In this document: positions 1 to 64,000 of the stretch, one piece after another
How the letters are laid out: each line of letters opens with the position of its first letter
How positions within the stretch are numbered: the stretch's first letter is position 1
Virus record (IMG/VR): IMGVR_UViG_3300029705_006930
Reading direction: 5' to 3' (one strand)
From: a virus
Lineage: Duplodnaviria; Heunggongvirae; Uroviricota; Caudoviricetes
Length of the DNA stretch: 64,000 bases
Notes under the pieces: model-generated
Database searches by the model: none
Seen by the model: the letters and a program-made list of their open reading frames with translations, nothing else
What the model was told of the DNA's origin: nothing
Program-made: the position numbers and the translations under genes

Positions 1-109
1 TTGTATCTACCCCGCCACAAAATTCATACAGGGCGCAATTTTCACAATTGCAATATTCATCGAACAATATAAGCAATTTCCTCCTTTGCTATATTTTTGT
101 ACTTTAACT

Positions 110-1411
110 CTATATCTCATTTTCAATCTCCTCATCTTCATCGTTATATCGTATCGGACTACCTACGGGAAGCATCTCTAAAAATGCTGCTCCAGGCAAC
201 CAATATTTACTTCCATCATTTGTTCTTTTTGCAACTGAAAAATGTATGTGTGCTATGCGTCCTAAATAATCATCTCTGTGTTCCCAAAATTCTTTGCGTT
301 CTTCATCGCTATATCCAAGAGGCAGCACGACGTTGCTACCTTTATAATCAACTATAAAACTCTGCAGTATATCTTCATTTTCTTTTTTTGTGTAATCAAC
401 TATCATCAAATCTGCTTCATGCATTTGTCTTAGGTATAAGAAACTTTCACTGTTCTGTCGGTATTTATATAAGTCATAATCAAGATTAACTAAAATTCCT
501 GCGTATCCTTTTTCTTTGGCTACTCTGAATGCTTTTAAAATATTTCCTCTGTAACGTCCATTAAATAAAATCGGGGCAAGTTGTATATGTTCGGTAGGTG
601 TAAAATTCGTCTCTAAAAATGTTCGTCGGTCTTTATATATGTTTTTACATGTCTTACGGTTAAATTCTTTCAAAGATAATATGTCATAGATATAAAATAT
701 AATGTCACTTTTATCGCGCTCTGGCAGTCGGACTATCCATCGCTCTTTCATTCGGCGGTCATAAGGGGAGAGGTCTTTTGCATCCTCACCTTTATAAACA
801 AGTTCGCCATCAAATACCACTTCATCAAACGGCAAGTCATTAAATTCCTGCAAGAGTTCATCGAAGCCCTCAAGGACAATGCCGAAGCGTGTATACATTC
901 TTGCTTCGCCACATTCTTTGATAACAGCGCAGCGGGTGCCATTGTACCAACCGGAAACTGTGAACTGTCGCTGACGCACATAGTCTTCGTTACCATAGTA
1001 CAGCCCCGGCATCATCAATGGGATTTCATAAACAGTTCCCGCGCCATATACTGTATTGACCTGTTTGGCTGAAACATTTATTTCAAGGTCTCTCAGCACC
1101 GCATCAATCAAAAAGTCGTGGAGCTCAGCGGGGTAGAGGGTAAGAGAACCATGTATCTTTGCCACAGCTTTTTTATTACCCGCCCCCATATATGTCAGAT
1201 ATTCAAGCAGGTCATCACCTTCGCCTGTCACAAACGGCACAACGTCTTCGGCTGTAATTTCGGACGGCGCCCATTTATCAAAGATAAGGAAACGGCTTAA
1301 CCCAAGACGCGTTTTCCCAAACTGATACAATAAAAAGTCTGTCCACTTGGTATTTGTTGCATTACGGCGCAATATGCGTATTTTTTCATCATAAGATGTT
1401 GTGGCCGCCAA
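110..1411 (-). CDS. ATP-dependent ligase-fold nucleotidyltransferase-like protein, probably non-catalytic
   Basis: Ordered motifs with ligase-like spacing: SGWYNGTR (motif I position, K replaced by W), FDGELV (III), IFYIYDIL (IIIa), EKGYAGILVN (IV, K replaced by N). Window edge; N-terminus at 1411. Confidence 0.35.
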   Translation of the reverse strand: MAATTSYDEKIRILRRNATNTKWTDFLLYQFGKTRLGLSRFLIFDKWAPSEITAEDVVPFVTGEGDDLLEYLTYMGAGNKKAVAKIHGSLTLYPAELHDFLIDAVLRDLEINVSAKQVNTVYGAGTVYEIPLMMPGLYYGNEDYVRQRQFTVSGWYNGTRCAVIKECGEARMYTRFGIVLEGFDELLQEFNDLPFDEVVFDGELVYKGEDAKDLSPYDRRMKERWIVRLPERDKSDIIFYIYDILSLKEFNRKTCKNIYKDRRTFLETNFTPTEHIQLAPILFNGRYRGNILKAFRVAKEKGYAGILVNLDYDLYKYRQNSESFLYLRQMHEADLMIVDYTKKENEDILQSFIVDYKGSNVVLPLGYSDEERKEFWEHRDDYLGRIAHIHFSVAKRTNDGSKYWLPGAAFLEMLPVGSPIRYNDEDEEIENEI

Positions 1412-1455
1412 CGCATCTGCAATTTGTTTAATTTCGTGTATTTATATCGCCCCCT

Positions 1456-2382
1456 TTAAAATAATTCATCATCTGATATATCAGCGGAAATCTCTGCGAC
1501 TGCTTTTTGCGCATCAAGATATTCCTTAATTTCTGGCGGTAACTGTGATGTTACATATGTACGTTCATCAACAGTCATATTTCCAAGCTGTTTTTTGAAT
1601 TGATGATAGAATGCATTACAGTATTCCTGCTGCCAACAATAATTAGGCCGCAACAGATTGCTTGTATTGACAAAAATTGTCTTATGATTATGAAAAACAC
1701 CTTGTACAACAGCACTCATTGGTTTACCAAAGAATATCAATCCAAGCTCTTTTAACAATCCACATATTTCAGAAGTTGTTGATGAACTGTTATAACCTAG
1801 CCCATCCGCAATTTCACCTCGTGATATATACGCATAACGAGGTTGTTTTGACTGTGACTTGCGTTCATCTGCTACTTTGCCCTGATATATTAAAAATTTA
1901 ATATAGATATAATGTAACAATAAAGCTCGAAAGCCATATTTTTTGCCGACACCTAAAGACGCCGTCATCAAAGTCATATATTCACCCTGGGTAATAACTC
2001 GAAAGAACACTTTTATATTCTTATCTGTTTGTCCATTAAAAAACACTGGATTAAGACGGACTATTATTGCGGAACGATTGTCCTGAAATTTTGCTGCATT
2101 TAGAATGACATTGTTAGCATAGAAAAAATCAAGTACAGCATTTAAATTTTCAATATGAGCTTTGCGCACACTCTGAGCATGAATCCCGATATAATTGCAT
2201 AATATTTCAGGATTCACAATACTGATATTGCCATGAGTTTTACAAAACTGTAATCCACAAAATACTGTCAAACTGTTTGGTATAGCTAATTCCGCATCAA
2301 TCATCATTTGCGGAATAAATATTTTTAAATCTTTACAATCGTCTTGAATTGCCTCAGATAATATCTTTAATTCTTCTGTCAT
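1456..2382 (-). CDS. Rep-like protein with winged-helix segment (putative replication initiator)
   Basis: RBS AAGGAGGG before the internal ATG (MTEELKIL). wHTH-like segment YISRGEIADGLGYNSSSTTSEICGLLKELGLI. Iteron-like repeats immediately upstream. Confidence 0.3.
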   Translation of the reverse strand: MTEELKILSEAIQDDCKDLKIFIPQMMIDAELAIPNSLTVFCGLQFCKTHGNISIVNPEILCNYIGIHAQSVRKAHIENLNAVLDFFYANNVILNAAKFQDNRSAIIVRLNPVFFNGQTDKNIKVFFRVITQGEYMTLMTASLGVGKKYGFRALLLHYIYIKFLIYQGKVADERKSQSKQPRYAYISRGEIADGLGYNSSSTTSEICGLLKELGLIFFGKPMSAVVQGVFHNHKTIFVNTSNLLRPNYCWQQEYCNAFYHQFKKQLGNMTVDERTYVTSQLPPEIKEYLDAQKAVAEISADISDDELF

Positions 2383-2440
2383 AAACCCTCCTTCATTTTT
2401 AGATGTCAAAAATCTGCGCCTGCGTCGAAGATATATATAC

Positions 2441-2495
2441 CTATATAAAGAGATACGTATATAAAGAGAAACCTATATAAAGAGATACGATACTC
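2441..2495. repeat. Three tandem iteron-like direct repeats (CCTATATAAAGAGATACG / TATATAAAGAGAAA)
   Basis: Direct repeats read between the Rep-like gene and the integrase; candidate origin iterons. Confidence 0.5.
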
Positions 2496-2620
2496 ATATT
2501 TTTTATAAATAAAAAATATTCGTCCTGTGCCGTTGTGTTGTTGTTTGTTGCGTCGTGTTTTTTGCCGTTGTCACTGTGCCTTGTATGGTTACTGTGGGCT
2601 TTGTCTGTGTTCCTGTGTGC

Positions 2621-3442
2621 CTACCCATTTAATGCGCTGTCAATACTGTCCGCCATCGCATTAATTTCGCCCTGTGTTATTGTAAGGTATGTTTTTGTTA
2701 CGCGCTGGTCACTGTGCTTGTACTTTGCCTGCAAGATGTCCATAACACTGTCGTTGTTCATTGTTTTGCGCGCTGTGTATCCGTATGTTTTGCGCAGTGT
2801 ATGTGTTGCCACGTTCTGTGTGAGGCCCGCCGCCTTTGCACCTTTCTTTAAAATGTCCCACATTTGGTGCAGGCTCATTTGCCCGCCATTGTCACTTTTC
2901 TGGGACTTGATAAGGTAGTCGCTCATTGTATAGTTGCCGTTGAGATGTTCAATGTACATTTCAATGGCTTTTTTTGCGCCCGCTGTTATTTTGTTGCGAT
3001 TGTACTTGCCGGTCTTTTGTTCGTACACATCATAGTAATCTTTTACTGTACCATCCTCATTGAGAACGTCACTGATGCGCGCTCTGAGCAGGTCACTGCC
3101 TCTGTCCCCAATGGTGCAGCCAAACACTACCATCATATAATTGCGGTACTTGTGTCGGCCCCCATGTTCAAGGAAGTAGTTTGCGAGACGCTGAAATTCG
3201 TCCGCGCTGTAAAGAGGCTCTGCACTCTGTGCCTTTTTCACGCCATTGCTTTTGTAAGGCGACGCTGTTCTTGGTGCACGCTGTTTTGGCGCTGGCTTTG
3301 CTGCGGCCATTGCCTGAGCCACTGCATTTGCTATGATGCTCTGGAGCTCGTCCTGTGTCATTTGGAGCTTTGGTGCTGCCGCCTGTGCAGGAAAGTTGAT
3401 TGTATTATTCTGTACGTTTTGTTCTTTTGGCTGAGCGTTCAT
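2621..3442 (-). CDS. int: Tyrosine site-specific recombinase / integrase
   Basis: C-terminal catalytic box HTLRKTYGYTARK ... AKYKHSDQRVTKTYL (R..HxxR..Y). RBS AAGGAGG before the ATG at 3442. Confidence 0.8.
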   Translation of the reverse strand: MNAQPKEQNVQNNTINFPAQAAAPKLQMTQDELQSIIANAVAQAMAAAKPAPKQRAPRTASPYKSNGVKKAQSAEPLYSADEFQRLANYFLEHGGRHKYRNYMMVVFGCTIGDRGSDLLRARISDVLNEDGTVKDYYDVYEQKTGKYNRNKITAGAKKAIEMYIEHLNGNYTMSDYLIKSQKSDNGGQMSLHQMWDILKKGAKAAGLTQNVATHTLRKTYGYTARKTMNNDSVMDILQAKYKHSDQRVTKTYLTITQGEINAMADSIDSALNG

Positions 3443-3514
3443 AGGTGCCTCCTTGTTTGGATTTTTGTTTCCTCTTTTATTGTCTATATTATACCATGAG
3501 AGGGGCTCTTTGAT

Positions 3515-3585
3515 AACGGGGTTTTTGAAAAAACCAAAGAACTTTTTTAAATTTTTTGTGGCGCTTTATATATGTTAATGTATAT
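3515..3585. promoter_or_regulatory. Palindromes upstream of int (GGGGTTTTTTGAAAAAACC; TATATATGTTAATGTATATA)
   Basis: Perfect inverted repeats in the int 5' region; candidate operator or arm-type/att sites. Confidence 0.3.
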
Positions 3586-3599
3586 AAGGAAAGGTTGAT

Positions 3600-4240
3600 G
3601 CGGTTGTTGCGGGGCAGTGTGATTTGGCGCAAAATTAGGCGATTTTTAGGGTGTTTGCAATTGTGTAAGGTCTGGTGTTGGAAATTTGGAAAGGTGTCTT
3701 AATGCCTGAATTTGAGGCTCTGGTGGGGTTATTCTATCACAGTGCTGACGCACTGTGGCGTCGCTGTGCTCCTTTATCTTATCAACGATGAAATGTTTGT
3801 TATTATGTTGCGCGAGAGAGGGTGTGGGGCGCGAAATTTGGGGGCCGGAGAGGTGGGAGGCGCGGTTTTGGGGCGAAATTGGGGCCCGGGTGGCCGGGGC
3901 TAAAATGGGCGTTTCCGGGGGTGTTTTGAGGGGTGTTTGGATAAGTTGCACAAAAATAGAAAAGCCACAGCCGGCTCTGTATGGGGCTAGCTGTGGTTCT
4001 TGTTGTTTATGGGCGTGATTTTGTTGTTTTTATAGTGTTTTGTGGCAAAAATGGTGAAAAAATGTGTAAAAAGGCGCGAAAATGCGTCAAAATGTGTGAT
4101 TTTTGATGATTTTTGGGTGGATTTGGTGTGGAATCAGGGCGAAATGGTGTGGAATGTTGTGTTTGGAGGGTGTTGTGGGGGTGAAAAGTGGACAAATATT
4201 GCTTTTTATGAGCCGAGAGTGAGATATAGCGACGCGTAGC
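3600..4240. other. G+T-skewed non-coding region (C/A-poor on + strand) with G-runs and short repeated motifs
   Basis: Long stretches almost devoid of C. Repeated GGCGCGAAA, GGTGTGGAAT, GAAAATG. Hairpin AGCCACAGCcggctctgtatggggctaGCTGTGGTT. Only low-complexity spurious ORFs. Confidence 0.5.
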
Positions 4241-4306
4241 TTATTATATACATTAAATCTGTCGCAAAGTCAAAATATCCCCCTACGGCAGTTTAAACCG
4301 CTTTAT

Positions 4307-4340
4307 ATCGGTAAATATCAACCTTTGTGAAAAGTTGATA
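4307..4340 (+). terminator. Rho-independent terminator-like hairpin (ATATCAAC..GTTGATAT + T-run)
   Basis: 8 bp perfect stem followed by TTTTTT. Confidence 0.5.
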
Positions 4341-4390
4341 TTTTTTGTACAAAATTTTTCGATTTTTCAAAAATCGGACGCTTGTTGCTA

Positions 4391-4419
4391 TTGACAATCT
4401 GTCGCTCAGGATTTACAAT
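4391..4419 (+). promoter_or_regulatory. SigA-type promoter TTGACA-N17-TACAAT for the sigma-factor gene
   Basis: Consensus -35 and near-consensus -10. Flanked by palindrome CGATTTTTCAAAAATCG (4357–4375) and inverted repeat GTGTAAACcgacaaGTTTACAC (4428–4449). Confidence 0.55.
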
Positions 4420-4545
4420 TTTAAGTGTAAACCGACAAGTTTACACCTACAATTCAATATATCTGTTGTGATTGTTCAAAGGGGGGTACAGATACACAAT
4501 CACAAAATCACACACTATTCAATATTTAAAGGAAGGTATTTATCT

Positions 4546-5241
4546 ATGAAAAAACTCACAAGAAAACAGCTTAAAGCAATAAAAAACACATCAAGCTACA
4601 AATATTTTGAACAATTGAAAACCCTTAAAGGCTCAATGCCGGCAGACAGCAAAAAAACCTATATAGAGCCAAATTCAGACCTTGAAAAATTCGCAAAATT
4701 GCAAGTTATGACCTTAAACAAATATATCCGCCAAGACGGCAAGGGACACAACTTGGCAGCACAAGTTTTGCAAGATTTACAACAGCAAGCTTGTTTGCTT
4801 ATTCTGGAAAACCCTTTAAGCCTTGACTGCTTTACAACAGAACAAGATAAACAGACAGAACAACAGCAACAAGCATTTAAGGCGGTTAAAAATGGTTTAT
4901 ATAGGTATTATTATCACAACTATACAAGCCGCAGCACATCTAAAATTCACAATAACCCGTCAAGTTACATTGCAACAGCTACATATCAAGCAACCGACGA
5001 TATCGGCAAAGATGCACGCGACAGCTATCAAATGGACCTTTACAAATTACATCTGGATGCAATTTTGACAATTTTAACAACGGATGAAAAATACATCTTT
5101 AATGGTTTATTTGTTGAAAACTTAACACAAAAACAACTTGCCGAAAAACTCAATAAATCACAAACTTATGTAGCAAAAACACTTGCAAATATCCGTAGCA
5201 AAATCAAAGCAAATGACCTTGATACACCGATAAACAATTAA
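4546..5241 (+). CDS. Phage-encoded sigma-70 family sigma factor
   Basis: Region-4 HTH LTQKQLAEKLNKSQTYVAKTLANIRSKI; region-2-like upstream segment. RBS AAAGGAAGG; start at codon 68 of the track ORF. Confidence 0.6.
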   Translation: MKKLTRKQLKAIKNTSSYKYFEQLKTLKGSMPADSKKTYIEPNSDLEKFAKLQVMTLNKYIRQDGKGHNLAAQVLQDLQQQACLLILENPLSLDCFTTEQDKQTEQQQQAFKAVKNGLYRYYYHNYTSRSTSKIHNNPSSYIATATYQATDDIGKDARDSYQMDLYKLHLDAILTILTTDEKYIFNGLFVENLTQKQLAEKLNKSQTYVAKTLANIRSKIKANDLDTPINN

Positions 5242-5253
5242 ACCATTATATAA

Positions 5254-5286
5254 AAGGCGGTCACATTTGTGACCGCTTTTTTGTTG
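5254..5286 (+). terminator. Rho-independent terminator (GCGGTCAC-attt-GTGACCGC + T-run)
   Basis: Read directly after the sigma gene stop. Confidence 0.7.
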
Positions 5287-6053
5287 TTCAGGTTATCAAA
5301 AAACATATAAATTATGTACAATTGTTGTAAAATATGGATAAATAAACCATTTTAAACTTTTTGGTAATATTTTTGAGTTTTCATTCAATATATATGCGAC
5401 AGCTAATAGCGGTTAGCGGTTAGGGTGTTAAGCCTTGCCCGCTTGACCGCTTTTTGTCTGTCTGTTTTGCTATGCTTAATTTGTAAGTATAGGACAGGAC
5501 AACCTACCAAGTAGGGACAGCCCAAACGCACAATGTTAGCGTGTTTTGGTTGAAAAAATTTCGGTTTTTTCTTACCTATTGATTGTGTCCCTTTAAAAAA
5601 GGACAGCGGTTCACTCCGCAAGCAAGCCGTCGAGAGATAGTAGATGTTGACACCCTCTTATAAACTGCAAGTAAGGTAGTAAAACAAAAGCCGTAAACGG
5701 CTTGGCTCTTTAAGGTGCCGTTTAGCTAACGGATAAGCGGAAATTGTTCAAAAAAATAATTTTTGTTTGTGAGCGGTTCATTGTGAATATCCAAGGATGT
5801 ACACAACCAAAATGAATTGCCGTCATTACATCTTAGGATGTAAAGGTGGTTACGCAAACGAACAAAAACGAAATTTTCAACAAGAGTATGTGAGAATGTT
5901 TACGATATTTCCAAAGCCGACAGTGAAATGATATATCTGTCGGCTTTTCTTGTAAGCGAATAAGCTCAATAAAAAGTTTGTTCTCTTACAAGATTGTACA
6001 CTCGGTACAGTCTCATTGTAAACATACGCTACATATTCCAAGGAGTAACAATT

Positions 6054-6920
6054 ATGAAACTTAACGAAAAGAAAAACGAAATTTTGTCCGCTATTTCCGC
6101 ACTTAACAAGTTGCTTGTAAACAACGAAAGCAAAAAAGCCGATATCGACAAGGCTCTTGAAAACATCCAGAGCGAAATCAAAGCCTACAATGCCGAAAGA
6201 ACAAGGCTCACTTTTGTTGGGTTGGCTCAGACTGATGAACCTGTTAAAAACGCAATCATTCAGTTGAATTTTGACATCATCAAACTGAAAACAAACAAAG
6301 ACAAGGACACAGATAAAGTGTCATATGAACTTGTAAATGCGAAAAAACAAATCGAATTGCTTGAATTTTCAAAGTATCTCGGTAAAGCAAGTTTTGCAGA
6401 CGAAAACTGGAAATACAAAGTGGAAAAATTCAATCAGCTTATCACATTCAAAGCGGTAAAAGATTTGAATGGCGATATGAACACAATCGCAAAAAGTTTC
6501 TACATCAGCAAACTTGCTGAAAGTGTTGATTTGGGCAAAACACCAACATCAAACACACAGGTTCTCAAACAGTTGCAGACTGTTGTGGACGCAATCATTC
6601 ACGAAAACAAAAGCGAGAATGATGACACAAACAAATTCAAAGTACTGTCTCACGATGTTGCATACATCGTAAAATTGATGTGTAAACGTGCCGACAGCGG
6701 AAAAATCGTAATGCCAAAAGTTTCCTCAATGCACACATTGGTGATGGATGTACTTCACCGTATTGTATGCGACCTCGATTACAAAATCGAATATTCCAAG
6801 AAAAAGGAAGAAGAAACTGCACAGGCTGAAGCCGAAAATGAAATCGAAGCAGCTCAGGAAGAACCAAAAGCTGTAGATGAAAATGCTGAAGAAAAAACAG
6901 CAAAACCAAAAGCGAAATAA
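6054..6920 (+). CDS. Hypothetical early protein, K/E-rich C-terminus
   Basis: RBS AAGGAG; long 5' leader of about 600 nt with hairpins; terminator follows. Confidence 0.6.
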   Translation: MKLNEKKNEILSAISALNKLLVNNESKKADIDKALENIQSEIKAYNAERTRLTFVGLAQTDEPVKNAIIQLNFDIIKLKTNKDKDTDKVSYELVNAKKQIELLEFSKYLGKASFADENWKYKVEKFNQLITFKAVKDLNGDMNTIAKSFYISKLAESVDLGKTPTSNTQVLKQLQTVVDAIIHENKSENDDTNKFKVLSHDVAYIVKLMCKRADSGKIVMPKVSSMHTLVMDVLHRIVCDLDYKIEYSKKKEEETAQAEAENEIEAAQEEPKAVDENAEEKTAKPKAK

Positions 6921-6962
6921 TCGAAAACAAAAATCAAAAATGAATTCAAATCAAAGCTGAAT

Positions 6963-7000
6963 GTGTCACAGCGGGCAAAAGCTCGCTGTGTATCATTGAG
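6963..7000 (+). terminator. Terminator hairpin CACAGCGGGCaaaaGCTCGCTGTG + T-run
   Basis: Stem-loop then TTTTATTTTTT. Confidence 0.5.
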
Positions 7001-7075
7001 CTTTTATTTTTTAAGGCACATCATAGACGCATATGGTGAGCGAAAATGGTTCAAAAAAATTTTTGGAGGTCAAAA

Positions 7076-7243
7076 ATGAAATCATCTTATAAACGCAAAC
7101 TGCGTAAACAAAAACGAGCTGGTTTATTTGCATTTGTTGCTGGCACAATCGGCAGCATCCTTGTAAGCAACTGGTTTGTCGCAATGCTTTTTTATCCATT
7201 GGCTTGGATATTGTTAACCACAAAGGAAATCATTTGGGAGTAA
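7076..7243 (+). CDS. Small membrane protein
   Basis: RBS GGAGG; basic N-terminus then one hydrophobic helix. Confidence 0.4.
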   Translation: MKSSYKRKLRKQKRAGLFAFVAGTIGSILVSNWFVAMLFYPLAWILLTTKEIIWE

Positions 7244-7302
7244 AATGATTTGCAAATCTCTCTCATATATGATAAAATCTAAAACGAAAGGGGGAGATAA
7301 AA

Positions 7303-7845
7303 ATGTACAACGAAAATGAAAAACCATTGGGAATGTCCGATGAAGAATGGGACGAATTAAACAAGCAAGCCTTCTTTCAGCAATGTCCTGACGAAGTAAA
7401 AGAAATTATCCGTAAACAAGGCATAAATCTTACCGATGAAGAACATGAACAAATATGGCAAGATTTACCAAAGTATTTTGCACATCTGCGCAAAGAACAT
7501 AAAAAGAAAAAAATCATAACTATGTTTACACCAGATGGTTTAAATAAAATTTCGCAGTGCATTAGCATTATAAAAACCATAGGTACTCTAATCAATGAGG
7601 ATGTAAAGATTGAACTTGCTCCAATTGAAACAATTTATCGAGCAAACCAAACAGTTTCTCAATTGATTATCGTAGTAATAAACGAAATTAAGTTTGGACA
7701 AGAAGTTGTAGATGGCAAATGTGGCAATTTATTGTCACAGCTCAATGAAATTGCGGATGTAATTAGTTTGTCCACTGATTATAGTGGAGAAAATATTTCA
7801 ATGCACATTTATATAAACGATGCAGTTGTTGTAAAGGAAATATAA
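7303..7845 (+). CDS. Hypothetical protein
   Basis: RBS AAGGGGGAG. Confidence 0.55.
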   Translation: MYNENEKPLGMSDEEWDELNKQAFFQQCPDEVKEIIRKQGINLTDEEHEQIWQDLPKYFAHLRKEHKKKKIITMFTPDGLNKISQCISIIKTIGTLINEDVKIELAPIETIYRANQTVSQLIIVVINEIKFGQEVVDGKCGNLLSQLNEIADVISLSTDYSGENISMHIYINDAVVVKEI

Positions 7846-7846
7846 A

Positions 7847-8071
7847 ATGGAATACGCAGATTTGATAAACAATTTAATTGCATATCGAAAAAGTCAGAAT
7901 ATTACAACTGTCGAACTTGCTCAAAAAATGAATGTAAGTCGACAATCAGTATATAATATTGAAACTTTGAAAAAAGCTGCACCAGATGAAACTTTGCAAA
8001 AAATGTGTCAAGCATTAAATTTGGAACTTGAAATTGTCCCAAAGCAATACAACATCAAATCCCAAAAATGA
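7847..8071 (+). CDS. XRE-family HTH transcriptional regulator
   Basis: ITTVELAQKMNVSRQSVYNIE, a classic Cro/CI-type HTH. Confidence 0.7.
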   Translation: MEYADLINNLIAYRKSQNITTVELAQKMNVSRQSVYNIETLKKAAPDETLQKMCQALNLELEIVPKQYNIKSQK

Positions 8072-8097
8072 ATTTAATTCCAACAACAAGAAAAGCT

Positions 8098-8130
8098 CAC
8101 GGCTCAGGCTGTGGGCTTTTTTGGTTGCTG
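8098..8130 (+). terminator. Terminator-like hairpin + TTTTTT
   Basis: GCTCACGGCTCAGGCTGTGGGCTTTTTT. Confidence 0.4.
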
Positions 8131-8342
8131 TAACAACCACAATGAAAACATCTCATTGAGCCATTAGGGTAAACTGCGACCTCTTTTGACCTCCTGTGTC
8201 GCAGTTCTCCTCAGTGCCTCAAGAATTTTTTCATATTTACTACCTCTTTCGTAATTGATTGGAGAGCCTATGACTACGGTTGTAGGCTCTCTTGTTTATT
8301 ACGAACACACACACTACATCAACGCGAAAGGAGAATAAAAAA

Positions 8343-8639
8343 ATGAAACCAAAGCGTCTTAAAGCGCGCATCAGCTACGAGTCCGCAGCCGGTGTGCCAG
8401 TAACTTTTGACCGCAAAAATCTCAAAGCTTGGATAGACTTTGAAAATGAAACCTTTACATATACCATTCTTGAAGACGGTGACGTTATAGTGCCGGCTGA
8501 TTTCGGCAAAGACCACGACTACATCAGTGTGCTCACAGGGCAGGTATATGTTTTGGTGCACGAAGTAATTTGGAAACCAGGTGAAGAAATGCCACACGCA
8601 AGACTTATCGGCTATGCAACCGATTGGCAGTACATTTAA
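8343..8639 (+). CDS. Hypothetical protein
   Basis: RBS AAAGGAGAA; start at codon 18 of the track ORF. Confidence 0.5.
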   Translation: MKPKRLKARISYESAAGVPVTFDRKNLKAWIDFENETFTYTILEDGDVIVPADFGKDHDYISVLTGQVYVLVHEVIWKPGEEMPHARLIGYATDWQYI

Positions 8640-8651
8640 AGGGAGAAAACT

Positions 8652-8975
8652 ATGGAAGGAAAATTTTTGCTCAATCAGTACACAATTCTGATTGATAAAC
8701 ACGAACTTGCTGAACGCATTGCCGAGTGCGAAAGCACCGCTGTGCTCGAATGTGAACTTATCAACCGCGCCACAACTATGCAACCACAGATACTGCGTAG
8801 TGAAAATAGCTACAGAGAAGCAACAGAACACCACATATATTATCGCAACTCAATTAGCCTTGAACGCAATGCATATAAGGTCACTGTTGTTGGTCTGCAC
8901 AGTCCCGACGGGCTTGAAGAATATGCTATGTTCAACAACACCTTGCGAGATGTCTATATTTCGCTCAAGACATAG
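8652..8975 (+). CDS. Hypothetical protein
   Basis: RBS AAGGGAGAA. Confidence 0.5.
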   Translation: MEGKFLLNQYTILIDKHELAERIAECESTAVLECELINRATTMQPQILRSENSYREATEHHIYYRNSISLERNAYKVTVVGLHSPDGLEEYAMFNNTLRDVYISLKT

Positions 8976-8983
8976 GCGAGCGA

Positions 8984-9012
8984 TTGACAAGCAAAATTTT
9001 TTAGCATAAAAT
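8984..9012 (+). promoter_or_regulatory. SigA-type promoter TTGACA-N17-TAAAAT
   Basis: Followed by operator-like TATGCAAA direct/inverted repeats at about 9030–9090. Confidence 0.5.
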
Positions 9013-9172
9013 ACAACCAATGGTTGTTAATATGCAAATATGCAATAGTTTTGCATAAATATTCATATGCAAAATGTCAACTTTGTGCACTTTGTACAGT
9101 TGATATTTCCATATATTACCAGCAACCAAGCGGTAATGTATACGTTATGATATATGAAAAGGGGGATTAAAT

Positions 9173-9622
9173 ATGGAAATTGAAAATGTAAATAAAAAGT
9201 CGGAGAAAACAACTCAGTATTACAAGGTAAGAGTAATCATATATAGACGTTTGCTGTTTGGATATTATGAAACTTACACAAATTTGATTGATGATGCAGT
9301 ACAGACTGCTGTCACTCAGATGTCGCCAGAGATAATGCATCAAATGTTAGGTGGCAAAGAATACAGTAAATTTTGTAAATGTGTTTATGATATCAAAGGG
9401 TGTAGATGCTATGACATTAATGATGCTCAGGGAATATATTGCTATATTGATTGTGTTGAACAGCCCCGAAAAGATATTGCAAGACAAATTGGTTGGCTTG
9501 AATGTCATTGCAAAGATGATAAAGAAAAAGCATTGCGCAAACATCTGCTTACAATAATCGATACATCAAGAATGAAAGATGGCTTGCGACCAATGTTTGC
9601 CAAACAAATATTAAAATTTTGA
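9173..9622 (+). CDS. Hypothetical Cys-rich protein (paralog pair member)
   Basis: Shares N-terminal KV.VI....YYxTYTNxID(D/E)A motif with the next gene. Confidence 0.55.
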   Translation: MEIENVNKKSEKTTQYYKVRVIIYRRLLFGYYETYTNLIDDAVQTAVTQMSPEIMHQMLGGKEYSKFCKCVYDIKGCRCYDINDAQGIYCYIDCVEQPRKDIARQIGWLECHCKDDKEKALRKHLLTIIDTSRMKDGLRPMFAKQILKF

Positions 9623-9639
9623 TAACGAGGTAAACAATT

Positions 9640-10038
9640 ATGGCAAATTCTATAAATGATGAAAAAGTAGTCAAAGTAGAAATGATAAAAAAATTACCTA
9701 ATCATTTTGCTTATTATAGAACATATACTAATACAATTGATGAAGCACAGAAAATAATGATAACAGATACGTACAATAGTATTTTGTATTGTATGATGAA
9801 TTATAAATCAGCGAGAACTATATTAAAACCGGGAGAAATTCATTGTTATACTTTGCATAACCTTCGTGGAAGTTGGTGTTGGTGTTCCATTGTTTCTAAA
9901 GAAGATGCTAATAATAATCCAGCAACAGAAGTAGATATCCCATCACTTAATCAAGAAGACATTGATAATTATTGGCATATAATATGTAAATTTGTAAAGC
10001 AACATAACAAAGAATTTAAGGAACAAATATTTGGTTAA
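9640..10038 (+). CDS. Hypothetical protein, tandem paralog of 9173..9622
   Basis: YYRTYTNTIDEA versus YYETYTNLIDDA. Confidence 0.55.
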   Translation: MANSINDEKVVKVEMIKKLPNHFAYYRTYTNTIDEAQKIMITDTYNSILYCMMNYKSARTILKPGEIHCYTLHNLRGSWCWCSIVSKEDANNNPATEVDIPSLNQEDIDNYWHIICKFVKQHNKEFKEQIFG

Positions 10039-10041
10039 ATA

Positions 10042-10068
10042 TAGCACTCATACTGAGTGCTCTTTTTA
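10042..10068 (+). terminator. Rho-independent terminator AGCACTCAtactgAGTGCT + TTTTT
   Basis: Perfect hairpin then T-run. Confidence 0.6.
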
Positions 10069-10087
10069 TATAAAAAGGAGGTCAACT

Positions 10088-10339
10088 ATGAAAAATGTAA
10101 TTAGTCCAAACAATCACCTTGGTGATACAGCAGAACAGGCTCTTGCCAATGCAATCATTGTTAAGGCTGCTGAAGACTATCGTGCTGCAAAAACAATCTT
10201 GCAGAAACAGCCGGACAATAAGGGAGCACTGATTGAAATTGACAGTCTGCTGAAATTTTTCCGCAGTGATTGGTTTAAAGTACTCACAAAAGTCAAGGCT
10301 GAATTTCTTATCAGCAAACTTGATGCTGAATTTGCATAA
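10088..10339 (+). CDS. Hypothetical protein
   Basis: RBS AAAGGAGG. Confidence 0.5.
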   Translation: MKNVISPNNHLGDTAEQALANAIIVKAAEDYRAAKTILQKQPDNKGALIEIDSLLKFFRSDWFKVLTKVKAEFLISKLDAEFA

Positions 10340-10481
10340 GGGGGCGGTACCAATGAAAATAAAACGTAAGCTCCTGAGGGCAATCCGCAAAACATACAAA
10401 CACTTGCACTATGCTTTTTGGGATGTATGCAATGCAGACTACTAATGTCACACACAATATGAGCAAAGGGGGAGAATAAAA

Positions 10482-11450
10482 ATGTTCACCAATATGACAG
10501 AGTTTGTGCGAGCGTACAGACAGGGCTGTCGATTTTTATATGCATCATTTGGTTTTGATTTTTCAAAGCCAGTAATTTTTTACAAGACGCGAGGGCCGAT
10601 AACAATTCGCAAACTGGTGCAAAACATTGGCATCTCACACGAGACACATAAAATCGTTATGATAATGCAACAGCCAAATGCAGGACGCACTTGGGAGCGG
10701 AGTCCAAGACTTATAGAAATAAATGCAGAAAACAATTTTGAAATCAATAATTTTAGGCGCAACTATTCTGACCGTCGTATCTCGTATCTGTTTGATAATT
10801 TTAACAGAAAAATAGATGCAAACACTTGGCGTCGTCTAGAAGAAACTATAATTTGGGTTGTAGCTCAACGCAAAGAGCATATTAAAGAAGCACAACCATA
10901 TAGAACACAGCCACAGCCAGAACCATATGTGCGTTATCAGCCGTATACATTGCGCAGTGCTACTAGTTACTCAAGTATAACATTGATACCATATGACAGA
11001 AACAAAGTGTCTGTTTATAAAGGTTTTCAGCCCGGAAAATGGCCACATAAATTGTCAGAAATACAAGACAAAAATGGCTACTACATATATGATATGCGCA
11101 CCAAGTATGCCAACAAAGTAGAAGAAATAAAAGCACAGCGTCGCAAACGCTTGGTTGACAATTATCCCTTTGACGGTATTATTGAAAAGTTTGAAGCTGA
11201 ATATATGGCAGCCAAAAATGAAGTAGCATATTGTATTTTATCGACAGATAACTATACAGTATTGTCTTTAGCTTCGACCGCATTGGGATACATATCATCG
11301 ACGAATAATGCAATCAATACGTTTAAATATCAGGTACAGAAGAAAGTATTCAAAGATATGGACGAAGCCAAACGACGTCGTGCAGATGTTGAAAATAAAA
11401 TAGTTTCGATGAAACGCAGTGTTGCAAATATGCGTTCAACAATGTACTAA
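10482..11450 (+). CDS. Hypothetical protein
   Basis: RBS AAGGGGGAG; 322 aa. Confidence 0.6.
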   Translation: MFTNMTEFVRAYRQGCRFLYASFGFDFSKPVIFYKTRGPITIRKLVQNIGISHETHKIVMIMQQPNAGRTWERSPRLIEINAENNFEINNFRRNYSDRRISYLFDNFNRKIDANTWRRLEETIIWVVAQRKEHIKEAQPYRTQPQPEPYVRYQPYTLRSATSYSSITLIPYDRNKVSVYKGFQPGKWPHKLSEIQDKNGYYIYDMRTKYANKVEEIKAQRRKRLVDNYPFDGIIEKFEAEYMAAKNEVAYCILSTDNYTVLSLASTALGYISSTNNAINTFKYQVQKKVFKDMDEAKRRRADVENKIVSMKRSVANMRSTMY

Positions 11451-11500
11451 AGCGCAAGCTTAAAATAAAAAATTTTATTCACATGAAGGAGAACACAACA

Positions 11501-11866
11501 ATGAATGATTTTATTCAGATGGCAGAAAATCTTATGAGAGAAAATGCTGAACTCAGAGCAGAAAATGCGCGCTATAGAGAGCGCTTGAACGAGGCGCACG
11601 AAGTGACTGCGCCAATTGAACCGCAGAAATGTCTGCGTGATATCATCGCACCACTTGTGGAAAAATACGATGACAAAACAATTCACAATGTAAGCACATT
11701 CCGTCGTGTCTATGAAGAAATGGACATTGACTGGTCGGCTGAAGTTGTGAACTGTATTAAGGCACACAACCTGACACGTATTCCACATAAGGCATACATA
11801 GTAGAAGTTTCACCAGTTTTGACCGCCGAGTTTGAACGCGTGGTGCATTTGCTCTTGGCACAGTAA
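11501..11866 (+). CDS. Hypothetical protein
   Basis: RBS GAAGGAG before the internal ATG. Confidence 0.5.
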   Translation: MNDFIQMAENLMRENAELRAENARYRERLNEAHEVTAPIEPQKCLRDIIAPLVEKYDDKTIHNVSTFRRVYEEMDIDWSAEVVNCIKAHNLTRIPHKAYIVEVSPVLTAEFERVVHLLLAQ

Positions 11867-11914
11867 AGGAGAATACATATGAAAAAGATTTTTTAATTTT
11901 TTAAAAAAAGCTAT

Positions 11915-11942
11915 TGACAAATTGATATGTAAAGTGTATTAT
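11915..11942 (+). promoter_or_regulatory. SigA-type promoter TTGACA-N16/17-TATTAT
   Basis: Directly upstream of the three leader repeats. Confidence 0.55.
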
Positions 11943-11950
11943 GTAGTTGA

Positions 11951-12070
11951 AATAACATACAGCTCATCTTTTTGAGACTGCTTTATTTTTTACAATAATA
12001 ACATACAAATCATCTTTTGTAGCTTTTAATCCTTGATTAAGGAAATATTTTTTTTAAGCAAATAACACAC
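11951..12070 (+). repeat. Three copies of a 21–23 nt motif AATAACATACAAATCATCTTTT in a 5' leader
   Basis: Copies at about 11951, 11996, 12051. Two more copies at 39954 and 40011. Confidence 0.6.
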
Positions 12071-12098
12071 AAATCATCTGTCAAAAGGAGAAATTGCA

Positions 12099-12224
12099 AT
12101 GTTACGTATTGTTAATGATAGGGGACACCTCCTCGCATATTGCGGAAACAAATTTCTTGTTTCGGCAGACAACGAGCGCGAAATGCAAAAAGAACTTGCA
12201 GAGCTCGGTTACACAATGACATAA
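12099..12224 (+). CDS. Small protein (41 aa)
   Basis: RBS AAAAGGAG; below the ORF-track cutoff. Confidence 0.35.
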   Translation: MLRIVNDRGHLLAYCGNKFLVSADNEREMQKELAELGYTMT

Positions 12225-12280
12225 AGGCAAGCCGGCCTTTATATATACAAACACTATTTTTTATAAAAGGAGATTTTAAA

Positions 12281-12727
12281 ATGGCAAAACTTAATCTTAC
12301 AGCAAATGTGCTGTCCCTTGAATCCGCACTTAAACTCGAAGATATCAAAAACGCAATGCGTTGGTGTCCAGATGCTCTCACAGTTATGGACGAAAAAGGC
12401 GAAGAAGAACTCTTCTCTGTTGCTGCAGGTACTTCAAAAGGTTATATCTCACCATACGGCATCACATTTGCTGCTGCAACAGTTCGTGGTGGTAAAGCTT
12501 GCTACACACGCGAAGTTGCACCAGGCACAGAAATGAAAGATATTGCTGAAGTTGTGCTCGCTGAATATGACAAACCAAAAGCATATCTTGAAGTTGTTGA
12601 AGCTCAGGTTGCTGAAGCTCTCGCAAAAGTTGCTGAACGTAGAACAGCTATTATGGCTGAACTTGCTGGCGAATGCGAATGTCCAGACTGCACACCAGAC
12701 TGTCCAACAGCACAGGGCGAAGAATAA
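12281..12727 (+). CDS. Hypothetical protein with strong codon bias and C-terminal Cys cluster
   Basis: RBS AAAAGGAG. Higher GC than neighbours. Followed by an A/C-rich, G-poor leader before the next gene. Confidence 0.6.
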   Translation: MAKLNLTANVLSLESALKLEDIKNAMRWCPDALTVMDEKGEEELFSVAAGTSKGYISPYGITFAAATVRGGKACYTREVAPGTEMKDIAEVVLAEYDKPKAYLEVVEAQVAEALAKVAERRTAIMAELAGECECPDCTPDCPTAQGEE

Positions 12728-12850
12728 TCTTCGCCCAACCTAAACAAACTTATCCGCAATTTAACCCAATATTTTCCATTAACATTAACAAACTTTTAAA
12801 CCGAAATCGTTAACAAACAAACTTAAACACATAAAAGGAGATTAAATATT

Positions 12851-13078
12851 ATGCTTAGAATTTATGTTGGTACAAACACAAACCGTACAGCTTACACACT
12901 TTCCCCAGAAACAACCCTCAGAGCAGCTTTTGAAACTGCAGGCGTGAACTATGAAATGGGTACCGCAACTCTTGATGGTTCCACACTTCAGCCGGGCGAC
13001 CTTGACAAGTCTTTTGCAGACTTCGGCATCACAGGTACAGCTTACCTCCTGAGCATTGTTAAAGCAAACAACGCTTAA
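12851..13078 (+). CDS. Ubiquitin-like beta-grasp protein (ThiS/MoaD-like), non-GG C-terminus
   Basis: 75 aa; MLRIYVG...TLDGSTLQPGD...AYLLSIV pattern resembles ThiS/MoaD. First gene of a Ubl/JAB/E1 operon. Confidence 0.45.
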   Translation: MLRIYVGTNTNRTAYTLSPETTLRAAFETAGVNYEMGTATLDGSTLQPGDLDKSFADFGITGTAYLLSIVKANNA

Positions 13079-13139
13079 TTGATTTTACCTATAGGGGCGG
13101 GAGCAATCCTGCCCCAATCTTTAAAGAGAGGAGCTCAGT

Positions 13140-14540
13140 ATGGCACACACATTTAAAAAATGGATGATAAAAGCCATTCCATATGACAACTTGTTTGACA
13201 TATCGGTGGACTTTGAGAATCCATTCCCGACCGATAATCGTCGCGATGCTACACTCGCGGCTGCATTTCACTGTTTGATTAAAGACAGAATTCCAGAGGG
13301 GGTTAATCGCATTGTAGTGCGTGATATCCACTCATATGACTGCAACGTGAGAGACATTTTTGACTATTATGAGGTTGAAAATGGTTTCAAAAGTTGTATT
13401 TTTTACTACGCAGATTGGGACAATGTGAATCTGCAGAGCAAAATTACATTGCCAAATGAATGGGAAGCTCAGGAAATTGCAAGCAAATTTACTGGATGTT
13501 ATGTTACAAATCACGTATCAAAACAATTGATGGTTATCTTTATTCCGAGCAACTATAACCTTGAAACTTGGCATAGACTTGGTGCATTGTTACCAAAATA
13601 TCCAGTGCTCGAGGATATGTGGGCAGCAAAACCACTTACCGAAGATGAACTCAAGATGTTGAAATCACTGTCAACAGACGGTGTAGATTTTGACACATAT
13701 ATAAAAGCGTGGATTGCGACACTCGACCTGCGCACATCCGCAATCAAAAAAATGTTCAACAAATTCATTATTGATAACATCGAGGAACAGATACGCAATG
13801 CCGAAGATAGACGTAGAAGCCTTGAAAACAATATCACAGACTATGCTGCGAGACTGGCAAGGCTGTATAGCGACCTTGACGGTGTTATTGAAATGATAAA
13901 CCGTCTTATGATAGGTGATGACACTGTTGAAGAAAAAGAAAAGAGACTTATCGAATTCTTGTTAACAAACAAAAATGTTGAGCCAATCAGACGTCGCAAT
14001 GACCGCGTTGAATTCAATGTTCACGCAGCAATTGACTGTTGGGATAACGATATGTTCTCATCTTATATCAATAATCACAACAGTTTATTGTATCGCCATA
14101 CAAGCAGATATTCATATGACCAGTTGAAACGTTTTTATGAGCAGGCATTGTTTGCCGGTCGCTTTAAAATTCAGGGCATTGCTAAATTTGAAATTGCAGC
14201 AACAGGTAATGTGAGACCAATTTCAAAAAATGGGCATTGGCCATCAGCTGAAATCGAAAACTGTATTCCAAATACACATGTGGATAAATTCACTTGTATT
14301 GGTAATCACAGACGTATGCTGGATGATGCTGCAAAAATTCGTGACTATGAACAGGCAATTTTGATTGCTATTCAGATTACACAGTCAGTTAACTGGTCGG
14401 ATGGTGCAGTTATGAATCACTTTATTCCTGAAGTGTTGCACTGTGAACGTCCAATTCTTACAGACAGAACAGGCAATACATACACTGTTGCACAGGTAAT
14501 AAGCATACTTGATGCCGAAATAAAGGAGGTTGAAAAATAA
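13140..14540 (+). CDS. Large hypothetical protein, possible E2-like component
   Basis: Sits in the E2 position of a Ubl-E2-DUB-E1 order. C-terminal PNTHVDKFTCIGN is weakly HPN-Cys-like. E2 assignment is weak. Confidence 0.5.
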   Translation: MAHTFKKWMIKAIPYDNLFDISVDFENPFPTDNRRDATLAAAFHCLIKDRIPEGVNRIVVRDIHSYDCNVRDIFDYYEVENGFKSCIFYYADWDNVNLQSKITLPNEWEAQEIASKFTGCYVTNHVSKQLMVIFIPSNYNLETWHRLGALLPKYPVLEDMWAAKPLTEDELKMLKSLSTDGVDFDTYIKAWIATLDLRTSAIKKMFNKFIIDNIEEQIRNAEDRRRSLENNITDYAARLARLYSDLDGVIEMINRLMIGDDTVEEKEKRLIEFLLTNKNVEPIRRRNDRVEFNVHAAIDCWDNDMFSSYINNHNSLLYRHTSRYSYDQLKRFYEQALFAGRFKIQGIAKFEIAATGNVRPISKNGHWPSAEIENCIPNTHVDKFTCIGNHRRMLDDAAKIRDYEQAILIAIQITQSVNWSDGAVMNHFIPEVLHCERPILTDRTGNTYTVAQVISILDAEIKEVEK

Positions 14541-15475
14541 TGAAACCAATAAGATTGACCGATGATGTAAAAGCGGCTATTCTTGATAAATTTGCAAAAC
14601 AGCTGAGCACGGTTGTACGTGCTTCAACTATTACATTCACACATACGCCAACAGTGGTAAGCACACCGTTAGGCAAAGATGAAAAAGTGCTGATTACTTA
14701 TACAGCAGAAGCATTCCGCAAGCAGCAGATGCTTATTCAGAGTTTTGACAGTGAAGTGGCTTGGCACGGTGTTGTTGAACGTGAAGATGCAAAGCATTTT
14801 ATTATTACAGATATCGTAGTATATCCCCAGACTGTTACCGGCTCAACTGTTGAGATGGACGAAGACAAATATGCTCTTTGGACAATTCAGTTCGGTCGTG
14901 AACACGGCGAAGAAACATTCCAGAAACTGCGTATGCAGGGACATAGCCACGTGAATATGGAATGTTTTGCAAGTGGTACAGACTCTAAACACCAGGATGA
15001 CATCTTGGCAACAACTGACCCAAATGGGTTCTATATTTTCATTATTGCCAATAAAAAAGGCAAATTCTGGAGCACTATTTTCGACCTCGAAGCAAATGTT
15101 CAGTATGAAAATGCTGACATCGAAATCGAGTATGAGGAAGATGAGTACGATGAATTTGTAAGTGCAGCAGAAAGTGTGGTTGTAAAAAAGACTTATACAC
15201 CACCTTACAACTATGGCAATGGCTATCACAACAACGGAGCAGGGTATTCATACGGGGCAAGCGCTTATTCTCAGAAGCCACCTCAGACTCCGCCTATGCC
15301 AGTGCTTCCGACAAATACACAGCCAAAAACAAGCACAAACGAAACAAACACAAAGGCAAACACAAACACAAAAAAGGACGATAAATCCATTGAAGAAGAT
15401 ATCACCAATCTTATTCAGATGTCATTGAACGATATGGAATGGGATGAAGTTGGTGGATGGACAAGCAAAATGTAA
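14540..15475 (+). CDS. JAB/JAMM metallopeptidase (deubiquitinase-like)
   Basis: Upstream Glu (VVERED) then GHSHVNMECFASGTD, i.e. HxHx7Sx2D. Low-complexity Y/G/N/T-rich C-terminal tail. Confidence 0.75.
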   Translation: MKPIRLTDDVKAAILDKFAKQLSTVVRASTITFTHTPTVVSTPLGKDEKVLITYTAEAFRKQQMLIQSFDSEVAWHGVVEREDAKHFIITDIVVYPQTVTGSTVEMDEDKYALWTIQFGREHGEETFQKLRMQGHSHVNMECFASGTDSKHQDDILATTDPNGFYIFIIANKKGKFWSTIFDLEANVQYENADIEIEYEEDEYDEFVSAAESVVVKKTYTPPYNYGNGYHNNGAGYSYGASAYSQKPPQTPPMPVLPTNTQPKTSTNETNTKANTNTKKDDKSIEEDITNLIQMSLNDMEWDEVGGWTSKM

Positions 15476-15484
15476 GGAGAAATT

Positions 15485-16174
15485 ATGGACTTAAGTAAAT
15501 CACTTGACTGGTTTAATCCAGACAGCGTTTCGGAACGCATACATATTATCGGATGCGGTAGTGTAGGTAGTACAGTTGTGGAACTGTTGGCAAGATTCGG
15601 TCTTACAAAGTTCACTCTGTATGATTTTGACCTTGTTGAACCTCACAATATCGCAAACCAGATGTTCAGAAAAACGGACATTGGTAAAACAAAAGTTGAA
15701 GCATTGCAGCAGATTGTATGTGAAATCAATCCAGAGGCGGGCAAAGATATTAAACTTGAACCAGAAGGTTGGCACGGACAGCAGTTGTCTGGCTATGTAG
15801 TTCTTGCTGTTGATAGCATTGAATTGCGTAAAAAGATTTGTGAAGGTTTGCAGATGAATATCTTTGTTAAAGCTGTGTTTGATTTCCGTACAAGTTTGCT
15901 CAACGCACAGCATTATGCAGCCAATTGGCAGGACAAAAAACATCGTGATGACCTCATTGCAACAATGCAGTTCACCGATGAAGAAGCTGCGGCTGAAAAC
16001 CCAGTATCAGCGTGTGGTGTAACACTTGGTGTCGCACCAACAGTAAGACTGATATGCACACTAGGCGTAAGCAATATGATGAACTTTTTCAGAGAAAAGA
16101 AATTGAAAAAAGTTGTATTGGCAGACGCATTTAATTTTGATGCTGACCCTATGGTATTACCTATGGGTCAATAA
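15485..16174 (+). CDS. E1-like ThiF/MoeB-family adenylyltransferase
   Basis: IIGCGSVGSTVVELLARFGL...LYDFDLVEPHNIANQMF, a Rossmann GxGxxG plus D.D.VE.sN..RQ signature. Confidence 0.75.
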   Translation: MDLSKSLDWFNPDSVSERIHIIGCGSVGSTVVELLARFGLTKFTLYDFDLVEPHNIANQMFRKTDIGKTKVEALQQIVCEINPEAGKDIKLEPEGWHGQQLSGYVVLAVDSIELRKKICEGLQMNIFVKAVFDFRTSLLNAQHYAANWQDKKHRDDLIATMQFTDEEAAAENPVSACGVTLGVAPTVRLICTLGVSNMMNFFREKKLKKVVLADAFNFDADPMVLPMGQ

Positions 16175-16199
16175 TACACAATAAGAGAAATGTTTATGG

Positions 16200-16500
16200 T
16201 GAATATTGCACATTGTATGGCAAGCTTTTGCTGTTAGCAGAAGTAAAGAAATGGTAGAGAACATAGAGGCAGGCGCTTAAGGAGCACGCTGAGGTGATTC
16301 CTAAGTACTGCAGCTTCTTGCATCCGACGAGCTCTGAAAAGGTAGGTTTAACAGGAGGATTGGATTACTTACAAGTGAAATTAACCAGTTCAAACCGTAA
16401 AGCTCATCTGAAATTAACGATAAATCCCAGATTTGCATCTCTTTTATCCGGGAATGAAGGGCTTAAAACTATAGCTAGACCATAAACAAGATAGGGAGGA
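16200..16500 (+). ncRNA. Candidate structured non-coding RNA upstream of the RT (contains repeat copy 1)
   Basis: 320 nt gap with repeat TTGCTGTTAGCAGaagtaaaGAAATGGTAGAGAA. An alternative GTG-start 63 aa ORF (16294..16485) with RBS AAGGAG cannot be excluded. Confidence 0.25.
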
Positions 16501-16504
16501 CATT

Positions 16505-17860
16505 ATGGTTTATATCACATATCCAGCACCTAACAAATTTCATCAGATTACATTTGAAGAAATGATGTCGGGCAATGTTAATACAGATAAATTAAGAATT
16601 TTAGGCGGACATAATACGCTTACTTTGCATCTTAACGATGTACCTGCAAACTTAAAAGGTCAGACTTCTGTACGCAAAATGATTGCAGATTTGCAGTATT
16701 TTGTAGGTGTATATTATGACACACTGATGCCACAGATAAAAGAATTTGAGAAGCTTTCAGATGCTCAGCGTCGCAGCGTCAAACAGCGTGACAAGATTGA
16801 AAATTATTTTGAACAGATGGGCGCAACTGCAAATGATGAAGACTTGCAGAAAATCACTGAACAGGTAGATGCGCTGCAGTGTGAAGTTGCAGAACAGCAG
16901 TATAAATATGCTTACTATACATTCGATTTGCGCAAAAGTTCAGCGCCGGAACACATTCCATTGTGGCGACTGCCAAAAGAATACAGACGTACAATCAATG
17001 CTCCGAACATACATCTTAAAAATGCGCTATATGAACTTAAAGAACTGTTTGAAAATATGATGATACGTACATATCATACTGCATCATTTGCGTATGTTAA
17101 ACATCGTGGAACTTTGGATGCTGTAAAACGTCATCAGAGCTGGGAAAGCAAATGGTTTGCAAAGTTTGACTTTTCAGATTTCTTTGGTAGCACAACAATT
17201 GACTTTGTTATGCAACAGTTCTCTCAAATATATCCGTTTAATATGATTTGTGCATATAAAGATGGTAAAGAAGCTCTTTATAAAGCATTGCAGTTGTGTT
17301 TTTTGGACGGTGGACTTCCACAGGGCACACCTATTAGTCCTCTCATCACAAACATAATGATGATACCATTTGACCACGCAATGTCAAAAGCTCTTAAAGA
17401 ATTTAAATATCCAAACAAACACGGTAGTGAACGTTTTGTGTATACAAGATATGCTGATGACCTGCTTATCAGTTGCCGTGTGGATTTTAAAGTGGAAATT
17501 ATTCAGGCATTTATTCTGGAAACTTTAAAATCAATGAATGCGCCTTTTAGCCTTAACGTTAAGAAAACTCGTTACGGTTCTAGTGCAGGTAGCAACTGGA
17601 ATCTTGGGGTGATGCTTAACAAAGACAATAAAATTACAATCGGTGCAGAAAACAAGCGCAGACTTAAAGCTTCTTTGAATTCATTTATCCTTGATATGAA
17701 GAATGAAAAACCTTGGGATATTTCTATGGTGTATAGACTCAGAGGTCAGATTTCTTATTATCGTAATGTGGAAAGGGAAGCAACAAATAACATCATTGCA
17801 GCGATGAACACAAAATATGGTGTTGATGCAGAAGCAATGATGAAATCTATTATAAGTTAA
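16505..17860 (+). CDS. Reverse transcriptase, retron/Abi-like
   Basis: RT motifs FAYVKHRGTLDAV, KFDFSDFFGS, LPQGTPISPLITN, YTRYADDLLIS (YADD). Motif-7 region NLGVMLNKDNKITIGAENKRR aligns to the retron VTGLVIS...IGRE block. Confidence 0.8.
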   Translation: MVYITYPAPNKFHQITFEEMMSGNVNTDKLRILGGHNTLTLHLNDVPANLKGQTSVRKMIADLQYFVGVYYDTLMPQIKEFEKLSDAQRRSVKQRDKIENYFEQMGATANDEDLQKITEQVDALQCEVAEQQYKYAYYTFDLRKSSAPEHIPLWRLPKEYRRTINAPNIHLKNALYELKELFENMMIRTYHTASFAYVKHRGTLDAVKRHQSWESKWFAKFDFSDFFGSTTIDFVMQQFSQIYPFNMICAYKDGKEALYKALQLCFLDGGLPQGTPISPLITNIMMIPFDHAMSKALKEFKYPNKHGSERFVYTRYADDLLISCRVDFKVEIIQAFILETLKSMNAPFSLNVKKTRYGSSAGSNWNLGVMLNKDNKITIGAENKRRLKASLNSFILDMKNEKPWDISMVYRLRGQISYYRNVEREATNNIIAAMNTKYGVDAEAMMKSIIS

Positions 17861-18797
17861 TTTAATTTTTATATATTGAATATCACAGTCATTGTGAAGT
17901 GTTGATGTTATCGGCACTAACGAAATGGTAAGAAAGTATGGCAGGAAGGCCCGCAGGTTCATGATGAAGACGCGTGCGAGCTTACAGCTCCAGCATAAAA
18001 ATTAGAAATGCTGGTACAATGAAAAGGAAGAAAATCATGAACGAAAGCCATACTTTCCAACATCCACAAAACCACGAATTTAAAACGCTTCATTACTCCG
18101 CGACCCTCCGCCAGGAGGGCCCGGGCGCGGTAAAGCGTCAAATAAATAATTGAGAATATATAAAAAAACTTTATTGAATATCTTTAAATTTGTACATAAA
18201 TTTAAGAACTGTTGCTGTTAGCAGCAGTGTCAAACGAACAGGATAAATAAAGAAATACAAATTTCTTTATTTAAATAACTTCTTAGCGTCGTAAGGCGCG
18301 ATGCTCCGACATCGCTCATGACGACGCCAAAGTTATTGAGAATAAAGTTAAAAAAATAATAAGAAAAATAAACAGTGTATATTTGCATAGCAAAGCTATT
18401 GATGTAATCAGTAGTACAGAAATGGTAGGAAAGATTACACGGGACGGTGTCGCCGGTGAGGAGCCACCTCCTTTGCAAACCCCTGCAATATTTCTAAAAC
18501 CTAATTAAAACTATGTCCGAATGGTCAAACATAACAGGAGGACTGAGAAACATCACCTGAAGGATACCAACTGAACCCCCAGTTCAGATGACACGACAGC
18601 TGGAGAAATCTAGACCCATGGGATGGTGATTCAACATTAAATTACAATTCAGACTGTTTATTGCTTTATAGTTTTTGCCAAGCTACGAAAACTCCAAATA
18701 ATGAGTAGTGTGTGACATAAAAGCCAAGCCTCGTCAACTCCCTTTCGGGGCTTGGTAAAGACTATAAAACAAACAATTTAAGTAAAGGAGAATATAT
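17861..18797 (+). ncRNA. About 940 nt structured non-coding region downstream of the RT with three further repeat copies
   Basis: Repeats at 17902–17939, 18212–18224, 18399–18436. GC-rich nested hairpins read at 18097–18140, 18287–18327, 18565–18590 and 18723–18760. Confidence 0.3.
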
Positions 18798-19187
18798 ATG
18801 ACAAAAGCAGAAAAAGCAGCTGGCAGGCTGTTAAGAAGAATGAATAAAGAATACTTGGGTGAGGTAGAAGCATTGATAAAAATGTGTCGACAGCCTAAAG
18901 TTGACCTTTCTGAAATCAGTATTCAGTCCTACAAAGTAACAGTTTTGGCAGAGCTCAAAGACGAATTTTTTGCAATCAAAATGACAGAAGATGAAATGGA
19001 GTATATTTATGACCTCTATGCTTGTCTTGATGCTCCTTTGAATTATTTGTGGGAATGTTGGCGTGATGATGAAGGCTATAACATTTCTGACTCCATTGGT
19101 GATTTAGTTTCTGATATTATAAGCCAGGATATCGAATGTATTTCAGAAGATAACTTAATCGAGGTGAATATGGATGAGACTGAATGA
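18798..19187 (+). CDS. Hypothetical protein
   Basis: RBS AAAGGAG. Confidence 0.55.
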   Translation: MTKAEKAAGRLLRRMNKEYLGEVEALIKMCRQPKVDLSEISIQSYKVTVLAELKDEFFAIKMTEDEMEYIYDLYACLDAPLNYLWECWRDDEGYNISDSIGDLVSDIISQDIECISEDNLIEVNMDETE

Positions 19188-19416
19188 TAAACTCACAATT
19201 TATTTAGACAATGGCAATAAATTGGTTGCTGAATTATATAATCATGCAGGTATAGAAAAAGAAATCTCCGTACATATTGAAAACGCTTCAGGTGTATGTA
19301 TTCAAGATATTTGCACCGTAAAAGCAGTAGAAGAAATTGAATGTTTAGTATGGGGAGATGAAAATTCTGAAGATTATACAGACGAGTTCTATATACCGCT
19401 TTATAAGGAGGTCTAG
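19174..19416 (+). CDS. Hypothetical protein
   Basis: Overlapping start; RBS GAGG. Confidence 0.45.
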   Translation: MRLNDKLTIYLDNGNKLVAELYNHAGIEKEISVHIENASGVCIQDICTVKAVEEIECLVWGDENSEDYTDEFYIPLYKEV

Positions 19417-19418
19417 CT

Positions 19419-19832
19419 ATGATTTCAGATGAATATAGGCGTAGAACAACAGCCGAATTGCTAAATATGGCATCATCAGTGTGGAACAATATGGACACAT
19501 TTTTAAAAACAGTAGATGATTTTCAATATGATTGGATGAAAAATACGCAAATAAATGTATTTGCGCTTGAATTTATGGAACCAATCATGGTTTATGACGG
19601 TTTTTGTATTATGCGTGATAGAACCTATCGCGATTATTATTACATAAGCGAAGATAAAATCGTTAAAGTTATTCCTGAACATATTTTGGCATCAGCTCCA
19701 GATACCGAATACTATGATGAAAATAATAAATTGATTGATACTGAACAGTTGTTGCAGCTACACGACAGTGATGTTTGTGGTGAGACAGATGATTGCCAGT
19801 ATTATGTATGGTTCAGTGAGGTATCACAATGA
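19419..19832 (+). CDS. Hypothetical protein
   Basis: RBS AAGGAGG. Confidence 0.5.
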   Translation: MISDEYRRRTTAELLNMASSVWNNMDTFLKTVDDFQYDWMKNTQINVFALEFMEPIMVYDGFCIMRDRTYRDYYYISEDKIVKVIPEHILASAPDTEYYDENNKLIDTEQLLQLHDSDVCGETDDCQYYVWFSEVSQ

Positions 19833-19916
19833 GTACAACTAATGTAATTGCTGGACTGGTCGCAGTCGGACTGGTCTTGTTTCAAAGTATGAAAAGTATT
19901 GCGGAGGATGAAGAAA

Positions 19917-20294
19917 ATGAAGAAAATTAATTATGATGTTGCATTGCAGATGCGTAATGAAGGCATAACATATGCTGCAATTGCAGAGATGTTTGGAGTA
20001 TCAAAACAGGCCGTACAGCAATTATTGTCAAGGTCTAAGTTTGACCCAAATGATATGCATTCACGCCACAGAAAAGAATTGTTTGAAAGATGTGTTTTCC
20101 CCGGGTTGGCCAGTGCTATAAAAGAACGCTTTCCCAGTATTTCTGATTTTAGCCGTGCATCCGGCATTCCATATACAACTTTATACTATATTTTTATAGG
20201 CAATGTTGAACCGCGTACTTCAACAATCAATGCATTGTGTCAATATTTGGGAAAAACATATGAAGAACTTTTTACAAAGGAAGTGAATGTATGA
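19917..20294 (+). CDS. Putative DNA-binding regulator with two HTH-like segments
   Basis: ITYAAIAEMFGVSKQAVQQL and SGIPYTTLYYIF...LCQYLGKTYEELF. RBS GGAGG is 9 nt before the third in-frame ATG. Confidence 0.45.
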   Translation: MKKINYDVALQMRNEGITYAAIAEMFGVSKQAVQQLLSRSKFDPNDMHSRHRKELFERCVFPGLASAIKERFPSISDFSRASGIPYTTLYYIFIGNVEPRTSTINALCQYLGKTYEELFTKEVNV

Positions 20295-20626
20295 GGTTGA
20301 CAGAACAGACCCCAATAGAAGTTGCGCAGGCATTAAAAAATGCAGACATATCAATTATATATGGTTTAGCGGACGGTATTATGGCAGAAGCAGCTCGCGA
20401 ATATCGTAAAGCGCGAATAATAGTAGAGAGTAAGGCTGTTGTACTTGACAGTGAATTAAAGCGAGCAAAGAAAAAAATTGCAGCTCTGGACAGGTTTTTC
20501 AATTCAAATCGAGCAGTTGTTCTGTGTCGTGAAGAAAAAACCAGGGATTATATTGTATCAAAACTGAGGGCAGAAACGGTTTCAGAGATGCGTGAAAACT
20601 TATATACATATAAAAATAACAATTAA
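20291..20626 (+). CDS. Hypothetical protein
   Basis: Overlapping start. Confidence 0.45.
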   Translation: MRLTEQTPIEVAQALKNADISIIYGLADGIMAEAAREYRKARIIVESKAVVLDSELKRAKKKIAALDRFFNSNRAVVLCREEKTRDYIVSKLRAETVSEMRENLYTYKNNN

Positions 20627-20643
20627 AAAATTAGGAGGACAGT

Positions 20644-20883
20644 ATGGACGGATTAGTTAATATTATGCAAACAGACCTTGAACAGATTCCAACAGGAACA
20701 CTTATTGCATTTGGAAAAGAGTGCTGGAACAAGCGTTACTGTTCAAACTGTCCTCTTGATAAGTATTGCAGAGTCACCAACTGCGTAATGTTTCAGGATT
20801 CCTTTATGGGGTGTGATGATGTGTTGCGTATTGAATTGGCTAACAGACTTGAAAAATATCTTGGAAAGGAGACAAACATATGA
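20644..20883 (+). CDS. Hypothetical Cys-rich small protein
   Basis: RBS AGGAGG; CWNKRYCSNCPLDKYCRVTNC. Confidence 0.5.
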   Translation: MDGLVNIMQTDLEQIPTGTLIAFGKECWNKRYCSNCPLDKYCRVTNCVMFQDSFMGCDDVLRIELANRLEKYLGKETNI

Positions 20884-21314
20884 GATACGAAGAGTGGAAC
20901 AATAAAAAGCAGAAAGCATTTGATGCACTTCCGATTAAATTTGCATTCAGTGAAGAACAGTTTGACCGTGTGTTGAGCGAGTTCGGATTGACAAGAGATA
21001 ATTGTGCTGAATATTTGGCTCGCATTACAGGTAATGGCTTTATGCTTAAAAAAGATGTGCATTTGCTGGGCGAAGTTAGTCAGCAGTATGAAGAAGAACT
21101 TAAAGAATTATTGAAGGATGATGTTTTCGTAGTTGATATGTTCGTCTACGAAATGAAAAATCACGAATATCAGTATACAGAAGAAGATGAGGAAATCACA
21201 GATGCGTGTGGAATAGGCTATGAGCAGTTTAAAGCAGATAAGCGTTTGCGGAAGTTGTTTGCAGAAGCTCGTACACAGTTTTGGAAATTCTGTGCTGATA
21301 ATGATTGGTTTTAA
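20880..21314 (+). CDS. Hypothetical protein
   Basis: Overlapping start. Confidence 0.5.
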   Translation: MRYEEWNNKKQKAFDALPIKFAFSEEQFDRVLSEFGLTRDNCAEYLARITGNGFMLKKDVHLLGEVSQQYEEELKELLKDDVFVVDMFVYEMKNHEYQYTEEDEEITDACGIGYEQFKADKRLRKLFAEARTQFWKFCADNDWF

Positions 21315-21326
21315 GGAGGACAGGCT

Positions 21327-21506
21327 ATGTACGATAAATATGTTGTTAAATATGTTGTAACAACTTTTGATAAAGAGGGCCAGGAATTATTTGAAAGATA
21401 TCATACAAATGAAGAGACTGCTGTTAAAGAAGCTAAGGCTGCTTTAGCATTAGGTCTTAGAGCTAAAATTATTCAGCATAGTGAACTGACTGGTTGGGAG
21501 GAATGA
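21327..21506 (+). CDS. Small hypothetical protein (59 aa)
   Basis: RBS AAGGAGG; below the track cutoff. Confidence 0.4.
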   Translation: MYDKYVVKYVVTTFDKEGQELFERYHTNEETAVKEAKAALALGLRAKIIQHSELTGWEE

Positions 21507-21703
21507 ATGTGAAGTATTTAATTACAGCCATGTATAACGGTCATGAAGTATTTTCGGCAGACCTCACATTTGTTCCACGTCAACATGAACAGTTGAAAAT
21601 TGGAAGAAATTTGTTTGTTATAAGACATGTTCGTTATCACATAGAAGAAGGAACATCATTGTCAACAATGGCCGTAACTTTATATTTAGAGAAGGTTGCA
21701 TAG
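21503..21703 (+). CDS. Small hypothetical protein
   Basis: ATGA overlap with the previous gene; RBS GGGAGG. Confidence 0.45.
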   Translation: MNVKYLITAMYNGHEVFSADLTFVPRQHEQLKIGRNLFVIRHVRYHIEEGTSLSTMAVTLYLEKVA

Positions 21704-21716
21704 GGAGAATCATATA

Positions 21717-21893
21717 TGAAATACGGAATATATACTGAAAATGGCTCAGGCCAAGAATTTTCTACAAAGGAAGCCATTCTTAAAGAAATTAGTCTTATGA
21801 TTGATGACTGTATCACAAACGGTGGTACACAGTTTGATATTGAGGTGTATGCTAATGCTTCATGTTTCAATACAGATGAGGAGGAAGAACAAT
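21717..21893 (+). CDS. Small hypothetical protein (58 aa)
   Basis: RBS AGGGAG. Confidence 0.35.
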
Positions 21894-22242
21894 GAAATTT
21901 TATTTTGACGTAAAAGAAACACACACAAAAACAATTGCTATTGAAGCAGACAATCTTGCTGATGCAGAGAAACGAGTGCGCAATGCATATCAGTATAGAG
22001 AATTTGAAATTGATTATGACATAGCTGATGATGTACAGTTCATTTGTGTTGAAGAGGATGATATTTTCGAGGAAGAAAATGTTGAACACTTTGATTGTCA
22101 CAACGTCATTTATGACGAAGATGATGATTCTTATGTGTGTCCTATTTGCAGCACATATATTTGCTGCGGAGATACTATCAAAGATATGGACTGTTCATTA
22201 CCAAGCTATTGCGATACTTGCGGTGCTAAACTGCATTATTAA
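21892..22242 (+). CDS. Hypothetical protein with C-terminal zinc-ribbon-like Cys cluster
   Basis: CPICSTYICCGD...CDTCGAK. Confidence 0.5.
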   Translation: MKFYFDVKETHTKTIAIEADNLADAEKRVRNAYQYREFEIDYDIADDVQFICVEEDDIFEEENVEHFDCHNVIYDEDDDSYVCPICSTYICCGDTIKDMDCSLPSYCDTCGAKLHY

Positions 22243-22268
22243 CATCTATGTCTGGACGGAGGTTTATT

Positions 22269-22457
22269 ATGAATAAAATCATTATTATCGAAGTTACAGA
22301 ACAACCTGATGAACAAAAATACTGGAGTTATCCTTTGGAAGAAATTCCATATTTAATGGCCGAAATTAAAAACGGAGATAGAGATAATAATTATATTTTC
22401 CACCTGTATGAAGGCAGACTTTATGAAACAGAGGAAACACATATAGGGTGGCCTTGA
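22269..22457 (+). CDS. Small hypothetical protein
   Basis: RBS GGAGG. Confidence 0.4.
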   Translation: MNKIIIIEVTEQPDEQKYWSYPLEEIPYLMAEIKNGDRDNNYIFHLYEGRLYETEETHIGWP

Positions 22458-22487
22458 TATAAAAATGTAATTTTATGAGGTGGTAAT

Positions 22488-22772
22488 ATGAACGAAGAAA
22501 TTAAGCAATACACTATTGAAGATGCCTATACTGATAATACTGAAATAAAAATGTATGAAAAAGGTAAGTTGGTTGATAGAAAGATTATTTCTAATTGGAA
22601 ATTATATGCTTATCTCGAAAGGTTGATAGATGAAGGTTATCAGCAAGCATATGATGTAAAAAAATATGAAAAAGCCGTTCAGAAAGCGAAAGAATCTCTT
22701 ATGCAAGCTGAACTGGAACTTGAAATGGCAAGAGCTAATAAATTATATAGTGAAGAAGAATTGGCTGAATAA
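22488..22772 (+). CDS. Hypothetical protein
   Basis: RBS GAGGTGG. Confidence 0.5.
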   Translation: MNEEIKQYTIEDAYTDNTEIKMYEKGKLVDRKIISNWKLYAYLERLIDEGYQQAYDVKKYEKAVQKAKESLMQAELELEMARANKLYSEEELAE

Positions 22773-22798
22773 ATGATAACTTTTACAGGTACAGATAT

Positions 22799-23164
22799 AT
22801 GAAAATTTATTTTGAAGATGGCGAATTAAAACATCATACACAAATTCCGTTTGAAGTGGATGTGGTAGTGCAAGCAAGTCGTGGTGTAACACAGAACATA
22901 AAAATGTTGGATGCGTTTGCTGAACATTCGTATGACGCAACGGTTTATACCAATTCAATTTTTGCATTTAATAATATATATGCTTGGAATGAAGAACTTG
23001 GAGTGCCGGAAATTTATATTCGTGAAGCTGACAATATGGTATTTACACGTATTGATAGATTAACCAATAGAAAGCTTAAACAAGGACATAATCTTGCAAA
23101 AATGTATGTTGCAGGAGAATTTGATAATGGTGTTGTAGATAAATTTAATCATATAAAAGAGTGA
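22799..23164 (+). CDS. Hypothetical protein
   Basis: ORF track. Confidence 0.45.
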   Translation: MKIYFEDGELKHHTQIPFEVDVVVQASRGVTQNIKMLDAFAEHSYDATVYTNSIFAFNNIYAWNEELGVPEIYIREADNMVFTRIDRLTNRKLKQGHNLAKMYVAGEFDNGVVDKFNHIKE

Positions 23165-23206
23165 ATTTAAGAGGATATTAGAAAAAATATGTAGGGAGGA
23201 TTAATT

Positions 23207-23395
23207 ATGTCGCTTACTGAAATGAAAAGAGAAATCCTATTTAAATATCATAAAGATATAAATTACTGGTGGAAGTTGCTTGGCGAAATGTTTGAAGGGA
23301 CTGATGGGTTTACAAAAGAATATACAATTAAACGCACCCTTGATGGTTCAACTTGTCACATAACATGGAATAATTATAGCTGGACTATTGAATAA
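23207..23395 (+). CDS. Small hypothetical protein
   Basis: RBS AGGGAGG. Confidence 0.45.
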   Translation: MSLTEMKREILFKYHKDINYWWKLLGEMFEGTDGFTKEYTIKRTLDGSTCHITWNNYSWTIE

Positions 23396-23422
23396 ACAAG
23401 TGATAGTTGATGAGGTGATATT

Positions 23423-23590
23423 ATGGGCATACAGAAAAAATATCGTATGTATTACGCAAATATAAATAATGGTCGAGAATTTTACATTGAAGTAAATAAC
23501 TCTGCCGATATTCAAAAAGCTTTGAATAAAAGACCAGAGTATCTTGCTGACCCGGACAGCTGGGAATGCATTGACCAGGAAGAAATAAAA
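23423..23590 (+). CDS. Small hypothetical protein (56 aa)
   Basis: RBS GAGGTG; below the track cutoff. Confidence 0.35.
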
Positions 23591-23647
23591 TAACTGAGGT
23601 TTTTATGTTCAGTACAGATATCATATTGCAATGAAGTAGGTGATTTT

Positions 23648-24100
23648 ATGGATTATTACAAACAGATTACATTTGATGAATTTAATCGTCTTAAAGAAGG
23701 CGATGTTGTCTATGTCAAATGCGGTAATCAATTTTTCAAAAGCAAAATAGTCAGCGAACCATTTTTTAACTTTGGTACAGAAGAACCAGATTGGGAAGTA
23801 GAAACTACAAATGGTTTTTGTGACCAATACAGCTTGTACAACCCTTGTACATATACCATTTACACCCGCGACGAAGCAGCGCGTATTGTCGAACTTTTTG
23901 ATAATATTCTCTGTGAACATAACATCAAAGTTCCAAGCCCTGAAGATGCTGAACGTGAACCGGACAACAATGCTGCACTTTACGGCACAGTATACAGCGC
24001 CCTGCTGGATGATGTCGAACTTGCTCTAACCGAGATTATCTCACAGGCAAGGCGTGATGATGTCGGTGTTATTCCACACGAGTTTTCAGGAGATTTTTAA
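23648..24100 (+). CDS. Hypothetical protein
   Basis: RBS AGGTG. Confidence 0.5.
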   Translation: MDYYKQITFDEFNRLKEGDVVYVKCGNQFFKSKIVSEPFFNFGTEEPDWEVETTNGFCDQYSLYNPCTYTIYTRDEAARIVELFDNILCEHNIKVPSPEDAEREPDNNAALYGTVYSALLDDVELALTEIISQARRDDVGVIPHEFSGDF

Positions 24101-24114
24101 ACAAGGAGACAATA

Positions 24115-24222
24115 ATGACAAAAATCATCATAACAGGTGTTGCAATTTTTATCATTGGTATTCTGATTGGTGCCTACGCAACAGTTAAAGCAGTGAATCA
24201 AATACACTTGGAGGACAGGTAA
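24115..24222 (+). CDS. Small membrane peptide (about 36 aa)
   Basis: RBS AAGGAG; one hydrophobic helix. Confidence 0.3.
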   Translation: MTKIIITGVAIFIIGILIGAYATVKAVNQIHLEDR

Positions 24223-24224
24223 TT

Positions 24225-24536
24225 ATGAAGATATGGGTTGATGATATAAGACCTGCCCCAGAAGGATATGTATGGTGCAAAAGTGTAAACGAAGCAAAGA
24301 TAGTTATAAAACATCCTGACTTATACGCAACTAGAAGACAAAGGAATATTGAAGTTATAGATACAGACCATGACGCTGGGGCATATGCTTATGACGGAGG
24401 AGACTACATTAAACTTTTAGATTGGTTAGAGGAAACAAATAGGAATTATCCAATCAGAATTCACAGTATGAATCCTGTCGGAGTTGCAAATATGAGAGCC
24501 ATTATTCAGAAAAATGGTTGGAAGGAGATTTTATAA
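24225..24536 (+). CDS. Hypothetical protein
   Basis: RBS GGAGGA. Confidence 0.5.
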   Translation: MKIWVDDIRPAPEGYVWCKSVNEAKIVIKHPDLYATRRQRNIEVIDTDHDAGAYAYDGGDYIKLLDWLEETNRNYPIRIHSMNPVGVANMRAIIQKNGWKEIL

Positions 24537-24871
24537 TGTTACAAGCCAAAGAAATCTATGAAAATGCCTTAGCCCTTAATCCGAAATCAAATCCTGATAA
24601 ACCATATAAAGAGAGTTATGTCGTTGATATGATAAATCAGGTTTTAGAACAATCACAGAGATACAATCAGCGTATAAGGACACTAAAGAGAAAAGATGAA
24701 CAACCGGGCGTGCCATATATTAAAGGCATACATAACGAGATTGATTTTGAAATCGAATTTTATGCCCCATTGAGTTATGGTCTAGCAGCATTGATTGCAG
24801 AAGACCTTGGCGATACGCGTCTTGGGCTATTGTATCAAAAACAATTTATGACTTTGCTTACGATGTTTTAA
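24536..24871 (+). CDS. Hypothetical protein
   Basis: RBS GGAAGGAG; ATG at codon 7 of the TTG-initiated track ORF. Confidence 0.5.
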   Translation: MLQAKEIYENALALNPKSNPDKPYKESYVVDMINQVLEQSQRYNQRIRTLKRKDEQPGVPYIKGIHNEIDFEIEFYAPLSYGLAALIAEDLGDTRLGLLYQKQFMTLLTMF

Positions 24872-24908
24872 AATTTGTCACACAATAAAAAATGAAAGGG
24901 AGATTTAT

Positions 24909-25262
24909 ATGCAAGAGGTTAGATTTTTACTTGATTTTTATGTGCCTTTTAACAGGTGGAAAATAGCTTTGATGAATGTTCCCGAAGAACAATATAAAAT
25001 CAATCCAGGTTTAGGAATATCTCTTACACAGTTTGCATATGATGAACACTTGTCCGAAGGTGGTAATCATTATGAATTTGCGTGTCAGGTGCCAAAGCGA
25101 TTTTATAGATTGCTTAGATTACATCCGGATTGGGAGCCTGTAGATGCTGTAGAACTTGCGAGAATGCTTGAAGGTTATATTAAAGCTGATTGGTCTATTG
25201 AATATAATCCTCCAATTATTACATATGAAACAAGCTTTGAGGAACTGATGGGAGGAGTTTAG
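24909..25262 (+). CDS. Array family member 1, C-terminal motif ITYETSFEELMGGV
   Basis: RBS AAAGGGAG; shared C-terminal Y-E-x-x-F-E-E-L-M-G-G motif. Confidence 0.6.
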   Translation: MQEVRFLLDFYVPFNRWKIALMNVPEEQYKINPGLGISLTQFAYDEHLSEGGNHYEFACQVPKRFYRLLRLHPDWEPVDAVELARMLEGYIKADWSIEYNPPIITYETSFEELMGGV

Positions 25263-25263
25263 T

Positions 25264-25590
25264 ATGGAAGAAATGAGTTCAACCAGACTAGCCATTACTC
25301 CGCTGATTGACAAAACACGATATGGATGCGGAGTTGTAGGTGCAGGATATCCATGCGAAATTACATCAGATGCCGTTGAATTTATTAGTAGCATAGCAAC
25401 AGAAACATATACGACGGGAACAGGCCGTGTGGATTATACAATATCACATCCAGCATCCATATATAATGATGTCGTCTCTGAAGGAAGATGTTTGACACAA
25501 GCAGTGTTAGATTATATTTTTAATCATGTATTAATCCAAGGTATTGATTATGAAATGAATTTTGAAGAACTTATGAAAGGAGAGCCATAA
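25264..25590 (+). CDS. Array family member 2 (..IDYEMNFEELMKGEP)
   Basis: RBS GGAGGAG; shared C-terminal motif. Confidence 0.6.
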   Translation: MEEMSSTRLAITPLIDKTRYGCGVVGAGYPCEITSDAVEFISSIATETYTTGTGRVDYTISHPASIYNDVVSEGRCLTQAVLDYIFNHVLIQGIDYEMNFEELMKGEP

Positions 25591-26057
25591 TGGAGATACA
25601 GAATTTTTGTGAATATTTTAATATTCCAACCAACGCAGATATCTCTGTACAACGTGCTGATGACCCATTTGAACGAATGCAGATAGTAGCAGAATATTTT
25701 TCAGGTGGTGGTTGTAAATGTGAACATATAATTAATTTCGATATGGCTCTTTTATATGCTCAACCAAATGAGGCAGTTTACTCTATTTTATATATTGCTA
25801 ATAATATGATACTGAATATTCCAAAACAGTTATTTGATGCAATATTTATTGAATCAAATAATTTTGAGACTGCATCAAATATACCACATTATATAGCTGT
25901 ATTCTCACAATCATCAATGAATTTAGCACAACGAAAAACACAAGTTGAGGAATTGATAAAAAAACATCAGGAGATATTGCATAATCATCATATACCAGAA
26001 ATTATATATGACTTGGATTTTGATAACTTAATGATAGGAGGTAATGCATCATGTTAG
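25590..26057 (+). CDS. Array family member 3 (..IIYDLDFDNLMIGGNASC)
   Basis: RBS AAAGGAGAG; N-terminal FCEYFNIP resembles the DFYEHF N-termini of other members. Confidence 0.6.
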   Translation: MEIQNFCEYFNIPTNADISVQRADDPFERMQIVAEYFSGGGCKCEHIINFDMALLYAQPNEAVYSILYIANNMILNIPKQLFDAIFIESNNFETASNIPHYIAVFSQSSMNLAQRKTQVEELIKKHQEILHNHHIPEIIYDLDFDNLMIGGNASC

Positions 26058-26473
26058 ATTTTTACGAGCATTTTGGATTATCTGAAGATGTTCGGGTAAC
26101 AGCTGAATCTGTAGATGATGAACTACGTATAGTTTGTTGGGATAATGAGACAAAATATATTGTTCCGTTTGATATGATTATCTTGCCAGAGTGGTGGGGT
26201 GATGAAAAAAATGCATATATCCTGACTAAAAATGATACATTTATTCGTATGCCTCATGGTTTGGCTGTAAATGTTTTTGAAAGAGCGCGTGGTGGTTATT
26301 GGCATTATGACAATGATAAATGGGTAGCTGTGTCCTCATGTTATTTAGGTTATGAAAGAATTCAGAAGAAAGCATCTATTTTGCTGCGAAATATAAATAA
26401 TATTTTAATGGAAGAAGATAGTCATAGAAGCTCAATATCTTATGATGTTGAGTTTGATGCATTATTTAAATAA
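26051..26473 (+). CDS. Array family member 4 (..ISYDVEFDALFK)
   Basis: RBS AGGAGG; N-terminus MLDFYEHFGL. Confidence 0.6.
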   Translation: MLDFYEHFGLSEDVRVTAESVDDELRIVCWDNETKYIVPFDMIILPEWWGDEKNAYILTKNDTFIRMPHGLAVNVFERARGGYWHYDNDKWVAVSSCYLGYERIQKKASILLRNINNILMEEDSHRSSISYDVEFDALFK

Positions 26474-26483
26474 AGGAGAACAA

Positions 26484-26813
26484 ATGAATATAACATTTTA
26501 TATACATAGTACAGGGCGTCAATATTTTTTAACTGCGCTGGGCGGTGCAGCCGTGCGTATCAGTCAAAATATGTATACAAGATTACAAAGACATTCTGTG
26601 GATGCAGGCGATGAAATGGTTAACCGAAGAGTTCGCACCAAACGTATTTTAAATATTGAAGATTTAAATTTCGAGAACAATTATAACTACAATACATATC
26701 GTTTGTATGATTTCTTAGAAAGAAATTACAGGTCATGGCGTAACTACACCACAATCACCTCAGAAATTGTTTATGACGAAAATGCTCTATCTTGGGACGC
26801 TCTTTTTCAGTAA
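26484..26813 (+). CDS. Array family member 5 (divergent tail ..IVYDENALSWDALFQ)
   Basis: RBS AAAGGAGAA. Confidence 0.55.
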   Translation: MNITFYIHSTGRQYFLTALGGAAVRISQNMYTRLQRHSVDAGDEMVNRRVRTKRILNIEDLNFENNYNYNTYRLYDFLERNYRSWRNYTTITSEIVYDENALSWDALFQ

Positions 26814-26825
26814 AGGAGATAATAT

Positions 26826-27185
26826 ATGAACGAACATAAACGGATTTTACCAGAAGAGGGTGCCTATGAGGAACGATTTGCTGTTTATCCAAACCCTAAA
26901 GAACCAACTACATATGTGATGGATGTAAGGTCGCTGACAAGATACAATCCAGCGAGCAGTTTGGTTATTGATGATGCAGTTTTGGAATCACTCAGTATAT
27001 TGTCTTACCACAGTTTTGAAGCTGTACGTCCAGATACAACAGTATATTGCATGTTTATAAAAGATGCAGAAAAAGACAATTTTTTAAAAGACCCTGTGCA
27101 TTGGTTGCTACAAACACAAGTTATGAATACTCCAAGAATGGAATATGAGTTGGATTTTGACACACTGATAGGAGTGATAAAATGA
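26826..27185 (+). CDS. Array family member 6 (..MEYELDFDTLIGVIK)
   Basis: RBS AAAGGAG. Confidence 0.6.
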   Translation: MNEHKRILPEEGAYEERFAVYPNPKEPTTYVMDVRSLTRYNPASSLVIDDAVLESLSILSYHSFEAVRPDTTVYCMFIKDAEKDNFLKDPVHWLLQTQVMNTPRMEYELDFDTLIGVIK

Positions 27186-27646
27186 GAAACTTTGAAGAAG
27201 TTTTCCCAATTGATTCTAATATTGAGTGTTATATAGCGCATCAAACATTGGTGAATTTGAAGTTGGCAATAGCAAATAAATATGACACATCACAAATAAT
27301 GACGACAATAGCTTTTGATTATGTGATACGTATATTCCCGGCGTCCCATCTTGATAACCCAATTACAATTATTAGTATAAATGGGCGCAAATATTGGTTA
27401 TCTTATAAGTTATATACCAAAATATTTATGCGCAGCCGCAGAAATCAGCGTGTGTTGTTTAATGAAGACAATCAACAAGAGGATATTGGACTGGTTATTA
27501 TGATTAGCAATAGTCCGGTGCATTTAGACAACGTATCGGATATTGTAACGGAAATTATTGAGCAAAAATGGTCAGGGCCCATAGGCATAATGAATGAGTT
27601 ACAGCAAATTGAATATATAGGGAGTTTTGAAGATTTATTAAAGTAA
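27182..27646 (+). CDS. Array family member 7 (..IEYIGSFEDLLK)
   Basis: RBS AGGAG. Confidence 0.6.
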   Translation: MRNFEEVFPIDSNIECYIAHQTLVNLKLAIANKYDTSQIMTTIAFDYVIRIFPASHLDNPITIISINGRKYWLSYKLYTKIFMRSRRNQRVLFNEDNQQEDIGLVIMISNSPVHLDNVSDIVTEIIEQKWSGPIGIMNELQQIEYIGSFEDLLK

Positions 27647-27658
27647 GGAGATGATTTT

Positions 27659-28144
27659 ATGGCACACATAGATTTAGGCAATGAATATTATACACATGTT
27701 ATCTCGGAAATCAGAATTACGCCTCCAGAATCTGTAAATGATATGTTGATTCCAAGCAGAGCAATTCATTGTAACCCTTATACAGACAACGTATGGGCAC
27801 AAATCAGATTTCACTTACATAATCAATTATGTCACCGTGGCTATATATATTGGATTGAAAATGCAATATCTAAACCAGATGGTATGGTGTATTTAAATTT
27901 GTCTCCATATCCTGTATTAGGTCGTGATAAGCAATGTTGTATGAGTAAAGAATTGTTTGAAATGCTTCTTGAATATGCAAGAAATATCAAGCACTATGGT
28001 AGCTTACACAGTACTTGTGATTGGCAAAGCAGGGAATATACAATGCTGAAAGTGCGCGAGACAATTTCTGCAATGCTTAAAAAAATAGAATATGCAATGG
28101 ATTTTGATGAGCTCTTAGGAGGTCAGAAATATGACAGCGATTGA
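27659..28144 (+). CDS. Array family member 8 (..IEYAMDFDELLGGQKYDSD)
   Basis: RBS AAGGAG. Confidence 0.6.
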   Translation: MAHIDLGNEYYTHVISEIRITPPESVNDMLIPSRAIHCNPYTDNVWAQIRFHLHNQLCHRGYIYWIENAISKPDGMVYLNLSPYPVLGRDKQCCMSKELFEMLLEYARNIKHYGSLHSTCDWQSREYTMLKVRETISAMLKKIEYAMDFDELLGGQKYDSD

Positions 28145-28499
28145 TTTATTAACACAAAAGGATGTACCTAAAGGAGCATATCGAGTATTGATAGTATGTG
28201 ATGCCACTATAGGTTTTGTGTGTAAGCATTATGCATTGATAGAAAATGAAAACAAAACTTGTCAATATATTATCGAGTGTCAAATACAAGGGGATTTGGA
28301 AAAGTTTTATAGTGCCACATATCAAGGCTTGAAGATGGAATTCTATCGGGTTACTACAGTTGAACAGCCTGCAATAACCGAGGATTCACTTGAAATTCAG
28401 AGGATGATAGATTTCTTATTTCAGGTATATCACATAAATTTAAAGTACGAAAATATGTGTTATGAAATTGATTTTGACCAGTTGATGGGAGGAATATAA
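28131..28499 (+). CDS. Array family member 9 (..MCYEIDFDQLMGGI)
   Basis: RBS GGAGG. Confidence 0.6.
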   Translation: MTAIDLLTQKDVPKGAYRVLIVCDATIGFVCKHYALIENENKTCQYIIECQIQGDLEKFYSATYQGLKMEFYRVTTVEQPAITEDSLEIQRMIDFLFQVYHINLKYENMCYEIDFDQLMGGI

Positions 28500-28951
28500 T
28501 GTTTGCAACAATGGTAAATGGTGAAAAACATCTGATAACGCAAGTTGATTGGAGGCCTATATTTAATGATGATGGAAAATGTATTGAAAGAGAAATTTCT
28601 ATAAAGTTCGACTATGATGAATCATTGCGAGCAGCAAAATATAGAGTTGGCTGGTTTGTTGATGAGCATGTAAATAACGAAATACAAGTACATTTAAAAT
28701 TGCGTAATGATAAAACAATTCCAGTTATGATTCCTACGATACTCGCAGAAGCAATGGTGGAATATCAACGCAAATTGCAAAAAGAAGGGTTCTGTGGTTT
28801 GGCTACAGGAGCTCCAGAGTGGTTGTTGACATGGTATTCTGAACAACAACTGAAATTTGGAACTGAAAATGTATTTCATTTTAATAGAACAAATGAAATT
28901 AAGACAATGACTTATGAAGTGGATTTATTTGAGGAGTTGATAAACAGTTGA
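28499..28951 (+). CDS. Array family member 10 (..MTYEVDLFEELINS)
   Basis: RBS GGGAGG. Confidence 0.6.
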   Translation: MFATMVNGEKHLITQVDWRPIFNDDGKCIEREISIKFDYDESLRAAKYRVGWFVDEHVNNEIQVHLKLRNDKTIPVMIPTILAEAMVEYQRKLQKEGFCGLATGAPEWLLTWYSEQQLKFGTENVFHFNRTNEIKTMTYEVDLFEELINS

Positions 28952-29238
28952 ACAAACAAGATGAAGGATATGCCACACTGGGTGATATGACTGCAATATT
29001 TGCAACCATAAATGACCGGACAGACTATTTGGAACATCTGGCGAATTCATCAGCAGCCCGTATTATGGATATAGAGTCAAAAAGTGATTGTTATATAACT
29101 CAATCTTCGCTATATTGTATGCGCGATGACCTCTTACAGCAGATTAGTGAGCTTCGAGAGACAGTGAACATTTTGCTGGACAAGTATAATGCACTAAACC
29201 CACCTATCAGCTTTGATGAAATGATGGAAGGAGAATAA
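28948..29238 (+). CDS. Array family member 11 (..PPISFDEMMEGE), TTG start
   Basis: RBS GAGGAG 11 nt upstream of the TTG. Confidence 0.5.
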   Translation: MNKQDEGYATLGDMTAIFATINDRTDYLEHLANSSAARIMDIESKSDCYITQSSLYCMRDDLLQQISELRETVNILLDKYNALNPPISFDEMMEGE

Positions 29239-29239
29239 T

Positions 29240-29530
29240 ATGCATTTTAATGAACATCTTCGTAGGGTATGGGAGCGAACTACTGCTGCAATAACTACAT
29301 CTGACCATACGGAAAATACAGTGACTTCGTATGTTACAACAAGAAGTGTTCCTGATTATTGTACTACAAGCTGGACAGCACAACCATCATATAAACAATG
29401 GGTACATAAAGATGATTTGGATGCATTAAGATATTCCCTTGGCTGGGCAACGTCAAATCCGGCAGTAAAAGAGCCAGTATCACCGAAATACGATATGGAG
29501 TTTGAAGATTTGTTCAAGGAGGAGACATAA
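29240..29530 (+). CDS. Array family member 12 (..PKYDMEFEDLFKEET)
   Basis: RBS GGAAGGAG. Confidence 0.6.
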   Translation: MHFNEHLRRVWERTTAAITTSDHTENTVTSYVTTRSVPDYCTTSWTAQPSYKQWVHKDDLDALRYSLGWATSNPAVKEPVSPKYDMEFEDLFKEET

Positions 29531-29763
29531 TGCCGCCGAGACCAACATTTTTTGATGAGTTTACAGAAAATATAGTGCACAACACAATGCGAGAATTATC
29601 TGAATATGCAGCCCACTCCACGTTATCAATGGAAGACTCATTAGCTGATTTGAAAGAAACGTTGAAACGACTAAACATAAGTATTAATTTTGTAGAAACA
29701 GAATCTTTGACAGAAATTACATATGAGGCAGAATTTGAAGATTTAATGAAAGGAGATAAGTAA
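29530..29763 (+). CDS. Array family member 13 (..ITYEAEFEDLMKGDK)
   Basis: RBS AAGGAGGAG. Confidence 0.6.
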   Translation: MPPRPTFFDEFTENIVHNTMRELSEYAAHSTLSMEDSLADLKETLKRLNISINFVETESLTEITYEAEFEDLMKGDK

Positions 29764-30311
29764 TGTATTTTATTGGTGATACACATTTTGGCCATAAAAA
29801 TATTTTGGCCTATGATAACAGGCCTTTTAGTTCTATTGAACATCATGATGGCGAAATAATTCGACGCTGGAATAATAAGGTTACAGATATGAATGCAGAC
29901 GTTTATATGCTTGGTGATGTATCTTGGTATGGCGTTGAAAAAACAGTTGAAATTTTGAATCAGTTGAATGGTAAGAAGCATTTGATTGTGGGCAACCATG
30001 ACCATGCATTGCTTAAATCTAAAGCATTTAGAGATTGCTTTGTTGAAATTGCGGACTATAAAGAATTATATCTTGACAAAAAGACCGCAATTGTTTTGTC
30101 ACATTATCCAATTCCTACATATCGTAACTGTTACCACGGTTGGTATCATTTTTATGCTCATGTACATAACGGTTATAAACATAATATGATTTTAAAAATT
30201 AAGCAGCAGATGTGTGACTTGTATCAGAAACCACATAATATGTTTAATGTTGGAGCAATGATGCCGTGTTGTAATTTTGCACCGGTCGCCTTGGACGAAA
30301 TTGTGAGGTAA
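29763..30311 (+). CDS. Calcineurin-like metallophosphoesterase
   Basis: GDTHFG ... GDVSW ... GNHD motifs. Confidence 0.7.
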   Translation: MYFIGDTHFGHKNILAYDNRPFSSIEHHDGEIIRRWNNKVTDMNADVYMLGDVSWYGVEKTVEILNQLNGKKHLIVGNHDHALLKSKAFRDCFVEIADYKELYLDKKTAIVLSHYPIPTYRNCYHGWYHFYAHVHNGYKHNMILKIKQQMCDLYQKPHNMFNVGAMMPCCNFAPVALDEIVR

Positions 30312-30317
30312 TTACAT

Positions 30318-30671
30318 ATGATTAAACTTACTTTGACAGATGAGCAGGCACAGATTGTTGCTCAAGCTTGTGAATTTTATGCACGTGTAAGATATGGCCA
30401 GTTTAATGAAATCATTATAACAACATTGGAATGTGAACGTCCTTTTCCAAAAGATTTTAATGAGAGACGTGATGCCGCGCAGACATTGCTATTTGAGGCA
30501 CGCAAGTATTTACTTCCTGAATTGCACGGAGTTGGGCACAGCTATGGACTGGGACACGATGAAGTAAGTGATAAAGCCTATGACGTATATCAGGTTCTAA
30601 GAAAAGAACTTGGTGACAGTAGAGAACCATTTAGCTATTATGATTTGCCCAAAACAGAACGTTGTGAATAA
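30318..30671 (+). CDS. Hypothetical protein
   Basis: ORF track. Confidence 0.5.
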   Translation: MIKLTLTDEQAQIVAQACEFYARVRYGQFNEIIITTLECERPFPKDFNERRDAAQTLLFEARKYLLPELHGVGHSYGLGHDEVSDKAYDVYQVLRKELGDSREPFSYYDLPKTERCE

Positions 30672-30684
30672 GAGGTGATGGTTT

Positions 30685-31164
30685 ATGAAAAAATCATTTA
30701 ATCATTTAAGTTGGGTTGTTGTTTATTATGATTGCAATGCACAAAAAATCAAACCTTATGATATTTTAAAAAGTCGCGAAGACTTTATTAAACAGCTCAA
30801 AAAGAGATGTGCAACCAAAGAAGAGTTTTCAGAGCGTATGCGCGGCGAAATGATGTATCGTTATTGGTCTAAATGTGAGTGGGAACTTATCATTGAAATT
30901 GATGAAAATGACCACATTTGGTTAAAACCCTGGGTAGGATGTCGAGACCCCGAAAATTGTAACATTGATGTAACGGATTGGGAAAATGGATTTGACTGGC
31001 GAAAATTTGCTAAAAAACATATTGGTGACCAGGTGTACCGAAATAAAGCTAAAATTGATGTTTATGACCAGCTACGATGGCGATGGGACGAATTCATTGA
31101 TTATTGCTGGTATACAAGACTTAGATATGAACGTGACGATGCAAAGTTTCATAGAGAGCTATAA
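30685..31164 (+). CDS. Hypothetical protein
   Basis: RBS GAGGTG. Confidence 0.5.
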   Translation: MKKSFNHLSWVVVYYDCNAQKIKPYDILKSREDFIKQLKKRCATKEEFSERMRGEMMYRYWSKCEWELIIEIDENDHIWLKPWVGCRDPENCNIDVTDWENGFDWRKFAKKHIGDQVYRNKAKIDVYDQLRWRWDEFIDYCWYTRLRYERDDAKFHREL

Positions 31165-31167
31165 ATT

Positions 31168-31395
31168 ATGAATTTATATGGTGATTATATGAATAAAAAG
31201 ATGGAAGGAAAGATTGAAGAATCTTATAGGCATATTAAACCGTATCTTAAAGACCAAGAAATTTTAAAAGATATGTGTGAGCGTTGCGAGAGGTATTGTG
31301 GTAGGCAGCACGATTATGAAGAATGTTTGGATATGCCTTGTTTCAAATGTTTCTTGGGATATTCATATCTTCAATGGGAAACATCATGGGAATAA
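31168..31395 (+). CDS. Hypothetical Cys-rich small protein
   Basis: ORF track. Confidence 0.4.
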   Translation: MNLYGDYMNKKMEGKIEESYRHIKPYLKDQEILKDMCERCERYCGRQHDYEECLDMPCFKCFLGYSYLQWETSWE

Positions 31396-31419
31396 AAACA
31401 AACTTTTATGAGGTGAATT

Positions 31420-31725
31420 ATGGAAGTAAAAGAAGCAATTAAATACATTAATGATATTTTATCCTCTGATTATCATTATGATGAAACATTGGGATATCAA
31501 CTAACTTCAGATGATATTGAATGGTTAGAGATAGCAAAAGAAGCTCTTGAAAAACAGATTCCAAAGAAGCCTGAGAAGCTGACGTATAAGTTGCTGATTG
31601 ATGATGGTTGGATGTATGGATGTCCTACTTGTGGGTGTGCTTGTGGAGAAAACAAGTATCATCCAGACGTTACCAAAGGTGATATTTATTGTACACAGTG
31701 TGGGCAGATGTTGGATTGGAAGTAA
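31420..31725 (+). CDS. Zinc-ribbon protein
   Basis: CPTCGCACGE...CTQCGQ; RBS GAGGTG. Confidence 0.5.
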   Translation: MEVKEAIKYINDILSSDYHYDETLGYQLTSDDIEWLEIAKEALEKQIPKKPEKLTYKLLIDDGWMYGCPTCGCACGENKYHPDVTKGDIYCTQCGQMLDWK

Positions 31726-31752
31726 TAAAAATAAAATTTTAAGAGGTTGATT

Positions 31753-31971
31753 ATGGTTAAAGCGTATTCAAGAGGTTGGGAAATTTATTATGATGGCGAG
31801 AACTGGAGATATGTAGACAACAACGAAATCGAAAACGATTCTCGTCCTTGTAAGAAATGTGGATGTGTGCCGACAAAAGAAGGTTATGATGCTTGTTTAG
31901 GGCATATCAAAGGAGCAAAGTCTGCTTGTTGTGGGCATGGTGCAGAAGAACCATATATTATATATGAATAA
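31753..31971 (+). CDS. Small Cys-rich protein
   Basis: RBS AAGAGGTTG; CKKCGC...CCGHG. Confidence 0.45.
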   Translation: MVKAYSRGWEIYYDGENWRYVDNNEIENDSRPCKKCGCVPTKEGYDACLGHIKGAKSACCGHGAEEPYIIYE

Positions 31972-31988
31972 TAAAAATAGAGTTTTAA

Positions 31989-32174
31989 TTGAGGCAATTT
32001 ATGAAATACATAGCGACTATACGAATCCCAACACAAATTCCAAATAAAAATAGGATGGTATTTTCAGTAGAATGTGCATTTAAACAATTAGAAGATATAA
32101 AGAAACAATATAATGTGTTGCGGTCAAAATGGATTGACGGCGATTTAGTGGTAGAGTTTGAGGTAGAAATATGA
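31989..32174 (+). CDS. Small hypothetical protein
   Basis: ORF track. Confidence 0.4.
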   Translation: MRQFMKYIATIRIPTQIPNKNRMVFSVECAFKQLEDIKKQYNVLRSKWIDGDLVVEFEVEI

Positions 32175-32440
32175 AGTATAAAGTAATTAATATTTGTACA
32201 AATGAAGATGTAACAAATAAATATCCTTGGGTTATCACACCAAATGGAAATCTTTATTATCTGGATGGCGGAGATTTAACAGGTGATTTTGACGCTGAAT
32301 ATATTATTGAAGGAATTTATTTGCCTAATGATAAAATCCCAGAAAAAGATGAGTATTATCTTGACATGTCTGAAACTTCTGCTGCTTATGTTAATGGCTG
32401 GAATGATTGTCTTGAAGAAATTTTGGAGAGAAGCAAATAA
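32171..32440 (+). CDS. Hypothetical protein
   Basis: Overlapping start. Confidence 0.45.
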   Translation: MKYKVINICTNEDVTNKYPWVITPNGNLYYLDGGDLTGDFDAEYIIEGIYLPNDKIPEKDEYYLDMSETSAAYVNGWNDCLEEILERSK

Positions 32441-32466
32441 AAATGAAGTTTTAAGAGGTGGAAAAT

Positions 32467-32736
32467 ATGTTTGATATGAGTAAAGTATGCGAATATGCGT
32501 GTGATAGATATTATCAGGTGGTATATAGTTTAGGTCAGTACGATGTCGAGCAAAGCGTTCATGGTCTACTTCTGAATTATTATAGTGGCAATGTGGTTTT
32601 ATTGTCTGAAAAGGGAATATATCATATTAAGTATAAAGACATTGTTTTTATGAGACCAGTTGAACCACTCACAAATAAACTTAGTAAAGAGTTTAATGAG
32701 CTATTGGAATCTTTTAGAGAAGATAATATATCTTAA
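32467..32736 (+). CDS. Hypothetical protein
   Basis: RBS GAGGTGG before the internal ATG. Confidence 0.45.
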   Translation: MFDMSKVCEYACDRYYQVVYSLGQYDVEQSVHGLLLNYYSGNVVLLSEKGIYHIKYKDIVFMRPVEPLTNKLSKEFNELLESFREDNIS

Positions 32737-32749
32737 AACATACATTTAT

Positions 32750-33109
32750 ATGGTGATGAATATGAAATATATAATTGATTTAGATGCATTTAAAGATTGT
32801 TTGCATTTGCTAAGACACCCGATATTAAAATATGGCATTATAGACGCAGTCTATGTGAATGATGTAATCGAATTACTCGATAAATTCCCAAAAGAAAAAT
32901 ATGGCAATGAATGTATGGATATGCTTGAAAAGTTAGCTGATATTAATGAAGAAAATAATAATGATAAGTCAGAAAATTCACCAATTACAGCAATGAAATG
33001 TTGTGAATCAGAATCTGAGCATGAGTGGGTAGAATTAGTGTCATTATCTTATCCGCAGACAAGCGAAACCTATTGTAAAAAATGTGGTAAAAGGAGAGAT
33101 AATTTATGA
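32750..33109 (+). CDS. Hypothetical protein with C-terminal CxxC
   Basis: Start uncertain; ATGs at 32750, 32756 and 32762. Confidence 0.4.
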   Translation: MVMNMKYIIDLDAFKDCLHLLRHPILKYGIIDAVYVNDVIELLDKFPKEKYGNECMDMLEKLADINEENNNDKSENSPITAMKCCESESEHEWVELVSLSYPQTSETYCKKCGKRRDNL

Positions 33110-33360
33110 AAAAGATTTTAGTAATTATTTCAATGATAGCAATGTTCTTATTTGGTGCTTGCAGTGCTACAAATGTAGGTGCCGAACAGGATAATCCAAT
33201 TAAGATTTGGTTTGAAAATCATAATGGTAACCTTCTAACCTGTAAAGTTGTTGATGATAATACTGGAGTTAATTATATAGTTGTTGCATCAAATTACGAT
33301 GGAAGTGTAACAATCACACCACGCCTTAATGCTGATGGTACTTTGTATGTAAGTAAATAA
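33106..33360 (+). CDS. Lipoprotein (signal peptide with lipobox LFGAC)
   Basis: MKKILVIISMIAMFLFGAC. Confidence 0.6.
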   Translation: MKKILVIISMIAMFLFGACSATNVGAEQDNPIKIWFENHNGNLLTCKVVDDNTGVNYIVVASNYDGSVTITPRLNADGTLYVSK

Positions 33361-33374
33361 AGGAGAATTCATAC

Positions 33375-33658
33375 ATGAAAAGGCACCATCGGAACAACAA
33401 AGTAAATATGTCAGAGATATTATTAGATGGTTAGGCAAGGAGCCTCCTCACGAATTTTCTGCAGCGGCATATTATCAGTTTATAAGAGAAAATATTGACG
33501 AGCTGAAAAAAGTTCAGGCACATTATTACGAAGAACGTGGTAAAACATTGTGGGTAAGTCCATATAAAAAGAGCGGACAAAGTAAACATCATTATTATTC
33601 TGTTATGGATGAAGAAGAGGATGCTGATTGGCGAGCCAGCATGGATTTTGATTGGTAG
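33375..33658 (+). pseudogene. Frameshifted small gene (A4 homopolymer at 33378–33381)
   Basis: Strong RBS AAGGAG + ATG opens a 20-codon frame. The +1 frame continues for about 90 codons (..IRWLGKEPPHEF..MDFDW). One extra A would fuse them. Confidence 0.4.
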
Positions 33659-33668
33659 GTGATTTCTG

Positions 33669-33962
33669 ATGAATATTATTGAAAATGTTATAGTTGGCAA
33701 TCCAACTTTGAACCCAGCAACTGTTTTTGCTTATGATACAGAAGATTGGGAGCTGATTGAAAAGCCTAAAACTTTGTTCACAGCAGAACGTTATCTGCCC
33801 AAAATTATGAAAGATGTTGGCATTGTAAACAGCATTTCAGAGGTTAGACGAAATCAGCCCGGCCTCTGCATAACATTGGAGCAAGAAGAATTCCGGACTA
33901 TAAAATGGGGCAAAAAATTTTTATTCATCCTTGTTGGAGAGGAAACTGATGGAAACCATTAG
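33669..33962 (+). CDS. Hypothetical protein
   Basis: ORF track. Confidence 0.5.
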   Translation: MNIIENVIVGNPTLNPATVFAYDTEDWELIEKPKTLFTAERYLPKIMKDVGIVNSISEVRRNQPGLCITLEQEEFRTIKWGKKFLFILVGEETDGNH

Positions 33963-34203
33963 AGATATCTTATATGAATATATTTTAGATTTAAAACAGC
34001 GGAAACGTATATATAAAGTACCAAGTGTTCAAAGTCCTACAATTACATTTTATACTTCAGACTTTAAAAGAATGTTGAATCTCATTGATAAATATATAGA
34101 TGAAATCAAATGTCGAGATTCACTTTATTGCGAATATTTCTGCAATAAGAAAGGAAACAAAAATGCCCGAAGAAAAGAAACAAAATCCATGCGAGACTTG
34201 TGA
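33949..34203 (+). CDS. Hypothetical protein
   Basis: RBS GGAGAGG. Confidence 0.45.
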   Translation: METIRDILYEYILDLKQRKRIYKVPSVQSPTITFYTSDFKRMLNLIDKYIDEIKCRDSLYCEYFCNKKGNKNARRKETKSMRDL

Positions 34204-34300
34204 ACGCAGTTGTGATGGTTGGGAGGCTATGTTTTGTTGCGCTCGTTGCCATTATTTAGGCATTGAAGATTGTGACAGATGCGACCCATGGGATATATAG
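34163..34300 (+). CDS. Small Cys-rich protein (45 aa)
   Basis: RBS AAAGGAAAC; CETCERSC...CCARCH...CDRC. Overlaps the previous ORF. Confidence 0.3.
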   Translation: MPEEKKQNPCETCERSCDGWEAMFCCARCHYLGIEDCDRCDPWDI

Positions 34301-34308
34301 GAGGAAAT

Positions 34309-34518
34309 ATGAAACAAGAAAAAACAATTTCAGAAATGATTGCTGAATACACAGCTAAAGGATATACGATGTATACAAAAGGCGAAGGAGACAACATTAT
34401 TGGCTATCGTTTTGGTGAACCTATTGAAGCTATGGCCCTATGGGTTGATGATGGCTTTAAAACACCTGAAGAAGCTTTTATGTATTGGTACAATCAACAT
34501 AAGGAGAAGAAATCATGA
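34309..34518 (+). CDS. Small hypothetical protein
   Basis: RBS AGGAGG. Confidence 0.5.
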   Translation: MKQEKTISEMIAEYTAKGYTMYTKGEGDNIIGYRFGEPIEAMALWVDDGFKTPEEAFMYWYNQHKEKKS

Positions 34519-35006
34519 TAGGATTAATACTCACAATTTTTAGCATTGGTTTTATATATATGACAATTTGTGTCATTGCTTCATATAACCGCTTACACAA
34601 GAAATGGCGTAAATTTGAAAAAACACCGTATGTAAGATATGCAGTATATGATGCAGGAGATTTGCATCTCAAATATTCGCAGATTGATAATTTGCTTGAA
34701 TACTTCTATGACGGCGGAGAAGCTGAGATGATTGTATCAGGTAATATTGGTGTTATCAAACCAACTCAAATGAATTGTGATGCGTTTCATCTCAATTATC
34801 ATACTAGAGGTAATATGGTGGCACCTGTAACAAAGCAGTATAAAGTAAGATTTTCATTTATAGATTATCTAAAATATTGCAATAAGATTACCAAAATTGA
34901 ACAGATGCGAAAGCATGAAGAAGCAGTCCGTGAAAAAAATAAAAATAATGAAACGGTTGAATTGATTGCTATTTTAAACCAAGGAAAAGCCAAAATGAAA
35001 GGATGA
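34515..35006 (+). CDS. Membrane-anchored hypothetical protein
   Basis: N-terminal TM helix. Confidence 0.5.
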   Translation: MIGLILTIFSIGFIYMTICVIASYNRLHKKWRKFEKTPYVRYAVYDAGDLHLKYSQIDNLLEYFYDGGEAEMIVSGNIGVIKPTQMNCDAFHLNYHTRGNMVAPVTKQYKVRFSFIDYLKYCNKITKIEQMRKHEEAVREKNKNNETVELIAILNQGKAKMKG

Positions 35007-35010
35007 TTGT

Positions 35011-35412
35011 ATGAGCTCCTGGACACATATTGTTGCAGCAATGGCGGTTAATACATATGAGCGGAAAGACGATATTGCTGCTTATGTTCGTCACATTATG
35101 CGCGACGCTCCTAAAATTACAGGTAGTGAAAGTGATGCTGACATTTTTGTAGTCGAAAGACCGGGCCATGATATTGGCTGCTATCCTGATTGTGGACGGT
35201 GTCCATATGAAAATAGTGAAGGATGTAATCCACCTGAAGAATATGTATGCAAGAATGGGCATTATACAACTACGGTAATCATTACTGTTTTTGGTAATTT
35301 AAGAGACCGTCTAAAAGACCGTACCAAGCAAGAATATAAGGAGTTCAAAAAATATATCAAACAGCAAGGATGGTCTATTGAATATCAAACTTGCAATATT
35401 GAAGGATGGTAA
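35011..35412 (+). CDS. Hypothetical protein
   Basis: ORF track. Confidence 0.5.
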   Translation: MSSWTHIVAAMAVNTYERKDDIAAYVRHIMRDAPKITGSESDADIFVVERPGHDIGCYPDCGRCPYENSEGCNPPEEYVCKNGHYTTTVIITVFGNLRDRLKDRTKQEYKEFKKYIKQQGWSIEYQTCNIEGW

Positions 35413-35413
35413 T

Positions 35414-35770
35414 ATGATAACACGAGAGAAATCTGTAGCAGAACTTTATCCTAACCTTGATGCTATTTGGACTGTTATGGTTATGGAAAAAGTAGAAAAA
35501 GATAAAGTTACTGGGCTAATTGATACTGGTTGTACAGTTGTTTGGGGCTGGTATAAAAATTACGAAGATGCTAAGCGAGCTGTAATAAATAATATTACTG
35601 ACATTTGGGAAGGTATTTATCACTATGCAGTCGTCCAGCGCATCACAGAAGGTATCATTCCTGTACCTCTTGATGAGGAGCACTGGTTTAAATATAATCG
35701 TTACACTCATCAGTACGATGAGATTAAAACGCCCGACCTTGGGCACTGTATGATTAGGTCAATAGGATAA
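35414..35770 (+). CDS. Hypothetical protein
   Basis: RBS GAAGGATGG. Confidence 0.45.
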   Translation: MITREKSVAELYPNLDAIWTVMVMEKVEKDKVTGLIDTGCTVVWGWYKNYEDAKRAVINNITDIWEGIYHYAVVQRITEGIIPVPLDEEHWFKYNRYTHQYDEIKTPDLGHCMIRSIG

Positions 35771-35785
35771 ACGGAGGTGAATCCA

Positions 35786-36598
35786 ATGATAGATTGTAAA
35801 TTTAATGTTGAAAGACGACTTCAGCATCTTGCTGATTATGTAAAGGTAAATGACTTGACGGATAAAAAGCTTGCAGTTTTGCAGGTGGGAGATAATCCAG
35901 CTTCTAATTCTTACATAAAAGGCAAGAAAAAAGATGCGGACAAAGTAGGAATAACAGTACATCATATTAAATACGAGAACGACATCACGACTGATAAAAT
36001 TATTGAAGATATCAAACAGCTCAATAATAATGATGATGTGCTGGGCATTATTGTTCAGATGCCAATTCCAGAACATCTGGACAAAGAAAAGATTATTTCA
36101 ACTATTATTGACAATAAAGACGTTGACGGTTTTAAAAAGACAAGTCCATTCTTGCCATGCACACCGCTTGGTATTATATCAATTTTGGACGACATTAAGT
36201 ATGATGTTAAAGGCAGGACTGTATGCATTTTAGGACAGGGTCATGTGGGACGACCATTGACTCAGCTTCTGATGGATAGAGGGGCAACAATTGTTAGCTG
36301 TAATAGCAAGACACCTTTGCTGCAACGCAATTGTTATATGCGAACAAGTGATGTCCTTATTAGTGCAGTTGGACGCAAAGATTTGGTATTGCCAGGTAAT
36401 TTTTGGGATATGTTTTCTCAACGTTATGAATTTCCAGAAGTAATGATTGATGTTGGCATTAATCGCGATGAAAATGGTAAATTGTGCGGAGACTTTAGCC
36501 CAGAACTTTATGATTATGTAGAGAAAATTACTCCAGTGCCAGGTGGAGTCGGTCTTTATACAAGAGTCTCACTGCTTGAGAACACTATATATAAATAA
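35786..36598 (+). CDS. folD: Bifunctional methylene-THF dehydrogenase/cyclohydrolase
   Basis: VGDNPASNSYIKGKKK, GIIVQMPIP, DVDGF, TPLGI, GQGHVGRP, TPVPGGVG. Confidence 0.8.
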   Translation: MIDCKFNVERRLQHLADYVKVNDLTDKKLAVLQVGDNPASNSYIKGKKKDADKVGITVHHIKYENDITTDKIIEDIKQLNNNDDVLGIIVQMPIPEHLDKEKIISTIIDNKDVDGFKKTSPFLPCTPLGIISILDDIKYDVKGRTVCILGQGHVGRPLTQLLMDRGATIVSCNSKTPLLQRNCYMRTSDVLISAVGRKDLVLPGNFWDMFSQRYEFPEVMIDVGINRDENGKLCGDFSPELYDYVEKITPVPGGVGLYTRVSLLENTIYK

Positions 36599-36619
36599 GT
36601 ATATAAAGGGGGAATGTCA

Positions 36620-36811
36620 ATGAGTGTAATGCAGTGTAAAAATCCAAACTGCAACATTGAATTTGAAGCTGGAAATAATTCAAGAAATACTAAATATTGT
36701 GAACGCTGCAGAAAAGAGATGCGGGATGCATATATGAAACAGTATCGTGCAACCCATCGACAGAAGAATATTGAGTATCAAAAACTGTATCGACGACATG
36801 CGGCACTTTAA
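36620..36811 (+). CDS. Small basic zinc-ribbon protein
   Basis: RBS AAAGGGGGA; CKNPNC...CERC. Confidence 0.5.
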   Translation: MSVMQCKNPNCNIEFEAGNNSRNTKYCERCRKEMRDAYMKQYRATHRQKNIEYQKLYRRHAAL

Positions 36812-36876
36812 TTTGTTCTTGCAAAGAAAGTATGAAAAGAGTACTATGGAAGTAAGAACAGAAATGAGGTGTAGTT

Positions 36877-37770
36877 ATGATATTTGATTGGATTTTGGCA
36901 ACTGGGTTGGGAGCAGCATTGTTTGGCAAGACAATCAGTGAACAAGCTAATAAAAAAATAATCATGCAATCACAAATTGATAAGGAAAAGAAAATTGCAG
37001 ATGCTAAAGCCAGTTTGAAAGATGAATACATTAAGACATTTCATCATTATTGGTCTCATCCAGAATTGGCACCAGTTTATTTAGGCCGCTATTTTGTTAG
37101 AGCAACAACTAAGGAAGAAATATGTGAAATTCTGAATAAAGAACTCAAAGATTTTATTCTAAGTTATGCAAAAGGCAACCATAAAAATTGTGTTGTGGAT
37201 TCAGTATTGTATCCTGAAAATACATCAGCTATTTATATTTTAGAATCTATGCCTTTGATTATGACCAAAGAAGAACAAGAAAGAATCTTACAAGAAACCA
37301 ATTACAATCCTCCTGCATTAAGACGCAGAGATTTTCTAACGCCAGATTTTTTTTCAGAAGAATATCCAGATGATATCATTATAGATATGAATGAATATTG
37401 TTATTATGGAGCACAGCCTTGGAAATATATGAAATTTACCACAGGTTCACCATATGCTATGTATCATCAAAAGCACTGTATAAAAACAAAAATATATTTA
37501 CAGCATGAAAATGACCCCAAGTTTCGCCGGGCGGCCAATGGGTTAGGCAGAATGCCTCTTACACCAGAAGAAATGAGAACGCCTAAAGATATAAAACGGT
37601 CATATCCATACAATAGAAATAATCAAGAAGAACGCAAGTTTTACGCTGTTGCTCTTACAGATGAATATTATCGTTTAAAAGGGGAAACTATATCGATAGC
37701 TGACCTGAAACTACTATTGCGTTATGCAAATATTAGTGAGGAATATCAGAAACAACACATTATTTGGTAA
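36877..37770 (+). CDS. Hypothetical protein
   Basis: ORF track. Confidence 0.55.
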   Translation: MIFDWILATGLGAALFGKTISEQANKKIIMQSQIDKEKKIADAKASLKDEYIKTFHHYWSHPELAPVYLGRYFVRATTKEEICEILNKELKDFILSYAKGNHKNCVVDSVLYPENTSAIYILESMPLIMTKEEQERILQETNYNPPALRRRDFLTPDFFSEEYPDDIIIDMNEYCYYGAQPWKYMKFTTGSPYAMYHQKHCIKTKIYLQHENDPKFRRAANGLGRMPLTPEEMRTPKDIKRSYPYNRNNQEERKFYAVALTDEYYRLKGETISIADLKLLLRYANISEEYQKQHIIW

Positions 37771-37905
37771 ACATTTCCAGTTGAAATTGGATAATTTAGG
37801 AAGATAATTAGAATATACAATGCTGGCAGTATCGTAAATAATTTTAACAACTATTGGTTGTGAGGTTTTATCACACAGCCTTCTAAAATTATGAGGTGAG
37901 CCAAA

Positions 37906-38322
37906 ATGTGTATTCTAATTATTATTTTTCTATTGAATTTTGGCAGTAAAAGGTATAATATTAGTTATACAATAACAACTAATGGTTGTAAAATTTCTAT
38001 GAAAGGAAAACACAATATGCCGAAATACTGTCTCAAAGATGTTTTTGCATCAATTACAGGTTGCATAAATGCAAACAATAAAAATTCAGCCACCAGTTGT
38101 TTATTGCGAGTCTTATTATTTTGTAATGAAGATTGTTGTGTAGAATTATATATTGATAATATAATTTATAATTCAGCTTCATACATAGAAAATGAGCATT
38201 TAATATTTACAGCAGGTAAAATGAATCAATTAAAAATATTTAAAATAAATAAATTTGAAACTAAAGGCGACAAAATATTTCTACAGGTAAACGATAATAC
38301 CGATATTATAATTTGCACATAA
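37906..38322 (+). CDS. Hypothetical protein in a very AT-rich island
   Basis: Followed by hairpin AGTTCttcgGAACT + T-run (38333–38356). Start uncertain. Confidence 0.35.
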   Translation: MCILIIIFLLNFGSKRYNISYTITTNGCKISMKGKHNMPKYCLKDVFASITGCINANNKNSATSCLLRVLLFCNEDCCVELYIDNIIYNSASYIENEHLIFTAGKMNQLKIFKINKFETKGDKIFLQVNDNTDIIICT

Positions 38323-38420
38323 ATTATTTAAAAAAGTTCTTCGGAACTTTTTAAAAACCTATTATCAAAAGATGGTTTGTGTGTTATTATTATAGTAGAA
38401 AACAGGAAAGGAGAAAGTGT

Positions 38421-38861
38421 ATGGGATTTAAGTTTATACCTACAACAACAATTCCAAAGTCGGGCGAAATTCGGCTTGGATATGTAAATGCAGATAATGG
38501 CAACCATAAATATACTGGTATCAGACCATATTTGATTGTATCAAACAATGTGTACAATAACACATCAAACCACGCGGAAGTAATTCCTTTTACAACACGT
38601 AGATTTGACAGTAAAAATCCTGTACACATTCAGTTTCCAAAGGGTGAAGTTAAAGGCTTAAATGAAAATTCAACATTAGTAATTGAAGGCCGCACAACTC
38701 TGCCACATAACCAATTAACCGAACCAATTGGTTATTTCAATAGTGATAATTGGAAGAAGGCTGCGACTGGTCTTCTGTATCAGAATCCTCATATTAAATA
38801 TGCCTTTGATGAAGGAGTGCACAATACATTATTTTTTAATCATTTATTGACTGCTAAATAA
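38421..38861 (+). CDS. MazF/PemK-family endoribonuclease toxin-like protein
   Basis: GEIRLGYVN...GIRPYLIVSNNVYNN..EVIPFTT..PVHIQF matches the MazF/PemK core (RP.LV.S...N......V.P.T). RBS AAAGGAG. Confidence 0.6.
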   Translation: MGFKFIPTTTIPKSGEIRLGYVNADNGNHKYTGIRPYLIVSNNVYNNTSNHAEVIPFTTRRFDSKNPVHIQFPKGEVKGLNENSTLVIEGRTTLPHNQLTEPIGYFNSDNWKKAATGLLYQNPHIKYAFDEGVHNTLFFNHLLTAK

Positions 38862-38938
38862 AACGACATCACCATATTTCATCTTGAAAAATTTACATAT
38901 TATTGTTATTATGTAAATTATAAGATGAGGTGAAATAC

Positions 38939-39931
38939 ATGGATTATACTCGATTAATTGATGAATTTTTAGATGCAGTTGCAAGAAATGAAAATCCAAA
39001 ACAGCATTATAATTATATAAAAGTATTTTCTATCATTAAGAACTATGTTATTGAGAAAAATAAAAGCCTGGAAGAAATGAACCTAAAAGAGCTGGATGAA
39101 TTATTTTTCACTCGCTTCACAGGCAGAGCAGATAGTATCAAGCGCATAGTCACTTATTGTCGTCGATATATAAGATGGCTGCAAACAACGGGCCATTTAT
39201 CTTTTAGGGACGCTGAAAGTCATATTTTATTTGACTTAAGATATTATAATACAAGTTATATTACATCACATAAATTGTATCGTGCAGCTAAATTAAGCAG
39301 TGTGTTTTTTAGTACCGAAGAATATGTTGATTATATGTCTACTGTTTTCGATGAAAAATTAACACAAGGCGACAACACTCGTTATTATACCGATATCGCA
39401 GTTTTTTATTTAAGCTGGTTGGGATTTACAATTGATGAAATGCTGAAATTGAAGAAAAATGATTTTGATTTTTCATCGCGAACTATTGCCGGCAAATATA
39501 TCTCTGATGAGCGAATGCTTACCTTTTTAAACAAGTATAACCAATCTGATACTTATGAAAAATTACGCAAAGGCCATAATTTCACAACAGAAGAATATGT
39601 TTATAATGAATATGAGTTTTTAAAAGGGAAAACGACAGCTTTAAATGAGATGGCCATTTATAACATATTCCGAACAACACGACAACGTATCAATGAATTT
39701 AACAGGGATAATATAGATAATCAAATTGAAAATAAAGTTGATTTCAACAATATTAAAAAATCTGCACTGTTTGAATATATTTATACAGTCCAGAAGATTT
39801 CATATTTTGAAACAACAACTTCTGGTGTTGCTCTTTTCGCTTCGTTTATTAAAGATGAAATACCGACAAGTGCAATTATGCCGTTAATTGAAGATTATAA
39901 TCTATGGGTAGAAATTAGAGGCTCGCTGTAA
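38939..39931 (+). CDS. Hypothetical protein (N-terminus weakly like recombinase SAM/core-binding domain)
   Basis: ATG at codon 4 of the track ORF; no tyrosine-recombinase catalytic box seen. Confidence 0.5.
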   Translation: MDYTRLIDEFLDAVARNENPKQHYNYIKVFSIIKNYVIEKNKSLEEMNLKELDELFFTRFTGRADSIKRIVTYCRRYIRWLQTTGHLSFRDAESHILFDLRYYNTSYITSHKLYRAAKLSSVFFSTEEYVDYMSTVFDEKLTQGDNTRYYTDIAVFYLSWLGFTIDEMLKLKKNDFDFSSRTIAGKYISDERMLTFLNKYNQSDTYEKLRKGHNFTTEEYVYNEYEFLKGKTTALNEMAIYNIFRTTRQRINEFNRDNIDNQIENKVDFNNIKKSALFEYIYTVQKISYFETTTSGVALFASFIKDEIPTSAIMPLIEDYNLWVEIRGSL

Positions 39932-39953
39932 AGGCGAGCTTCTAAATCACTCA

Positions 39954-40030
39954 AATAACATACAAACCATCTTTTAATATAGGTTATGTATGTTCTTTTT
40001 TAAAACTTGTATAACATACAAATCATCTTG
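39954..40030 (+). repeat. Two more copies of the ATAACATACAAA(T/C)CATCTT motif, with an inverted partial copy between
   Basis: Copies at 39954–39975 and 40011–40030. GGTTATGTATGTT between them is the reverse complement of the motif core. Confidence 0.55.
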
Positions 40031-40207
40031 GGAAAAGGGGCTGACAATATGAAATGAACCATAAGAAGAGGAAGACGATTTTCCTCATGTATTTTATGTA
40101 CGTTTTTAATTTTAATATTTTCAATTTGTCCCACAGTTAATGCTTACGCATACAATGAGGGCACAAATTCAGATGTATATTCATTATATGGCAATTTTGA
40201 TATCAAG

Positions 40208-40738
40208 TTGAAGAAATATGCTTATTTGCAATGTCGACAAAATAATTTGTCATACTCCATGTTTTTAGCAGTCGTATACAACGAAAGCAGATTTCAGACA
40301 GATGCCGTGCACATAAATCAAAATGGTTCGATAGATAGAGGATTGTGTCAGATTAATGATGCTTGTTTTGACTTTTTATATAACAAGGGTGTTTTGAATT
40401 CAAAAGAAGAATTATTTAATCCTTATATAAATATCGACTGTTATATAGCACTGATGAAGTATCACAAAACGTATACAAGAGACGATAGCAAGGCATTACT
40501 TAGATATCAGGTAGGCGAAGGTAAATATCGCCGTAAATATAATGAAGGCACACTGACTAACCCAACACATCAAAGGGTTTTAGATTTGGAATTAAAATAT
40601 CGTACATATTTAAATTCTCTTTCAGCACAGTTAGAACTTCAGAATGTTATTACAACACCTTATTTGTTGAATGATTATCCGGAGTTAAATCGATTGTTGC
40701 TTTTTAAAATATATGACACACATAACATACTAATTTGA
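40208..40738 (+). CDS. Lytic transglycosylase (SLT domain), probably frameshifted from an upstream signal-peptide ORF
   Basis: ESRFQTDAVHINQNGSIDRGLCQIN SLT motif. Open frame extends upstream without ATG (..PTVNAYAYNEG..). Separate frame at 40054 encodes MNHKKRKTIFLMYFMYVFNFNIF signal-like peptide. Confidence 0.55.
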   Translation: MKKYAYLQCRQNNLSYSMFLAVVYNESRFQTDAVHINQNGSIDRGLCQINDACFDFLYNKGVLNSKEELFNPYINIDCYIALMKYHKTYTRDDSKALLRYQVGEGKYRRKYNEGTLTNPTHQRVLDLELKYRTYLNSLSAQLELQNVITTPYLLNDYPELNRLLLFKIYDTHNILI

Positions 40739-40756
40739 AGGGATAGGTGACACAAA

Positions 40757-40945
40757 ATGTTAACAGGAAAAGTATATTGCGCTAATTGTGGTAAAGAACT
40801 CACAGAAATTGAAATAATGAATATGCAGCCAATGCAAATAACATTTCCTTTTGGAACTGAACATGATAGTGAGAATTTTACATTTAGTTTTTGCCATACT
40901 TGTTTAGACCATTTTGCTGATACATATTGTTCAATACCTAATTAA
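40757..40945 (+). CDS. Small zinc-ribbon protein
   Basis: CANCGK...CHTC. Confidence 0.5.
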   Translation: MLTGKVYCANCGKELTEIEIMNMQPMQITFPFGTEHDSENFTFSFCHTCLDHFADTYCSIPN

Positions 40946-41006
40946 TTTACTCTTTGTTTTTTCGGCAAAAGCCTGAAAATAAATATTTTAAATGAAAAGG
41001 AGATTT

Positions 41007-42227
41007 ATGGAAACAAGATTTAGTTTTACCGGGAAACTTGTATTCCCAAAAGAAGGCTCTAAACAGCCTTTTGTGGTGTCCTCATCATACAAAGATGCTG
41101 GCTCACAGAAAGAAATTCCATCTTTGCGAATGAATGTCGGCATCCGCGAAGGTGAAGCAAATACTGCTTATATCAGTGCGTTTGGTTCAGCAGATAATGG
41201 CAGAGATATTTTCTCAATAGACAAAGACAATAACAAGATTTCGGTTGCTTGGAAAGACCGATTTGATGCAGATGTTATTGAATCTGTAGCTTCTTATCGT
41301 CTTTATACTGTTGACTTAGCTGACCCAGAACAGAAGGCAGATTTGCGAGAAGCACTTAAAACCGATGACTATTCTATTGTGTCTGAAAAATATGGTGTAA
41401 CAAATAAAGATGGTGCTGATGCAATGCTTAAAGCTTTGCAGTCAGAACGTAAACAGTTTATTACTTCATATGATTTTATTGAATACCTGTCAAAAGAACT
41501 TCCTAAATGCAAACACAAAGTAACTGCAACAGGTCGAGTACGTAAAAGATTTTATAAGGACAGATATTCTGATAATTTTGAAGTTACAGCTATTTATGCT
41601 GTAACCAATGACACAAAAGAAAAACTGAGTCTCACAATGGACTTGTACTACAACAAAGATTGTGTTGATGCAACTGACCTGGAAACTGAAAAACGTATTT
41701 ATGTAAACGGTTATGTGCAGCAGTACATCAATAAAGATGAGGGTAACAAAATGATGCCTCAGCAGGCAATTCTTGATTTGTCAAAGTATCAGCTTGAAAC
41801 AAACCCGCGACATAAACAGTTGGCTGACTATAAACGTAGCTATCTTGAAGGCTTAGACGAAGAATATGTACATATGAATTGGGAAGTGCGCTATCTCAAT
41901 GGTGCAGATGTGGTTGAGTTTACAAAAGATTTGCTTACTCCGGCACAGCTTGCTCAGGTGGAACTTGGCATAAAAAATGTGGAAGATTTTAAACCACGCG
42001 GAAACATTTTTGGTGAACGAGTTGTCGAATATCGTCTTGCTGACCCAAAACTTATGGGTGATTTTGCTGATGGTTTGGTAAAAACAGGTGAGTATCCAAA
42101 TGAATTTGAAGCTCAGATTTATGTTCCTAACAAGACAGTAAATATTGAAGCAGAAGTTGCAAAAGTTACAGCACCTAAAGAAACTAAAAAAGCAATTGAC
42201 GAAATCAGTGAAGAAGACCTCTTTTAA
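41007..42227 (+). CDS. Hypothetical replication-module protein (possible ssDNA-binding/annealing)
   Basis: RBS AAAGGAG before the ATG at codon 6. Position before ATPase, helicase and primase. Function not established. Confidence 0.5.
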   Translation: METRFSFTGKLVFPKEGSKQPFVVSSSYKDAGSQKEIPSLRMNVGIREGEANTAYISAFGSADNGRDIFSIDKDNNKISVAWKDRFDADVIESVASYRLYTVDLADPEQKADLREALKTDDYSIVSEKYGVTNKDGADAMLKALQSERKQFITSYDFIEYLSKELPKCKHKVTATGRVRKRFYKDRYSDNFEVTAIYAVTNDTKEKLSLTMDLYYNKDCVDATDLETEKRIYVNGYVQQYINKDEGNKMMPQQAILDLSKYQLETNPRHKQLADYKRSYLEGLDEEYVHMNWEVRYLNGADVVEFTKDLLTPAQLAQVELGIKNVEDFKPRGNIFGERVVEYRLADPKLMGDFADGLVKTGEYPNEFEAQIYVPNKTVNIEAEVAKVTAPKETKKAIDEISEEDLF

Positions 42228-42238
42228 GGAGAAAGTAA

Positions 42239-43393
42239 ATGGGATTTGGTAAAAAGAACAGAGTGGACTTGAATCCGCTTCATTATAATATAGGCCTTTT
42301 GGGTGAAGGTGGTATCGGTAAAACTACATTGTTTAAAGAAGTTTGTGAAACTCTTGCGCCAGAAGTAAATGGTGCAAGCGGATATCTTCATTTGGACATT
42401 GGTAAAGAGGATGGTTCAGAAGCGCTCGAAGGTCTTAATTCAGAAAAGGTTCGTAATTGGGCAAAATTTGCAGCAGTTGTAGATGATATTGTAAAGAATA
42501 AATATACTGACCCTGATTATGCCAATTTGCAAACAGTTATTGTGGATACATGGGATGAACTTATTAAAATTACAGAACCTGAAGTAATCCGTTTACACAA
42601 TAAAGAAAATCCAGATAAACCTAAAATTACTTCTATTAAACAGGCATATGGTGGATTCTCTGGTGGCCCGGATAAAGTAACTGAGCTCATTTTGGATAAA
42701 CTTTGGGAACTTAAAGAAGTTGATGTGCACTTTATGACAATTATCCACACAAAATCTAAGGAAGTAGATGACCCTGTTACTGGTGCATCATATTCAATTC
42801 TGACATCAGATACTACTCAGAGATATTTCAATGCTCTGAAAAATAAACTGCATTTCCTTGGTGTTGCTTATGTCGACAGAACCATTGTCAAGGAAAAAAC
42901 TGGCAAGAAAGATATTATGACTAAGAAGGATATTGAACGTAGTATTGTAACAGATGAAAAGCGTGTAATTAAATTCAGAGATAATAACTATAGTGTGGAT
43001 GCAAAATCACGTTTTGCAGAAATTACAGATAGTGTACCTTTTGATAAAGATGAATTCATTAAAGCTATCCAGGATGCAATCCTTGCTGAAAGTGCAAAAG
43101 GTAATCGTACAGAAGAAGAAAATAAAAAGCTACAGAAGGAAGCAGACGCAAAGAAAACAGAACAGGCAAAATCATATGCAAAATCTAAGGTGGAAGCTGA
43201 AGACTATGCTGAAAAATCCAATGAATATATTGCATATATCAAAGACAATTTCACCAAATGTACTGCTGCAACCAAAGCAGAAGTAAAAGCAACTATGGCT
43301 GAATACAACTTTGAAAAATTTACTGATGACAATATTCCGCTTGAGGCATTGGAAAAGATTACCAATATTATTTCAGCTTCATTGAAAGGTTAA
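42239..43393 (+). CDS. P-loop NTPase (AAA/RecA-like), K/E-rich C-terminus
   Basis: Walker A GEGGIGKTTL. Confidence 0.6.
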   Translation: MGFGKKNRVDLNPLHYNIGLLGEGGIGKTTLFKEVCETLAPEVNGASGYLHLDIGKEDGSEALEGLNSEKVRNWAKFAAVVDDIVKNKYTDPDYANLQTVIVDTWDELIKITEPEVIRLHNKENPDKPKITSIKQAYGGFSGGPDKVTELILDKLWELKEVDVHFMTIIHTKSKEVDDPVTGASYSILTSDTTQRYFNALKNKLHFLGVAYVDRTIVKEKTGKKDIMTKKDIERSIVTDEKRVIKFRDNNYSVDAKSRFAEITDSVPFDKDEFIKAIQDAILAESAKGNRTEEENKKLQKEADAKKTEQAKSYAKSKVEAEDYAEKSNEYIAYIKDNFTKCTAATKAEVKATMAEYNFEKFTDDNIPLEALEKITNIISASLKG

Positions 43394-43397
43394 AAGA

Positions 43398-43916
43398 ATG
43401 GCAAGAATAGTTACTTGTGCTGTGACAAAAGAAAAAGGAACCAGTGATGTTTTTTATAAGGCGGACAATGGAAAATGGTATAAGAGCGAATCTGTATTTC
43501 GTCAGTTTCAGAAAGATAAACACACCAGAGAAACTATTCAACGTGTTTTACTTACATATCTTGGATATCAGAAAGGAGAGCCATTTCCGGCTCTCCTCAA
43601 CAAAAAGATAAAAGAATATTCTTTTTATTCACCAGAAGTATTGCTTGAAACAATTACAAAGTGTGAAAAAGACATTACATGGGCATTCAATAATAAAGAA
43701 TTTTCTTCTACACAAGGCAAAATATTTTATATGTTTGCAATCATTTCAAATCATATCAGTGATGTGAATAGACAAAACAATAAAGTGAATGAGCTAAGAA
43801 ATAAACAAACTCAAAAACACATCGATACCATCCAAGAAATGGACATTTCAACCATCGGCACATCAAAAAAAGGTAAAGATATTACGGATTTCTTGGAGGA
43901 TGATTTATGGAATTAG
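43398..43916 (+). CDS. Hypothetical protein
   Basis: ORF track. Confidence 0.5.
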   Translation: MARIVTCAVTKEKGTSDVFYKADNGKWYKSESVFRQFQKDKHTRETIQRVLLTYLGYQKGEPFPALLNKKIKEYSFYSPEVLLETITKCEKDITWAFNNKEFSSTQGKIFYMFAIISNHISDVNRQNNKVNELRNKQTQKHIDTIQEMDISTIGTSKKGKDITDFLEDDLWN

Positions 43917-45379
43917 ATGTATTGTTGCAAAAAATTAATGAACATCGTGGTGAAATTGAAGCCCCATTTGTTTTTTGTTTATGGAAGAATCCGGATTTAT
44001 ATGATGATTATAAATTTGTAAACGAAAAAGAAGACGATATCATTCGTAATCCTGATGCACAGTTTTATTTCAATTTAGGTAGAGCACTGTATAAAGCTGG
44101 ATATCGCAATTTTGACCATATTGCTGTCTACACTTTTCTTCAAGACAAAGAAACAATAAAAAAGCAGTTTGACAGTTATGGTGGTTTCAAAGAAGTTGAA
44201 GAATTTAAAGGCTTAGTCAGCATAGAGAATGTTAATGCATATTTTGATAAAGTAGCAAGACTTAATATTCTTGATGAAATGTGCAAGATGATGTTTTCAT
44301 CATTTGATAAACTTGAAAAGTTTGATAGGATGACAAGTCAGCAGATTTACGATTATTTTGAGTACAAATTAAATGACATTAGTATCACCGCAACGCATGA
44401 TGTTGAAGAAGAAAGTTTGGTCATTGATGATGCTTTTATTGAAGAGTGCAATAGCGGTGATACTGTTGGAATCAGTTATGGCAAGCAGTGCCCATTATTG
44501 AATTATTTAACATTAGGAGTTCCACTTGGTGAAATGTATATGATTGCTGGACATAGTGGTGCAGGCAAATCTAGTTTTGCATTTGAAAATATGGCTATTC
44601 CAATGGCCCAAGACGGCATAAAGGTAGCTATTGTTTCTAATGAAATGCGAAGCAAAGATTATAAAGTAATGTTACTTGCCCATATATTAACAAAAGACCT
44701 AAATTATTGGGGCTTGACACGCAAACAAATAAAAATAGGCCACTTTACAGACGAACAAAAGATAATGATTGCCAAGGCACAAAAAATTAGTAAAGAAAAA
44801 TATAGCAATCTCAAATTTGTGAAACTGTTTGATAATGATGTTTCTAAAGTTATGAAATACATCAAGATGAACGCCAAAAAAGGTTATCAGGTTTTTCTAT
44901 GGGACACAATGAAGAGTGATGATAGTCTTGATGAAAAAATGTTTTTGCAATTATTAGTCAATAGCAGAAAGGTTTTTCAGTTGGCATCAAAAGAAAACAT
45001 TGCAATTATTACAACTTATCAGTTGGCACTATATACCGTTAATCAAAGATATTTGGATGCGGGATGTCTTGCAAATGGTAAACAGATAAAAGAAGTGTTT
45101 TCTGAAATGGTTTACATGCGTACTTTATGGGATGACGAATACACAGGCAAAAAATTTGATTGTCGACCATACAATTTACAGCGTAATGCAGAGGGCAAAT
45201 ATACTGGTGTTAAGCAATATGTTGAATTAAACCCAGATAATAAATATATAGTTGTCTTTTTGGATAAGACTCGCAATGATGAAGACAAGCAGCAGGTTTT
45301 ATACGAAGTAAACGGTCGTTTTAATAGCTGGAAAGAAATTGGCCGTTGCAACATAGTTAATGAACATGGAAGGTATTAA
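43907..45379 (+). CDS. DnaB-like replicative helicase
   Basis: Walker A GHSGAGKSSFA; RecA-fold C-terminal domain with long N-terminal domain. Confidence 0.7.
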   Translation: MELDVLLQKINEHRGEIEAPFVFCLWKNPDLYDDYKFVNEKEDDIIRNPDAQFYFNLGRALYKAGYRNFDHIAVYTFLQDKETIKKQFDSYGGFKEVEEFKGLVSIENVNAYFDKVARLNILDEMCKMMFSSFDKLEKFDRMTSQQIYDYFEYKLNDISITATHDVEEESLVIDDAFIEECNSGDTVGISYGKQCPLLNYLTLGVPLGEMYMIAGHSGAGKSSFAFENMAIPMAQDGIKVAIVSNEMRSKDYKVMLLAHILTKDLNYWGLTRKQIKIGHFTDEQKIMIAKAQKISKEKYSNLKFVKLFDNDVSKVMKYIKMNAKKGYQVFLWDTMKSDDSLDEKMFLQLLVNSRKVFQLASKENIAIITTYQLALYTVNQRYLDAGCLANGKQIKEVFSEMVYMRTLWDDEYTGKKFDCRPYNLQRNAEGKYTGVKQYVELNPDNKYIVVFLDKTRNDEDKQQVLYEVNGRFNSWKEIGRCNIVNEHGRY

Positions 45380-45381
45380 CA

Positions 45382-46188
45382 ATGAGCAGAAAAGTAAGAA
45401 ACAAAACTGGAGCTGTTTGTTTTAACACCGATGGTAAAGAATTTACATATCTTGATGATGGCACTCGTGATAGACATAACAATATTTTATATAAGGTGAT
45501 ATTCAAAAGTGGATATTCAACTTATGTTCAGGCTAACAAAATAGTCACTGGAAATATTCATGATTATGGCAGTCCAACAATACATGGCGTTGGATGTACT
45601 GATTACAAAGGCGCGTCTTACGAGCCAGAATATAAACTGTGGATTAAAATTTTTCACAGATGTTACAGTACTTCATATCATAAGAGATTTCCATCATACA
45701 CTAATTGTTCAGTTGATTTAAGATGGCATCACTATTCTCATTTTAAAAATGACATCAATAAAATTTGTAATTATAAAGAATGTTTACAATATAATGATGG
45801 GAAACGCCTTGTTATTGATAAAGATATCTTAGTTTATAAAAATAAACAATACTCATTACAAACTTGTTGTATAGTTCCTGAGCCCATCAATATTTTTATC
45901 ACTAATGTTAAATCTGACAATACATCTGGTTTAATCGGAGTGCATAAACGTCATAGTCACTATGTTGTCGTGTTTTCATATAAAAATCAGACAATACAGG
46001 GAGGAACATATAGCAATCCTGTTGATGCTGTCAATGCATATTATCAGCATAAATTATGCAAACTAGCAGATTTGTTAATTCAATATGATTGGATTGATGA
46101 CCGAGTAAAAACAGGATTATATGCATATTTTGATAAACAAAAAGAAGAGCAGCTTCGCATTGCTTTAGCACTTCAAAAAATCAGATAA
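45382..46188 (+). CDS. Putative free-standing endonuclease/DNA-binding protein with AP2-like C-terminal domain
   Basis: SGLIGVHKRHSHYVVVFSYKNQTIQGGTYSNPVDAVNAY resembles AP2 domains of phage HNH-AP2 proteins. Inserted between helicase and primase. Confidence 0.3.
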   Translation: MSRKVRNKTGAVCFNTDGKEFTYLDDGTRDRHNNILYKVIFKSGYSTYVQANKIVTGNIHDYGSPTIHGVGCTDYKGASYEPEYKLWIKIFHRCYSTSYHKRFPSYTNCSVDLRWHHYSHFKNDINKICNYKECLQYNDGKRLVIDKDILVYKNKQYSLQTCCIVPEPINIFITNVKSDNTSGLIGVHKRHSHYVVVFSYKNQTIQGGTYSNPVDAVNAYYQHKLCKLADLLIQYDWIDDRVKTGLYAYFDKQKEEQLRIALALQKIR

Positions 46189-46217
46189 GGCGGTGAGGCT
46201 TTATCAATGTATTACAA

Positions 46218-47234
46218 TTGAATGATTATCTGCAAGCACGTCCGGACGACGTACTTAAAGTCCTTAATTCATTGGGATTACCTAATTTGTCACATAACAG
46301 AGGACGAAATGAAATCAGATATTCATCAAGAGTAGGTAGCAATCCTACCTCAAATATTTTTTATTTAGATACACTTAGGTATTACAGCTTTTCAATGGGT
46401 GAAAGTGGAAATCTTTACACATTGGTGATGAACAATCAGAATTGTAATTTCCCGCAAGCCTTAGAATATGTGGCGCAAGTAGTTGGACTTTCCAAAAATG
46501 AATTCAATACTGAAATCAAATTACCATTTGGTGGCTTCTATAAAAAACTCATAAAACAACAGCGCGAACCTGAGTTGGACATACCTACATATCCTGATTC
46601 GCTCCTTGAGGAATACAACGGGCAGCTAAGTCTACAATTTTTTAATGATGGCATCAATTTCCAAACACAAGAAAAATATCATATTGGGGTTGATTTTTCT
46701 GCAATGCGCATAGCAATTCCACAATGGACAATTAATGGTCAGTTATGCGGAATTATGGGCAGAGCAATGGGAAAAGATGTACCGCATGAAGAACGTTGGC
46801 TACCTATTATTCCGTGCACGAAAAGCTACACATTATTTGGCTATCATCAAAACTATCATAAAATTCAAGAAAAAAATATGTGCATTGTATTTGAAAGTGA
46901 AAAAGCTGTATGTCAGCTTGATAGTTTTGGTTGTTATATTGGACTTGCAACAGGGGGATGTCATATTTCTTCAACACAAGCCAAATATTTGCGTGCATTA
47001 AGAGTTGAAAAAATTATTATTGCTTATGATGAGGGCCTTGATGAAGAACATATTATTGCCCAGGCACAAAGACTTCGCAGTAATGAAAATCAGCTTGTTA
47101 GAGGAGCGAAGATAGGATATATCTGGGACGATAATAATACATATTTGCCACTTGGCAGCAAAATGAATGCAGCTGATGTTGGTAAAGAAAAATTTATAAA
47201 ATTAATCAAAGAAAAAGTGAGGTGGCTCGAATAG
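46218..47234 (+). CDS. DNA primase (TOPRIM domain), TTG start
   Basis: IVFESEKAV ... IIAYDEGLD TOPRIM acidic motifs. No in-frame ATG near the 5' end. Confidence 0.55.
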   Translation: MNDYLQARPDDVLKVLNSLGLPNLSHNRGRNEIRYSSRVGSNPTSNIFYLDTLRYYSFSMGESGNLYTLVMNNQNCNFPQALEYVAQVVGLSKNEFNTEIKLPFGGFYKKLIKQQREPELDIPTYPDSLLEEYNGQLSLQFFNDGINFQTQEKYHIGVDFSAMRIAIPQWTINGQLCGIMGRAMGKDVPHEERWLPIIPCTKSYTLFGYHQNYHKIQEKNMCIVFESEKAVCQLDSFGCYIGLATGGCHISSTQAKYLRALRVEKIIIAYDEGLDEEHIIAQAQRLRSNENQLVRGAKIGYIWDDNNTYLPLGSKMNAADVGKEKFIKLIKEKVRWLE

Positions 47235-48325
47235 CTGTAAGAGAAAAAGATATAACACTTGAAGAATTACAAAAACAAGGTAAAAAATTATATTCAATTT
47301 CAAAAGCAGACACAATTGACCAGTGTCATTATCAGGCATATCTTGCATACATCGTACACAGTAAATCGGTTCCTAATATTTATTCATTAATGGGTTCTAA
47401 AATTCATGACACTTTAGAAGGCATTATGAATCAGAAAAATACAACGGAAGATTTGATTGTAGCTCTAGATAATGAGCTTGAAGATATGCAAATGCTTGGA
47501 TTTGATTTTCCTCGCGATAGCAGAGGAAAAACATCTATCCGTGATAATTGGATAAAAAATATGCGTCATTTCTGTAGCAATTTTATACCGCCACGAGGCG
47601 AGTTTGAAACTGAACAGTTATTTATATATCCACTCACAAAAGACAGATATGTACGAGGTTATATTGACCTTGTTCAGCATCTGGATAAAGATACAAAAAC
47701 AATTTCAATTTGGGACTGGAAAACTTCCTCACAATTTTCTCAGGAAACATTATTGGAACACGGCAGACAGCTTGTTATATATGCCATTGCAAAAGAAGCA
47801 GAAGGCTATACCGTCAAAGACGTAGGCTGGATAATGCTTAAATATGTTGAAATTGTTTTTCAAGGCAAATTGCGCAGAAATTCTAAAGAAAAAACTAAGA
47901 TTACCAAAGTTTGTGACCGTTATAAGATAGTACAAACATTGCAGCCATATTTAGAGCAAGAGCTGATAGAAGCTGGCTATGATGATATAGATATTGAAAT
48001 GTTTATGATAGATGCACTGGAAAATAATTCATTGGATAAGCTTCCAAATGAAATTCGTTCCAAATTTATCATTAAACCATATGTAAGGCGCTATCCGATA
48101 ACCGAAAAGCTCAAACAGGAAACCTTAGATTACATAAATCATCAGGCTGATATTTTTGAGTCATTGCCTAAAAATGATAAATCAGCCTGGAAGCCTAAAG
48201 TGATTGATAAAGGCAATGAATTTTTCTGCAATTATCTTTGTGATTATAAGTCTTCTTGCGAATATATTGCCAGATATAATCTTGAAAAACAGTTGGCAAA
48301 AACTTCAGATGAAGAATTATTTTAG
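47222..48325 (+). CDS. PD-(D/E)XK nuclease, Cas4/RecB-like with C-terminal Cys cluster
   Basis: YIDLVQ...IWDWKTSS (D..E/D.K) and CNYLCDYKSSCEY. Confidence 0.6.
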   Translation: MARIAVREKDITLEELQKQGKKLYSISKADTIDQCHYQAYLAYIVHSKSVPNIYSLMGSKIHDTLEGIMNQKNTTEDLIVALDNELEDMQMLGFDFPRDSRGKTSIRDNWIKNMRHFCSNFIPPRGEFETEQLFIYPLTKDRYVRGYIDLVQHLDKDTKTISIWDWKTSSQFSQETLLEHGRQLVIYAIAKEAEGYTVKDVGWIMLKYVEIVFQGKLRRNSKEKTKITKVCDRYKIVQTLQPYLEQELIEAGYDDIDIEMFMIDALENNSLDKLPNEIRSKFIIKPYVRRYPITEKLKQETLDYINHQADIFESLPKNDKSAWKPKVIDKGNEFFCNYLCDYKSSCEYIARYNLEKQLAKTSDEELF

Positions 48326-48333
48326 GAGGAAAT

Positions 48334-49029
48334 ATGCAGAATTATCATTGCCATACCAGTTATAGTAATTTGTTTTCATTTGACTCTATTGCATCTTATG
48401 AAGATTATGCAAAACGAGCTCAGGAACTTGGGCACAAAGTTATTTCATCTGTCGAACACGGCTGGCAATGTAATTATTATGTACCATATGGCATAGCTCA
48501 AAAATATGGATTGAAATTTGTTTTTGGTACAGAAGCATATTGGGTAAAAGACAGGATAGAAAAAGATAATAAGAATAACCATATTATTATTCTTGCAAAA
48601 AATGAAAACGGCAGACAAGCCATAAATGATATTTTAGCAGAAGCTAATATTACAGGTTACTATTATAAACCACGTTTGGATACAAAACTGATTCTGTCTT
48701 TACCCGCCAATGATGTCTTTATTACAACAGCATGTGTTGGATTTTATGGATATGGTTTTGAAGAAAGTGAAAAATTTATTGTTCAGTTGCATAAGCACTT
48801 TAAAAATAATTTTATGCTTGAAATTCAAAATCATAATACTGACAAGCAAAGAGAATTAAATAACCAAATTAAAAAGTGGTCAAAAAAATACAATATTGAA
48901 ATGATTGTTGGGTTAGATAGTCATTATATATATCCAGAGGATGCTGGTCTTCGTGATGAAGCTCTTAAATCAAAAGGCATTATTTATGAAGATGAATCTG
49001 GTTGGTATTCTAAATGCCGTTTAATTTAG
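48334..49029 (+). CDS. DnaE/PolC-type polymerase PHP-domain fragment
   Basis: YHCHTSYSNLFSFDSIAS PHP signature; RBS AGGAGG. Confidence 0.65.
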   Translation: MQNYHCHTSYSNLFSFDSIASYEDYAKRAQELGHKVISSVEHGWQCNYYVPYGIAQKYGLKFVFGTEAYWVKDRIEKDNKNNHIIILAKNENGRQAINDILAEANITGYYYKPRLDTKLILSLPANDVFITTACVGFYGYGFEESEKFIVQLHKHFKNNFMLEIQNHNTDKQRELNNQIKKWSKKYNIEMIVGLDSHYIYPEDAGLRDEALKSKGIIYEDESGWYSKCRLI

Positions 49030-49277
49030 TAATAAATTAAATAATTACTGGGGAAAATCGGTGAAGTCCTCCAATGATATAGGATAATACCGAGGTAAAC
49101 AATAAAATTGCGTAAGGTTTATTGTCACCGTAGAGCATAGATAGTGAATAAATATAATCTATCCAAGAGTCTCCAGCATCCCACCTAAATATAGAGGATG
49201 AAAATATATGCCGAGCTTACATAATGGAAAAATGTAAGAACTATGGGGTAAAAAACCTATAGGATAACAAAACTGAT
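49030..49277 (+). other. About 250 nt structured spacer splitting the DnaE-like gene (candidate ORF-less group I intron)
   Basis: Hairpins ACAATAAAattgcgtaaggTTTATTGT and CATCCcacctaaatatagaGGATG. No RBS-less continuation checked. Confidence 0.3.
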
Positions 49278-51809
49278 ATGGACTATCCCTCTGACAATGA
49301 ATGCATAAAGCGTTTTTTAGACCAAGGAATTTTTACTGAGACAGAAATTCAACGTGCAATGGATAACACAGATATCTGCTTAACATTTGAGAATTTTTAT
49401 TTTAGTAAAGATATTAAACTACCAACTTTATATCCAGACAAGACTCAAGAGGAAAAGAACAAGATATATTCAAGACTGATTACAAAAAAGTTTAAAGAAT
49501 ATATGAAATATGTTCCTGCTGAAGACTATGACAGATATTATCAAGGTGTTAAAGAAGAAGTTCAGGTATATAAAGATACTGGTATGGTTGACTATCCGCT
49601 AATCAACTATGAAGTTATTAAGCGCGGGATTGAATTGGGCGGGGTAATTACAGATAGTGGACGTGGTTCCGCTGTTGGCTTCTTCACAAACACATTGTGT
49701 GGATTCTCAAAAGTTGACCGTTTTACATCTGCAATTCATCTTTATCCAGAGCGCTTTATGTCAACAAGCCGAATATTAGAGTCCGGCTCCCTACCAGATA
49801 TTGACTTTAACGTAGCTAATACTGAGCCTTTTGAACGAGCACAAAAAGAAATACTTGGAGAAGAACATTCATATCCAATGATTGCATTTGGCACTTTGAA
49901 AAAGAAATCTGCTTTTAAGCTTTATGCAAGAGCAAAAGATGTGCCAGCTGCCATTGCAAATGAAATCACAAAACAGATTGAAAAATATGAAAATGATTTA
50001 AAACATGCCGATGATGATGACAGGCGCGATATAAATATCTATGACTATGTAGATGAACAGTATCATGACCATTTGAGACAGAGTGAATCATATTGGGGTA
50101 TCATTTCTGACCGCAAAAAAGCTCCATCGGCACATCTCTTATATCAAGGCAATATTCGTAAAGAAATTGGGCTCATTAAATGTAAGAGTGAAAGTACCAA
50201 GAAGGAATGCATCACTTGTGTTATTGATGGTGCAGTCGCAGAAGAATATAAATTTTTGAAAAATGACCTGCTCACTGTAAATGTGGTGGATATTATTGAC
50301 CGTGTTTTTAAACGTATTGGCATTGAGCATTTTAATGTAAATACATTGTTGGGACTTATTAAAAATGATAAACCGACTTGGGATATTTATGCTAAAGGTT
50401 TGACTATAGGTGTTAACCAATGTGAAAAAGCCTCAACAACAAAAAAAGCAATGCGATATAAACCACGAAACCCATCTGAGCTCTCGGCATTTATAGCAGG
50501 TATTCGTCCAGGCTTTAAATCAATGTATCCGATTTTTGAAAGTAGACAGCCGTTCTCATATGGAGTTGCTACACTGGATAATCTGCTGATTACCGAAGAA
50601 CTTCCGATTCCCTTTATGATTTTCCAGGAACAGACAATGAAAGTCCTTAACTATGCTGGATTTCCAATGGACGAATGCTATGGTCTTATTAAAGCTATCA
50701 GTAAAAAGAAACCAGAAAAGGTAAAAGCAATCAAAGATGATTTTATTAAAAATTTCTGCAAACAAATTCAAGAAGATAATGGACTTGATTTTGAAATTGC
50801 ACAAAATAACAGTGAAAAAGTATGGACAGTAGTAAATGATAACTCAGGTTATGCATTTAACAGTTCTCATGCATACTGTATGGCGTTGGATAGCTTATAT
50901 TGTGCTTATCTCAAATCTCACTATCCTTATGAATTTTATGAGGTACTTCTCACATTTTATTCCAACAAAGGCAACAAAGATAAAGTTGCTGAACTGAAAA
51001 GAGAAATGCTCCAAGGTTTTGGTATCAGAGAAGGCAAGTTTAAGTTTGGCAATGATAATCGCAGCTTTAAAGCCGACAAAGAAAACGGTGTTATATATTC
51101 ATCACTATTATCATTAAAAAATATGAACCAGAAATGTTCTGAGGACTTATATGCTTTATCACAAAAAAAACAATATACAAACTTTTTTACACTGCTCAAA
51201 GATATTAAACAACTTAAGAGTCTGAAATCTGACCAGCTTAATATTTTGATTAATATTGGATATTTTGATGATTTTGGTACAGTCCCACAGATTCAGACAT
51301 TTGTAAAAGCATATGACGACCTTTATGGACGAGCTCAATTTTCCAAAGATAATCTGGATGCTAATTATGCAGCACTTATTGCTGCTGACAGTACGCAGAC
51401 TGAAAAACAATATCGCAACTTTGATTATGAAAATGCATTGCATAAATTGTGGATGCAAATTCCGCCAATTAAATTAGGTTTGCATCAGAAAATTAAAAAC
51501 GAACTTGAATATTTTGGATACATACAAACAATCATACCAAAGCTCTCAGATGAATATGTAGTCGTAACTGATAAGATTGACAAATATTCGAAACTGACGG
51601 TCACGGTTTATGTATTACAGACTGGAGCAATTCATACTTATCGAATGCGAAGCAGAGTTGCAGAGCAATGCGGAACAATTAATGTGGGCGATATTATTAA
51701 ACTGATGAAGTTTAGCGAAGAAAAGAAATGGACAAAAAATGTCAACGGAGATTGGGTACACACAGATGAAACCGAAACACTCATTAAAAAATATGCACTG
51801 ACAAGATGA
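49278..51809 (+). CDS. DNA polymerase III alpha (DnaE-type) catalytic core
   Basis: Palm motif GRGSAVGFF; 843 aa, which with the 231 aa PHP ORF gives about 1074 aa. Confidence 0.7.
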   Translation: MDYPSDNECIKRFLDQGIFTETEIQRAMDNTDICLTFENFYFSKDIKLPTLYPDKTQEEKNKIYSRLITKKFKEYMKYVPAEDYDRYYQGVKEEVQVYKDTGMVDYPLINYEVIKRGIELGGVITDSGRGSAVGFFTNTLCGFSKVDRFTSAIHLYPERFMSTSRILESGSLPDIDFNVANTEPFERAQKEILGEEHSYPMIAFGTLKKKSAFKLYARAKDVPAAIANEITKQIEKYENDLKHADDDDRRDINIYDYVDEQYHDHLRQSESYWGIISDRKKAPSAHLLYQGNIRKEIGLIKCKSESTKKECITCVIDGAVAEEYKFLKNDLLTVNVVDIIDRVFKRIGIEHFNVNTLLGLIKNDKPTWDIYAKGLTIGVNQCEKASTTKKAMRYKPRNPSELSAFIAGIRPGFKSMYPIFESRQPFSYGVATLDNLLITEELPIPFMIFQEQTMKVLNYAGFPMDECYGLIKAISKKKPEKVKAIKDDFIKNFCKQIQEDNGLDFEIAQNNSEKVWTVVNDNSGYAFNSSHAYCMALDSLYCAYLKSHYPYEFYEVLLTFYSNKGNKDKVAELKREMLQGFGIREGKFKFGNDNRSFKADKENGVIYSSLLSLKNMNQKCSEDLYALSQKKQYTNFFTLLKDIKQLKSLKSDQLNILINIGYFDDFGTVPQIQTFVKAYDDLYGRAQFSKDNLDANYAALIAADSTQTEKQYRNFDYENALHKLWMQIPPIKLGLHQKIKNELEYFGYIQTIIPKLSDEYVVVTDKIDKYSKLTVTVYVLQTGAIHTYRMRSRVAEQCGTINVGDIIKLMKFSEEKKWTKNVNGDWVHTDETETLIKKYALTR

Positions 51810-51868
51810 GGTGATATTGTATAGCATTTACAGCAAAAGAAATTGAATATTTACAACAACATATTACA

Positions 51869-52339
51869 GTGCTTGTCGATACACGTGAAAAGGTATGGGA
51901 ACATATTAGGCAATATCTTATTGCAAATGATATTCCATATAAAATGCAAACACTGCAAAGTGGTGATTATTCCTTCATTTTGGAATATGACGACCAAGTA
52001 CATATATTTGTAAAGCAGATAGTAATTGAACGCAAGAATTCTTTAACAGAACTAGCAGCTTGTTTTTCTACAGAGCGAGCCAGATTTGAACGTGAATTTG
52101 AACGACTTAAAAAATCTAAAACCATGTGTTTTTTACTTGTAGAGAATAGTTCATTCGATGGTATATACAAGGGCAACTATCGCACACAAATGAATCCGAA
52201 ATCATATGAAGCCAGCTTAATATCTTGGCTTACAAAGTATAATATCATTCCAATTTTTTGTGATAAAGAAAATAGTGGACGGGTTATTCATAATATTTTT
52301 AAACAATACTTGCGGAATTACTTGTTAGATAAAATTTAA
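51869..52339 (+). CDS. ERCC4/XPF-type nuclease-like protein (possible resolvase), GTG start
   Basis: LVDTREK ... GDYSF ... IERK motifs. No upstream in-frame ATG. Confidence 0.4.
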   Translation: MLVDTREKVWEHIRQYLIANDIPYKMQTLQSGDYSFILEYDDQVHIFVKQIVIERKNSLTELAACFSTERARFEREFERLKKSKTMCFLLVENSSFDGIYKGNYRTQMNPKSYEASLISWLTKYNIIPIFCDKENSGRVIHNIFKQYLRNYLLDKI

Positions 52340-52358
52340 TCATAAAGGAGCAATCACT

Positions 52359-52592
52359 ATGGGAAGAAGAATGGTCAACAATAATGATTTATTTAGCAAC
52401 ACTATACCGATGGAAACTATGTTTCATACTGTTGATGATGAAACTGTTCGGCCATTATATATGATAAGACGAAATCAGATGGGAGAATATTCCTTCTGGG
52501 TTCCTCTTGATGAAACCTGTACAGGATGGAAACACATCAATTCTTCCTATAGCGGTGCTTTTGAAAAGGAGAGAATTAAGTGGGGAAAATAA
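52359..52592 (+). CDS. Hypothetical protein
   Basis: RBS AAAGGAG. Confidence 0.5.
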   Translation: MGRRMVNNNDLFSNTIPMETMFHTVDDETVRPLYMIRRNQMGEYSFWVPLDETCTGWKHINSSYSGAFEKERIKWGK

Positions 52593-52798
52593 TAATTTTC
52601 AAAGAAGCAGTCTTTGATACTGTTGTAACTGATACCGAAGAATTTGAAGCACTGATATGGATTGCTAATAAAAAATATAAAGTTTGTGATGAACATAAAT
52701 ATTTTTACATATTGGAAAATGATTTTGATGATACAAAACGTGGTATTTCAAAAGATTTTGAAAACGAACTATATGATGTAATGGAGGTAGATAAATGA
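52580..52798 (+). CDS. Hypothetical protein
   Basis: Overlapping start. Confidence 0.45.
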   Translation: MGKIIIFKEAVFDTVVTDTEEFEALIWIANKKYKVCDEHKYFYILENDFDDTKRGISKDFENELYDVMEVDK

Positions 52799-53475
52799 AA
52801 GTAACATTGATTGCACATACGCCAAATCCAGAAAATGTTGTGGCAACTGCAGCAAAGCTTTGTTATAGCTCTAAAACTTTAACAGAGCTATATGACGAAA
52901 CAATCAATAAAGACAACGAAAAATATTTAAACAAACTTGCAGAACTGGGACATACAAGCCCATTGGAACATGCGACTTTCACCTTTGGCATCGAAGGTGT
53001 TTCCCGCGCTTTGCTTGCACAGATAACACGCCACAGAATTGCATCCTACAGTGTTAAATCTCAACGTTATGTGTCTGAAGTAAATAGTCACTATGTAATT
53101 CCAGATGAAATTATGAAATCATCAGAAGCCCGAATTATCTATGCTGACGCTCTTGATAAAGTTTCAAAAGCCTATGACCAACTTTCAAAACTTGGTATCG
53201 AAAAAGAAGATGCTCGTTTTGTGCTTCCAAATGCAACAGCTACTCAGATGATTGTCACAATGAATGCCCGTAGTTTGTTAAATTTCTTTGGATTGCGTTG
53301 TTGTAACCGAGCACAGTGGGAAATACGAGCACTCGCTGATGAAATGTTGAAATTGTGCCTTGAGGTTGCACCAACATTGTTTGGTAAAGCAGGAGCTTCC
53401 TGTGTGTACGGTACCTGTTCAGAAGGAGCTATGTGTTGTGGCCATCCAAGAAAGGCAGAAGAATATGCAAGATAA
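52795..53475 (+). CDS. thyX: Flavin-dependent thymidylate synthase
   Basis: RHRIASYSVKSQRY ThyX motif. Confidence 0.85.
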   Translation: MKVTLIAHTPNPENVVATAAKLCYSSKTLTELYDETINKDNEKYLNKLAELGHTSPLEHATFTFGIEGVSRALLAQITRHRIASYSVKSQRYVSEVNSHYVIPDEIMKSSEARIIYADALDKVSKAYDQLSKLGIEKEDARFVLPNATATQMIVTMNARSLLNFFGLRCCNRAQWEIRALADEMLKLCLEVAPTLFGKAGASCVYGTCSEGAMCCGHPRKAEEYAR

Positions 53476-54025
53476 TTTTATTATTCTTCTTGTTGGTAAA
53501 AGTGGTTCTGGCAAATCAACTATTGCAAATGAACTGGACAATCAGTTTGGTTGGACACAGGTTCAGTCATATACTACACGTCCAAGACGCCATCAGAATG
53601 AAACAGGACATATATTTGTTAACGACGAACAATTTGATAAATTATCTGATTTTGTAGCTTATACAGAATTCAATGGTTTTAGATATGGGGCTACTCAACA
53701 GCAAGTCGAAGATAACCAGATTTATGTTATTGACCCTGCCGGAATCAAATATTTTCAAGAACAATATACAGGCAAAAAAAATATTTACATATATTACATT
53801 GATGTACCCGTACAGACTCGTCTTGAAAGAATGATAAAACGAGGAGACTCTGCAGGTAAGGCATTAAGTCGTCTTAAACATGATAAAGAAGCATTTAAAA
53901 CAATTGATGATATTGAGAATGTAATTTATATCAACAATGAAAATTTATATGATGCTGTATCAAAAGTTCATATTTCTGTTGTGGTACAACAGTGTATGCA
54001 AGATATACAAAAAGAAAAAGACTAA
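53465..54025 (+). CDS. Guanylate-kinase-like (d)NMP kinase
   Basis: P-loop LLVGKSGSGKST; TTRPRR...GHIF GK motif. Start overlaps the thyX stop. Confidence 0.6.
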   Translation: MQDNFIILLVGKSGSGKSTIANELDNQFGWTQVQSYTTRPRRHQNETGHIFVNDEQFDKLSDFVAYTEFNGFRYGATQQQVEDNQIYVIDPAGIKYFQEQYTGKKNIYIYYIDVPVQTRLERMIKRGDSAGKALSRLKHDKEAFKTIDDIENVIYINNENLYDAVSKVHISVVVQQCMQDIQKEKD

Positions 54026-54040
54026 CTTTGGAGGAATTAT

Positions 54041-54289
54041 ATGCGCTATACAATTAAAAACATTGAGCGTGATGATGCAATGAGACATATACATAAGATG
54101 ATACTTGGGTGTGAATGCGAATTTGATATCAGAATGTTTGATGTAGGTGAAAGTCTGTATTTTAAAGTTTTTACCGAAGATGAAATTCATCGTGAAATCG
54201 TCACAAGCCATATCGAATCAATTACTGAATATGACAATAAACTCATTGTTCAGACACGTAATACAAAATACACTTTTGAAAAAGTTTAA
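54041..54289 (+). CDS. Hypothetical protein
   Basis: RBS GGAGG. Confidence 0.5.
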   Translation: MRYTIKNIERDDAMRHIHKMILGCECEFDIRMFDVGESLYFKVFTEDEIHREIVTSHIESITEYDNKLIVQTRNTKYTFEKV

Positions 54290-54300
54290 GGAAAATAATA

Positions 54301-54479
54301 ATGAATATATTTTTTTGGCTGCTTGTAATTATTGCAGCAATCATATTGTGGTTTACCCTGCGCAAAATCTTCACTTGCACAGGCAAATATATCAATAAGG
54401 TTTTAGATGACACAAAAGAAATTATGTCATTTGAAGATAAAGAAGATAAAGAAGAAACAAAGAAAAAGGAGATTAACTA
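54301..54479 (+). CDS. Small membrane protein (59 aa)
   Basis: RBS AAGGAAAA; N-terminal TM helix. Confidence 0.35.
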
Positions 54480-55373
54480 ATGAAGAAAAACGGTTTTGTT
54501 GGTGGTGTTCTTGCCGCAGCAATTATTGTAATTGCGCTTTTAGGGATAATCACTTGTATTGAAAAAATTCCAACAGGGTACGTTGGCGTTGTATATAAAA
54601 TGTCCGGTGGTGTGCAGGACGAAATTCTCACACAGGGCTGGCATATTGTTTCTCCAACCAAAAAGGTTAAGGAATTTACTGTTGGTAATGAGCAGATTGT
54701 TATGACAAAAGACGAACGCGATGGCAGCAAAGGTGATGACAGCTTTGCTGTAGCTACAGCAGATAATGCAAATATTGATATTAGTTTTCAGATGTTATAC
54801 AGATATGATGCTCAAACAGTTGTGAATACATTTAAAGATTATAAAGGCATGAGCGGTGAAGATATTGTTAATAACCGAGTGCGTACATTACTTAAATCTA
54901 AAATTTCCGAAGTTACAACCGATTACACAATGATGGATATTTACTCTGGTGACAGAACGACAATCAATCAGGAAATCACAGAACATCTCAATGAAGAATT
55001 CCATCGTCAGTTTGGTATCAATGTTTTGGATGCTTCTATTGTTGATGTACATCCAAGCGAACAACTGCAGGACACAATTAACAAACGTGTAGATGCAATC
55101 CAGAAAAAACAGGAGGCAGAAGCAAATCAGGAACGTATTAAAGTAGAAAAAGAAACAGAACTTATTCAGGCAGAAGCAGATGCAAAAATTGCCGAAGCAA
55201 AAGCACAGGCAGAAGCACGAGTAATCGAAATTGAAGCACAGGCAGAAGCCGAAGCAAATCGTCTTATTGCACAGAGTATTACCCCAGAACTTATCGCTAT
55301 GAAAGAAGCCGAAGCTCGTCTTGTTCACGGCTGGGTGGAAATCACAGGCTCAGAAGCCGTAGTAGTTAAATAA
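54480..55373 (+). CDS. SPFH/band-7 (prohibitin/HflC-like) membrane protein
   Basis: N-terminal TM helix, SPFH core, A/E/Q-rich coiled-coil tail. Confidence 0.7.
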   Translation: MKKNGFVGGVLAAAIIVIALLGIITCIEKIPTGYVGVVYKMSGGVQDEILTQGWHIVSPTKKVKEFTVGNEQIVMTKDERDGSKGDDSFAVATADNANIDISFQMLYRYDAQTVVNTFKDYKGMSGEDIVNNRVRTLLKSKISEVTTDYTMMDIYSGDRTTINQEITEHLNEEFHRQFGINVLDASIVDVHPSEQLQDTINKRVDAIQKKQEAEANQERIKVEKETELIQAEADAKIAEAKAQAEARVIEIEAQAEAEANRLIAQSITPELIAMKEAEARLVHGWVEITGSEAVVVK

Positions 55374-55426
55374 TAAATTGAATAACAATCTCCGCAGGGG
55401 AAACTCTGTGGAGAACAAGGATAACT

Positions 55427-56749
55427 ATGAGACAAATATTAAATATGAGAGAAACATTAACGCGAGTAAGTTTTTTATTTAAGACTATTGCGAGTACACC
55501 AAGGACAACTGAAAAGAAACGATTGTTGCGTTATATCAACAGCTCAGAACCAGAGAATGTATGTGAAATGTTTCTGTATACTTTACGATTTTTATTGGAT
55601 AACAATGTAACAACAGGTATCGATAAAAAGAAACTCAAAGCTCAAATTAATATGCCTGATATTAATTTTCCAATGAAATGGTCACATATGTTGGAATATA
55701 TCAAAGAAAACAATACAGGAAGGCATGAAGATATTCGCAGAGCACAGCTCTTTATCGAAGATAATCCCGAGAATGCGGAATTTATTGCTGATATTATAAC
55801 AAAATCATATAGGTTAGGACTGACAGCCAAAACAGTAAATGAAGTTTATGAAGATTTTATTCCTGTTTGGTCAGTACAGCAGGCATATCCTTTGGAAAAA
55901 TATCCGCTTAAGGACGGAGAATGGTTTTCTTTATCACAAAAGCTTAATGGGTTCCATGCCTCATATTACAAGGGTAAATTAATAAGCCGACAAGGAAAAG
56001 AAATCAAAGGTTGTAAGCACGTTATTAACGCAATAAACAACTTTAAACTTCAAGATTTCTTTATTGATGGCGAGCTTATCCGGCGTAATGATATTGAACC
56101 TCATCTCTCAGACGAAGAAAATTTTCGACAGACTGTTTCAATTGCGAATTCTGATTCTGACGACAAAACAGACCTGTGTTTTATTTATTATGATATCATT
56201 CCAGCTGATGATTTTGACAAAGGCAAATGTGAAATAACATATCGCCAACGTCTTAATGACATGCATAAATTAAACAGTATAATTCTGCAGACTCCATTTT
56301 ATAAAACGTTTCATATGGTGAAATGGTTTTATCACGGCAATGACCAAAAGAAAATTCAGTTTTGGCTTGATTATGCAAATGAAAATGATATGGAGGGTCT
56401 TATGTTAAATAAGGATACTGTATATCAATGCAAACGTAATTCAGGCATTTTAAAGGTAAAAAGTTGGAAACATTGTGACCTTAGAGTAACGGGCGTTGAA
56501 GAAGGCGATGGCAAATACAAAGGAACCCTTGGAAAACTGATTGTGGACTATAAAGGAAATACTTTGGGATTAAGTGGAATGAGCGATGAGGAACGTTATA
56601 TATTTTGGAATAATCCACAGGACATAGTTGGGAAGATTGTGCTCGTTAAATATAAACAGGAAACAAAAGACAAAACAGGTAAACGTAGTTTGCAGTTCGC
56701 AACCTACCAAGGTGTTAGAACTGATAAAGATGAAGTCAGCTACAATTAA
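55427..56749 (+). CDS. ATP-dependent DNA ligase
   Basis: KLNGFHA (I), FIDGELI (III), EGLMLNK (IV), ILKVKSW (V). Confidence 0.65.
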   Translation: MRQILNMRETLTRVSFLFKTIASTPRTTEKKRLLRYINSSEPENVCEMFLYTLRFLLDNNVTTGIDKKKLKAQINMPDINFPMKWSHMLEYIKENNTGRHEDIRRAQLFIEDNPENAEFIADIITKSYRLGLTAKTVNEVYEDFIPVWSVQQAYPLEKYPLKDGEWFSLSQKLNGFHASYYKGKLISRQGKEIKGCKHVINAINNFKLQDFFIDGELIRRNDIEPHLSDEENFRQTVSIANSDSDDKTDLCFIYYDIIPADDFDKGKCEITYRQRLNDMHKLNSIILQTPFYKTFHMVKWFYHGNDQKKIQFWLDYANENDMEGLMLNKDTVYQCKRNSGILKVKSWKHCDLRVTGVEEGDGKYKGTLGKLIVDYKGNTLGLSGMSDEERYIFWNNPQDIVGKIVLVKYKQETKDKTGKRSLQFATYQGVRTDKDEVSYN

Positions 56750-56765
56750 TAGATGGGGGAATAAA

Positions 56766-58065
56766 ATGAACGTAAAAGATTGGCTTGGAGAAGAAAATCA
56801 GCTCGGCATTGATATTGCTACAAAAAAATATATTAAAAACGAATCCTTTGATGAATTTATCGGAAGAATTTCAAATAATAATCCAGAAATTAAAAGAATT
56901 ATTTTAGAAAAGAAATATCTGCATGGTGGCAGAACACTCAGTAACTACAATACGGGTAATGGTGCATCCACATCCAACTGTTATTCAAGTGGTTACTGCC
57001 CGGATGATACAGCAGGTATTCTGGAGCTAAATAAAAATATAGGTCTTACATATAAAGCACAGGGTGGGCAGGGTTTATCTCTGAGTAAAATCCGTCCAAA
57101 GGGCTGTAAAATCAGCAAAGGTGGATATGAAACTGATGGCATCATTCCATTTATGCAGATGTTTGATACTACAACAGCAAGTATTTCACAGGGCGGTTCA
57201 AGAAAAGGAGCTCTGATGATGTCTCTTGACTGCTGGCATAAAGAGGTTAAAGATTTTATCACAATCAAAACCGATACAAATCTTATTACAAAAGCAAATC
57301 TGTCAGTTGAAATTGACGATGAATTTATGACCTGTGTCAGAAAATATTATGATGAAGGCTTGGTATTTGAAAAACAAGTAAACTTTACTTATGATGGCGG
57401 TGAAACCAGATATATGGTGAAACCTATTGAAGTATATCAGCTGATTTGTAAAACGGCTCATGAATATGCTGAGCCAGGCATTATCTATACTGAGCAGTTT
57501 CGCAACTATAATTTAATGCAGTACGATGATGAATATCAGATTGTAACTGGTAACCCATGTGGAGAACAGCCTTTGCCACAGAATGGGGCGTGCAATCTGG
57601 GCAGTATTAACCTTGCAGAATTTGTAAAACACCCATATTCATCAGAATCAGAGTTTGATTTTGTAGATTTCCGCAATACAGTAGAAATTGCAATCAGAGC
57701 ATTGGATGACGTACTGGATTATGGTGCTGAACTTCATGCTTTGCCAGAACAGAGAGAAATGGCAAAGAATTATCGCAATATAGGTCTTGGCATTATGGGC
57801 CTTGCTTCAATGCTTTTTAAGATGGGCATTAAATATGGCAGTGATGAATCTCTCCATCTTGTAGATACCATTGGCTATACAATGTTTAGAACTGCTTTGG
57901 AGACATCTACTGAGCTCGCAAAAGAAAAAGGAACTTTCCCAAAATATAAAGATGTTGTTTTTGATGCAGAAATTATTAAGGCACATTTTAATGCAGACGA
58001 AATCGCAGAGCTCCGCAAATATGGTCTTCGCAACTGCTCATTGCTTTCAATCGCTCCAAGTGGGT
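56766..58065 (+). CDS. nrdJ: Class II (NrdJ-like) ribonucleotide reductase, exon 1
   Basis: NPCGEQPL...ACNLGSINL catalytic motif; RBS GGGGGA. Exon ends ..SIAPSG + t. Confidence 0.75.
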
Positions 58066-59266
58066 TGACTAACTGGCTCACATAAAACATTTTTAATTGC
58101 TGGAACATCCTTAGAGCTTCATAAACTACAACATAATGATGAAATATACATAAGTGTGAATGTTTGAAAATTATGAAGATTGGATAATCAGCAGCGAAGC
58201 TCTGAATAGGAGAACGTTCAACGACTATCCCTTAATGGGAGTACACTGCAAGTGATTGGCAGTGGAAATAAAATGTACTAATTATTTATAAACTTAGGTA
58301 AAAGTAATAATAGAATTAAAAAATATAACATATGACGACATATATAATTTATATATAACACAACAAAAATCACAGCGACAAGTAGCAAACATACTTCACA
58401 TTGGGCAAACATCGGTTAGAAGGTTGTTACAAAAATATAATATTCCATCTAGGACTTCAGAAGAAAGCAAACAAACTCCAGATTTCATTGCTCGTCAAGC
58501 AGAACTTGCTCATAGATATCAAAATGAGTATAGAAAAATAATTGTCAAACAGTGTAAATGGTGTGGAAAAGATTTCGAAGTAGATGGTGAACATAAAAGA
58601 AAAAAATATTGCTCCCCAGAATGTGTTTCTATGTCTCAAAAATCTAAAACCAAAACACAATTTTGCCAGCGTTGTGGTAAAGAAATAAAAATATCATCTG
58701 GAAGACATTATAAAAGAATCTATTGTGATGAATGTAATGTTGTTGGCAGAAGTGAAAAGCAAATTAATAAGATACAAACTACTTGTGGATATTGTGATGC
58801 AAAAATCGAAGTAATTCCAAGTGTATATAAGGCAAATCGTTTTTGTTATTGCGATATGAATTGCATGGCTAAGCATTACGCAGAAATATATAGCGGGGAA
58901 AATAATCCCTCTTGGAAAGGTGGAAAATCACATCATTACACAGGTGGGTTTTATAATGCTCGGCAAAAGGCAAGAGAAAGAGATAAATATACTTGTCAAA
59001 TATGTGGAATTACGGAAACTGACTTTGGTCAACAAATGAGTGTGCACCATATCAAAAATTATAGATTATTTGAAGATAAGGCTGAAGCAAATAAACTTGA
59101 TAATTTAATATGTCTATGTGAACCTTGTCACCGATTTGTACATTCGAACAATAATAAAGAAGGATTGTTTATAAATAATTAGTAAAGATATAGTCTCAAC
59201 TTATATGAAAATATAAGCAGCCAGAAGATGGCGGCGATGGTGTAGCGAACCATCGCGAAGACATTG
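58066..59266 (+). mobile_element. Group I intron interrupting the RNR gene, carrying an HNH homing endonuclease ORF
   Basis: Exon 1 ends in U and the intron ends in G. Splicing restores SIAPSG-SIGTMLNVTTGCEP. In-frame stop just inside the intron. Confidence 0.65.
58424..59182 (+). CDS. HNH homing endonuclease (intron-encoded)
   Basis: Multiple CxxC zinc knuckles; HNH core VHHIKNY...NLICLCEPCHRFVH. Confidence 0.75.
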   Translation: MLQKYNIPSRTSEESKQTPDFIARQAELAHRYQNEYRKIIVKQCKWCGKDFEVDGEHKRKKYCSPECVSMSQKSKTKTQFCQRCGKEIKISSGRHYKRIYCDECNVVGRSEKQINKIQTTCGYCDAKIEVIPSVYKANRFCYCDMNCMAKHYAEIYSGENNPSWKGGKSHHYTGGFYNARQKARERDKYTCQICGITETDFGQQMSVHHIKNYRLFEDKAEANKLDNLICLCEPCHRFVHSNNNKEGLFINN

Positions 59267-60246
59267 CAATTGGCACAATGCTCAATGTGACAACAGGATG
59301 TGAACCTGCATTTAGATTGTCATATAAACGTAAAACAGAAAGCTTACATAAAGATAAAGAAGTTTATTACGATGTATTTCTTCCGGAAATAGAAGAATTT
59401 AAACGTCTTTACCCAAACAAAGAATTGCCAGAGTACTTTGTATCAAGTGAAAATATTTGCTGGGCAGACCGAGTAAAAATGCAGTCAGTATTGCAGGAAC
59501 ATATTGATACAGCTATTTCATCAACAGTAAATCTGCCAAATTCAGCAACAATTGAAGATGTTGAAGACCTGTATTTGTATGCTTGGGAACAAGGTCTTAA
59601 GGGTATTACAATCTACCGTGATGGCTGTGCAAGAACTGGTATTCTCACAACAGATAAAACTGGTAAAAAAGAATCACCTGAAACATCGGAAAAGATAATA
59701 TCAGCTGAATTGCCAAGAGGCTACATTATGGATGTAAGTGACGACCTTATTGGTTATAAACGTAAACTTAATACAGGTTGTGGTTCAATTCATATGGAAG
59801 TATATTTCGATGAAATATCTGGTGAACCACAAGAAACCTTTGTCAACATTGGCTCTAGCGGCGGCTGTGAACGTAATTATCAACTCATCTCACGCCTTAT
59901 ATCTCTTGCATTAAGAGGTGGTGTTCCAATTGAATCTATCATTGACCAAACAATGAGTATTCGCCCTTGCACAGCTTATATCAACAGAACAAAAGCAAAA
60001 GGGGATACTTCAAAGGGAACTTCTTGCCCGAGCGCCATAGGCTATGCTTTACAAGAATTACAAAAGAAAATTAATGATAGGTGTTTTGGTTGCGAAGAAG
60101 AAATTGCAGAATCAGAATGCAATTGTAATATAGAAGACAAAGCAAGAATAAGTACATATACACCTTGTCCAGAATGTTCATCCCAATTGCAATTTGAAGG
60201 TGGTTGTATTATCTGTAAAAATTGTGGGTGGTCAAAATGCGATTAA
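59267..60246 (+). CDS. nrdJ: Class II RNR, exon 2
   Basis: ..GTMLNVTTGCEPAF; C-terminal Cys-rich tail CPECS...CKNCGWSKCD. Total 759 aa in frame. Confidence 0.75.
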
Positions 60247-60773
60247 AGCAATGTAAAAAATGTAAACAAGAACTACCTACTTCTATGTTCTATAAAAGTT
60301 CTTACACAAAAGATGGATTTAGAGATTATTGTAAAGAATGTTGTAAACAAAACAATAAAAATTATTATGTAAAACATAGAACAGAGATAATTGAAAGAAC
60401 TAAACAGTATGTTGACAACAATAAAGAAAAAATTAAAGAGTATCAGAATCAATATTCTTATGTACATAGAGATGATAGAAAAGAATATCAAAAAATATTA
60501 TTTGATGATAAAAGAGAATTTTTAAATTCTTTAAAATACCCTTGTGTAAAATGTGGAGAGGACAGGCCATGGATAATTGATTTTCATCATATAAATCCTA
60601 AAAATAAATGTTTTACGGTTGGAAATAAATATCGTGGAAATATAGAAGTAATACAAGCAGAAGTTGAAAAATGTATATGCTTATGTAGAAATTGTCATGC
60701 TGAATTTCATTGGATATATGGCGCTGTTCCAAAATATCCTGAATTAGCATTAAATGAATATTTAGCGCAATAA
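60237..60773 (+). CDS. Free-standing HNH endonuclease
   Basis: DFHHINPKNK...CLCRNCHAEFH; overlaps the RNR stop. Confidence 0.7.
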   Translation: MRLKQCKKCKQELPTSMFYKSSYTKDGFRDYCKECCKQNNKNYYVKHRTEIIERTKQYVDNNKEKIKEYQNQYSYVHRDDRKEYQKILFDDKREFLNSLKYPCVKCGEDRPWIIDFHHINPKNKCFTVGNKYRGNIEVIQAEVEKCICLCRNCHAEFHWIYGAVPKYPELALNEYLAQ

Positions 60774-60779
60774 ACAATA

Positions 60780-60806
60780 CAGAGGGCTGGGAACTCCAGC
60801 CCTCCC
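60780..60806. terminator. Hairpin AGAGGGCTGGgaactCCAGCCCTC
   Basis: 9 bp stem; weak T-run. Confidence 0.3.
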
Positions 60807-60819
60807 AAAAGGAGAAATA

Positions 60820-61197
60820 ATGTATATAGTTTTAGTATATATCGGCGTTTTCATTGTGATATGGAGTATTCTTTTCGTCATCTTGAAATTATGTGCTGAT
60901 ATTGATAAGCAATGGCGTATAAGCTATCCAGTCATTAATTTTAATATATTTATGAATGCATATACGTTAGCCTCTGAACAATGGGAACTAGATGAGCGTA
61001 CAGTAACCTTTTGGGATATGAGGTACTACGGAACATTTAGAACTACGTTCAAATTTAATTATTTGGATTATAGAAAATATAAAAAATGGAGAGAAACCTG
61101 TAAAACCGAAGAATGGAACAATAAACAGTATCAGGTTTTAGACCAGATTATTCAAAAATATAAGGAGAATAATAATGCATCAGCATATAAAGGTTAA
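60820..61197 (+). CDS. Membrane protein
   Basis: RBS AAAAGGAG; N-terminal TM helix. Confidence 0.5.
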
Positions 61198-61609
61198 ATA
61201 CTTTACAGATAAAATTGATAATCTTGCAAGCATTAAAAAAGGTAATTGGATTGATTTGCGAGCAGCTGAGGATGTAGAACTGAAAGCTGGCGAATTTAAG
61301 CTTATTCCACTTGGTATTGCAATGCAGCTTCCAGAGGGCTACGAAGCACATATTGTCCCTCGCAGTTCTACATTTAAAAACTTTGGCATAATTCAGACAA
61401 ACCATTGTGGTATTATCGACAACTCATACTGCGGAGACAATGACCAGTGGCTTTTCCCTGCATATGCGTTGCGTGACACTGTAATTAAAACAAATGACCG
61501 TATTTGTCAGTTTCGTATAATGGAAATTCAGCCAGAAATTACTTTTGAAGAAATATCAGTACTGAGCGGCCCAAACCGTGGTGGATTCGGTTCAACAGGA
61601 ATTAATTAA
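61175..61609 (+). CDS. dut: dUTP diphosphatase
   Basis: [23 protein letters not shown] trimeric dUTPase motifs. Confidence 0.85.
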
Positions 61610-61620
61610 GGAGAAAGAAT

Positions 61621-62118
61621 ATGAGTGTTGTAGCCGCAAAAGTTTATCCCGATAAGGTTGTTATCGCAGCTGACTCTATTATGATAAAAGGCTGGTCAAA
61701 ACGCAATACAAATGTGACAAAATTAGCAGAAATCAATGAAATGATTATTGGTGGTGTGGGCACCGCACAGGAAGACAGTTTGATGTGGCACTATATGCGC
61801 ACCCATAAACCACTATCCGCGACCGAAAAAGATATCCTTGCCTTTATTATTGAATTCTCTCAGTGGAAAAATACTATGATAGGGAACAGCAATATTGAAA
61901 ATGAATATTTGCTAATTTTCCAAGGACATTTATTCCAGATTGATAATATGTTTGTAAATGAAATAACAGACTATTCAGCAATTGGTGCAGGTGAAGACTA
62001 TGCGTTGGCAGCACTTTACCTTGGGCATACCCCTAAAGAGGCCACAAAAGTTGCCTGTGAATTGTCTTGTTATGTTTGTGAACCTATTATTGAATATGAA
62101 ATGAAAAAGGAAAAATAA
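61621..62118 (+). CDS. HslV/proteasome-beta-like Ntn-hydrolase peptidase
   Basis: Ser2 after Met; VVIAADSIMIKG ... GGVGTAQE ... SAIGAGEDYALAAL parallels HslV TT..AGDGQ..GFAGGTADA..IGSGGPYA. Confidence 0.45.
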   Translation: MSVVAAKVYPDKVVIAADSIMIKGWSKRNTNVTKLAEINEMIIGGVGTAQEDSLMWHYMRTHKPLSATEKDILAFIIEFSQWKNTMIGNSNIENEYLLIFQGHLFQIDNMFVNEITDYSAIGAGEDYALAALYLGHTPKEATKVACELSCYVCEPIIEYEMKKEK

Positions 62119-62204
62119 AATAATTACTGCAAAAAAATATATGTCCGTGAACTTTGTTTGGTGAACACGAGGCTCCCTTTATTCACCTTCATATGATTTA
62201 GCAA

Positions 62205-62232
62205 TAGAGCCGTCAGATAAGCGGCGGCTCTA
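62205..62232 (+). terminator. Hairpin AGAGCCGtcagataagcgGCGGCTCT
   Basis: 7–8 bp stem. Confidence 0.3.
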
Positions 62233-62267
62233 TAATATAATACATTATTATACAAGGAGGTATTTTT

Positions 62268-62411
62268 ATAGGAGAAGATTTTAATTATACATATCAAAAT
62301 AATTACACACTTGTTACTTTTGACGATGAAACTAATTTACATATCATTTTAAAATTTACCGATGACTCCAACGATATGTTCGACATGTTTGTCGAGGAGC
62401 TTATATCATAG
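62268..62411 (+). CDS. Possible small ORF (about 48 aa) with non-canonical ATA start
   Basis: RBS AAGGAGG + 7 nt spacer. Open frame to ..NDMFDMFVEELIS. No ATG/GTG/TTG at the 5' end. Confidence 0.2.
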   Translation: MGEDFNYTYQNNYTLVTFDDETNLHIILKFTDDSNDMFDMFVEELIS

Positions 62412-62419
62412 GAGGCTAT

Positions 62420-64000
62420 ATGAAAAGAGTTGCATGTTTATATCGTGTTTCAACAAAAGGACAAGTTGATAAAGATGACATTCCTATGCAGCGTAAAGAA
62501 TGCAGTGAATTTATTAAAAAACAGGGATGGCAATTAGTCAATGAATATTATGAAAAAGGTGTCAGTGGCTATAAAAAATCAGCAGACCAACGTGATGTAT
62601 TGCAAACAATCAAGAATGATGCTTTAAATAATCAGTTTGACATTCTGCTTGTCTATATGTTTGACAGATTAGGACGACGCGAAGATGAAACTCCATTTAT
62701 TCTTGAATGGTTTACAAAACAAGGTATAGAAATGTGGAGTGTTAAAGAAGGCCAACAGTCCTTTTCACAACATATTGATAAATTACTTAACTACATACGT
62801 TTCTGGCAAGCCAGCGGTGAAAGTCATAAGACTTCTATGCGTGTTGATAGTAGCCATAGGCAAATGGCTGAAGAAGGCAAATTTAGAGGCGGCGATGCAC
62901 CATATGGATATATGCTTGTAAAAACAGGTGTATTCAATAAAAAGAAAAAAGAATTATTAAAATTAGTCATCAATACCATTGAGGCCCCTATTGTGCAGCT
63001 TATATATAAGTTAGCTTTGGAGGGATATGGTCAAACAAAAATAGCCAAATATTTAAATGAGCACGGCATAAAAACTCGAAACAATAAAATGTGGAATAGT
63101 GGTACAATTGGTTATATCCTAAAAAATCCAATTTATAAAGGTTATCCTGCATATAGAAAGAAAACAGGACAAGGAGAGGGAGTTCATAATTTGCCAAGTT
63201 CAGAATGGATATTATCTTCGGCACAGCAAATTGAGCTTGTTATAATTTCAGAGAATGATTGGGATAGAGTGCAGGAATTACGTACACAACATCATAATTC
63301 TCCTAATCATAACACAATCACAAATTCACCATTATTATTAGTTGGGTTGACTTACTGTGGATGCTGTAAAAGTCCATTGACTACCACTTATTCATATAAG
63401 TACAATAAAGATAAAACAAAGGTATATCAGCGACCAAAATATCGTTGCTCTGGTAAGGCAAATGCAAAAGCACTCTGTGATGGACAAACCGTTTATAGCG
63501 CAGAGAAATATGAAAAAGCTGTTTTAAATCAGATTGATATTTATTTAAATAAAATCAAAAATACACCACAATCTCAACAAGATACAACAGCTAATGATTT
63601 TCAAAAAAATATTAAATCTCTCGAGCATAAATTAGCAAAAATCAATAATATGATAGAAATATTATCTGATGAAGTTGGTAATGCCTTGATAGGAGAAAGT
63701 CGATTTACACCAGAAGTTTTGGCAGAACAAATTAACAAAAAACAACAAGATAAAATTTTAATACAAAATGAACTTGACAAAATAAAACAAGAGGCAGATA
63801 ATTATAACCATGAACAAATCAATACACAGCAATTAAACCAAGTTATTCCAATCTGGAAAGAAAGGTTTGACGGATTTTCAACTGAAAAGAAAAAACGTTT
63901 ATTGCGTATCTTGATTTCACGCATTGAATTTAATAGAGATACAATTATTATAGATTTTAATACAACTATTCAATGCTTTTTAGATGCTATCACTGCATAA
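62420..64000 (+). CDS. Large serine recombinase (integrase)
   Basis: Resolvase N-terminal domain YRVSTKGQ...LLVYMFDRLGRR; recombinase and zinc-ribbon/coiled-coil C-terminal domains. TAA at the window end. Confidence 0.85.
   Translation: MKRVACLYRVSTKGQVDKDDIPMQRKECSEFIKKQGWQLVNEYYEKGVSGYKKSADQRDVLQTIKNDALNNQFDILLVYMFDRLGRREDETPFILEWFTKQGIEMWSVKEGQQSFSQHIDKLLNYIRFWQASGESHKTSMRVDSSHRQMAEEGKFRGGDAPYGYMLVKTGVFNKKKKELLKLVINTIEAPIVQLIYKLALEGYGQTKIAKYLNEHGIKTRNNKMWNSGTIGYILKNPIYKGYPAYRKKTGQGEGVHNLPSSEWILSSAQQIELVIISENDWDRVQELRTQHHNSPNHNTITNSPLLLVGLTYCGCCKSPLTTTYSYKYNKDKTKVYQRPKYRCSGKANAKALCDGQTVYSAEKYEKAVLNQIDIYLNKIKNTPQSQQDTTANDFQKNIKSLEHKLAKINNMIEILSDEVGNALIGESRFTPEVLAEQINKKQQDKILIQNELDKIKQEADNYNHEQINTQQLNQVIPIWKERFDGFSTEKKKRLLRILISRIEFNRDTIIIDFNTTIQCFLDAITA

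Follow-up and report, generated by a model that had tools for sequence, protein, structure and literature searches.

A strand-skewed, helically phased non-coding array beside an Xer-like recombinase gene in large phages of the rumen and human gut

A block of G-rich, A-poor non-coding DNA next to a recombinase gene raises the question of what a phage would need it for. The block lies at 3600-4240 of the window (the whole stretch of DNA analyzed, 64 kb in length), at approximately 48% of a 208-kb contig. The first-pass annotation of the window had offered several options: a replication or transfer origin, a packaging or att region, a C/A-rich RNA from the minus strand, or G-quadruplex (G4)-forming DNA. 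Our comparison of the block, its flanks and its counterparts in other phages, which is one of sequences and of models predicted from them, supports a conserved cis-acting non-coding element and not a compositional accident. The best reading is that of a cis-acting DNA-architectural element of the phage central control region, in which the array most likely is a DNA scaffold for starting replication or for resolving genome copies.

Composition and helical phasing of the block

Base counts over 3600-4240 give A 21.1%, C 11.7%, G 35.9% and T 31.4%, compared with window means of A 35.6%, C 15.5%, G 19.8% and T 29.1%; the main compositional anomaly is an excess of G and a deficit of A. The G+T skew that had been reported is real and extreme. 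In 640-nt sliding windows across the 64 kb, G+T reaches its maximum at 3543 (0.686; mean 0.489, sd 0.035; 5.6 sd), GC skew at 3552 (+0.535; mean 0.126, sd 0.109) and the G fraction at 3584. The 21 other gene-free gaps of at least 150 nt outside the int neighborhood have G+T of 0.43-0.59 and GC of 0.26-0.42, hence the skew is atypical for intergenic DNA here, as had been proposed. The description of the block as almost C-free was overstated, since 75 of its 641 nt are C and the window has its longest C-free runs elsewhere. The C-poor part is confined to 4000-4210 (4.7% C). The Cs concentrate at 3960-3999 and at a small hairpin at 3738-3770 (−14 to −15.5 kcal/mol; z −1.6 on the + strand and −2.9 on the − strand), and the block has a single run of three or more Cs.

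The array proper spans 3588-4211 (+ strand), where G-rich clusters alternate with A/T-tracts once per helical turn. Its S/W periodicity peaks at 10.5 bp (power 8.9 vs 4.6 ± 1.3 in shuffles), and at 4000-4215 the Fourier power at 10.5 bp is 23.7 compared with 4.4 ± 1.3 in shuffles. The window and 9 of 11 relatives have their Fourier peak at 10.25-11 bp, and no more than 1.3% of shuffles attain the observed value. TRF likewise returns units of 10-11 bp around 4019-4114 and of 10-12 bp across all lineages. Tracts of A4/T4 number 29 in the array against 8.7 ± 3.4 expected, an excess of 6 sd. Ten of the A/T-tracts follow one another in phase at 4019-4114 (T4, T5, T4, A5, A6, A5, A4, A4, T5, T5; centre spacings of 8.5-11.5 bp), an arrangement that predicts intrinsically curved DNA. 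It resembles the curved DNA of kinetoplast type, with A/T-tracts of 4-6 nt every 10-11 bp and G/C-rich spacers, the classic arrangement for strong curvature, a likeness that is structural only and implies no evolutionary or functional relation. As all units are oriented alike, the array is strand-skewed. The 10.5-bp phasing of the A/T-tracts had not been remarked on in the first-pass annotation.

The G-runs are concentrated in the block as well: 11 of the 52 runs of four or more Gs in the window lie within this 1.06% of its length, and the G-run strings quoted earlier are indeed present at 3826, 3840 and 3880. The densest cluster, at 3811-3940 (+ strand), comprises 11 runs of G3 or longer with a periodicity of 11 bp and contains the only two matches to G4-type motifs in the 64 kb, at 3820-3857 (loops ≤12 nt) and 3870-3899 (loops ≤7 nt). 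The suggestion of G4-forming DNA thus agrees with motif prediction, by which the + strand would be prone to both G4 and R-loop formation. Once the composition of the block is allowed for, the count of G-runs is unremarkable (14 vs 10.1 ± 3.9 expected), and the phasing points to DNA architecture over G4 alone. Two of the repeated motifs named before occur as stated, GGCGCGAAA at 3828 and 4073 and GGTGTGGAAT at 4125 and 4146, each as the sole pair in the window; GAAAATG, offered as a third, has one copy in the block against 34 in the 64 kb, and hence does not characterize the block. The pentamer GCGCG is enriched in the block (4 vs 0.4 expected). Motif counts found neither the KOPS/SRS octamers GGGNAGGG and GAGNAGGG nor the B. 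subtilis Chi sequence AGCGG.

Signals for transcription are embedded in the array. Just upstream of the G-run cluster there is a promoter-like site with a TG element (TTATCA-16-TATTAT; 3779-3806, + strand). Beyond the cluster, the strong hairpin noted at 3964-3998 stands up to folding (−26.3 kcal/mol, z = −3.8, + strand); together with a T-rich tail (3964-4012) it resembles an intrinsic terminator for rightward transcription, and it is less stable on the − strand (−17.4 kcal/mol). A protein-coding role was considered and rejected: the ORFs at 3646-3951 (−), 3755-4018 (+), 4042-4239 (+) and 4007-4195 (−) have no Pfam or PHROG matches, and their translations are of low complexity.

The recombinase gene and the two flanks

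The block fills most of a 1.1-kb non-coding gap between the recombinase gene and the rightward early genes. The recombinase gene, int (2621-3442, − strand), encodes a 273-aa Xer-like tyrosine recombinase (Pfam PF00589 at 1.4e-12; PHROG 216, integrase), the catalytic residues of which (R114, H214-x-x-R217, H243 and Y252) are unchanged in 12 homologues. It has no sequence match in the PDB. In the predicted structure, a stretch of 76 N-terminal residues, modeled at low confidence and with one helix, precedes the catalytic domain, and the best Foldseek matches of the model are XerA, XerH and XerD. The best deposited match to the recombinase, MT835544, lacks the block. An analogy to the SPbeta master repressor system MrpR/SPBRE was dismissed, as int retains the catalytic residues that MrpR has lost (PMC10516654).

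Directly past the int stop codon lies a C+A-rich, T/G-poor tract (2519-2620, − strand) that reads as G+T-rich and A-free on the + strand and includes the window's longest run without A (54 nt at 2519). Of the earlier description of 2530-2620 as free of both A and C, the scarcity of A held (3 A in 91 nt) and the absence of C did not (16 C). A CA-rich tract past int is found also in the related loci L011, L013, L014 and L015. Between int and the next leftward gene, TRF detected a tandem repeat of 16 bp in 3.2 copies (2437-2488, − strand) with three motifs CTTTATATA, a motif that occurs 9 times in the 64 kb against 1.45 expected; tandem repeats of 16-17 bp occupy the equivalent position in L011, L013 and L015. 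On the other side of the gene, a promoter-like site for int (TTATCA-17-TATAAT with TG; 3488-3516, − strand), with a counterpart TTGAAT-17-TATAAT in the loci of group B, is placed back to back with a weak rightward promoter-like site (TTGAAA-17-TAAATT; 3525-3553, + strand; score 9/12) that reads into the block. At the equivalent of this rightward site, L011 has a far stronger promoter (TTGACA-18-TATACT, 11/12), and similar ones were seen by eye in L013 and L014. The left boundary of the block (3562-3587, + strand) is made of a further copy of CTTTATATA (3564-3572) and, described as overlapping with it, the left of the two arms (3575-3587) of an inverted repeat of 13 nt that is perfect.

At its right end the array stops at a 10-mer, GCCGAGAGTG (4212-4221), which lies on the G-rich + strand and is single-copy in the window. 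Of the related loci examined, nearly all have this 10-mer, or its variants GCYGAGAKTK and CCCGAGAGTG, at the corresponding end of the block; it was not found in L067 or L098. It is absent from the first-pass annotation. The idea that the upstream units of the array are in-phase copies of GCCGAGAGTG was not supported. The right arm of the inverted repeat, TTATATACATTAA, follows at 4244-4256, so that the two arms enclose the block exactly in the window. A flanking repeat was not found in L011 or in group B; L101 and L067 are among the loci that lack one. The blocks of L014 and L015 are enclosed by inverted repeats of 22 nt, which are operator-like GTTTACA sites and occur as direct repeats in L013. 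An A-run followed by a C5 run, AAAATATCCCCC, lies at 4270-4283 (+ strand), and in a module comparison of 21 loci and 13 more this pair is kept 60-75 nt past the 10-mer.

A copy of CTTTATATC (4299-4311) and a hairpin with a T-run (4313-4343; ATATCAACCTTT / AAAAGTTGATAT) then form, at 4299-4343 on the + strand, the beginning of an easily melted AT-rich segment. In four group A loci (the window, L013, L014 and L015), an easily melted 50-bp stretch begins 73-112 bp past the 10-mer; in the window it begins at 112 bp, and only one other stretch of the intergenic region is less stable. For L011 and group B the low-stability 50 bp begin 166-284 bp past the 10-mer, and promoters are likewise AT-rich, hence the property is not specific. 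Terminator-like hairpins with T-runs recur downstream of the 10-mer, with sequences that differ between subgroups. Group B2 has a CAACCTT...AAGTTG hairpin (identified by eye) in the place of the 4313-4343 hairpin, and in L015 and L014 the hairpin loops are UUCG and UACG, with stem changes from C-G to U-A. The flank closes (4391-4454, + strand) with an early rightward promoter (TTGACA-17-TACAAT; 4391-4419) and an overlapping, operator-like 38-bp palindrome with 16-nt arms and a 6-nt spacer (4417-4454). The geometry of this palindrome suits a recombinase core, yet its appearance is that of an operator, and relatives carry several copies of its half-sites.

Conservation and position in the genome

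Defined as the 10-mer preceded by 200 nt with skew >0.3, the element was found in at least 54 loci (35 distinct sequences among those listed) of rumen and human-gut phages, always with the same strand polarity. This conservation across dozens of phages was absent from the first-pass annotation. In every locus that reaches far enough, the recombinase gene is divergent and 390-460 nt away, with a product at 31-67% identity. Each locus of groups A and B has a GC-skew minimum on the int-sense strand 450-1400 nt upstream of int, of −0.33 in L014 and of −0.43 to −0.65 otherwise. Base-identity autocorrelation across the 35 sequences peaks at lags of 10-11, 21, 31 and 42. The primary sequence of the block is not conserved; what is conserved is the skew, the periodicity, indels of whole units, the 10-mer and the C5 run. 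The blocks of close relatives differ by indels of 11, 12, 23 and 31 nt, which are about whole helical turns and not multiples of three, which argues for non-coding DNA with repeat units gained or lost.

We found no close DNA relatives among 50,697 deposited phages, and exact-pattern and single-protein scans of IMG/VR gave no matches. A homologue of the recombinase, at 35% identity, occurs in a further group of phages that have no block. Judged by DnaE polymerase, the nearest cultured relative is Geobacillus virus E3, which was set aside as a guide, as its gene layout is different; no obvious equivalent of the block was seen in its first 50 kb. The att option fared poorly: a scan of 185,579 species genomes for attP or an integrated prophage returned only distant matches in MAG contigs, with no block beside the recombinase gene. 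Integrated relatives were thus not found, and the int model has no confidently folded N-terminal domain.

The sign of the GC skew and the orientation of the genes both switch at 2.4-4.5 kb of the window, with genes running leftward to the left and rightward to the right for more than 60 kb. The switch in skew is confounded with the direction of transcription. In 11 of 12 contigs (139-208 kb), the recombinase gene and the block fall at 46-57% of the length, a central position that holds only if the contig ends are true genome ends. A replication origin, among the options first listed, fits this central switch, and a packaging site does not, with the block near the middle of full-length contigs and not at their ends. 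The replisome genes are 37-48 kb from the block, and the genes neighboring it gave no initiator-like Pfam or PHROG matches. Among the early genes, a conserved 288-aa protein has a confident AF2 model (pLDDT 84) with no PDB match in sequence or fold, and a neighboring 231-aa protein has a faint match to HTH_ParB (E 0.0099). No genes of ParA, ParM, ParR, TubR or TubZ type were seen among the neighbors scanned; L013 carries a ParE/RelB toxin-antitoxin pair. A link to the reverse transcriptase at 16.5 kb (diversity-generating retroelement, DGR, or retron) was rejected, since it is 12 kb away and no repeats of TR/VR type were found.

Scaffold, recombination site or transcript

Phased A-tracts bend DNA, and bent DNA with iterons is typical of phage and plasmid origins. 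Clusters of G on the non-template strand promote R-loops, as in ColE1 RNA II, mitochondrial CSB II and T4 oriF/oriG. It is against this background that we consider, tentatively, the block to be the scaffold on which a central replication origin is built, curved and strand-asymmetric, and either a nucleoprotein structure or prone to R-loops. The array (400-650 bp) ends at GCCGAGAGTG, a short hairpin, the C5 run and the easily melted AT-rich segment. Its phased A/T-tracts would curve the DNA intrinsically, and curved DNA would in turn wrap, or be wrapped by, a protein; this protein, of the phage or of its host, would nucleate at the 10-mer. Rightward transcription from the promoter beside the recombinase gene would cross the array with the G-rich, C-poor strand as non-template, and R-loop or G4 formation would be favored and would open the adjacent AT-rich DNA. 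Forks would then leave both ways, and the adjacent Xer-like recombinase might resolve or cyclize the replicated genomes. For an origin speaks a conserved, phased, non-coding and single-copy element at the flip of skew and orientation, with rightward transcription made plausible by the strong divergent promoter of L011 and the 3964-4012 hairpin of the window. Against it stand the lack of a recognizable initiator gene adjoining the block, DnaA boxes that are neither enriched nor clustered in the block region, and the weakness of the window's own rightward promoter. An origin would not require the tight linkage to the recombinase that is maintained over 31-67% identity, a feature that better suits a recombination site.

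Known origins match the block in part. Those with iterons and bent DNA (lambda ori, P1 oriR, pSC101, R6K and SPP1 oriL) share with it direct repeats in helical phase, a single copy and a place in intergenic or regulatory DNA; their intrinsic bending and AT-rich unwinding segment would have counterparts in the predicted curvature of the array and in the easily melted DNA beside it. They have 4-9 well-defined iterons, whereas the block has very degenerate units over approximately 40-60 turns, several times the length of a classical iteron set; it differs also in its strong asymmetry of G over C, in having no recognizable initiator gene beside it and in showing no enrichment of DnaA boxes. Origins of the R-loop type (ColE1 RNA II, T4 oriF/oriG, mitochondrial CSB II and herpesvirus oriLyt) have a promoter reading into a non-template strand rich in G clusters, with a hairpin or terminator and an AT-rich region downstream; in the block the G clusters are present, and the candidate promoter is weak in the window and strong in L011. 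The block is unlike them in its 10.5-bp phasing of A/T-tracts and in belonging to a dsDNA phage of approximately 208 kb, apparently of Clostridia. A broader proposal, which we regard as rather unlikely, is that of a class of polar cis-elements in large Clostridia-type phages, a track of G-clusters and phased A/T-tracts that ends at the 10-mer and acts through non-B DNA. A co-transcriptional R-loop or G4 on the curved scaffold would then either fire a central bidirectional origin or deliver and activate the Xer-like recombinase.

That the recombinase itself acts here is the point of departure for several alternatives. The block could be its recombination site, with a core at or just past GCCGAGAGTG and before the C5 run and with the array as a one-sided accessory arm that would impose intramolecular selectivity, as in cer and psi, on the resolution of genome multimers or the cyclization of a plasmid-like prophage genome. 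We consider this doubtful, if within reach. Block and 10-mer are always beside the recombinase gene in constant orientation, the catalytic set is invariant and the modeled fold Xer-like, the interval from the 10-mer to the C-run has short inverted repeats, and the top-strand G-runs of the one-sided array face a C5 run on the far side. The single copy of the 10-mer in the window also agrees with such a site, and the toxin-antitoxin pair of L013 is a hint of plasmid-like maintenance. Where an Xer system has a single recombinase, it is linked genetically to its site (XerS/difSL, PMC2731167). With cer/psi, XerS/difSL, XerH/difH and Cre/loxP the block shares a single-copy cis site beside the recombinase and a long one-sided flank; it is unlike them in that no dyad-symmetric core was recognized. 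At the 10-mer there is no conserved dyad (inverted arms, 6-8 bp spacer), only lineage-specific short hairpins with loops of 3-8 nt. Moreover, the accessory sequences known are approximately 180 bp long, bind ArgR, PepA or ArcA and do not consist of phased G-rich arrays; dif sites are found at termini, with a skew polarity opposite to that of the block; a recombinase homologue occurs without a block; and the G-richness and the central position would be left unexplained. As with the FtsK/SpoIIIE guides KOPS and SRS, strand-polar G-rich sequences lead toward a site beside an Xer-type recombinase (PMC3384302), but the octamers are missing, the density is orders of magnitude above one per 10-20 kb, and the G-rich array lies on one side only, with a single C5 run on the far side. 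An invertible switch of the fimS type, with the recombinase inverting the DNA that the repeats at 3575-3587 and 4244-4256 enclose, is extremely unlikely. The exact bracketing of the block by this perfect repeat, the 22-nt repeats of L014 and L015, the adjoining small recombinase gene and curved DNA, which would aid synapsis, all suit an inversion. They are countered by the single polarity relative to int in all block-carrying loci, by the lack of the flanking repeat in L011 and group B, by the operator-like nature of the L014/L015 repeats and by ten contigs of the same strain from other samples that are 100% identical and collinear, though as consensus assemblies these would miss a minority orientation. 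Very improbable, too, is a partition centromere of a plasmid-like prophage, with 10-12 bp iterons bound cooperatively by an adaptor of ParR or TubR type. The helically phased tandem units of variable copy number, the failure to find integrated relatives, the toxin-antitoxin pair and the faint HTH_ParB match are in line with it; against it, the units of the array are highly degenerate, known parC or tubC sites are far shorter, and the neighbors scanned include no partner gene of ParA, ParM or TubZ type.

Transcripts offer the remaining alternatives. A rightward G/U-rich, C-poor non-coding RNA or leader, for example a protein sponge rich in RNA G4s or a Rho-immune leader of the early operon, could be the functional product, which we judge to be on the unlikely side. 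The rightward promoter-like sites at 3525-3553 (strong in L011) and 3779-3806, the terminator-like hairpin at 3964-4012 and the subgroup-specific hairpins with T-runs past the 10-mer, with the tetraloops and stem changes of L015 and L014, are what such an RNA would call for. However, Rfam 15 gave no family at gathering score in the window or relatives (relaxed thresholds gave chance-level matches, E >1), there are no tRNA or tmRNA genes, and a structured RNA module around the 10-mer was rejected, with minimum free energies no better than those of shuffles in 6 of 7 lineages (most folds at z −0.02 to −1.4). A CsrA-type sponge is contradicted by the depletion of GGA/ANGGA (11 vs 18.5 ± 3.4 expected), and the 10.5-nt period and homopolymer A/T-tracts have no obvious rationale in an RNA. 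On the opposite strand, the block would be a giant Rho-loading (rut) region and polar insulator: Rho would terminate a C-rich, G-poor and unstructured leftward transcript before the recombinase operon, and the CA-rich tract past int would terminate int transcripts likewise. Known rut sites have a bias of C over G and low structure, each Rho subunit binding 5 nt with linkers of 4-5 nt, for a binding period of approximately 9-10 nt (PMC12360218). The minus strand of the block would resemble them in its bias, low structure and period of approximately 10 nt, as any leftward RNA would have far more C than G (G 4.7% over 210 nt) and little structure, and group A has C/A-rich tracts on both sides of int. 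We nevertheless find this quite improbable. No conserved leftward promoter exists to the right of the block, where all strong ones are rightward, as are the candidate terminators; the same observation tells against the C/A-rich minus-strand RNA proposed at first. The array is also 5-10 times the 60-90 nt optimum of rut sites, and phased homopolymer A/T-tracts are foreign to them.

The phages that bear the block have genomes of 140-230 kb, come from the rumen and the human gut and are known only from metagenomes, and almost all of the early genes in them are orphans. A conserved and easily recognized cis element in the middle of the genome is a likely handle on the start of replication or on multimer resolution in these phages. 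The combination of GCCGAGAGTG after a G-skewed, 10.5-bp-phased array beside an Xer-like gene provides a signature with which related genomes can be found and oriented. It also presents a natural case of several hundred base pairs of phased DNA, predicted to be curved and G4- or R-loop-prone, under selection despite a turnover of sequence that proceeds by gain and loss of repeat units, and it allows a link from this unusual flanking architecture to a minimal Xer-like recombinase to be tested. If the block is an ordinary origin, its value would be chiefly for annotation; if the polar track were true, it would be a phage counterpart of the logic of mitochondrial CSB or of immunoglobulin switch regions.

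Composition and anatomy of the block

The gene-free block beside the recombinase gene differs from its surroundings chiefly by a gain of G at the cost of A. The + strand at 3600–4240 holds 21.1% A, 11.7% C, 35.9% G and 31.4% T, against 35.6, 15.5, 19.8 and 29.1% window-wide. In 640-nt windows, G+T (0.686; mean 0.489, s.d. 0.035), G content and GC skew (+0.535) reach their maxima here. This 1.06% of the sequence also contains 11 of the window's 52 runs of four or more Gs, together with both G4-type motif matches of the whole 64 kb. The strong G+T skew reported by the first-pass annotation is real, and it is atypical of intergenic DNA, as had been proposed, because 21 other gene-free gaps (outside the int neighbourhood) show G+T of only 0.43–0.59. 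The description "almost C-free" was overstated, as 75 of 641 nt are C and only 4000–4210 is C-poor (4.7%). The quoted G-rich strings and both duplicated 9–10-mers are present, and the hairpin at 3964–3998 is indeed strong on the + strand (−26.3 kcal/mol, z −3.8), with a T-rich tail; GAAAATG, listed as a block motif, is not specific to the block. After correction for composition, A4/T4 tracts are in excess (29 vs 8.7 ± 3.4), and G-runs in the block are not over-represented (14 vs 10.1 ± 3.9). The second-highest skew of the window lies at 31200–32700 (about +0.38, 640-nt windows), within which the gene-free gap 32441–32659 has a skew of +0.49.

The block occupies a gene-free gap of 1,103 bp. On its left, int (2621–3442, − strand) encodes a 273-aa tyrosine recombinase (PF00589) with invariant R, HxxR, H and Y; its predicted fold is Xer-like, with the N-terminal 76 residues poorly structured in the model. 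A promoter-like site of int lies at 3516–3488 (−) and a weak rightward one at 3525–3553 (+). These are followed by the left arm of a perfect 13-nt inverted repeat and a CTTTATATA motif that overlaps this arm (3562–3587; right arm 4244–4256), a small hairpin within G/T-rich DNA (3738–3770), a TG-extended promoter-like site (3779–3806), the densest G-run cluster (3811–3940) and a terminator-like hairpin (3964–4012). Ten A/T-tracts, 8.5–11.5 bp apart, occupy 4019–4114 within a C-poor segment of 10.5-bp period (4000–4215), and the conserved 10-mer GCCGAGAGTG stands at 4212–4221 (+). Beyond it are AAAATATCCCCC (4270–4283), a second CTTTATATC motif (4299–4311) and a hairpin with a T-run (4313–4343) inside an easily melted AT-rich segment. 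The first rightward gene (4546–5241, +) encodes an HTH/sigma-region-4-like protein, and its promoter (4391–4419, +) is overlapped by a 38-bp palindrome.

Several features flank this arrangement. The palindrome (4417–4454; 16-nt arms, 6-nt spacer) begins just past the −10 of the early promoter and looks like an operator, although its geometry would suit a recombinase core as well; in the related loci L013, L014 and L015, multiple copies of its GTTTACA half-sites lie to either side of the block. The CTTTATATA motif occurs nine times in the window (1.45 expected), and it brackets both int and the block, since three tandem copies of 16-bp period follow int (2437–2488) and one copy lies on each side of the block (3564–3572 and 4299–4311); tandem repeats of 16–17 bp stand at the equivalent place in L011, L013 and L015. 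A C+A-rich tract, nearly T-free on the int-sense strand, comes straight after the int stop codon (2519–2620), is kept in all four close relatives and could serve as a 3′ region for Rho loading. The + strand has its longest A-free run (54 nt) within this tract. Of the A/C-free stretch annotated at 2530–2620, the A-free part stands and the C-free part does not. A 288-aa early protein (6054–6920) is conserved in all relatives and has a confident AlphaFold model (pLDDT 84, pTM 0.74); it matched nothing in Pfam or PHROG, and nothing in the PDB by sequence or fold.

Conservation and helical phasing

Recombinase homologues of 52–62% identity mark syntenic loci in close relatives (group A: L011 and L013–L015). 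These share the gene order recombinase, 3xx-aa gene, ligase and RdRP-family gene, and in every one a block rich in C and poor in G on the recombinase-sense strand lies upstream of the recombinase gene. A profile scan yielded a much larger set of human-gut contigs of 140–161 kb (group B; recombinase 33–40% identical), whose skew minimum of −0.43 to −0.65 lies 450–625 nt upstream of the recombinase match. A third set, with a 35%-identical recombinase in a co-directional gene cluster, has no block. Although the array lacks a conserved primary sequence, it has one conserved end: the 10-mer or a close variant is found on the G-rich strand at the recombinase-distal end in almost every locus of groups A and B that was examined (it was not found at the block end in L067 and L098), with a small hairpin and a C5–6 run 60–75 nt past it. 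An exact-pattern scan of IMG/VR revealed at least two further subgroups, including a contig of 233 kb, with recombinases 58–67% identical to those of group B. The 10-mer is preceded by 200 nt of GC skew >0.3 in at least 54 loci (at least 35 distinct sequences), and the recombinase gene is divergent and 390–460 nt away wherever the locus extends far enough. Locus L105 has two tandem copies of the 10-mer (GCTGAGAGTTG GCCGAGAGTTG) spaced exactly 11 bp apart (about 371–382 on the minus strand, in locus coordinates); in L013 an additional, partial copy (AGCCGAGTAG) is found some 30 bp upstream.

What the arrays share is a period. G/C-versus-A/T Fourier analysis gives a peak at 10.5 bp over 4000–4215 (power 23.7 vs 4.4 ± 1.3 for shuffles) and at 11 bp over 3800–3950. 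Nine of 11 relatives peak at 10.25–11 bp, with a peak power that at most 1.3% of shuffles reach, and phage background windows score 2.9 ± 1.4. Base-identity autocorrelation, averaged over 35 distinct sequences, peaks at lags 10–11, 21, 31 and 42, and TRF finds units of 10–12 bp in every lineage. Array indels between close relatives measure 11, 12, 23 and 31 nt, or approximately 1, 1, 2 and 3 helical turns. A helical-repeat period on homopolymer A/T-tracts is a classic sign of intrinsically curved DNA, and the same period is a classic sign of protein-binding sites on one helix face. Skew polarity is constant because the units all face the same way, which makes the array strand-asymmetric by construction.

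Genome context

Genes run leftward for at least 10 kb left of the gap and rightward for more than 60 kb to its right, and the sign of GC skew flips at the gap. The window sits in a 208,311-bp JGI metagenome contig (contig position = 96,278 + window position), with recombinase and block at about 48% of its length; they lie at 46–57% in 10 of 11 group B contigs of 139–162 kb. The contig ends are therefore non-random, roughly opposite the block. In four of five group A loci an easily melted 50-bp window starts 73–112 bp past the 10-mer. Across this region, ten contigs recovered from other samples match it at 100% identity. Same-phage contigs of four other assemblies stop at 4355–4360, 3988 and 3915, two of these ends falling within an AT-rich palindrome (4324–4373); they could reflect assembly breaks at low-complexity or palindromic DNA, or hint at a physical discontinuity.

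The window's phage replication genes encode a DnaE-type polymerase, a DnaB-like helicase, a Sak4-like ATPase, ribonucleotide reductase, a reverse transcriptase and two ATP-dependent DNA ligases, one per arm (110–1411, −; 55427–56749, +). The leftward operon, downstream of recombinase and ligase, has a conserved PF05183 RdRP-family (YonO/crAss-type) polymerase gene of 621–842 aa (13556–15427 in L001, some 100 nt to the left of where the window starts; 9.6–12.2 kb in L011 and L014). At 15485–17860 the reverse transcriptase (RVT_1, 451 aa) adjoins a ThiF-family protein, and a 43-nt repeat stands in three copies around its gene (16222, 17896 and 18393); no DGR-type TR/VR pair was found. By polymerase, the closest cultured relatives are large Firmicutes siphoviruses (about 37% identity), and the best matches in genome collections are Clostridia MAGs. 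L013 carries a ParE toxin/RelB antitoxin pair (200–773). This pair and the lack of integrated relatives hint at a prophage that lives outside the chromosome, as plasmids do.

In L013 (3520–4400), L014 (4130–5060) and L015 (2300–3200), 750–900 gene-free nt absent from the window separate the block from the first rightward gene. This stretch is served by tandem promoters of consensus type (two or three, TTGACA-17-TATAAT), has a T-run hairpin at its end and includes CCTTGAAAA(C/T)TAAACA, which resembles the Firmicutes rrn-leader boxA. No Rfam family matched the stretch, which could be a new, large phage ncRNA or else a leader involved in antitermination.

A candidate origin and its rivals

The block is non-coding and not a known RNA: ORFs inside it have no family matches and low-complexity translations, and neither the gathering nor the relaxed thresholds of Rfam gave a match in the window or in relatives. 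A functional G-rich RNA is improbable. Candidate promoters and terminators around the block do face rightward, among them an 11/12 promoter in L011 (TTGACA-18-TATACT) beside the recombinase start and directed into the block, with comparable promoters by eye in L013 and L014. GC-rich hairpins with T-runs follow about 25–45 nt past the 10-mer, differing in sequence between subgroups; the loops in L015 and L014 are UUCG and UACG, with a compensatory stem change. Yet folding of the 10-mer module and of the putative 200-nt G-rich RNA was no better than that of shuffled sequence. No conserved leftward promoter was found right of the block. A polar insulator that loads Rho, with rut properties as in PMC12360218, is less probable again, and a partition centromere slightly more doubtful still. 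Inversion of the block is not supported and very improbable, and the proposed attP reading likewise found no support.

The conserved polarity, helical phasing, whole-unit turnover, single specific conserved end, putatively unwinding-prone neighbour and central divergence of genes and skew point to a cis-acting DNA scaffold, not a gene or structured RNA. We rank a replication origin first, as a tentative assignment. In this reading a protein that nucleates on the 10-mer would, together with curvature, organise the DNA, and rightward transcription over the G-rich non-template strand might help to open it, as in known R-loop-assisted origins. Against an origin, no recognisable initiator gene was found nearby and DnaA boxes are not enriched; an array of this length is unusual, and transcription direction confounds the skew switch. 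The strongest rival, itself rather unlikely, makes the 10-mer region the target of the adjacent Xer-like recombinase and the curved array a one-sided accessory arm. It would explain the invariable linkage of block and recombinase gene, for which XerS/difSL offers a parallel (PMC2731167), but a dyad-symmetric core was not found at the 10-mer region. Origins with phased, bent repeat arrays are a known kind, as are resolution sites with accessory arms. The present array is a distinctive variant: it spans several hundred bp, is strongly G-skewed, goes with a minimal Xer-like recombinase and with the conserved 10-mer, and keeps its architecture across many uncultured large rumen and gut phages.

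Follow-up and report, generated by a model that had tools for sequence, protein, structure and literature searches.

The repeated element SPBRE of the Bacillus subtilis prophage SPbeta is said to have been described by Lazarevic in 1999. The copies recovered from the SPbeta genome read about tAGACAAATACAAAtAATATGTATAtaat and sit in the promoter spacer, with the -35 on one side and the -10 on the other. SPbeta has MrpR (also YopR or SroF-SPbeta) as its master repressor, which a ChAP-seq analysis found at ten SPBRE-bearing promoters, including that of yorE in the replication block and that of yopM in the operon which holds mrpR itself (Kohm et al. 2023, PMC10516654). Binding and repression by MrpR were confirmed by EMSA and lacZ fusions, and loss of recombinase function has been reported for the protein (PMC10516654). 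The other described system is that of phage phi3T. Here the SroF protein (PDB 9rd5 and 9rgl) encircles the 26-bp asymmetric Phi3TRE as a monomer and reads 24 of the 26 bp; there are multiple sites in distant genome regions, the antirepressor is Sar, and each phage has its own matching repressor, boxes and antirepressor, according to a 2025 preprint (bioRxiv 10.1101/2025.11.27.690993).

A tblastn search found MrpR homologues in 76 phage records, nearly all of them from large Bacillota phages of 120-185 kb. To our knowledge, SPbeta and phi3T are the only phages in which a master repressor of the integrase fold with scattered asymmetric boxes has been characterised, and genes of this type are routinely mislabelled "integrase" or left nameless.

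The DNA analysed here, called the window in the following, is a stretch of 64,000 nucleotides from a virus of the Caudoviricetes (IMG/VR record IMGVR_UViG_3300029705_006930). It has about 35% G+C with nearly all genes on the plus strand, and it is a segment of a large phage or prophage, which is probably larger than 64 kb. Megablast gave no match for the window among 50,697 phage records, and this includes the region 11500-13000. The Pol III alpha encoded in the window has at most 39% identity to phage proteins, the best matches being from an uncultured phage, Geobacillus E3 and large Bacillus anthracis/cereus phages. Six copies of a 24-nt box are found in the window, and we consider it probable, from the sequence, a protein model and the analogy with the two systems above, that they are the operator boxes of a lysogeny repressor of the MrpR/SroF family encoded at 38939-39931. 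What is new here would then most likely be the known SPbeta/phi3T type of switch in a distant, unstudied phage lineage.

The element is asymmetric, has the consensus wAATAACAyACAAAyCATCTTTTg, and all six copies lie between genes, in three regions which are separated by up to 28 kb. Boxes 1 (11950-11973, AAATAACATACAGCTCATCTTTTT), 2 (11996-12019, TAATAACATACAAATCATCTTTTG) and 3 (12060-12083, AAATAACACACAAATCATCTGTCA) form one group and boxes 4 (39953-39976, AAATAACATACAAACCATCTTTTA) and 5 (40009-40032, GTATAACATACAAATCATCTTGGG) another, all on the plus strand, and box 6 (38366-38389) reads TAATAACACACAAACCATCTTTTG on the minus strand. A stretch ACATACAAA lies within the box sequence. The first-pass annotation had named boxes 1-5, which are all present at or within 1-4 nt of the positions it gave, and had missed box 6, a full inverted copy. 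It had also called the first three copies tandem; they are dispersed direct repeats with start-to-start distances of 46 and 64 nt, not head-to-tail, and the same arrangement is seen in boxes 4 and 5 (56 nt). Box 6 and box 4 are inverted repeats 1.56 kb apart, flanking a PemK gene and the repressor gene. Five of the six boxes are oriented as the downstream genes, box 6 in the opposite way.

That the repeat is real, as had been supposed, is borne out by a motif search of the 64-kb window. The 16-nt core AACATACAAATCATCT, allowing up to 2 mismatches, occurs at 6 sites versus 0.22 expected by chance, and none of 100 dinucleotide shuffles had six such sites. A 24-nt weight matrix built from the copies gives six sites at 30-34.5 bits and a next best site at 16 bits; the maximum in 20 shuffled windows is 17.9 bits. 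The conserved unit is about 24 nt and not the 22 nt originally given. It has no internal dyad, and because the flanks outside these positions are unrelated among the copies the repeat is a short box of this length rather than one end of something longer. An exact box search in IMG/VR gave 64 loci with a single match each, which is the chance level, and none of the 64 had more than one strong weight-matrix match.

The box resembles Phi3TRE in being long (24-26 bp), asymmetric and AT-rich with A/T-tract flanks, and this would fit one monomer per box. It resembles SPBRE in being a phage-specific box repeated in several distant intergenic regions, before a replication block and before the operon holding the repressor gene. 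The sequence is unrelated to SPBRE, with only a core ATACAAAT in common. A box-SPBRE resemblance as good as the observed one is obtained in 23 of 1000 column shuffles, and with such a weak similarity we do not claim homology between the two elements. The number of copies is six in 64 kb against about 11 in the 134-kb SPbeta genome. A further difference from SPBRE is that most boxes of the window are at or after a transcription start or beside an RBS and not in a promoter spacer.

Boxes 1-3 are preceded by promoter P1 (11914-11942, TTGACA-17-TATTAT), which matches the SigA-type consensus in 11 of 12 positions and is one of only 7 sites in the window to do so; on this promoter we agree with the first-pass annotation. 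Box 1 spans about +1 to +24, its first base being 8 nt past the -10 of P1. At a promoter-like site P2 (11972-11999, TTGAGA-16-AATAAT, 10 of 12 positions), box 2 overlaps both the -10 (AATAAT) and the region of the start, and box 3 is found directly 5' of the RBS of a 41-aa gene at 12099. Among the genes of the operon behind these boxes are an E1/ThiF-like one and one for a retron-type reverse transcriptase. Word-index protein searches with the repressor and with the 148-aa and 466-aa proteins returned only their own 98-99% clusters, and this operon is therefore without distant relatives, that is, lineage-specific.

The second region begins with a PemK promoter-like site (38362-38390, TTATCA-17-TATTAT with TG), the spacer of which is filled by box 6, in the way SPBRE fills the spacer in SPbeta. 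The first gene behind it (38421-38861, plus strand) codes for a PemK/MazF-like toxin (Pfam 1.2e-12) and has no visible antitoxin. A search with the PemK alignment gave one weak match in genome contigs, none in IMG/VR and three weak ones in JGI metagenomes. This neighbour of the repressor gene is at variance with SPbeta, where yopQ/yopP are found. The repressor gene has a promoter-like site of its own (38884-38912, TTGAAA-17-TATTAT with TG) with no box; the site is nearly identical in all six repressor alleles discussed below. Since it is boxless and kept across the alleles, the repressor gene is probably not autoregulated through the box.

Box 4 starts 22 nt past the stop codon of the repressor gene, and box 5 is directly 5' of the RBS which opens the transglycosylase/replication block. 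The first recognisable gene behind the two boxes is an SLT transglycosylase ORF (40208-40738). It is followed by a replication module like that of SPbeta, with a Sak4-like AAA_24 gene (42239-43393), a gene of the YorH Pfam family (43398-43916), DnaB (43907-45379), then a primase, a PD-(D/E)XK nuclease and PHP, and finally Pol III alpha (49278-51809). Boxes 1, 2 and 6 overlap predicted promoters of the consensus type; boxes 3, 4 and 5 overlap no recognisable SigA promoter.

The gene at 38939-39931 on the plus strand, located between box 6 and box 4, codes for a protein of 330 aa, or 333 aa if the GTG at 38930 is used. It had gone unnoticed in the first-pass annotation. As a single sequence the protein matches Pfam MrpR_N_CB with E 7e-5 and 23.8 bits, below the cutoff of 27; BLASTP against SPbeta YopR gave no significant match, and tblastn against the phage records gave nothing. 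An exhaustive HMMER search collected 16 distant relatives of similar length, and the profile of the resulting 17-member family matches the PDB entries of YopR/MrpR (8bjv, 8a0a, 8bj6) over the full length with E 1.6e-9 and that of phi3T SroF (9rd5) with E 9e-6. Comparison of the family with YopR by hhalign gave 96.4% probability (E 1e-9, 255 columns), and 12 of the 17 members match MrpR_N_CB.

An AF2 model of the protein (pLDDT 88, pTM 0.80) was compared with the PDB by Foldseek. The seven best matches are only YopR, MrpR, "Phi3T SroF bound to DNA" and the SroF-Sar complex, and true recombinases (Tn1549 Int, Cre, lambda Int) rank below them. The entry 9rd5 is the second-ranked match and has the best TM-score and rmsd among the top matches (0.53 and 6.9). 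It should be noted that the homology to MrpR comes from these profile and fold comparisons and not from the single-sequence search, the two proteins being only about 15% identical in the alignment.

The protein shares with MrpR the integrase-like CB+CAT fold and the incomplete catalytic set. At the position of the box I Arg of the recombinases it has a T; this position is never R in the 19 aligned sequences or in the 17 family members, where the region reads G-F-T/S/E. The HxxR region reads N-I-K-K-S, and the second Arg and the His positions are not conserved in the family. Only Ser275 and the C-terminal Tyr, the latter in most family members, are conserved of the catalytic set. Judged by sequence and model, the protein is a DNA binder of the MrpR/SroF type and not an active recombinase, because the box I Arg is absent and HxxR is not conserved. 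The base-contacting residues K233, F234, H237 and R238 of SroF align to Y, N, R and T, an assignment which is tentative in an alignment at 14% identity. The 322-aa protein encoded upstream of boxes 1-3 (10482-11450) is not MrpR-like.

Five syntenic relatives of the region were found (L071, L074, L075, L077 and L078, with the repressor homologues P0003, P0004, P0005, P0007 and P0008). The gene order shared with the window is a FolD-like gene, small genes, PemK, the MrpR-like gene, SLT, a gene of about 400 aa, AAA_24, YorH, DnaB and onward. The PemK proteins are 63-75% identical to that of the window at the amino acid level, the repressors only 22-26%. L071 and L074 were compared with the window at the nucleotide level, and their replication genes have about 70-75% identity. 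The nucleotide homology ends at 38393-38406 and restarts at 40172-40217, and between these limits only PemK and the first bases of the repressor gene can be aligned. Homology is therefore lacking in the PemK promoter spacer with box 6, in the repressor gene and in the intergenic region that holds boxes 4 and 5.

Directly before the RBS of the SLT gene, every relative carries a different element of its own. In L071 it is ATrCGCTAAATAGAAAC in two copies 65 nt apart (box ATGCGCTAAATAGAAAC), in L074 TAGATACGGTAAATCGAAAA in one copy, in L075 two copies 64 nt apart with the core ACGGCTAACC, in L077 CACGGrCAAAA in two copies (box ATATCACACGGACAAAAC), and in L078 TAACTGCAAGGTTTCGCAAAA in one copy. Six syntenic phages thus carry six unrelated boxes at the same SLT-side position; a TATAAC-like hexamer is found 5' of the element in four of the six. 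The replacement of boxes 4 and 5 could be hitch-hiking, as they are physically linked to the repressor gene. Between the PemK promoter spacer and the repressor block lies the conserved PemK gene. In this spacer the element of the respective phage recurs in inverted form in the window (17/18 positions) and in L077 (16/18), with 0 of 300 shuffles as good in each case, and in L078 (14/18; 9 of 300 shuffles). L075 has 14/18 and L074 a direct copy of 11/12 core positions, neither of them significant alone, and best 18-mer matching found no own-element copy in the spacer of L071, so that only three of the six phages have a significant spacer copy. In the relatives, no other place in the 10-kb flanks has the allele-specific element. 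Near the genes of the distant family members P0009, where an SLT gene is again downstream, and P0010 no clear repeat was found.

The sequences suggest that repressor and box come in phage-specific pairs, as in phi3T. They are also reminiscent of CI/Cro with OL/OR in lambdoid phages, where a hypervariable repressor and its operators are swapped together and define immunity groups. The differences from the lambdoid phages are that the repressor has an integrase fold and is presumably monomeric, not an HTH dimer, and that the boxes are asymmetric and scattered over tens of kb, not palindromic triplets flanking the repressor gene. The first-pass annotation had expected the copies to be present in related phages. 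This holds for close variants at 95-97% identity, which keep all six boxes; in the one checked, the intergenic substitutions around boxes 1-3 fall outside the box cores. It does not hold for the five syntenic relatives with their different elements.

From these observations we infer the following mechanism. One repressor monomer would clamp each asymmetric box, by analogy with the SroF-DNA crystal structure; monomer binding was reported for SroF in phi3T and is assumed for the protein of the window. The bound boxes would shut three transcription units. The first of these would be transcribed from the strong promoter P1/P2 at 11914-11999 and lead the accessory operon with the E1-like and retron-type RT genes; here boxes 1 and 2 would cover the start sites and box 3 would precede the first RBS. 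The second would be the PemK/MazF-like toxin promoter with box 6 between its -35 and -10. The third would be the entry into the transglycosylase/DNA-replication block, closed by way of boxes 4 and 5. Boxes 1 and 2 would act by occluding RNA polymerase at P1/P2, and box 6 would do the same at the promoter of the toxin gene. Boxes 3, 4 and 5 may block a weak promoter, or the repressor bound to them may be a roadblock against read-through from the co-directional repressor gene.

Some parts of the phi3T system were not recognised. No Sar-like antirepressor and no arbitrium genes were recognised in the window, and a scan of its ORFs of about 300-410 aa gave no AimR-type Pfam match. The LexA box GAACN4GTTC, a motif which may not be that of the host, is absent from the 64-kb window.

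The general idea of the first-pass annotation, a phage cis-element placed before gene blocks and bound by a phage-encoded regulator, agrees with the repressor model; its specific proposals fare less well. One of them was a motif acting in the RNA leader. As an alternative to repressor operators, a 5' UTR motif of this kind, be it the site of an RNA-binding regulator, a boxA-like antitermination site or a processing site, is quite unlikely. Boxes 1-3 and 5 would be sense-transcribed in short leaders, and boxes 3 and 5 abut RBSs; box 6, however, is antisense to the only gene it precedes. Compared with shuffles the leaders show no excess of structure (z -1.01 and -0.96), no structure is seen in the box by itself, and no Rfam family was matched at the gathering threshold. 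The protein which co-varies with the box has a DNA-clamping integrase fold. A boxA-type host-factor site should be kept among relatives, and boxA-like antitermination was rejected because the sequence is allele-specific.

It was also proposed that the element is a promoter, either a -10-like CATACAAAT read by the sigma-like protein of the phage (4546-5241) or a promoter for a host sporulation sigma factor of the SigE/SigK type. The box core does contain CATACA-AT, five of the copies point the same way as the genes downstream of them, and the protein encoded at 4546-5241 belongs to the sigma-70 family (NCBIfam sigma70-ECF 1.5e-8, below cutoff). We nevertheless regard the promoter proposal as very unlikely. 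The copies have no conserved -35 partner upstream, and the conservation does not end at the supposed -10 but continues 3' of it into CATCTTTT. Box 6 faces a terminator and no gene, and sits inverted in the spacer of a rightward promoter. A host sigma factor would not be expected to have an element which changes completely with the repressor allele in the relatives.

A variant contig, SRR27608110_15450, bears on the sigma-like protein and also on the XRE protein, which had been put forward as another binder. The contig, of which about 33 kb was retrieved, is 95-97% identical to the window, has the same repressor allele and keeps the six boxes. Unrelated DNA takes the place of segment 4352-8081 of the window, in which the sigma-like gene and the XRE gene are located. 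Where the sigma-like gene would be, the variant has a 293-aa ORF whose product is not similar to the sigma-like protein and has no Pfam match, and tblastn of the sigma-like protein against all related loci, including the 33 kb of this contig, found nothing. The XRE gene of the variant is only 25% identical to that of the window (7847-8071). Typical sites of HTH dimers are not asymmetric, as the box is. With about 33 kb of the variant at hand, the comparison argues against both proteins as the binder without being proof.

According to a third explanation the integrase-fold protein is active and the boxes are its recombination sites, with a toxin-repressor cassette between the inverted boxes 6 and 4/5 that could be flipped or exchanged; a 28-kb deletion would be possible through the direct copies at 11950-12083. 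The tyrosine-recombinase fold and the C-terminal Tyr would fit, as would the inverted repeats formed by boxes 6 and 4 around the gene and the breaks of homology with the relatives near the boxes. On the other side, the Arg I is absent in 17 of 17 family members and the second Arg/His are not conserved, and the same is the case for MrpR. The boxes lack the inverted half-sites and the 6-8-bp spacer of recombinase core sites. Since PemK, which lies between the boxes, is conserved, the variable part is not one contiguous cassette. Four contigs from different samples all have the same orientation. We give this explanation hardly any credence.

The same very low probability is given to replication-origin iterons bound by an initiator from the adjacent replication module, which would account for boxes 4 and 5 as direct repeats in an AT-rich region directly upstream of the replication block but not for the copies in the accessory operon 28 kb away and at the toxin promoter, nor for a repeat which is completely different in relatives whose replication genes have about 70-75% nucleotide identity, nor for only one or two copies at the SLT-side site per phage.

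If the boxes are repressor operators, the window suggests that the same control logic as in SPbeta and phi3T is used in a very distant, unsampled phage lineage. A more far-reaching version is possible but doubtful: in this uncharacterised clade of large SPbeta-like phages, immunity would be determined by a hypervariable repressor of the integrase fold, each allele with a 24-bp monomer box to match, and one of the boxes would gate the PemK/MazF toxin. An mRNA interferase would then be set off when the repressor is lost, which could mean host shut-off, addiction or an abortive switch. A link to the MazF of the host has reportedly been described for SPbeta and phi3T, and the toxin under the box would be the phage-encoded counterpart of it. 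The conserved PemK toxin under a box in any case offers a concrete way to test for a connection of lysogeny control with a toxin. The six natural repressor-box pairs would be a first recognition code for monomeric integrase-fold DNA readers, and they may be useful for understanding how a monomeric recombinase fold reads 24 bp, for assigning immunity groups in metagenomes and for annotation.

A last observation concerns the partial inverted copy noted by the first-pass annotation, which is located at 39983-39995 on the minus strand (GGTTATGTATGTT). It is real as a 12-bp complement of box 4; as a box it scores 8.1 bits with the weight matrix, which is within noise. Together with box 4 it forms a 12-bp hairpin (z -3.2) followed by a T run. 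The hairpin is not conserved in the relatives, and in the window it may act as a weak terminator behind the gene for the repressor.

The hypervariable repressor gene has a promoter-like site (TTGAAA-17-TGtTATTAT; 38884-38917) that is near-identical across all six repressor alleles, those of the window and of its five syntenic relatives. This site contains a near-palindrome, TACATA(T)AT..ATTATGTA, which could be the control site of a different, conserved regulator. The direct upstream neighbour of the repressor gene is in the window and in the five relatives always a gene for a PemK/MazF-like toxin (window 38421-38861), and this protein is conserved at 63-75% between the window and L071, L074, L075, L077 and L078. 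No recognisable antitoxin lies beside the toxin gene. The lysis-lysogeny system of SPbeta and phi3T reportedly acts on host MazF.

Just after box 5, one of the proposed operators, lies a start-stop mini-ORF, ATGAAATGA (40049-40057), which has a strong ribosome-binding site ahead of it and a stop overlapping the next ATG. The same mini-ORF is present in L071, and its counterpart in L074 is ATGTTTTGA. The transglycosylase gene which follows (40054-40738) looks split in two in the window, with a signal-like ORF of 28 aa (40054-40140) and an SLT-domain ORF (40208-40738) in different frames, whereas most relatives have a single gene of 229-238 aa. Since the short form is also found in L068, a close variant of the window phage, the split is not the error of a single read.

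The operon behind boxes 1-3, likewise proposed operators, includes an E1/ThiF-like gene and a retron-type reverse transcriptase gene (15485-17860). PADLOC matched the former to E1-E2 (3e-17) and the latter to RT_II-A (2e-41); the reverse transcriptase also matched retron St85 of NCBIfam at 1e-46, which is below the cutoff for that model. The 330 nt upstream of the reverse transcriptase gene (16175-16504) are without an ORF and could encode an msr/msd RNA; an Rfam search of this stretch gave no match.

A 3.7-kb segment of the window (4352-8081), carrying the sigma-like gene (4546-5241) and the XRE gene (7847-8071), is swapped for unrelated genes in the close variant L079 (2717-5452), while the two phages are otherwise 97% identical. 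The segment behaves like an exchangeable regulatory cassette. In the interval that separates the start of a minus-strand gene of 317 aa from the end of a small tyrosine integrase gene, likewise on the minus strand (2621-3442), there are three head-to-tail 16-nt units, CTATATAAAGAGAtACg, followed by a stretch consisting near-exclusively of G and T (2441-2490 and 2520-2625). They could serve as arm-type sites, att-related sites or operators.

Homologues of MrpR, the SPbeta master repressor, were found by tblastn in 76 phage records, nearly all of them large (120-185 kb) phages of Bacillota, including Geobacillus E3, Tsamsa-like B. anthracis phages, Staphylococcus SPbeta-like phages and Clostridium botulinum c-st. 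In these records the homologues are usually annotated as "integrase" or "hypothetical".

What the first reader, a model, noticed from the sequence alone, without database searches (positions are those of the whole stretch)
12851..16174. Phage-borne ubiquitin-like conjugation operon: Ubl, large unknown, JAB peptidase, E1
Four co-directional, RBS-coupled genes encode a 75 aa ThiS/MoaD-like beta-grasp protein, a 466 aa unknown in the E2 position, a JAMM/JAB protein with an intact HxHx7Sx2D motif, and a minimal ThiF/MoeB E1 with GxGxxG plus the D.D.VE.sN..RQ signature. This order (Ubl–E2–DUB–E1) matches the architecture reported for bacterial Bil/6E-type ubiquitin-like antiviral systems. Here it sits inside a phage early region, and the Ubl lacks a terminal Gly-Gly (ends ..IVKANNA), which would imply JAB processing or a divergent mechanism. 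The Ubl and the preceding gene show strong codon bias and an A/C-only leader, suggesting high expression. The JAB C-terminal tail EEDITNLIQMSLNDME weakly resembles a ubiquitin-interacting motif.
Basis: partly seen in the sequence, partly recalled or inferred. Interest (0 to 1): 0.8.

Follow-up and report, generated by a model that had tools for sequence, protein, structure and literature searches.

The report
Phage ubiquitin-like module joined to retron
A widespread lineage of large phages of gut Clostridia carries a conserved gene block encoding a ubiquitin-like protein, its activating enzyme, a trimming protease, two proteins of unknown fold and a retron with several small structured RNAs, a combination I found in no paper of the held library and whose purpose is unknown.

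Summary
The four ORFs exist as described. Three calls hold. The 75 aa protein has a confident ubiquitin-like beta-grasp model. The 311 aa protein is a JAMM/MPN+ peptidase with every catalytic residue invariant. The 229 aa protein is a ThiF-family E1 with a conserved crossover-loop cysteine. The E2 call does not hold: the 466 aa protein has an invariant His380/Cys386 pair, but no search matched it to a UBC fold or any solved structure.

The unit is larger than reported. In about 200 related loci from gut phages and MAGs the order is p148, Ubl, p466, JAB, E1, then a retron-type reverse transcriptase. The RT is flanked by 2-5 RNA units of about 300 nt, each bounded by inverted repeats and carrying a hairpin with strong covariation.

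The Ubl ends in a conserved ..K-A-D-N-Ala. Homologues often carry extra residues after it, or an in-frame p148 fusion, which points to JAB processing.

Best reading: a phage-encoded Ubl activation and conjugation pathway with a non-canonical cysteine carrier, genetically coupled to a multi-RNA retron. It is not a member of the Bil, Bub, CBASS or PRTRC families. Its target and role are unknown.

The parts
12281..12727 (+). p148: a protein of about 130-148 aa and unknown fold. It has the strongest codon bias in the block and is always next to the Ubl.
   Evidence: It is present upstream of the Ubl in nearly all related loci. It is fused in frame behind the Ubl (..VKADNA|A.IKIAG..) in L008/L010, L011, L017 and L122. 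It occurs in 2-3 copies in L115, L119 and L174. Invariant residues are S15, L33, G60, F63 and E107. It has no hit in Pfam or the PDB. ENC is 35.9.
12851..13078 (+). Ubl: a 75 aa ubiquitin-like beta-grasp protein that ends ..K-A-N-N-Ala.
   Evidence: The AF2 model has pLDDT 93 and pTM 0.81, with b-b-a-b-b topology. The top Foldseek PDB matches are ubiquitin, NEDD8, SUMO and the bacterial Ubl 8tyx, with TM 0.57-0.67. The C-terminal K-x-D/N-N-A is conserved. Of 83 distinct homologues with the strict motif, 49 end at the Ala and the rest carry 1-22 extra residues or a p148 fusion.
13140..14540 (+). p466: a variable N-terminal alpha/beta domain, a long coiled-coil helix, and a conserved C-terminal domain with invariant His380 and Cys386. 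It is the candidate thiol carrier or ligase, but it is not a recognisable E2.
14540..15475 (+). JAMM/MPN+ metallopeptidase (JAB) with a low-complexity linker and a C-terminal tail.
   Evidence: E72, H135, H137, S145 and D148 are invariant in 44 sequences. The family profile matches Rpn11 (E = 2e-4) with the catalytic residues aligned. 22 of 44 members weakly match Pfam Prok-JAB PF14464.
15485..16174 (+). A minimal ThiF-family E1 adenylating enzyme with a conserved Cys177.
   Evidence: Pfam ThiF scores 74 bits. The closest solved relatives are UBA5, Uba1, MccB, Cap2, TcdA and MoeB. Family-conserved residues are GCGxxG, R37, D47, D49, N55, N58-Q59, K70, D110, R115, D133, R135 and S-A-C177.
16191..16488 (+). 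Retron-like RNA unit 1. The a1 repeat is 16191-16200 and the a2 repeat is 16479-16488. G16201 is conserved. Hairpins lie at about 16206-16223 and 16225-16243.
   Evidence: Across divergent loci the a1/a2 repeats differ in sequence but stay complementary, and the hairpins covary. Covariance model R1 scores 42.1 bits here. The repeats are perfect 10-mers and the unit is 298 nt long.
16505..17860 (+). Retron-type reverse transcriptase (451 aa, YADD motif).
   Evidence: NCBIfam retron St85 family gives E = 1e-46 at 159.5 bits, below the 235-bit cut-off. PADLOC RT_II-A gives E = 2e-41. Pfam RVT_1 matches. It lies downstream of the E1 in almost all loci. In a search anchored on the RT, every locus with enough upstream DNA has the cassette.
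17866..18662 (+). Three more retron-like RNA units in tandem: 17866-18166, 18167-18349 and 18367-18662.
   Evidence: Each unit is bounded by perfect inverted repeats of 9-12 nt, followed by G(A/T)ATAT. Each carries a paralogue of hairpin 2 with compensatory changes. The region 17861-18797 folds with z = -6.35. The same layout, 1 unit upstream and 1-3 downstream of the RT, recurs across loci.

Best explanation
The block encodes a phage ubiquitin-like protein activation and conjugation pathway. It is built around three recognisable parts (Ubl, ThiF-type E1, JAMM peptidase) and two lineage-specific proteins, and it is genetically coupled to a multi-RNA retron.

Proposed steps:
1. The Ubl is made in excess, in some phages as a precursor with extra C-terminal residues or fused to p148. 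Shown: the precursor forms exist. Inferred: the excess.
2. The JAMM peptidase cuts after the conserved ..D-N-Ala, exposing Ala75, and probably also reverses conjugates (inferred by analogy with BilC, BubCD and Cap3).
3. The E1 adenylates the Ala75 carboxylate and takes the Ubl onto Cys177. Shown: the adenylation fold and the conserved Cys. Inferred: the chemistry.
4. The Ubl passes to Cys386 of p466. Next to invariant His380, this Cys would act as an E2/E3-like carrier. The fast-evolving N-terminal domain of p466 would choose the target (inferred).
5. The target is unknown. p148 is a candidate partner or substrate.

The module works in the same process as the adjacent retron, most plausibly in a phage-host or phage-phage conflict. 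How the two connect is not known.
For: Component identities:
- The Ubl fold is confirmed.
- The JAMM catalytic set is invariant and aligns with Rpn11.
- The E1 is ThiF family, related to UBA5, Uba1, Cap2 and MoeB, with conserved ATP/Mg residues and a conserved Cys177.

Processing:
- The ..KADNA end is conserved. Variable extensions and in-frame Ubl-p148 fusions begin exactly after the Ala. This parallels JAB cleavage of the BubAB fusion (PMC11601596).
- A C-terminal Ala is compatible with E1 chemistry. Type II CBASS CD-NTases end in Gly or Ala, and a G432A mutant still conjugates (PMC10449767).

Thiol carrier:
- p466 has only two invariant residues in 65 sequences, H380 and C386, six residues apart in a confidently modelled domain.
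- The order of secondary-structure elements around them (helix, two strands, insert, two strands, loop with P-N-x-H, Cys, helices) resembles the UBC order (my own reading).

A selected unit:
- The same gene order recurs in about 200 loci at 35-60% protein identity, while the flanking genes differ.
- The junctions suggest translational coupling.

Retron coupling:
- The association is reciprocal.
- In L105 the RT and an RNA unit sit between the JAB and the E1.
- An RNA unit follows the E1 even where no RT is nearby.
- An RNase H1 gene is inserted inside the cassette in one group.
Against: - The E1 lacks the Arg of the D-x-D-x-V-x-x-x-N-x-x-R-Q motif. It has N58.
- The match of Cys177 to ThiF C184 and MoeB C187 rests on motif spacing only. 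BLAST did not align that region.
- The Ubl has no terminal Gly.
- No conjugate, target or E3 can be seen from sequence.
- All loci belong to one phage lineage, so conserved order could partly be inherited synteny.
- Three loci (L087, L115, L119) have the cassette with no RT within 7-8 kb.
- Unrelated genes are often inserted between cassette genes: an HNH endonuclease, a toxin-antitoxin pair, a sliding clamp, and proteins of 266 aa and 175 aa.
Confidence: 0.5

Rival explanations
1. The neighbours are independent. The Ubl/E1/JAB block and the retron are two separate accessory modules, for example two defence or counter-defence systems. They lie side by side only because this phage lineage inherited that order. 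The Ubl block would still work as described, but with no functional tie to the RT or its RNAs.
For: All loci come from one lineage of 50-150 kb phages of gut Clostridia. The E1-RT gap varies from 0.3 to 6 kb and often holds extra genes. L087, L115 and L119 have no RT within 7-8 kb. Retrons are known as self-contained defence units, often carried on prophages (established knowledge).
Against: The genes flanking the block (p322, p127, p129) are not conserved, while the six genes are. The association is reciprocal among the 80 closest RT relatives. In L105 the RT has moved but stays inside the block. No other candidate retron effector gene is conserved next to the RT.
Confidence: 0.25
2. This is a sulfur-carrier pathway. 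The Ubl would be a ThiS/MoaD/TtuB-type carrier whose C-terminus the E1 turns into a thiocarboxylate. p466 Cys386 would relay sulfur into a small molecule or nucleic acid, perhaps the retron DNA/RNA or phage DNA. The JAB would only mature the carrier, as QbsD and Mec+ do.
For: The trio of Ubl, ThiF-type E1 and JAMM is also the signature of sulfur-carrier systems such as CysO/Mec+ and QbsE/QbsD (established knowledge; PMC1779556). The E1 is a minimal ThiF/MoeB-size enzyme, and its best NCBIfam hits are ThiF models. No recognisable E2 was found.
Against: The carrier ends in Ala, not Gly-Gly. The Ubl model matches ubiquitin, NEDD8 and SUMO ahead of ThiS or MoaD. No rhodanese, cysteine desulfurase, ThiG, MoaE or PP-loop thiolase is seen in the block or its conserved neighbours. 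Fusion of the Ubl to a partner protein and tandem duplication of that pair fit protein-level biology better.
Confidence: 0.12
3. p148, not p466, is the E2-equivalent, as in Type I Bub operons where the Ubl is fused to a small cysteine-less E2. Its invariant Ser15 would carry the Ubl as an oxyester. p466 would be an E3-like adaptor, an effector or the target.
For: Ubl-p148 fusions have the junction exactly at the processing site. This mirrors BubAB, whose E2 part is 133 aa with an invariant Ser and no Cys (PMC11601596). p148 is of E2 size, has an invariant Ser and has no conserved Cys.
Against: Ser15 lies at the N-terminus, not after a beta-meander as E2 active sites do. The apparent secondary-structure order of p148 (strand, helix, strands, long helices; my reading of the alignment, not modelled) is not the UBC order. 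The E1 keeps a crossover-loop Cys, unlike BubCD, which argues for thioester chemistry and a Cys acceptor. p148 varies in copy number from 1 to 3, which would be unusual for an enzyme.
Confidence: 0.15
4. The E1 modifies the Ubl C-terminus itself, as MccB or PaaA do, for example by forming a peptidyl-nucleotide or a cyclised end. The product would be a toxin or signal rather than a protein conjugate.
For: MccB is among the closest solved relatives of the E1 (E = 2e-6). The conserved tail ..D-N-A contains Asn one residue from the end, and the MccA substrate ends in Asn (established knowledge).
Against: The E1 lacks the N-terminal peptide-clamp domain of MccB: it is 229 aa against about 350. The substrate is a folded 75 aa beta-grasp, not a short peptide. 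The terminal residue is Ala in all 83 homologues that carry the strict motif.
Confidence: 0.04

Closest known systems
Bil (bacterial ISG15-like) systems, BilA-D
   Same: Both have a separate Ubl, a JAMM peptidase and an E1 in one operon, with a further protein in the 'E2 position'. Both sit in a phage-bacterium conflict setting. In both, the JAB can expose or recycle the Ubl C-terminus (PMC11601596).
   Different: Bil is host-encoded and anti-phage, whereas this block is phage-encoded. BilD is a multi-domain IAD-AAD-CYS E1, whereas this E1 is a 229 aa single adenylation domain. BilB is a UBC-fold E2, whereas p466 shows no UBC similarity. The Ubl ends in Ala, not Gly. No PADLOC or NCBIfam defence model hits the Ubl, p466 or the JAB. 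This block has the extra p148 gene and a retron.
Type I Bub (6E.1) operons, BubAB/BubCD/BubE
   Same: In both, the Ubl is made as a fusion to a protein of about 130 aa and is presumably released by a JAMM peptidase at the conserved C-terminal residue. Both have a minimal homodimer-type E1 that resembles UBA5 and ThiF.
   Different: Here the JAB and E1 are separate genes. The E1 keeps a crossover-loop Cys, whereas Bub uses Tyr and Ser oxyesters. There is no DUF6527/BubE. The fusion occurs only in a minority of loci and its partner p148 is not demonstrably an E2. The terminal residue is Ala, not Gly.
Type II CBASS Cap2/Cap3
   Same: The E1 domain is related: its best PADLOC hits are the CBASS E1-E2 models, and Cap2 is among its PDB hits. 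A JAMM antagonist or processor is present. The substrate C-terminus may be Ala (PMC10449767).
   Different: There is no E2-E1 fusion, no CD-NTase and no effector of the CBASS kind. The substrate here is a true beta-grasp Ubl.
E2-less Ubl systems and sulfur carriers (archaeal SAMP/UbaA/JAMM1, TtuB/TtuC, ThiS-ThiF, MoaD-MoeB, CysO/Mec+, QbsE/QbsD); comparison from established knowledge
   Same: Both have a small beta-grasp protein, a ThiF/MoeB-size E1 and a JAMM peptidase that matures or deconjugates. No canonical E2 is needed.
   Different: Those carriers end in Gly-Gly and are linked to sulfur-transfer enzymes. Neither is the case here.
Retrons (RT closest to the St85 / type II-A family)
   Same: The RT is best matched by retron RT models. 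Upstream lies non-coding RNA bounded by a1/a2 inverted repeats, with a conserved G just after a1 and conserved stem-loops.
   Different: The RT scores below the curated cut-off (159.5 against 235 bits). There are 2-5 tandem RNA units per RT, on both sides of the gene, instead of one. The neighbouring conserved genes are a Ubl/E1/JAMM set, which I recall for no retron type and found in no paper of the held library. The carrier is a large phage of Clostridia.

Membership tests
Bil (BilA-D) | Beta-grasp Ubl | tested here: met
   The AF2 model has pLDDT 93. Its Foldseek top hits are ubiquitin, NEDD8, SUMO and the bacterial Ubl 8tyx.
Bil (BilA-D) | Ubl C-terminal glycine used for conjugation | tested here: not met
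   The terminal residue of the conserved motif is Ala in all 83 homologues that carry the strict motif.
Bil (BilA-D) | UBC-fold E2 with a catalytic Cys | tested here: not met
Bil (BilA-D) | JAB/JAMM peptidase | tested here: met
   The E...HxH-x7-S-xx-D motif is invariant and the family profile matches Rpn11.
Bil (BilA-D) | [quoted passage not shown] | tested here: not met
   The E1 is a 229 aa single ThiF domain.
Bil (BilA-D) | Match to curated defence-system models | tested here: not met
   PADLOC and NCBIfam give no hit for the Ubl, p466 or the JAB. The E1 hits only generic E1 and Cap2 models, far below their cut-offs.
Type I Bub (6E.1) | Ubl-E2 fusion cleaved by a JAB | tested here: inconclusive
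   Ubl-p148 fusions occur in L008/L010, L011, L017 and L122. p148 has not been shown to be an E2, and cleavage cannot be tested here.
Type I Bub (6E.1) | JAB-E1 fusion protein lacking a crossover-loop Cys | tested here: not met
   The JAB and E1 are separate genes. Cys177 is conserved in at least 95% of the 77 E1 sequences compared.
Type I Bub (6E.1) | DUF6527/BubE serine protease | tested here: not met
   No such Pfam hit was found in the block or its neighbours.
Type II CBASS | Cap2 E2-E1 fusion with a CD-NTase substrate | tested here: not met
   The E1 stands alone. No CD-NTase lies in the locus.
ThiS/MoaD-type sulfur carrier systems | ThiF/MoeB-family adenylating enzyme | tested here: met
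   PF00899 scores 74 bits.
ThiS/MoaD-type sulfur carrier systems | Carrier ending in Gly-Gly | tested here: not met
   The carrier ends ..D/N-N-Ala.
ThiS/MoaD-type sulfur carrier systems | Linked sulfur donor or acceptor enzymes (rhodanese, desulfurase, ThiG, MoaE, thiolase) | tested here: not met
   None appear among the Pfam and NCBIfam hits of the block and its neighbours.
PRTRC system | Matches to the PRTRC A, B, C, E and F models, and a ParB gene | tested here: not met
   The only match is a 31-bit hit of the E1 to TIGR03736 (cut-off 144.75). The other proteins, including 65 p466 members, hit nothing.
Retron | RT of the retron clade | tested here: inconclusive
   The best matches are retron RT models (NF038233 at 159.5 bits; PADLOC RT_II-A at 140 bits), but the score is below the NCBIfam cut-off of 235.
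Retron | Adjacent ncRNA bounded by a1/a2 inverted repeats, with a conserved G after a1 and conserved stem-loops | tested here: met
   The a1/a2 repeats covary between loci. Perfect complements of 9 nt or more occur in 50% of 111 units against 2.5% of shuffles. All four window units have perfect repeats followed by G. The hairpin is 99% paired, with 238 compensatory cells against 58 in shuffles.
Retron | Production of branched msDNA | not testable with these tools
   This needs RT and ncRNA expression followed by nucleic-acid analysis.

The most novel reading that the evidence does not exclude
The six genes and the RNA array form one system: a phage-borne retron whose accessory module is a ubiquitin-like conjugation machine. 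The retron's RT and several msDNA species would sense or act on a host or rival-phage factor. The Ubl/E1/p466/JAB set would then tag, activate or release a protein in response, or would regulate the RT complex itself. That would be a new retron type and the first link between reverse-transcribed DNA and Ubl conjugation. p466 would be a new fold of Ubl-carrier enzyme.
Probability: 0.3. Interest if true: 0.9.

Novelty: new variant of a known kind. Interest (0 to 1): 0.8.

Why it matters
Bacterial ubiquitin-like conjugation (Bil, Bub, CBASS Cap2/3) has so far been studied as host defence. Here a complete-looking set is a conserved feature of a large and abundant lineage of phages of gut Clostridia. 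IMG/VR alone holds 556 RT relatives and 174 JAB relatives, and p466 has over 1000 cluster representatives.

Three things would follow if the reading is right:
- Viruses of bacteria would be using Ubl chemistry themselves, as many eukaryotic viruses do.
- p466, an unannotated family with a His/Cys pair, could be a new class of Ubl carrier or ligase.
- The fixed association with a retron that has several template RNAs gives a concrete, testable system for two open questions: what phage-encoded retrons do, and what non-Gly Ubl systems conjugate.

All parts are small and could be expressed in a test tube.

Tried and rejected
- **Near-identical DNA in GenBank phages:** no match. tblastn with the JAB found one unannotated faecal contig. 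No cultured relative carries the cassette.
- **PRTRC idea:** the gene order E-C-B-A-ThiF looked similar from memory. I rejected it because no PRTRC model matches apart from a weak ThiF hit.
- **Rfam on 12000-19000 at E <= 1:** nothing.
- **p148 as a second Ubl:** hhalign against the Ubl family gave probability 0.5%, so rejected. PDB and Pfam gave nothing.
- **nhmmer with the window's E1-RT spacer:** it found only near-identical loci. The RNA became visible only after aligning spacers from many loci.
- **A fifth motif copy at 36447:** found by regular expression. It lies in coding sequence, I saw no hairpin in it, and the best flanking inverted repeat is only 8 nt. I treat it as chance.
- **The repeated 43-nt motif as a promoter:** considered. 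The covarying hairpin, the flanking inverted repeats and the restriction to the RT neighbourhood favour an RNA element.
- **The search for related loci with the p466 alignment:** failed because no stretch was conserved enough.
- **BLAST of the E1 against an E. coli MoeB sequence typed from memory:** only the N-terminal half aligned, so the Cys177 equivalence stays an inference.
- **UIM-like tail of the JAB:** not conserved in the family.

Full report
**1. The observation**

The junctions are tight. p466 and JAB overlap as TAATG behind a GGAGG, and 9 nt with AGGAGA separate JAB from E1.

The window is phage-like. It holds dozens of short co-directional ORFs, a DnaE-type polymerase, a DnaB helicase, two ATP-dependent ligases, a ribonucleotide reductase, a sigma-like protein and a large serine recombinase. 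The polymerase is 36-39% identical to those of large Firmicute phages such as Geobacillus virus E3 and Bacillus phage Sophrita.

The E1 motif reads D-F-D-L-V-E-P-H-N-I-A-N-Q, so the quoted 'RQ' is N58-Q59, aligned with MoeB R73-Q74. The Ubl leader is G-poor (7 G in 123 nt) rather than A/C-only.

**2. The three recognisable proteins**

*E1.* It passes Pfam ThiF (74 bits). Its closest solved relatives are UBA5, Uba1, MccB, Cap2, TcdA and MoeB. Across 77 homologues it keeps GCGxxG, D47, D49, N55, K70, D110 and an S-A-C177 just before a G-V-x-P stretch. By motif spacing that Cys corresponds to the crossover-loop cysteine of ThiF and MoeB. This is my inference, because BLAST did not align that half.

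*JAB.* The 311 aa protein hit no library on its own, but it has at least 427 homologues. In 44 of them E72, H135, H137, S145 and D148 are invariant. The family profile matches Rpn11 at E = 2e-4 with those residues aligned. Half the members weakly match Pfam Prok-JAB.

*Ubl.* The 75 aa protein has 56 homologues. An AlphaFold model built on them is confident (pLDDT 93) and has beta-grasp topology. Its best PDB matches are ubiquitin, NEDD8, SUMO and a bacterial Ubl.

**3. The Ubl C-terminus**

The family ends in ..V-V-K-A-D-N-A. Of 83 distinct homologues with the strict motif, 49 stop at the Ala. The others carry 1-22 further residues or, in four distinct sequences, run straight into a p148 domain (..VKADNA|A.IKIAG..).

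This is the pattern of a Ubl made as a precursor and trimmed by its peptidase. It closely parallels the BubAB fusion cut by the JAB domain of BubCD (PMC11601596). A terminal Ala is unusual but has precedent: type II CBASS CD-NTases end in Gly or Ala, and a Gly-to-Ala mutant still conjugates (PMC10449767).

**4. The 466 aa protein is not a demonstrable E2**

A word-index search found only a near-identical copy. An exhaustive HMMER search found 1052 cluster representatives, nearly all 450-500 aa. In 65 of them only H380 and C386 are invariant, in the motif P-N-P-H-x5-C-x-G.

The model is confident (pLDDT 87.6). It shows a variable N-terminal alpha/beta domain, a 50-residue helix and a C-terminal domain. 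The order of elements in that domain (helix, two strands, two inserted helices, two strands, loop with P-N-x-H, Cys, helices) recalls a UBC fold.

No search supports that reading:
- The best Foldseek match had E = 0.24.
- PDB profile searches of the whole protein and of the C-domain alone found no E2.
- Scans of 65 members against Pfam and NCBIfam were empty of any consistent family.

I therefore treat p466 as a candidate thiol carrier of unknown fold, not as an E2.

**5. The unit is bigger than the finding**

I looked at related loci in three ways:
- The context of a 39%-identical JAB homologue showed the same order with two more genes: a protein of about 130 aa upstream and a reverse transcriptase downstream.
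- Of the 86 loci fetched through the JAB from IMG/VR and assemblies, every one with enough flank reads p148, Ubl, p466, JAB, E1, RT. The window's flanking genes are not shared.
- 39 loci from GTDB genomes, all MAGs and mostly gut Oscillospiraceae, Ruminococcus, Lachnospiraceae and termite Defluviitaleaceae, show the same order.

Exceptions among these:
- L087, L115 and L119 have no RT within 7-8 kb.
- L118 has the RT 6 kb away.
- L105 has the RT between the JAB and the E1.
- L125 is a decayed copy.

Anchoring the search on the RT instead gave 556 relatives in IMG/VR. Among the best 80, every locus with enough upstream DNA carries the cassette.

p148 is duplicated or triplicated in some loci. 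It has the strongest codon bias in the block. It matches nothing known.

Unrelated genes are sometimes inserted between cassette genes: an HNH endonuclease, a PIN/AbrB pair, a sliding clamp, a 266 aa DUF6273-like protein, an acidic 175 aa protein and, in one group, an RNase H1.

**6. The RT is a retron with several RNA units**

The RT is best matched by retron models (St85 family, E = 1e-46; PADLOC RT_II-A), though below the curated cut-off.

Aligning the E1-RT spacers of 16 divergent loci revealed a shared layout: a 5' segment whose reverse complement recurs just before the RT start, an invariant T-G after it, and two hairpins whose sequences differ but stay paired. In the window the segment is TGTTTATGGT / ACCATAAACA; in other loci it is, for example, CTTGTAAT / ATTACAAG or ATCGTGAT / ATCACGAT.

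A covariance model of the 5' module found 111-142 copies in 49-63 sources. All are on the + strand, typically one upstream and one to three downstream of the RT.
- On 111 copies the hairpin is 99% paired, with 238 compensatory cells against 58 in shuffles and 36-56% paired in slid controls. The alignment was fitted to the model, so this leans in its favour.
- Perfect flanking complements of 9 nt or more occur in 50% of units against 2.5% of shuffled controls. Unit lengths cluster near 290 nt.
- The window has four units: 16191-16488, 17866-18166, 18167-18349 and 18367-18662. Each has perfect 9-12 nt repeats followed by G(A/T)ATAT.
- The 940 nt after the RT fold far better than shuffles (z = -6.35).

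Terminal inverted repeats, a conserved G next to a1 and RT-proximal stem-loops are the defining anatomy of retron msr-msd RNA (established knowledge). Several units per RT is not usual.

**7. How it most likely works**

Shown:
- the identities of the Ubl, E1 and JAB;
- the conserved non-Gly tail, with precursor and fusion forms;
- an invariant His/Cys pair in p466;
- the conserved six-gene order;
- the retron RNA anatomy.

Inferred:
- The JAB trims after Ala75 and may reverse conjugates.
- The E1 adenylates Ala75 and forms a thioester on Cys177.
- The Ubl moves to Cys386 of p466, whose variable N-terminal domain selects a target.
- p148 is a partner or substrate.
- The module acts together with the retron, probably in phage-host or phage-phage conflict.

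I put 0.5 on this pathway. Rivals and variants (these are not all mutually exclusive):
- 0.25 that the retron is merely a neighbour;
- 0.15 that p148 rather than p466 is the E2-equivalent, by analogy with Bub;
- 0.12 on a sulfur-carrier role;
- 0.04 on MccB-like tail chemistry.

**8. Comparison and novelty**

It works like the Bil, Bub and CBASS-II family of bacterial Ubl systems but is a member of none. It has no UBC E2, no Gly terminus, a single-domain E1 with a Cys, no BubE and no Cap2 fusion, and it hits no defence-model library. It is not PRTRC.

Full-text searches found no paper linking retrons to ThiF, JAB or Ubl genes, or describing this phage cassette.

I class it as a new variant of a known kind. 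About 0.3 is the chance that it is a single retron-Ubl system, which would be a new kind.

Noticed in passing
window 16191-16488, 17866-18166, 18167-18349, 18367-18662; RT at 16505-17860: A retron-type RT is flanked by four tandem RNA units. Each is bounded by perfect inverted repeats followed by a conserved G and carries a covarying hairpin. Related phages have 2-5 such units per RT. Rfam has no match.
   Followed up: yes
L008/L010 5820-6440; L011 5040-5738; L017 4945-5565; L122 1606-2370: The Ubl is fused in frame to a p148 domain directly after the conserved ..KADNA. In these loci the order is therefore Ubl then p148, the reverse of the window.
   Followed up: partly
L115 4987-6481; L119 713-2209; L174 and L184: The p148-Ubl pair is tandemly duplicated in L115 and L119. 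L174 has three p148 copies, and L184 has the order Ubl-p148-Ubl. This part of the block varies in copy number.
   Followed up: no
L028 5483-6133 (and three related loci): An RNase H1 gene (Cauli_VI hybrid-binding domain plus RNase_H) is inserted between the Ubl and p466. RNase H is the host activity that matures retron msDNA.
   Followed up: partly
L105 9142-12299: The RT and one RNA unit lie between the JAB and the E1, with a second RNA unit after the E1. The retron has moved but stayed inside the block.
   Followed up: partly
L087 10459-10531; L115 10663-10729; L119 6016-6082: These three loci have no RT within 7-8 kb of the E1. An RNA unit of the same family still follows the E1 directly. 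In L087 and L115 it has 11-nt flanking inverted repeats; the L119 unit was not checked for repeats.
   Followed up: partly
window 13094-13116: A GC-rich hairpin (GGGGCGGGAGCAATCCTGCCCC) followed by AATCTTTAAA lies between the Ubl stop and the p466 start. It could attenuate transcription so that p148 and the Ubl are made in excess of the enzymes.
   Followed up: no
L107 8241-8920 (- strand); L113 9540-10697; L026 10220-10768: Unrelated genes are inserted between cassette genes: a PIN/AbrB-like toxin-antitoxin pair, a sliding-clamp-like gene and an HNH endonuclease-like gene. These identities are my reading of the translations; they were not scanned against a family library.
   Followed up: no
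L001 9618-10418 (40 loci); L026 9001-9528 (17 loci): Two recurrent optional genes sit inside the block. One is a 266 aa protein with a weak DUF6273 match, between the E1 and the RNA/RT. The other is a very acidic 175 aa protein between the JAB and the E1.
   Followed up: partly
L125 7950-10510: A fragmented, apparently pseudogenised copy of the whole block, RT included, lies in a 244 kb Oscillospiraceae MAG contig. It may be a decaying prophage.
   Followed up: no
window 110-1411 (-) and 55427-56749 (+): The same window holds two ATP-dependent DNA ligase genes on opposite strands.
   Followed up: no
window 4345-5241; 62420-64000: A sigma-factor-like protein lies in the early region. A large serine recombinase (PHROG 'integrase') lies at the window end, which suggests a temperate phage with its own transcription specificity.
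   Followed up: no
L001-L004 16127-16906: In the distant relative, isochorismatase-family and phosphoribosyltransferase genes lie a few kb downstream of the block. This pairing is reminiscent of phage NAD-salvage counter-defence genes (from memory).
   Followed up: no
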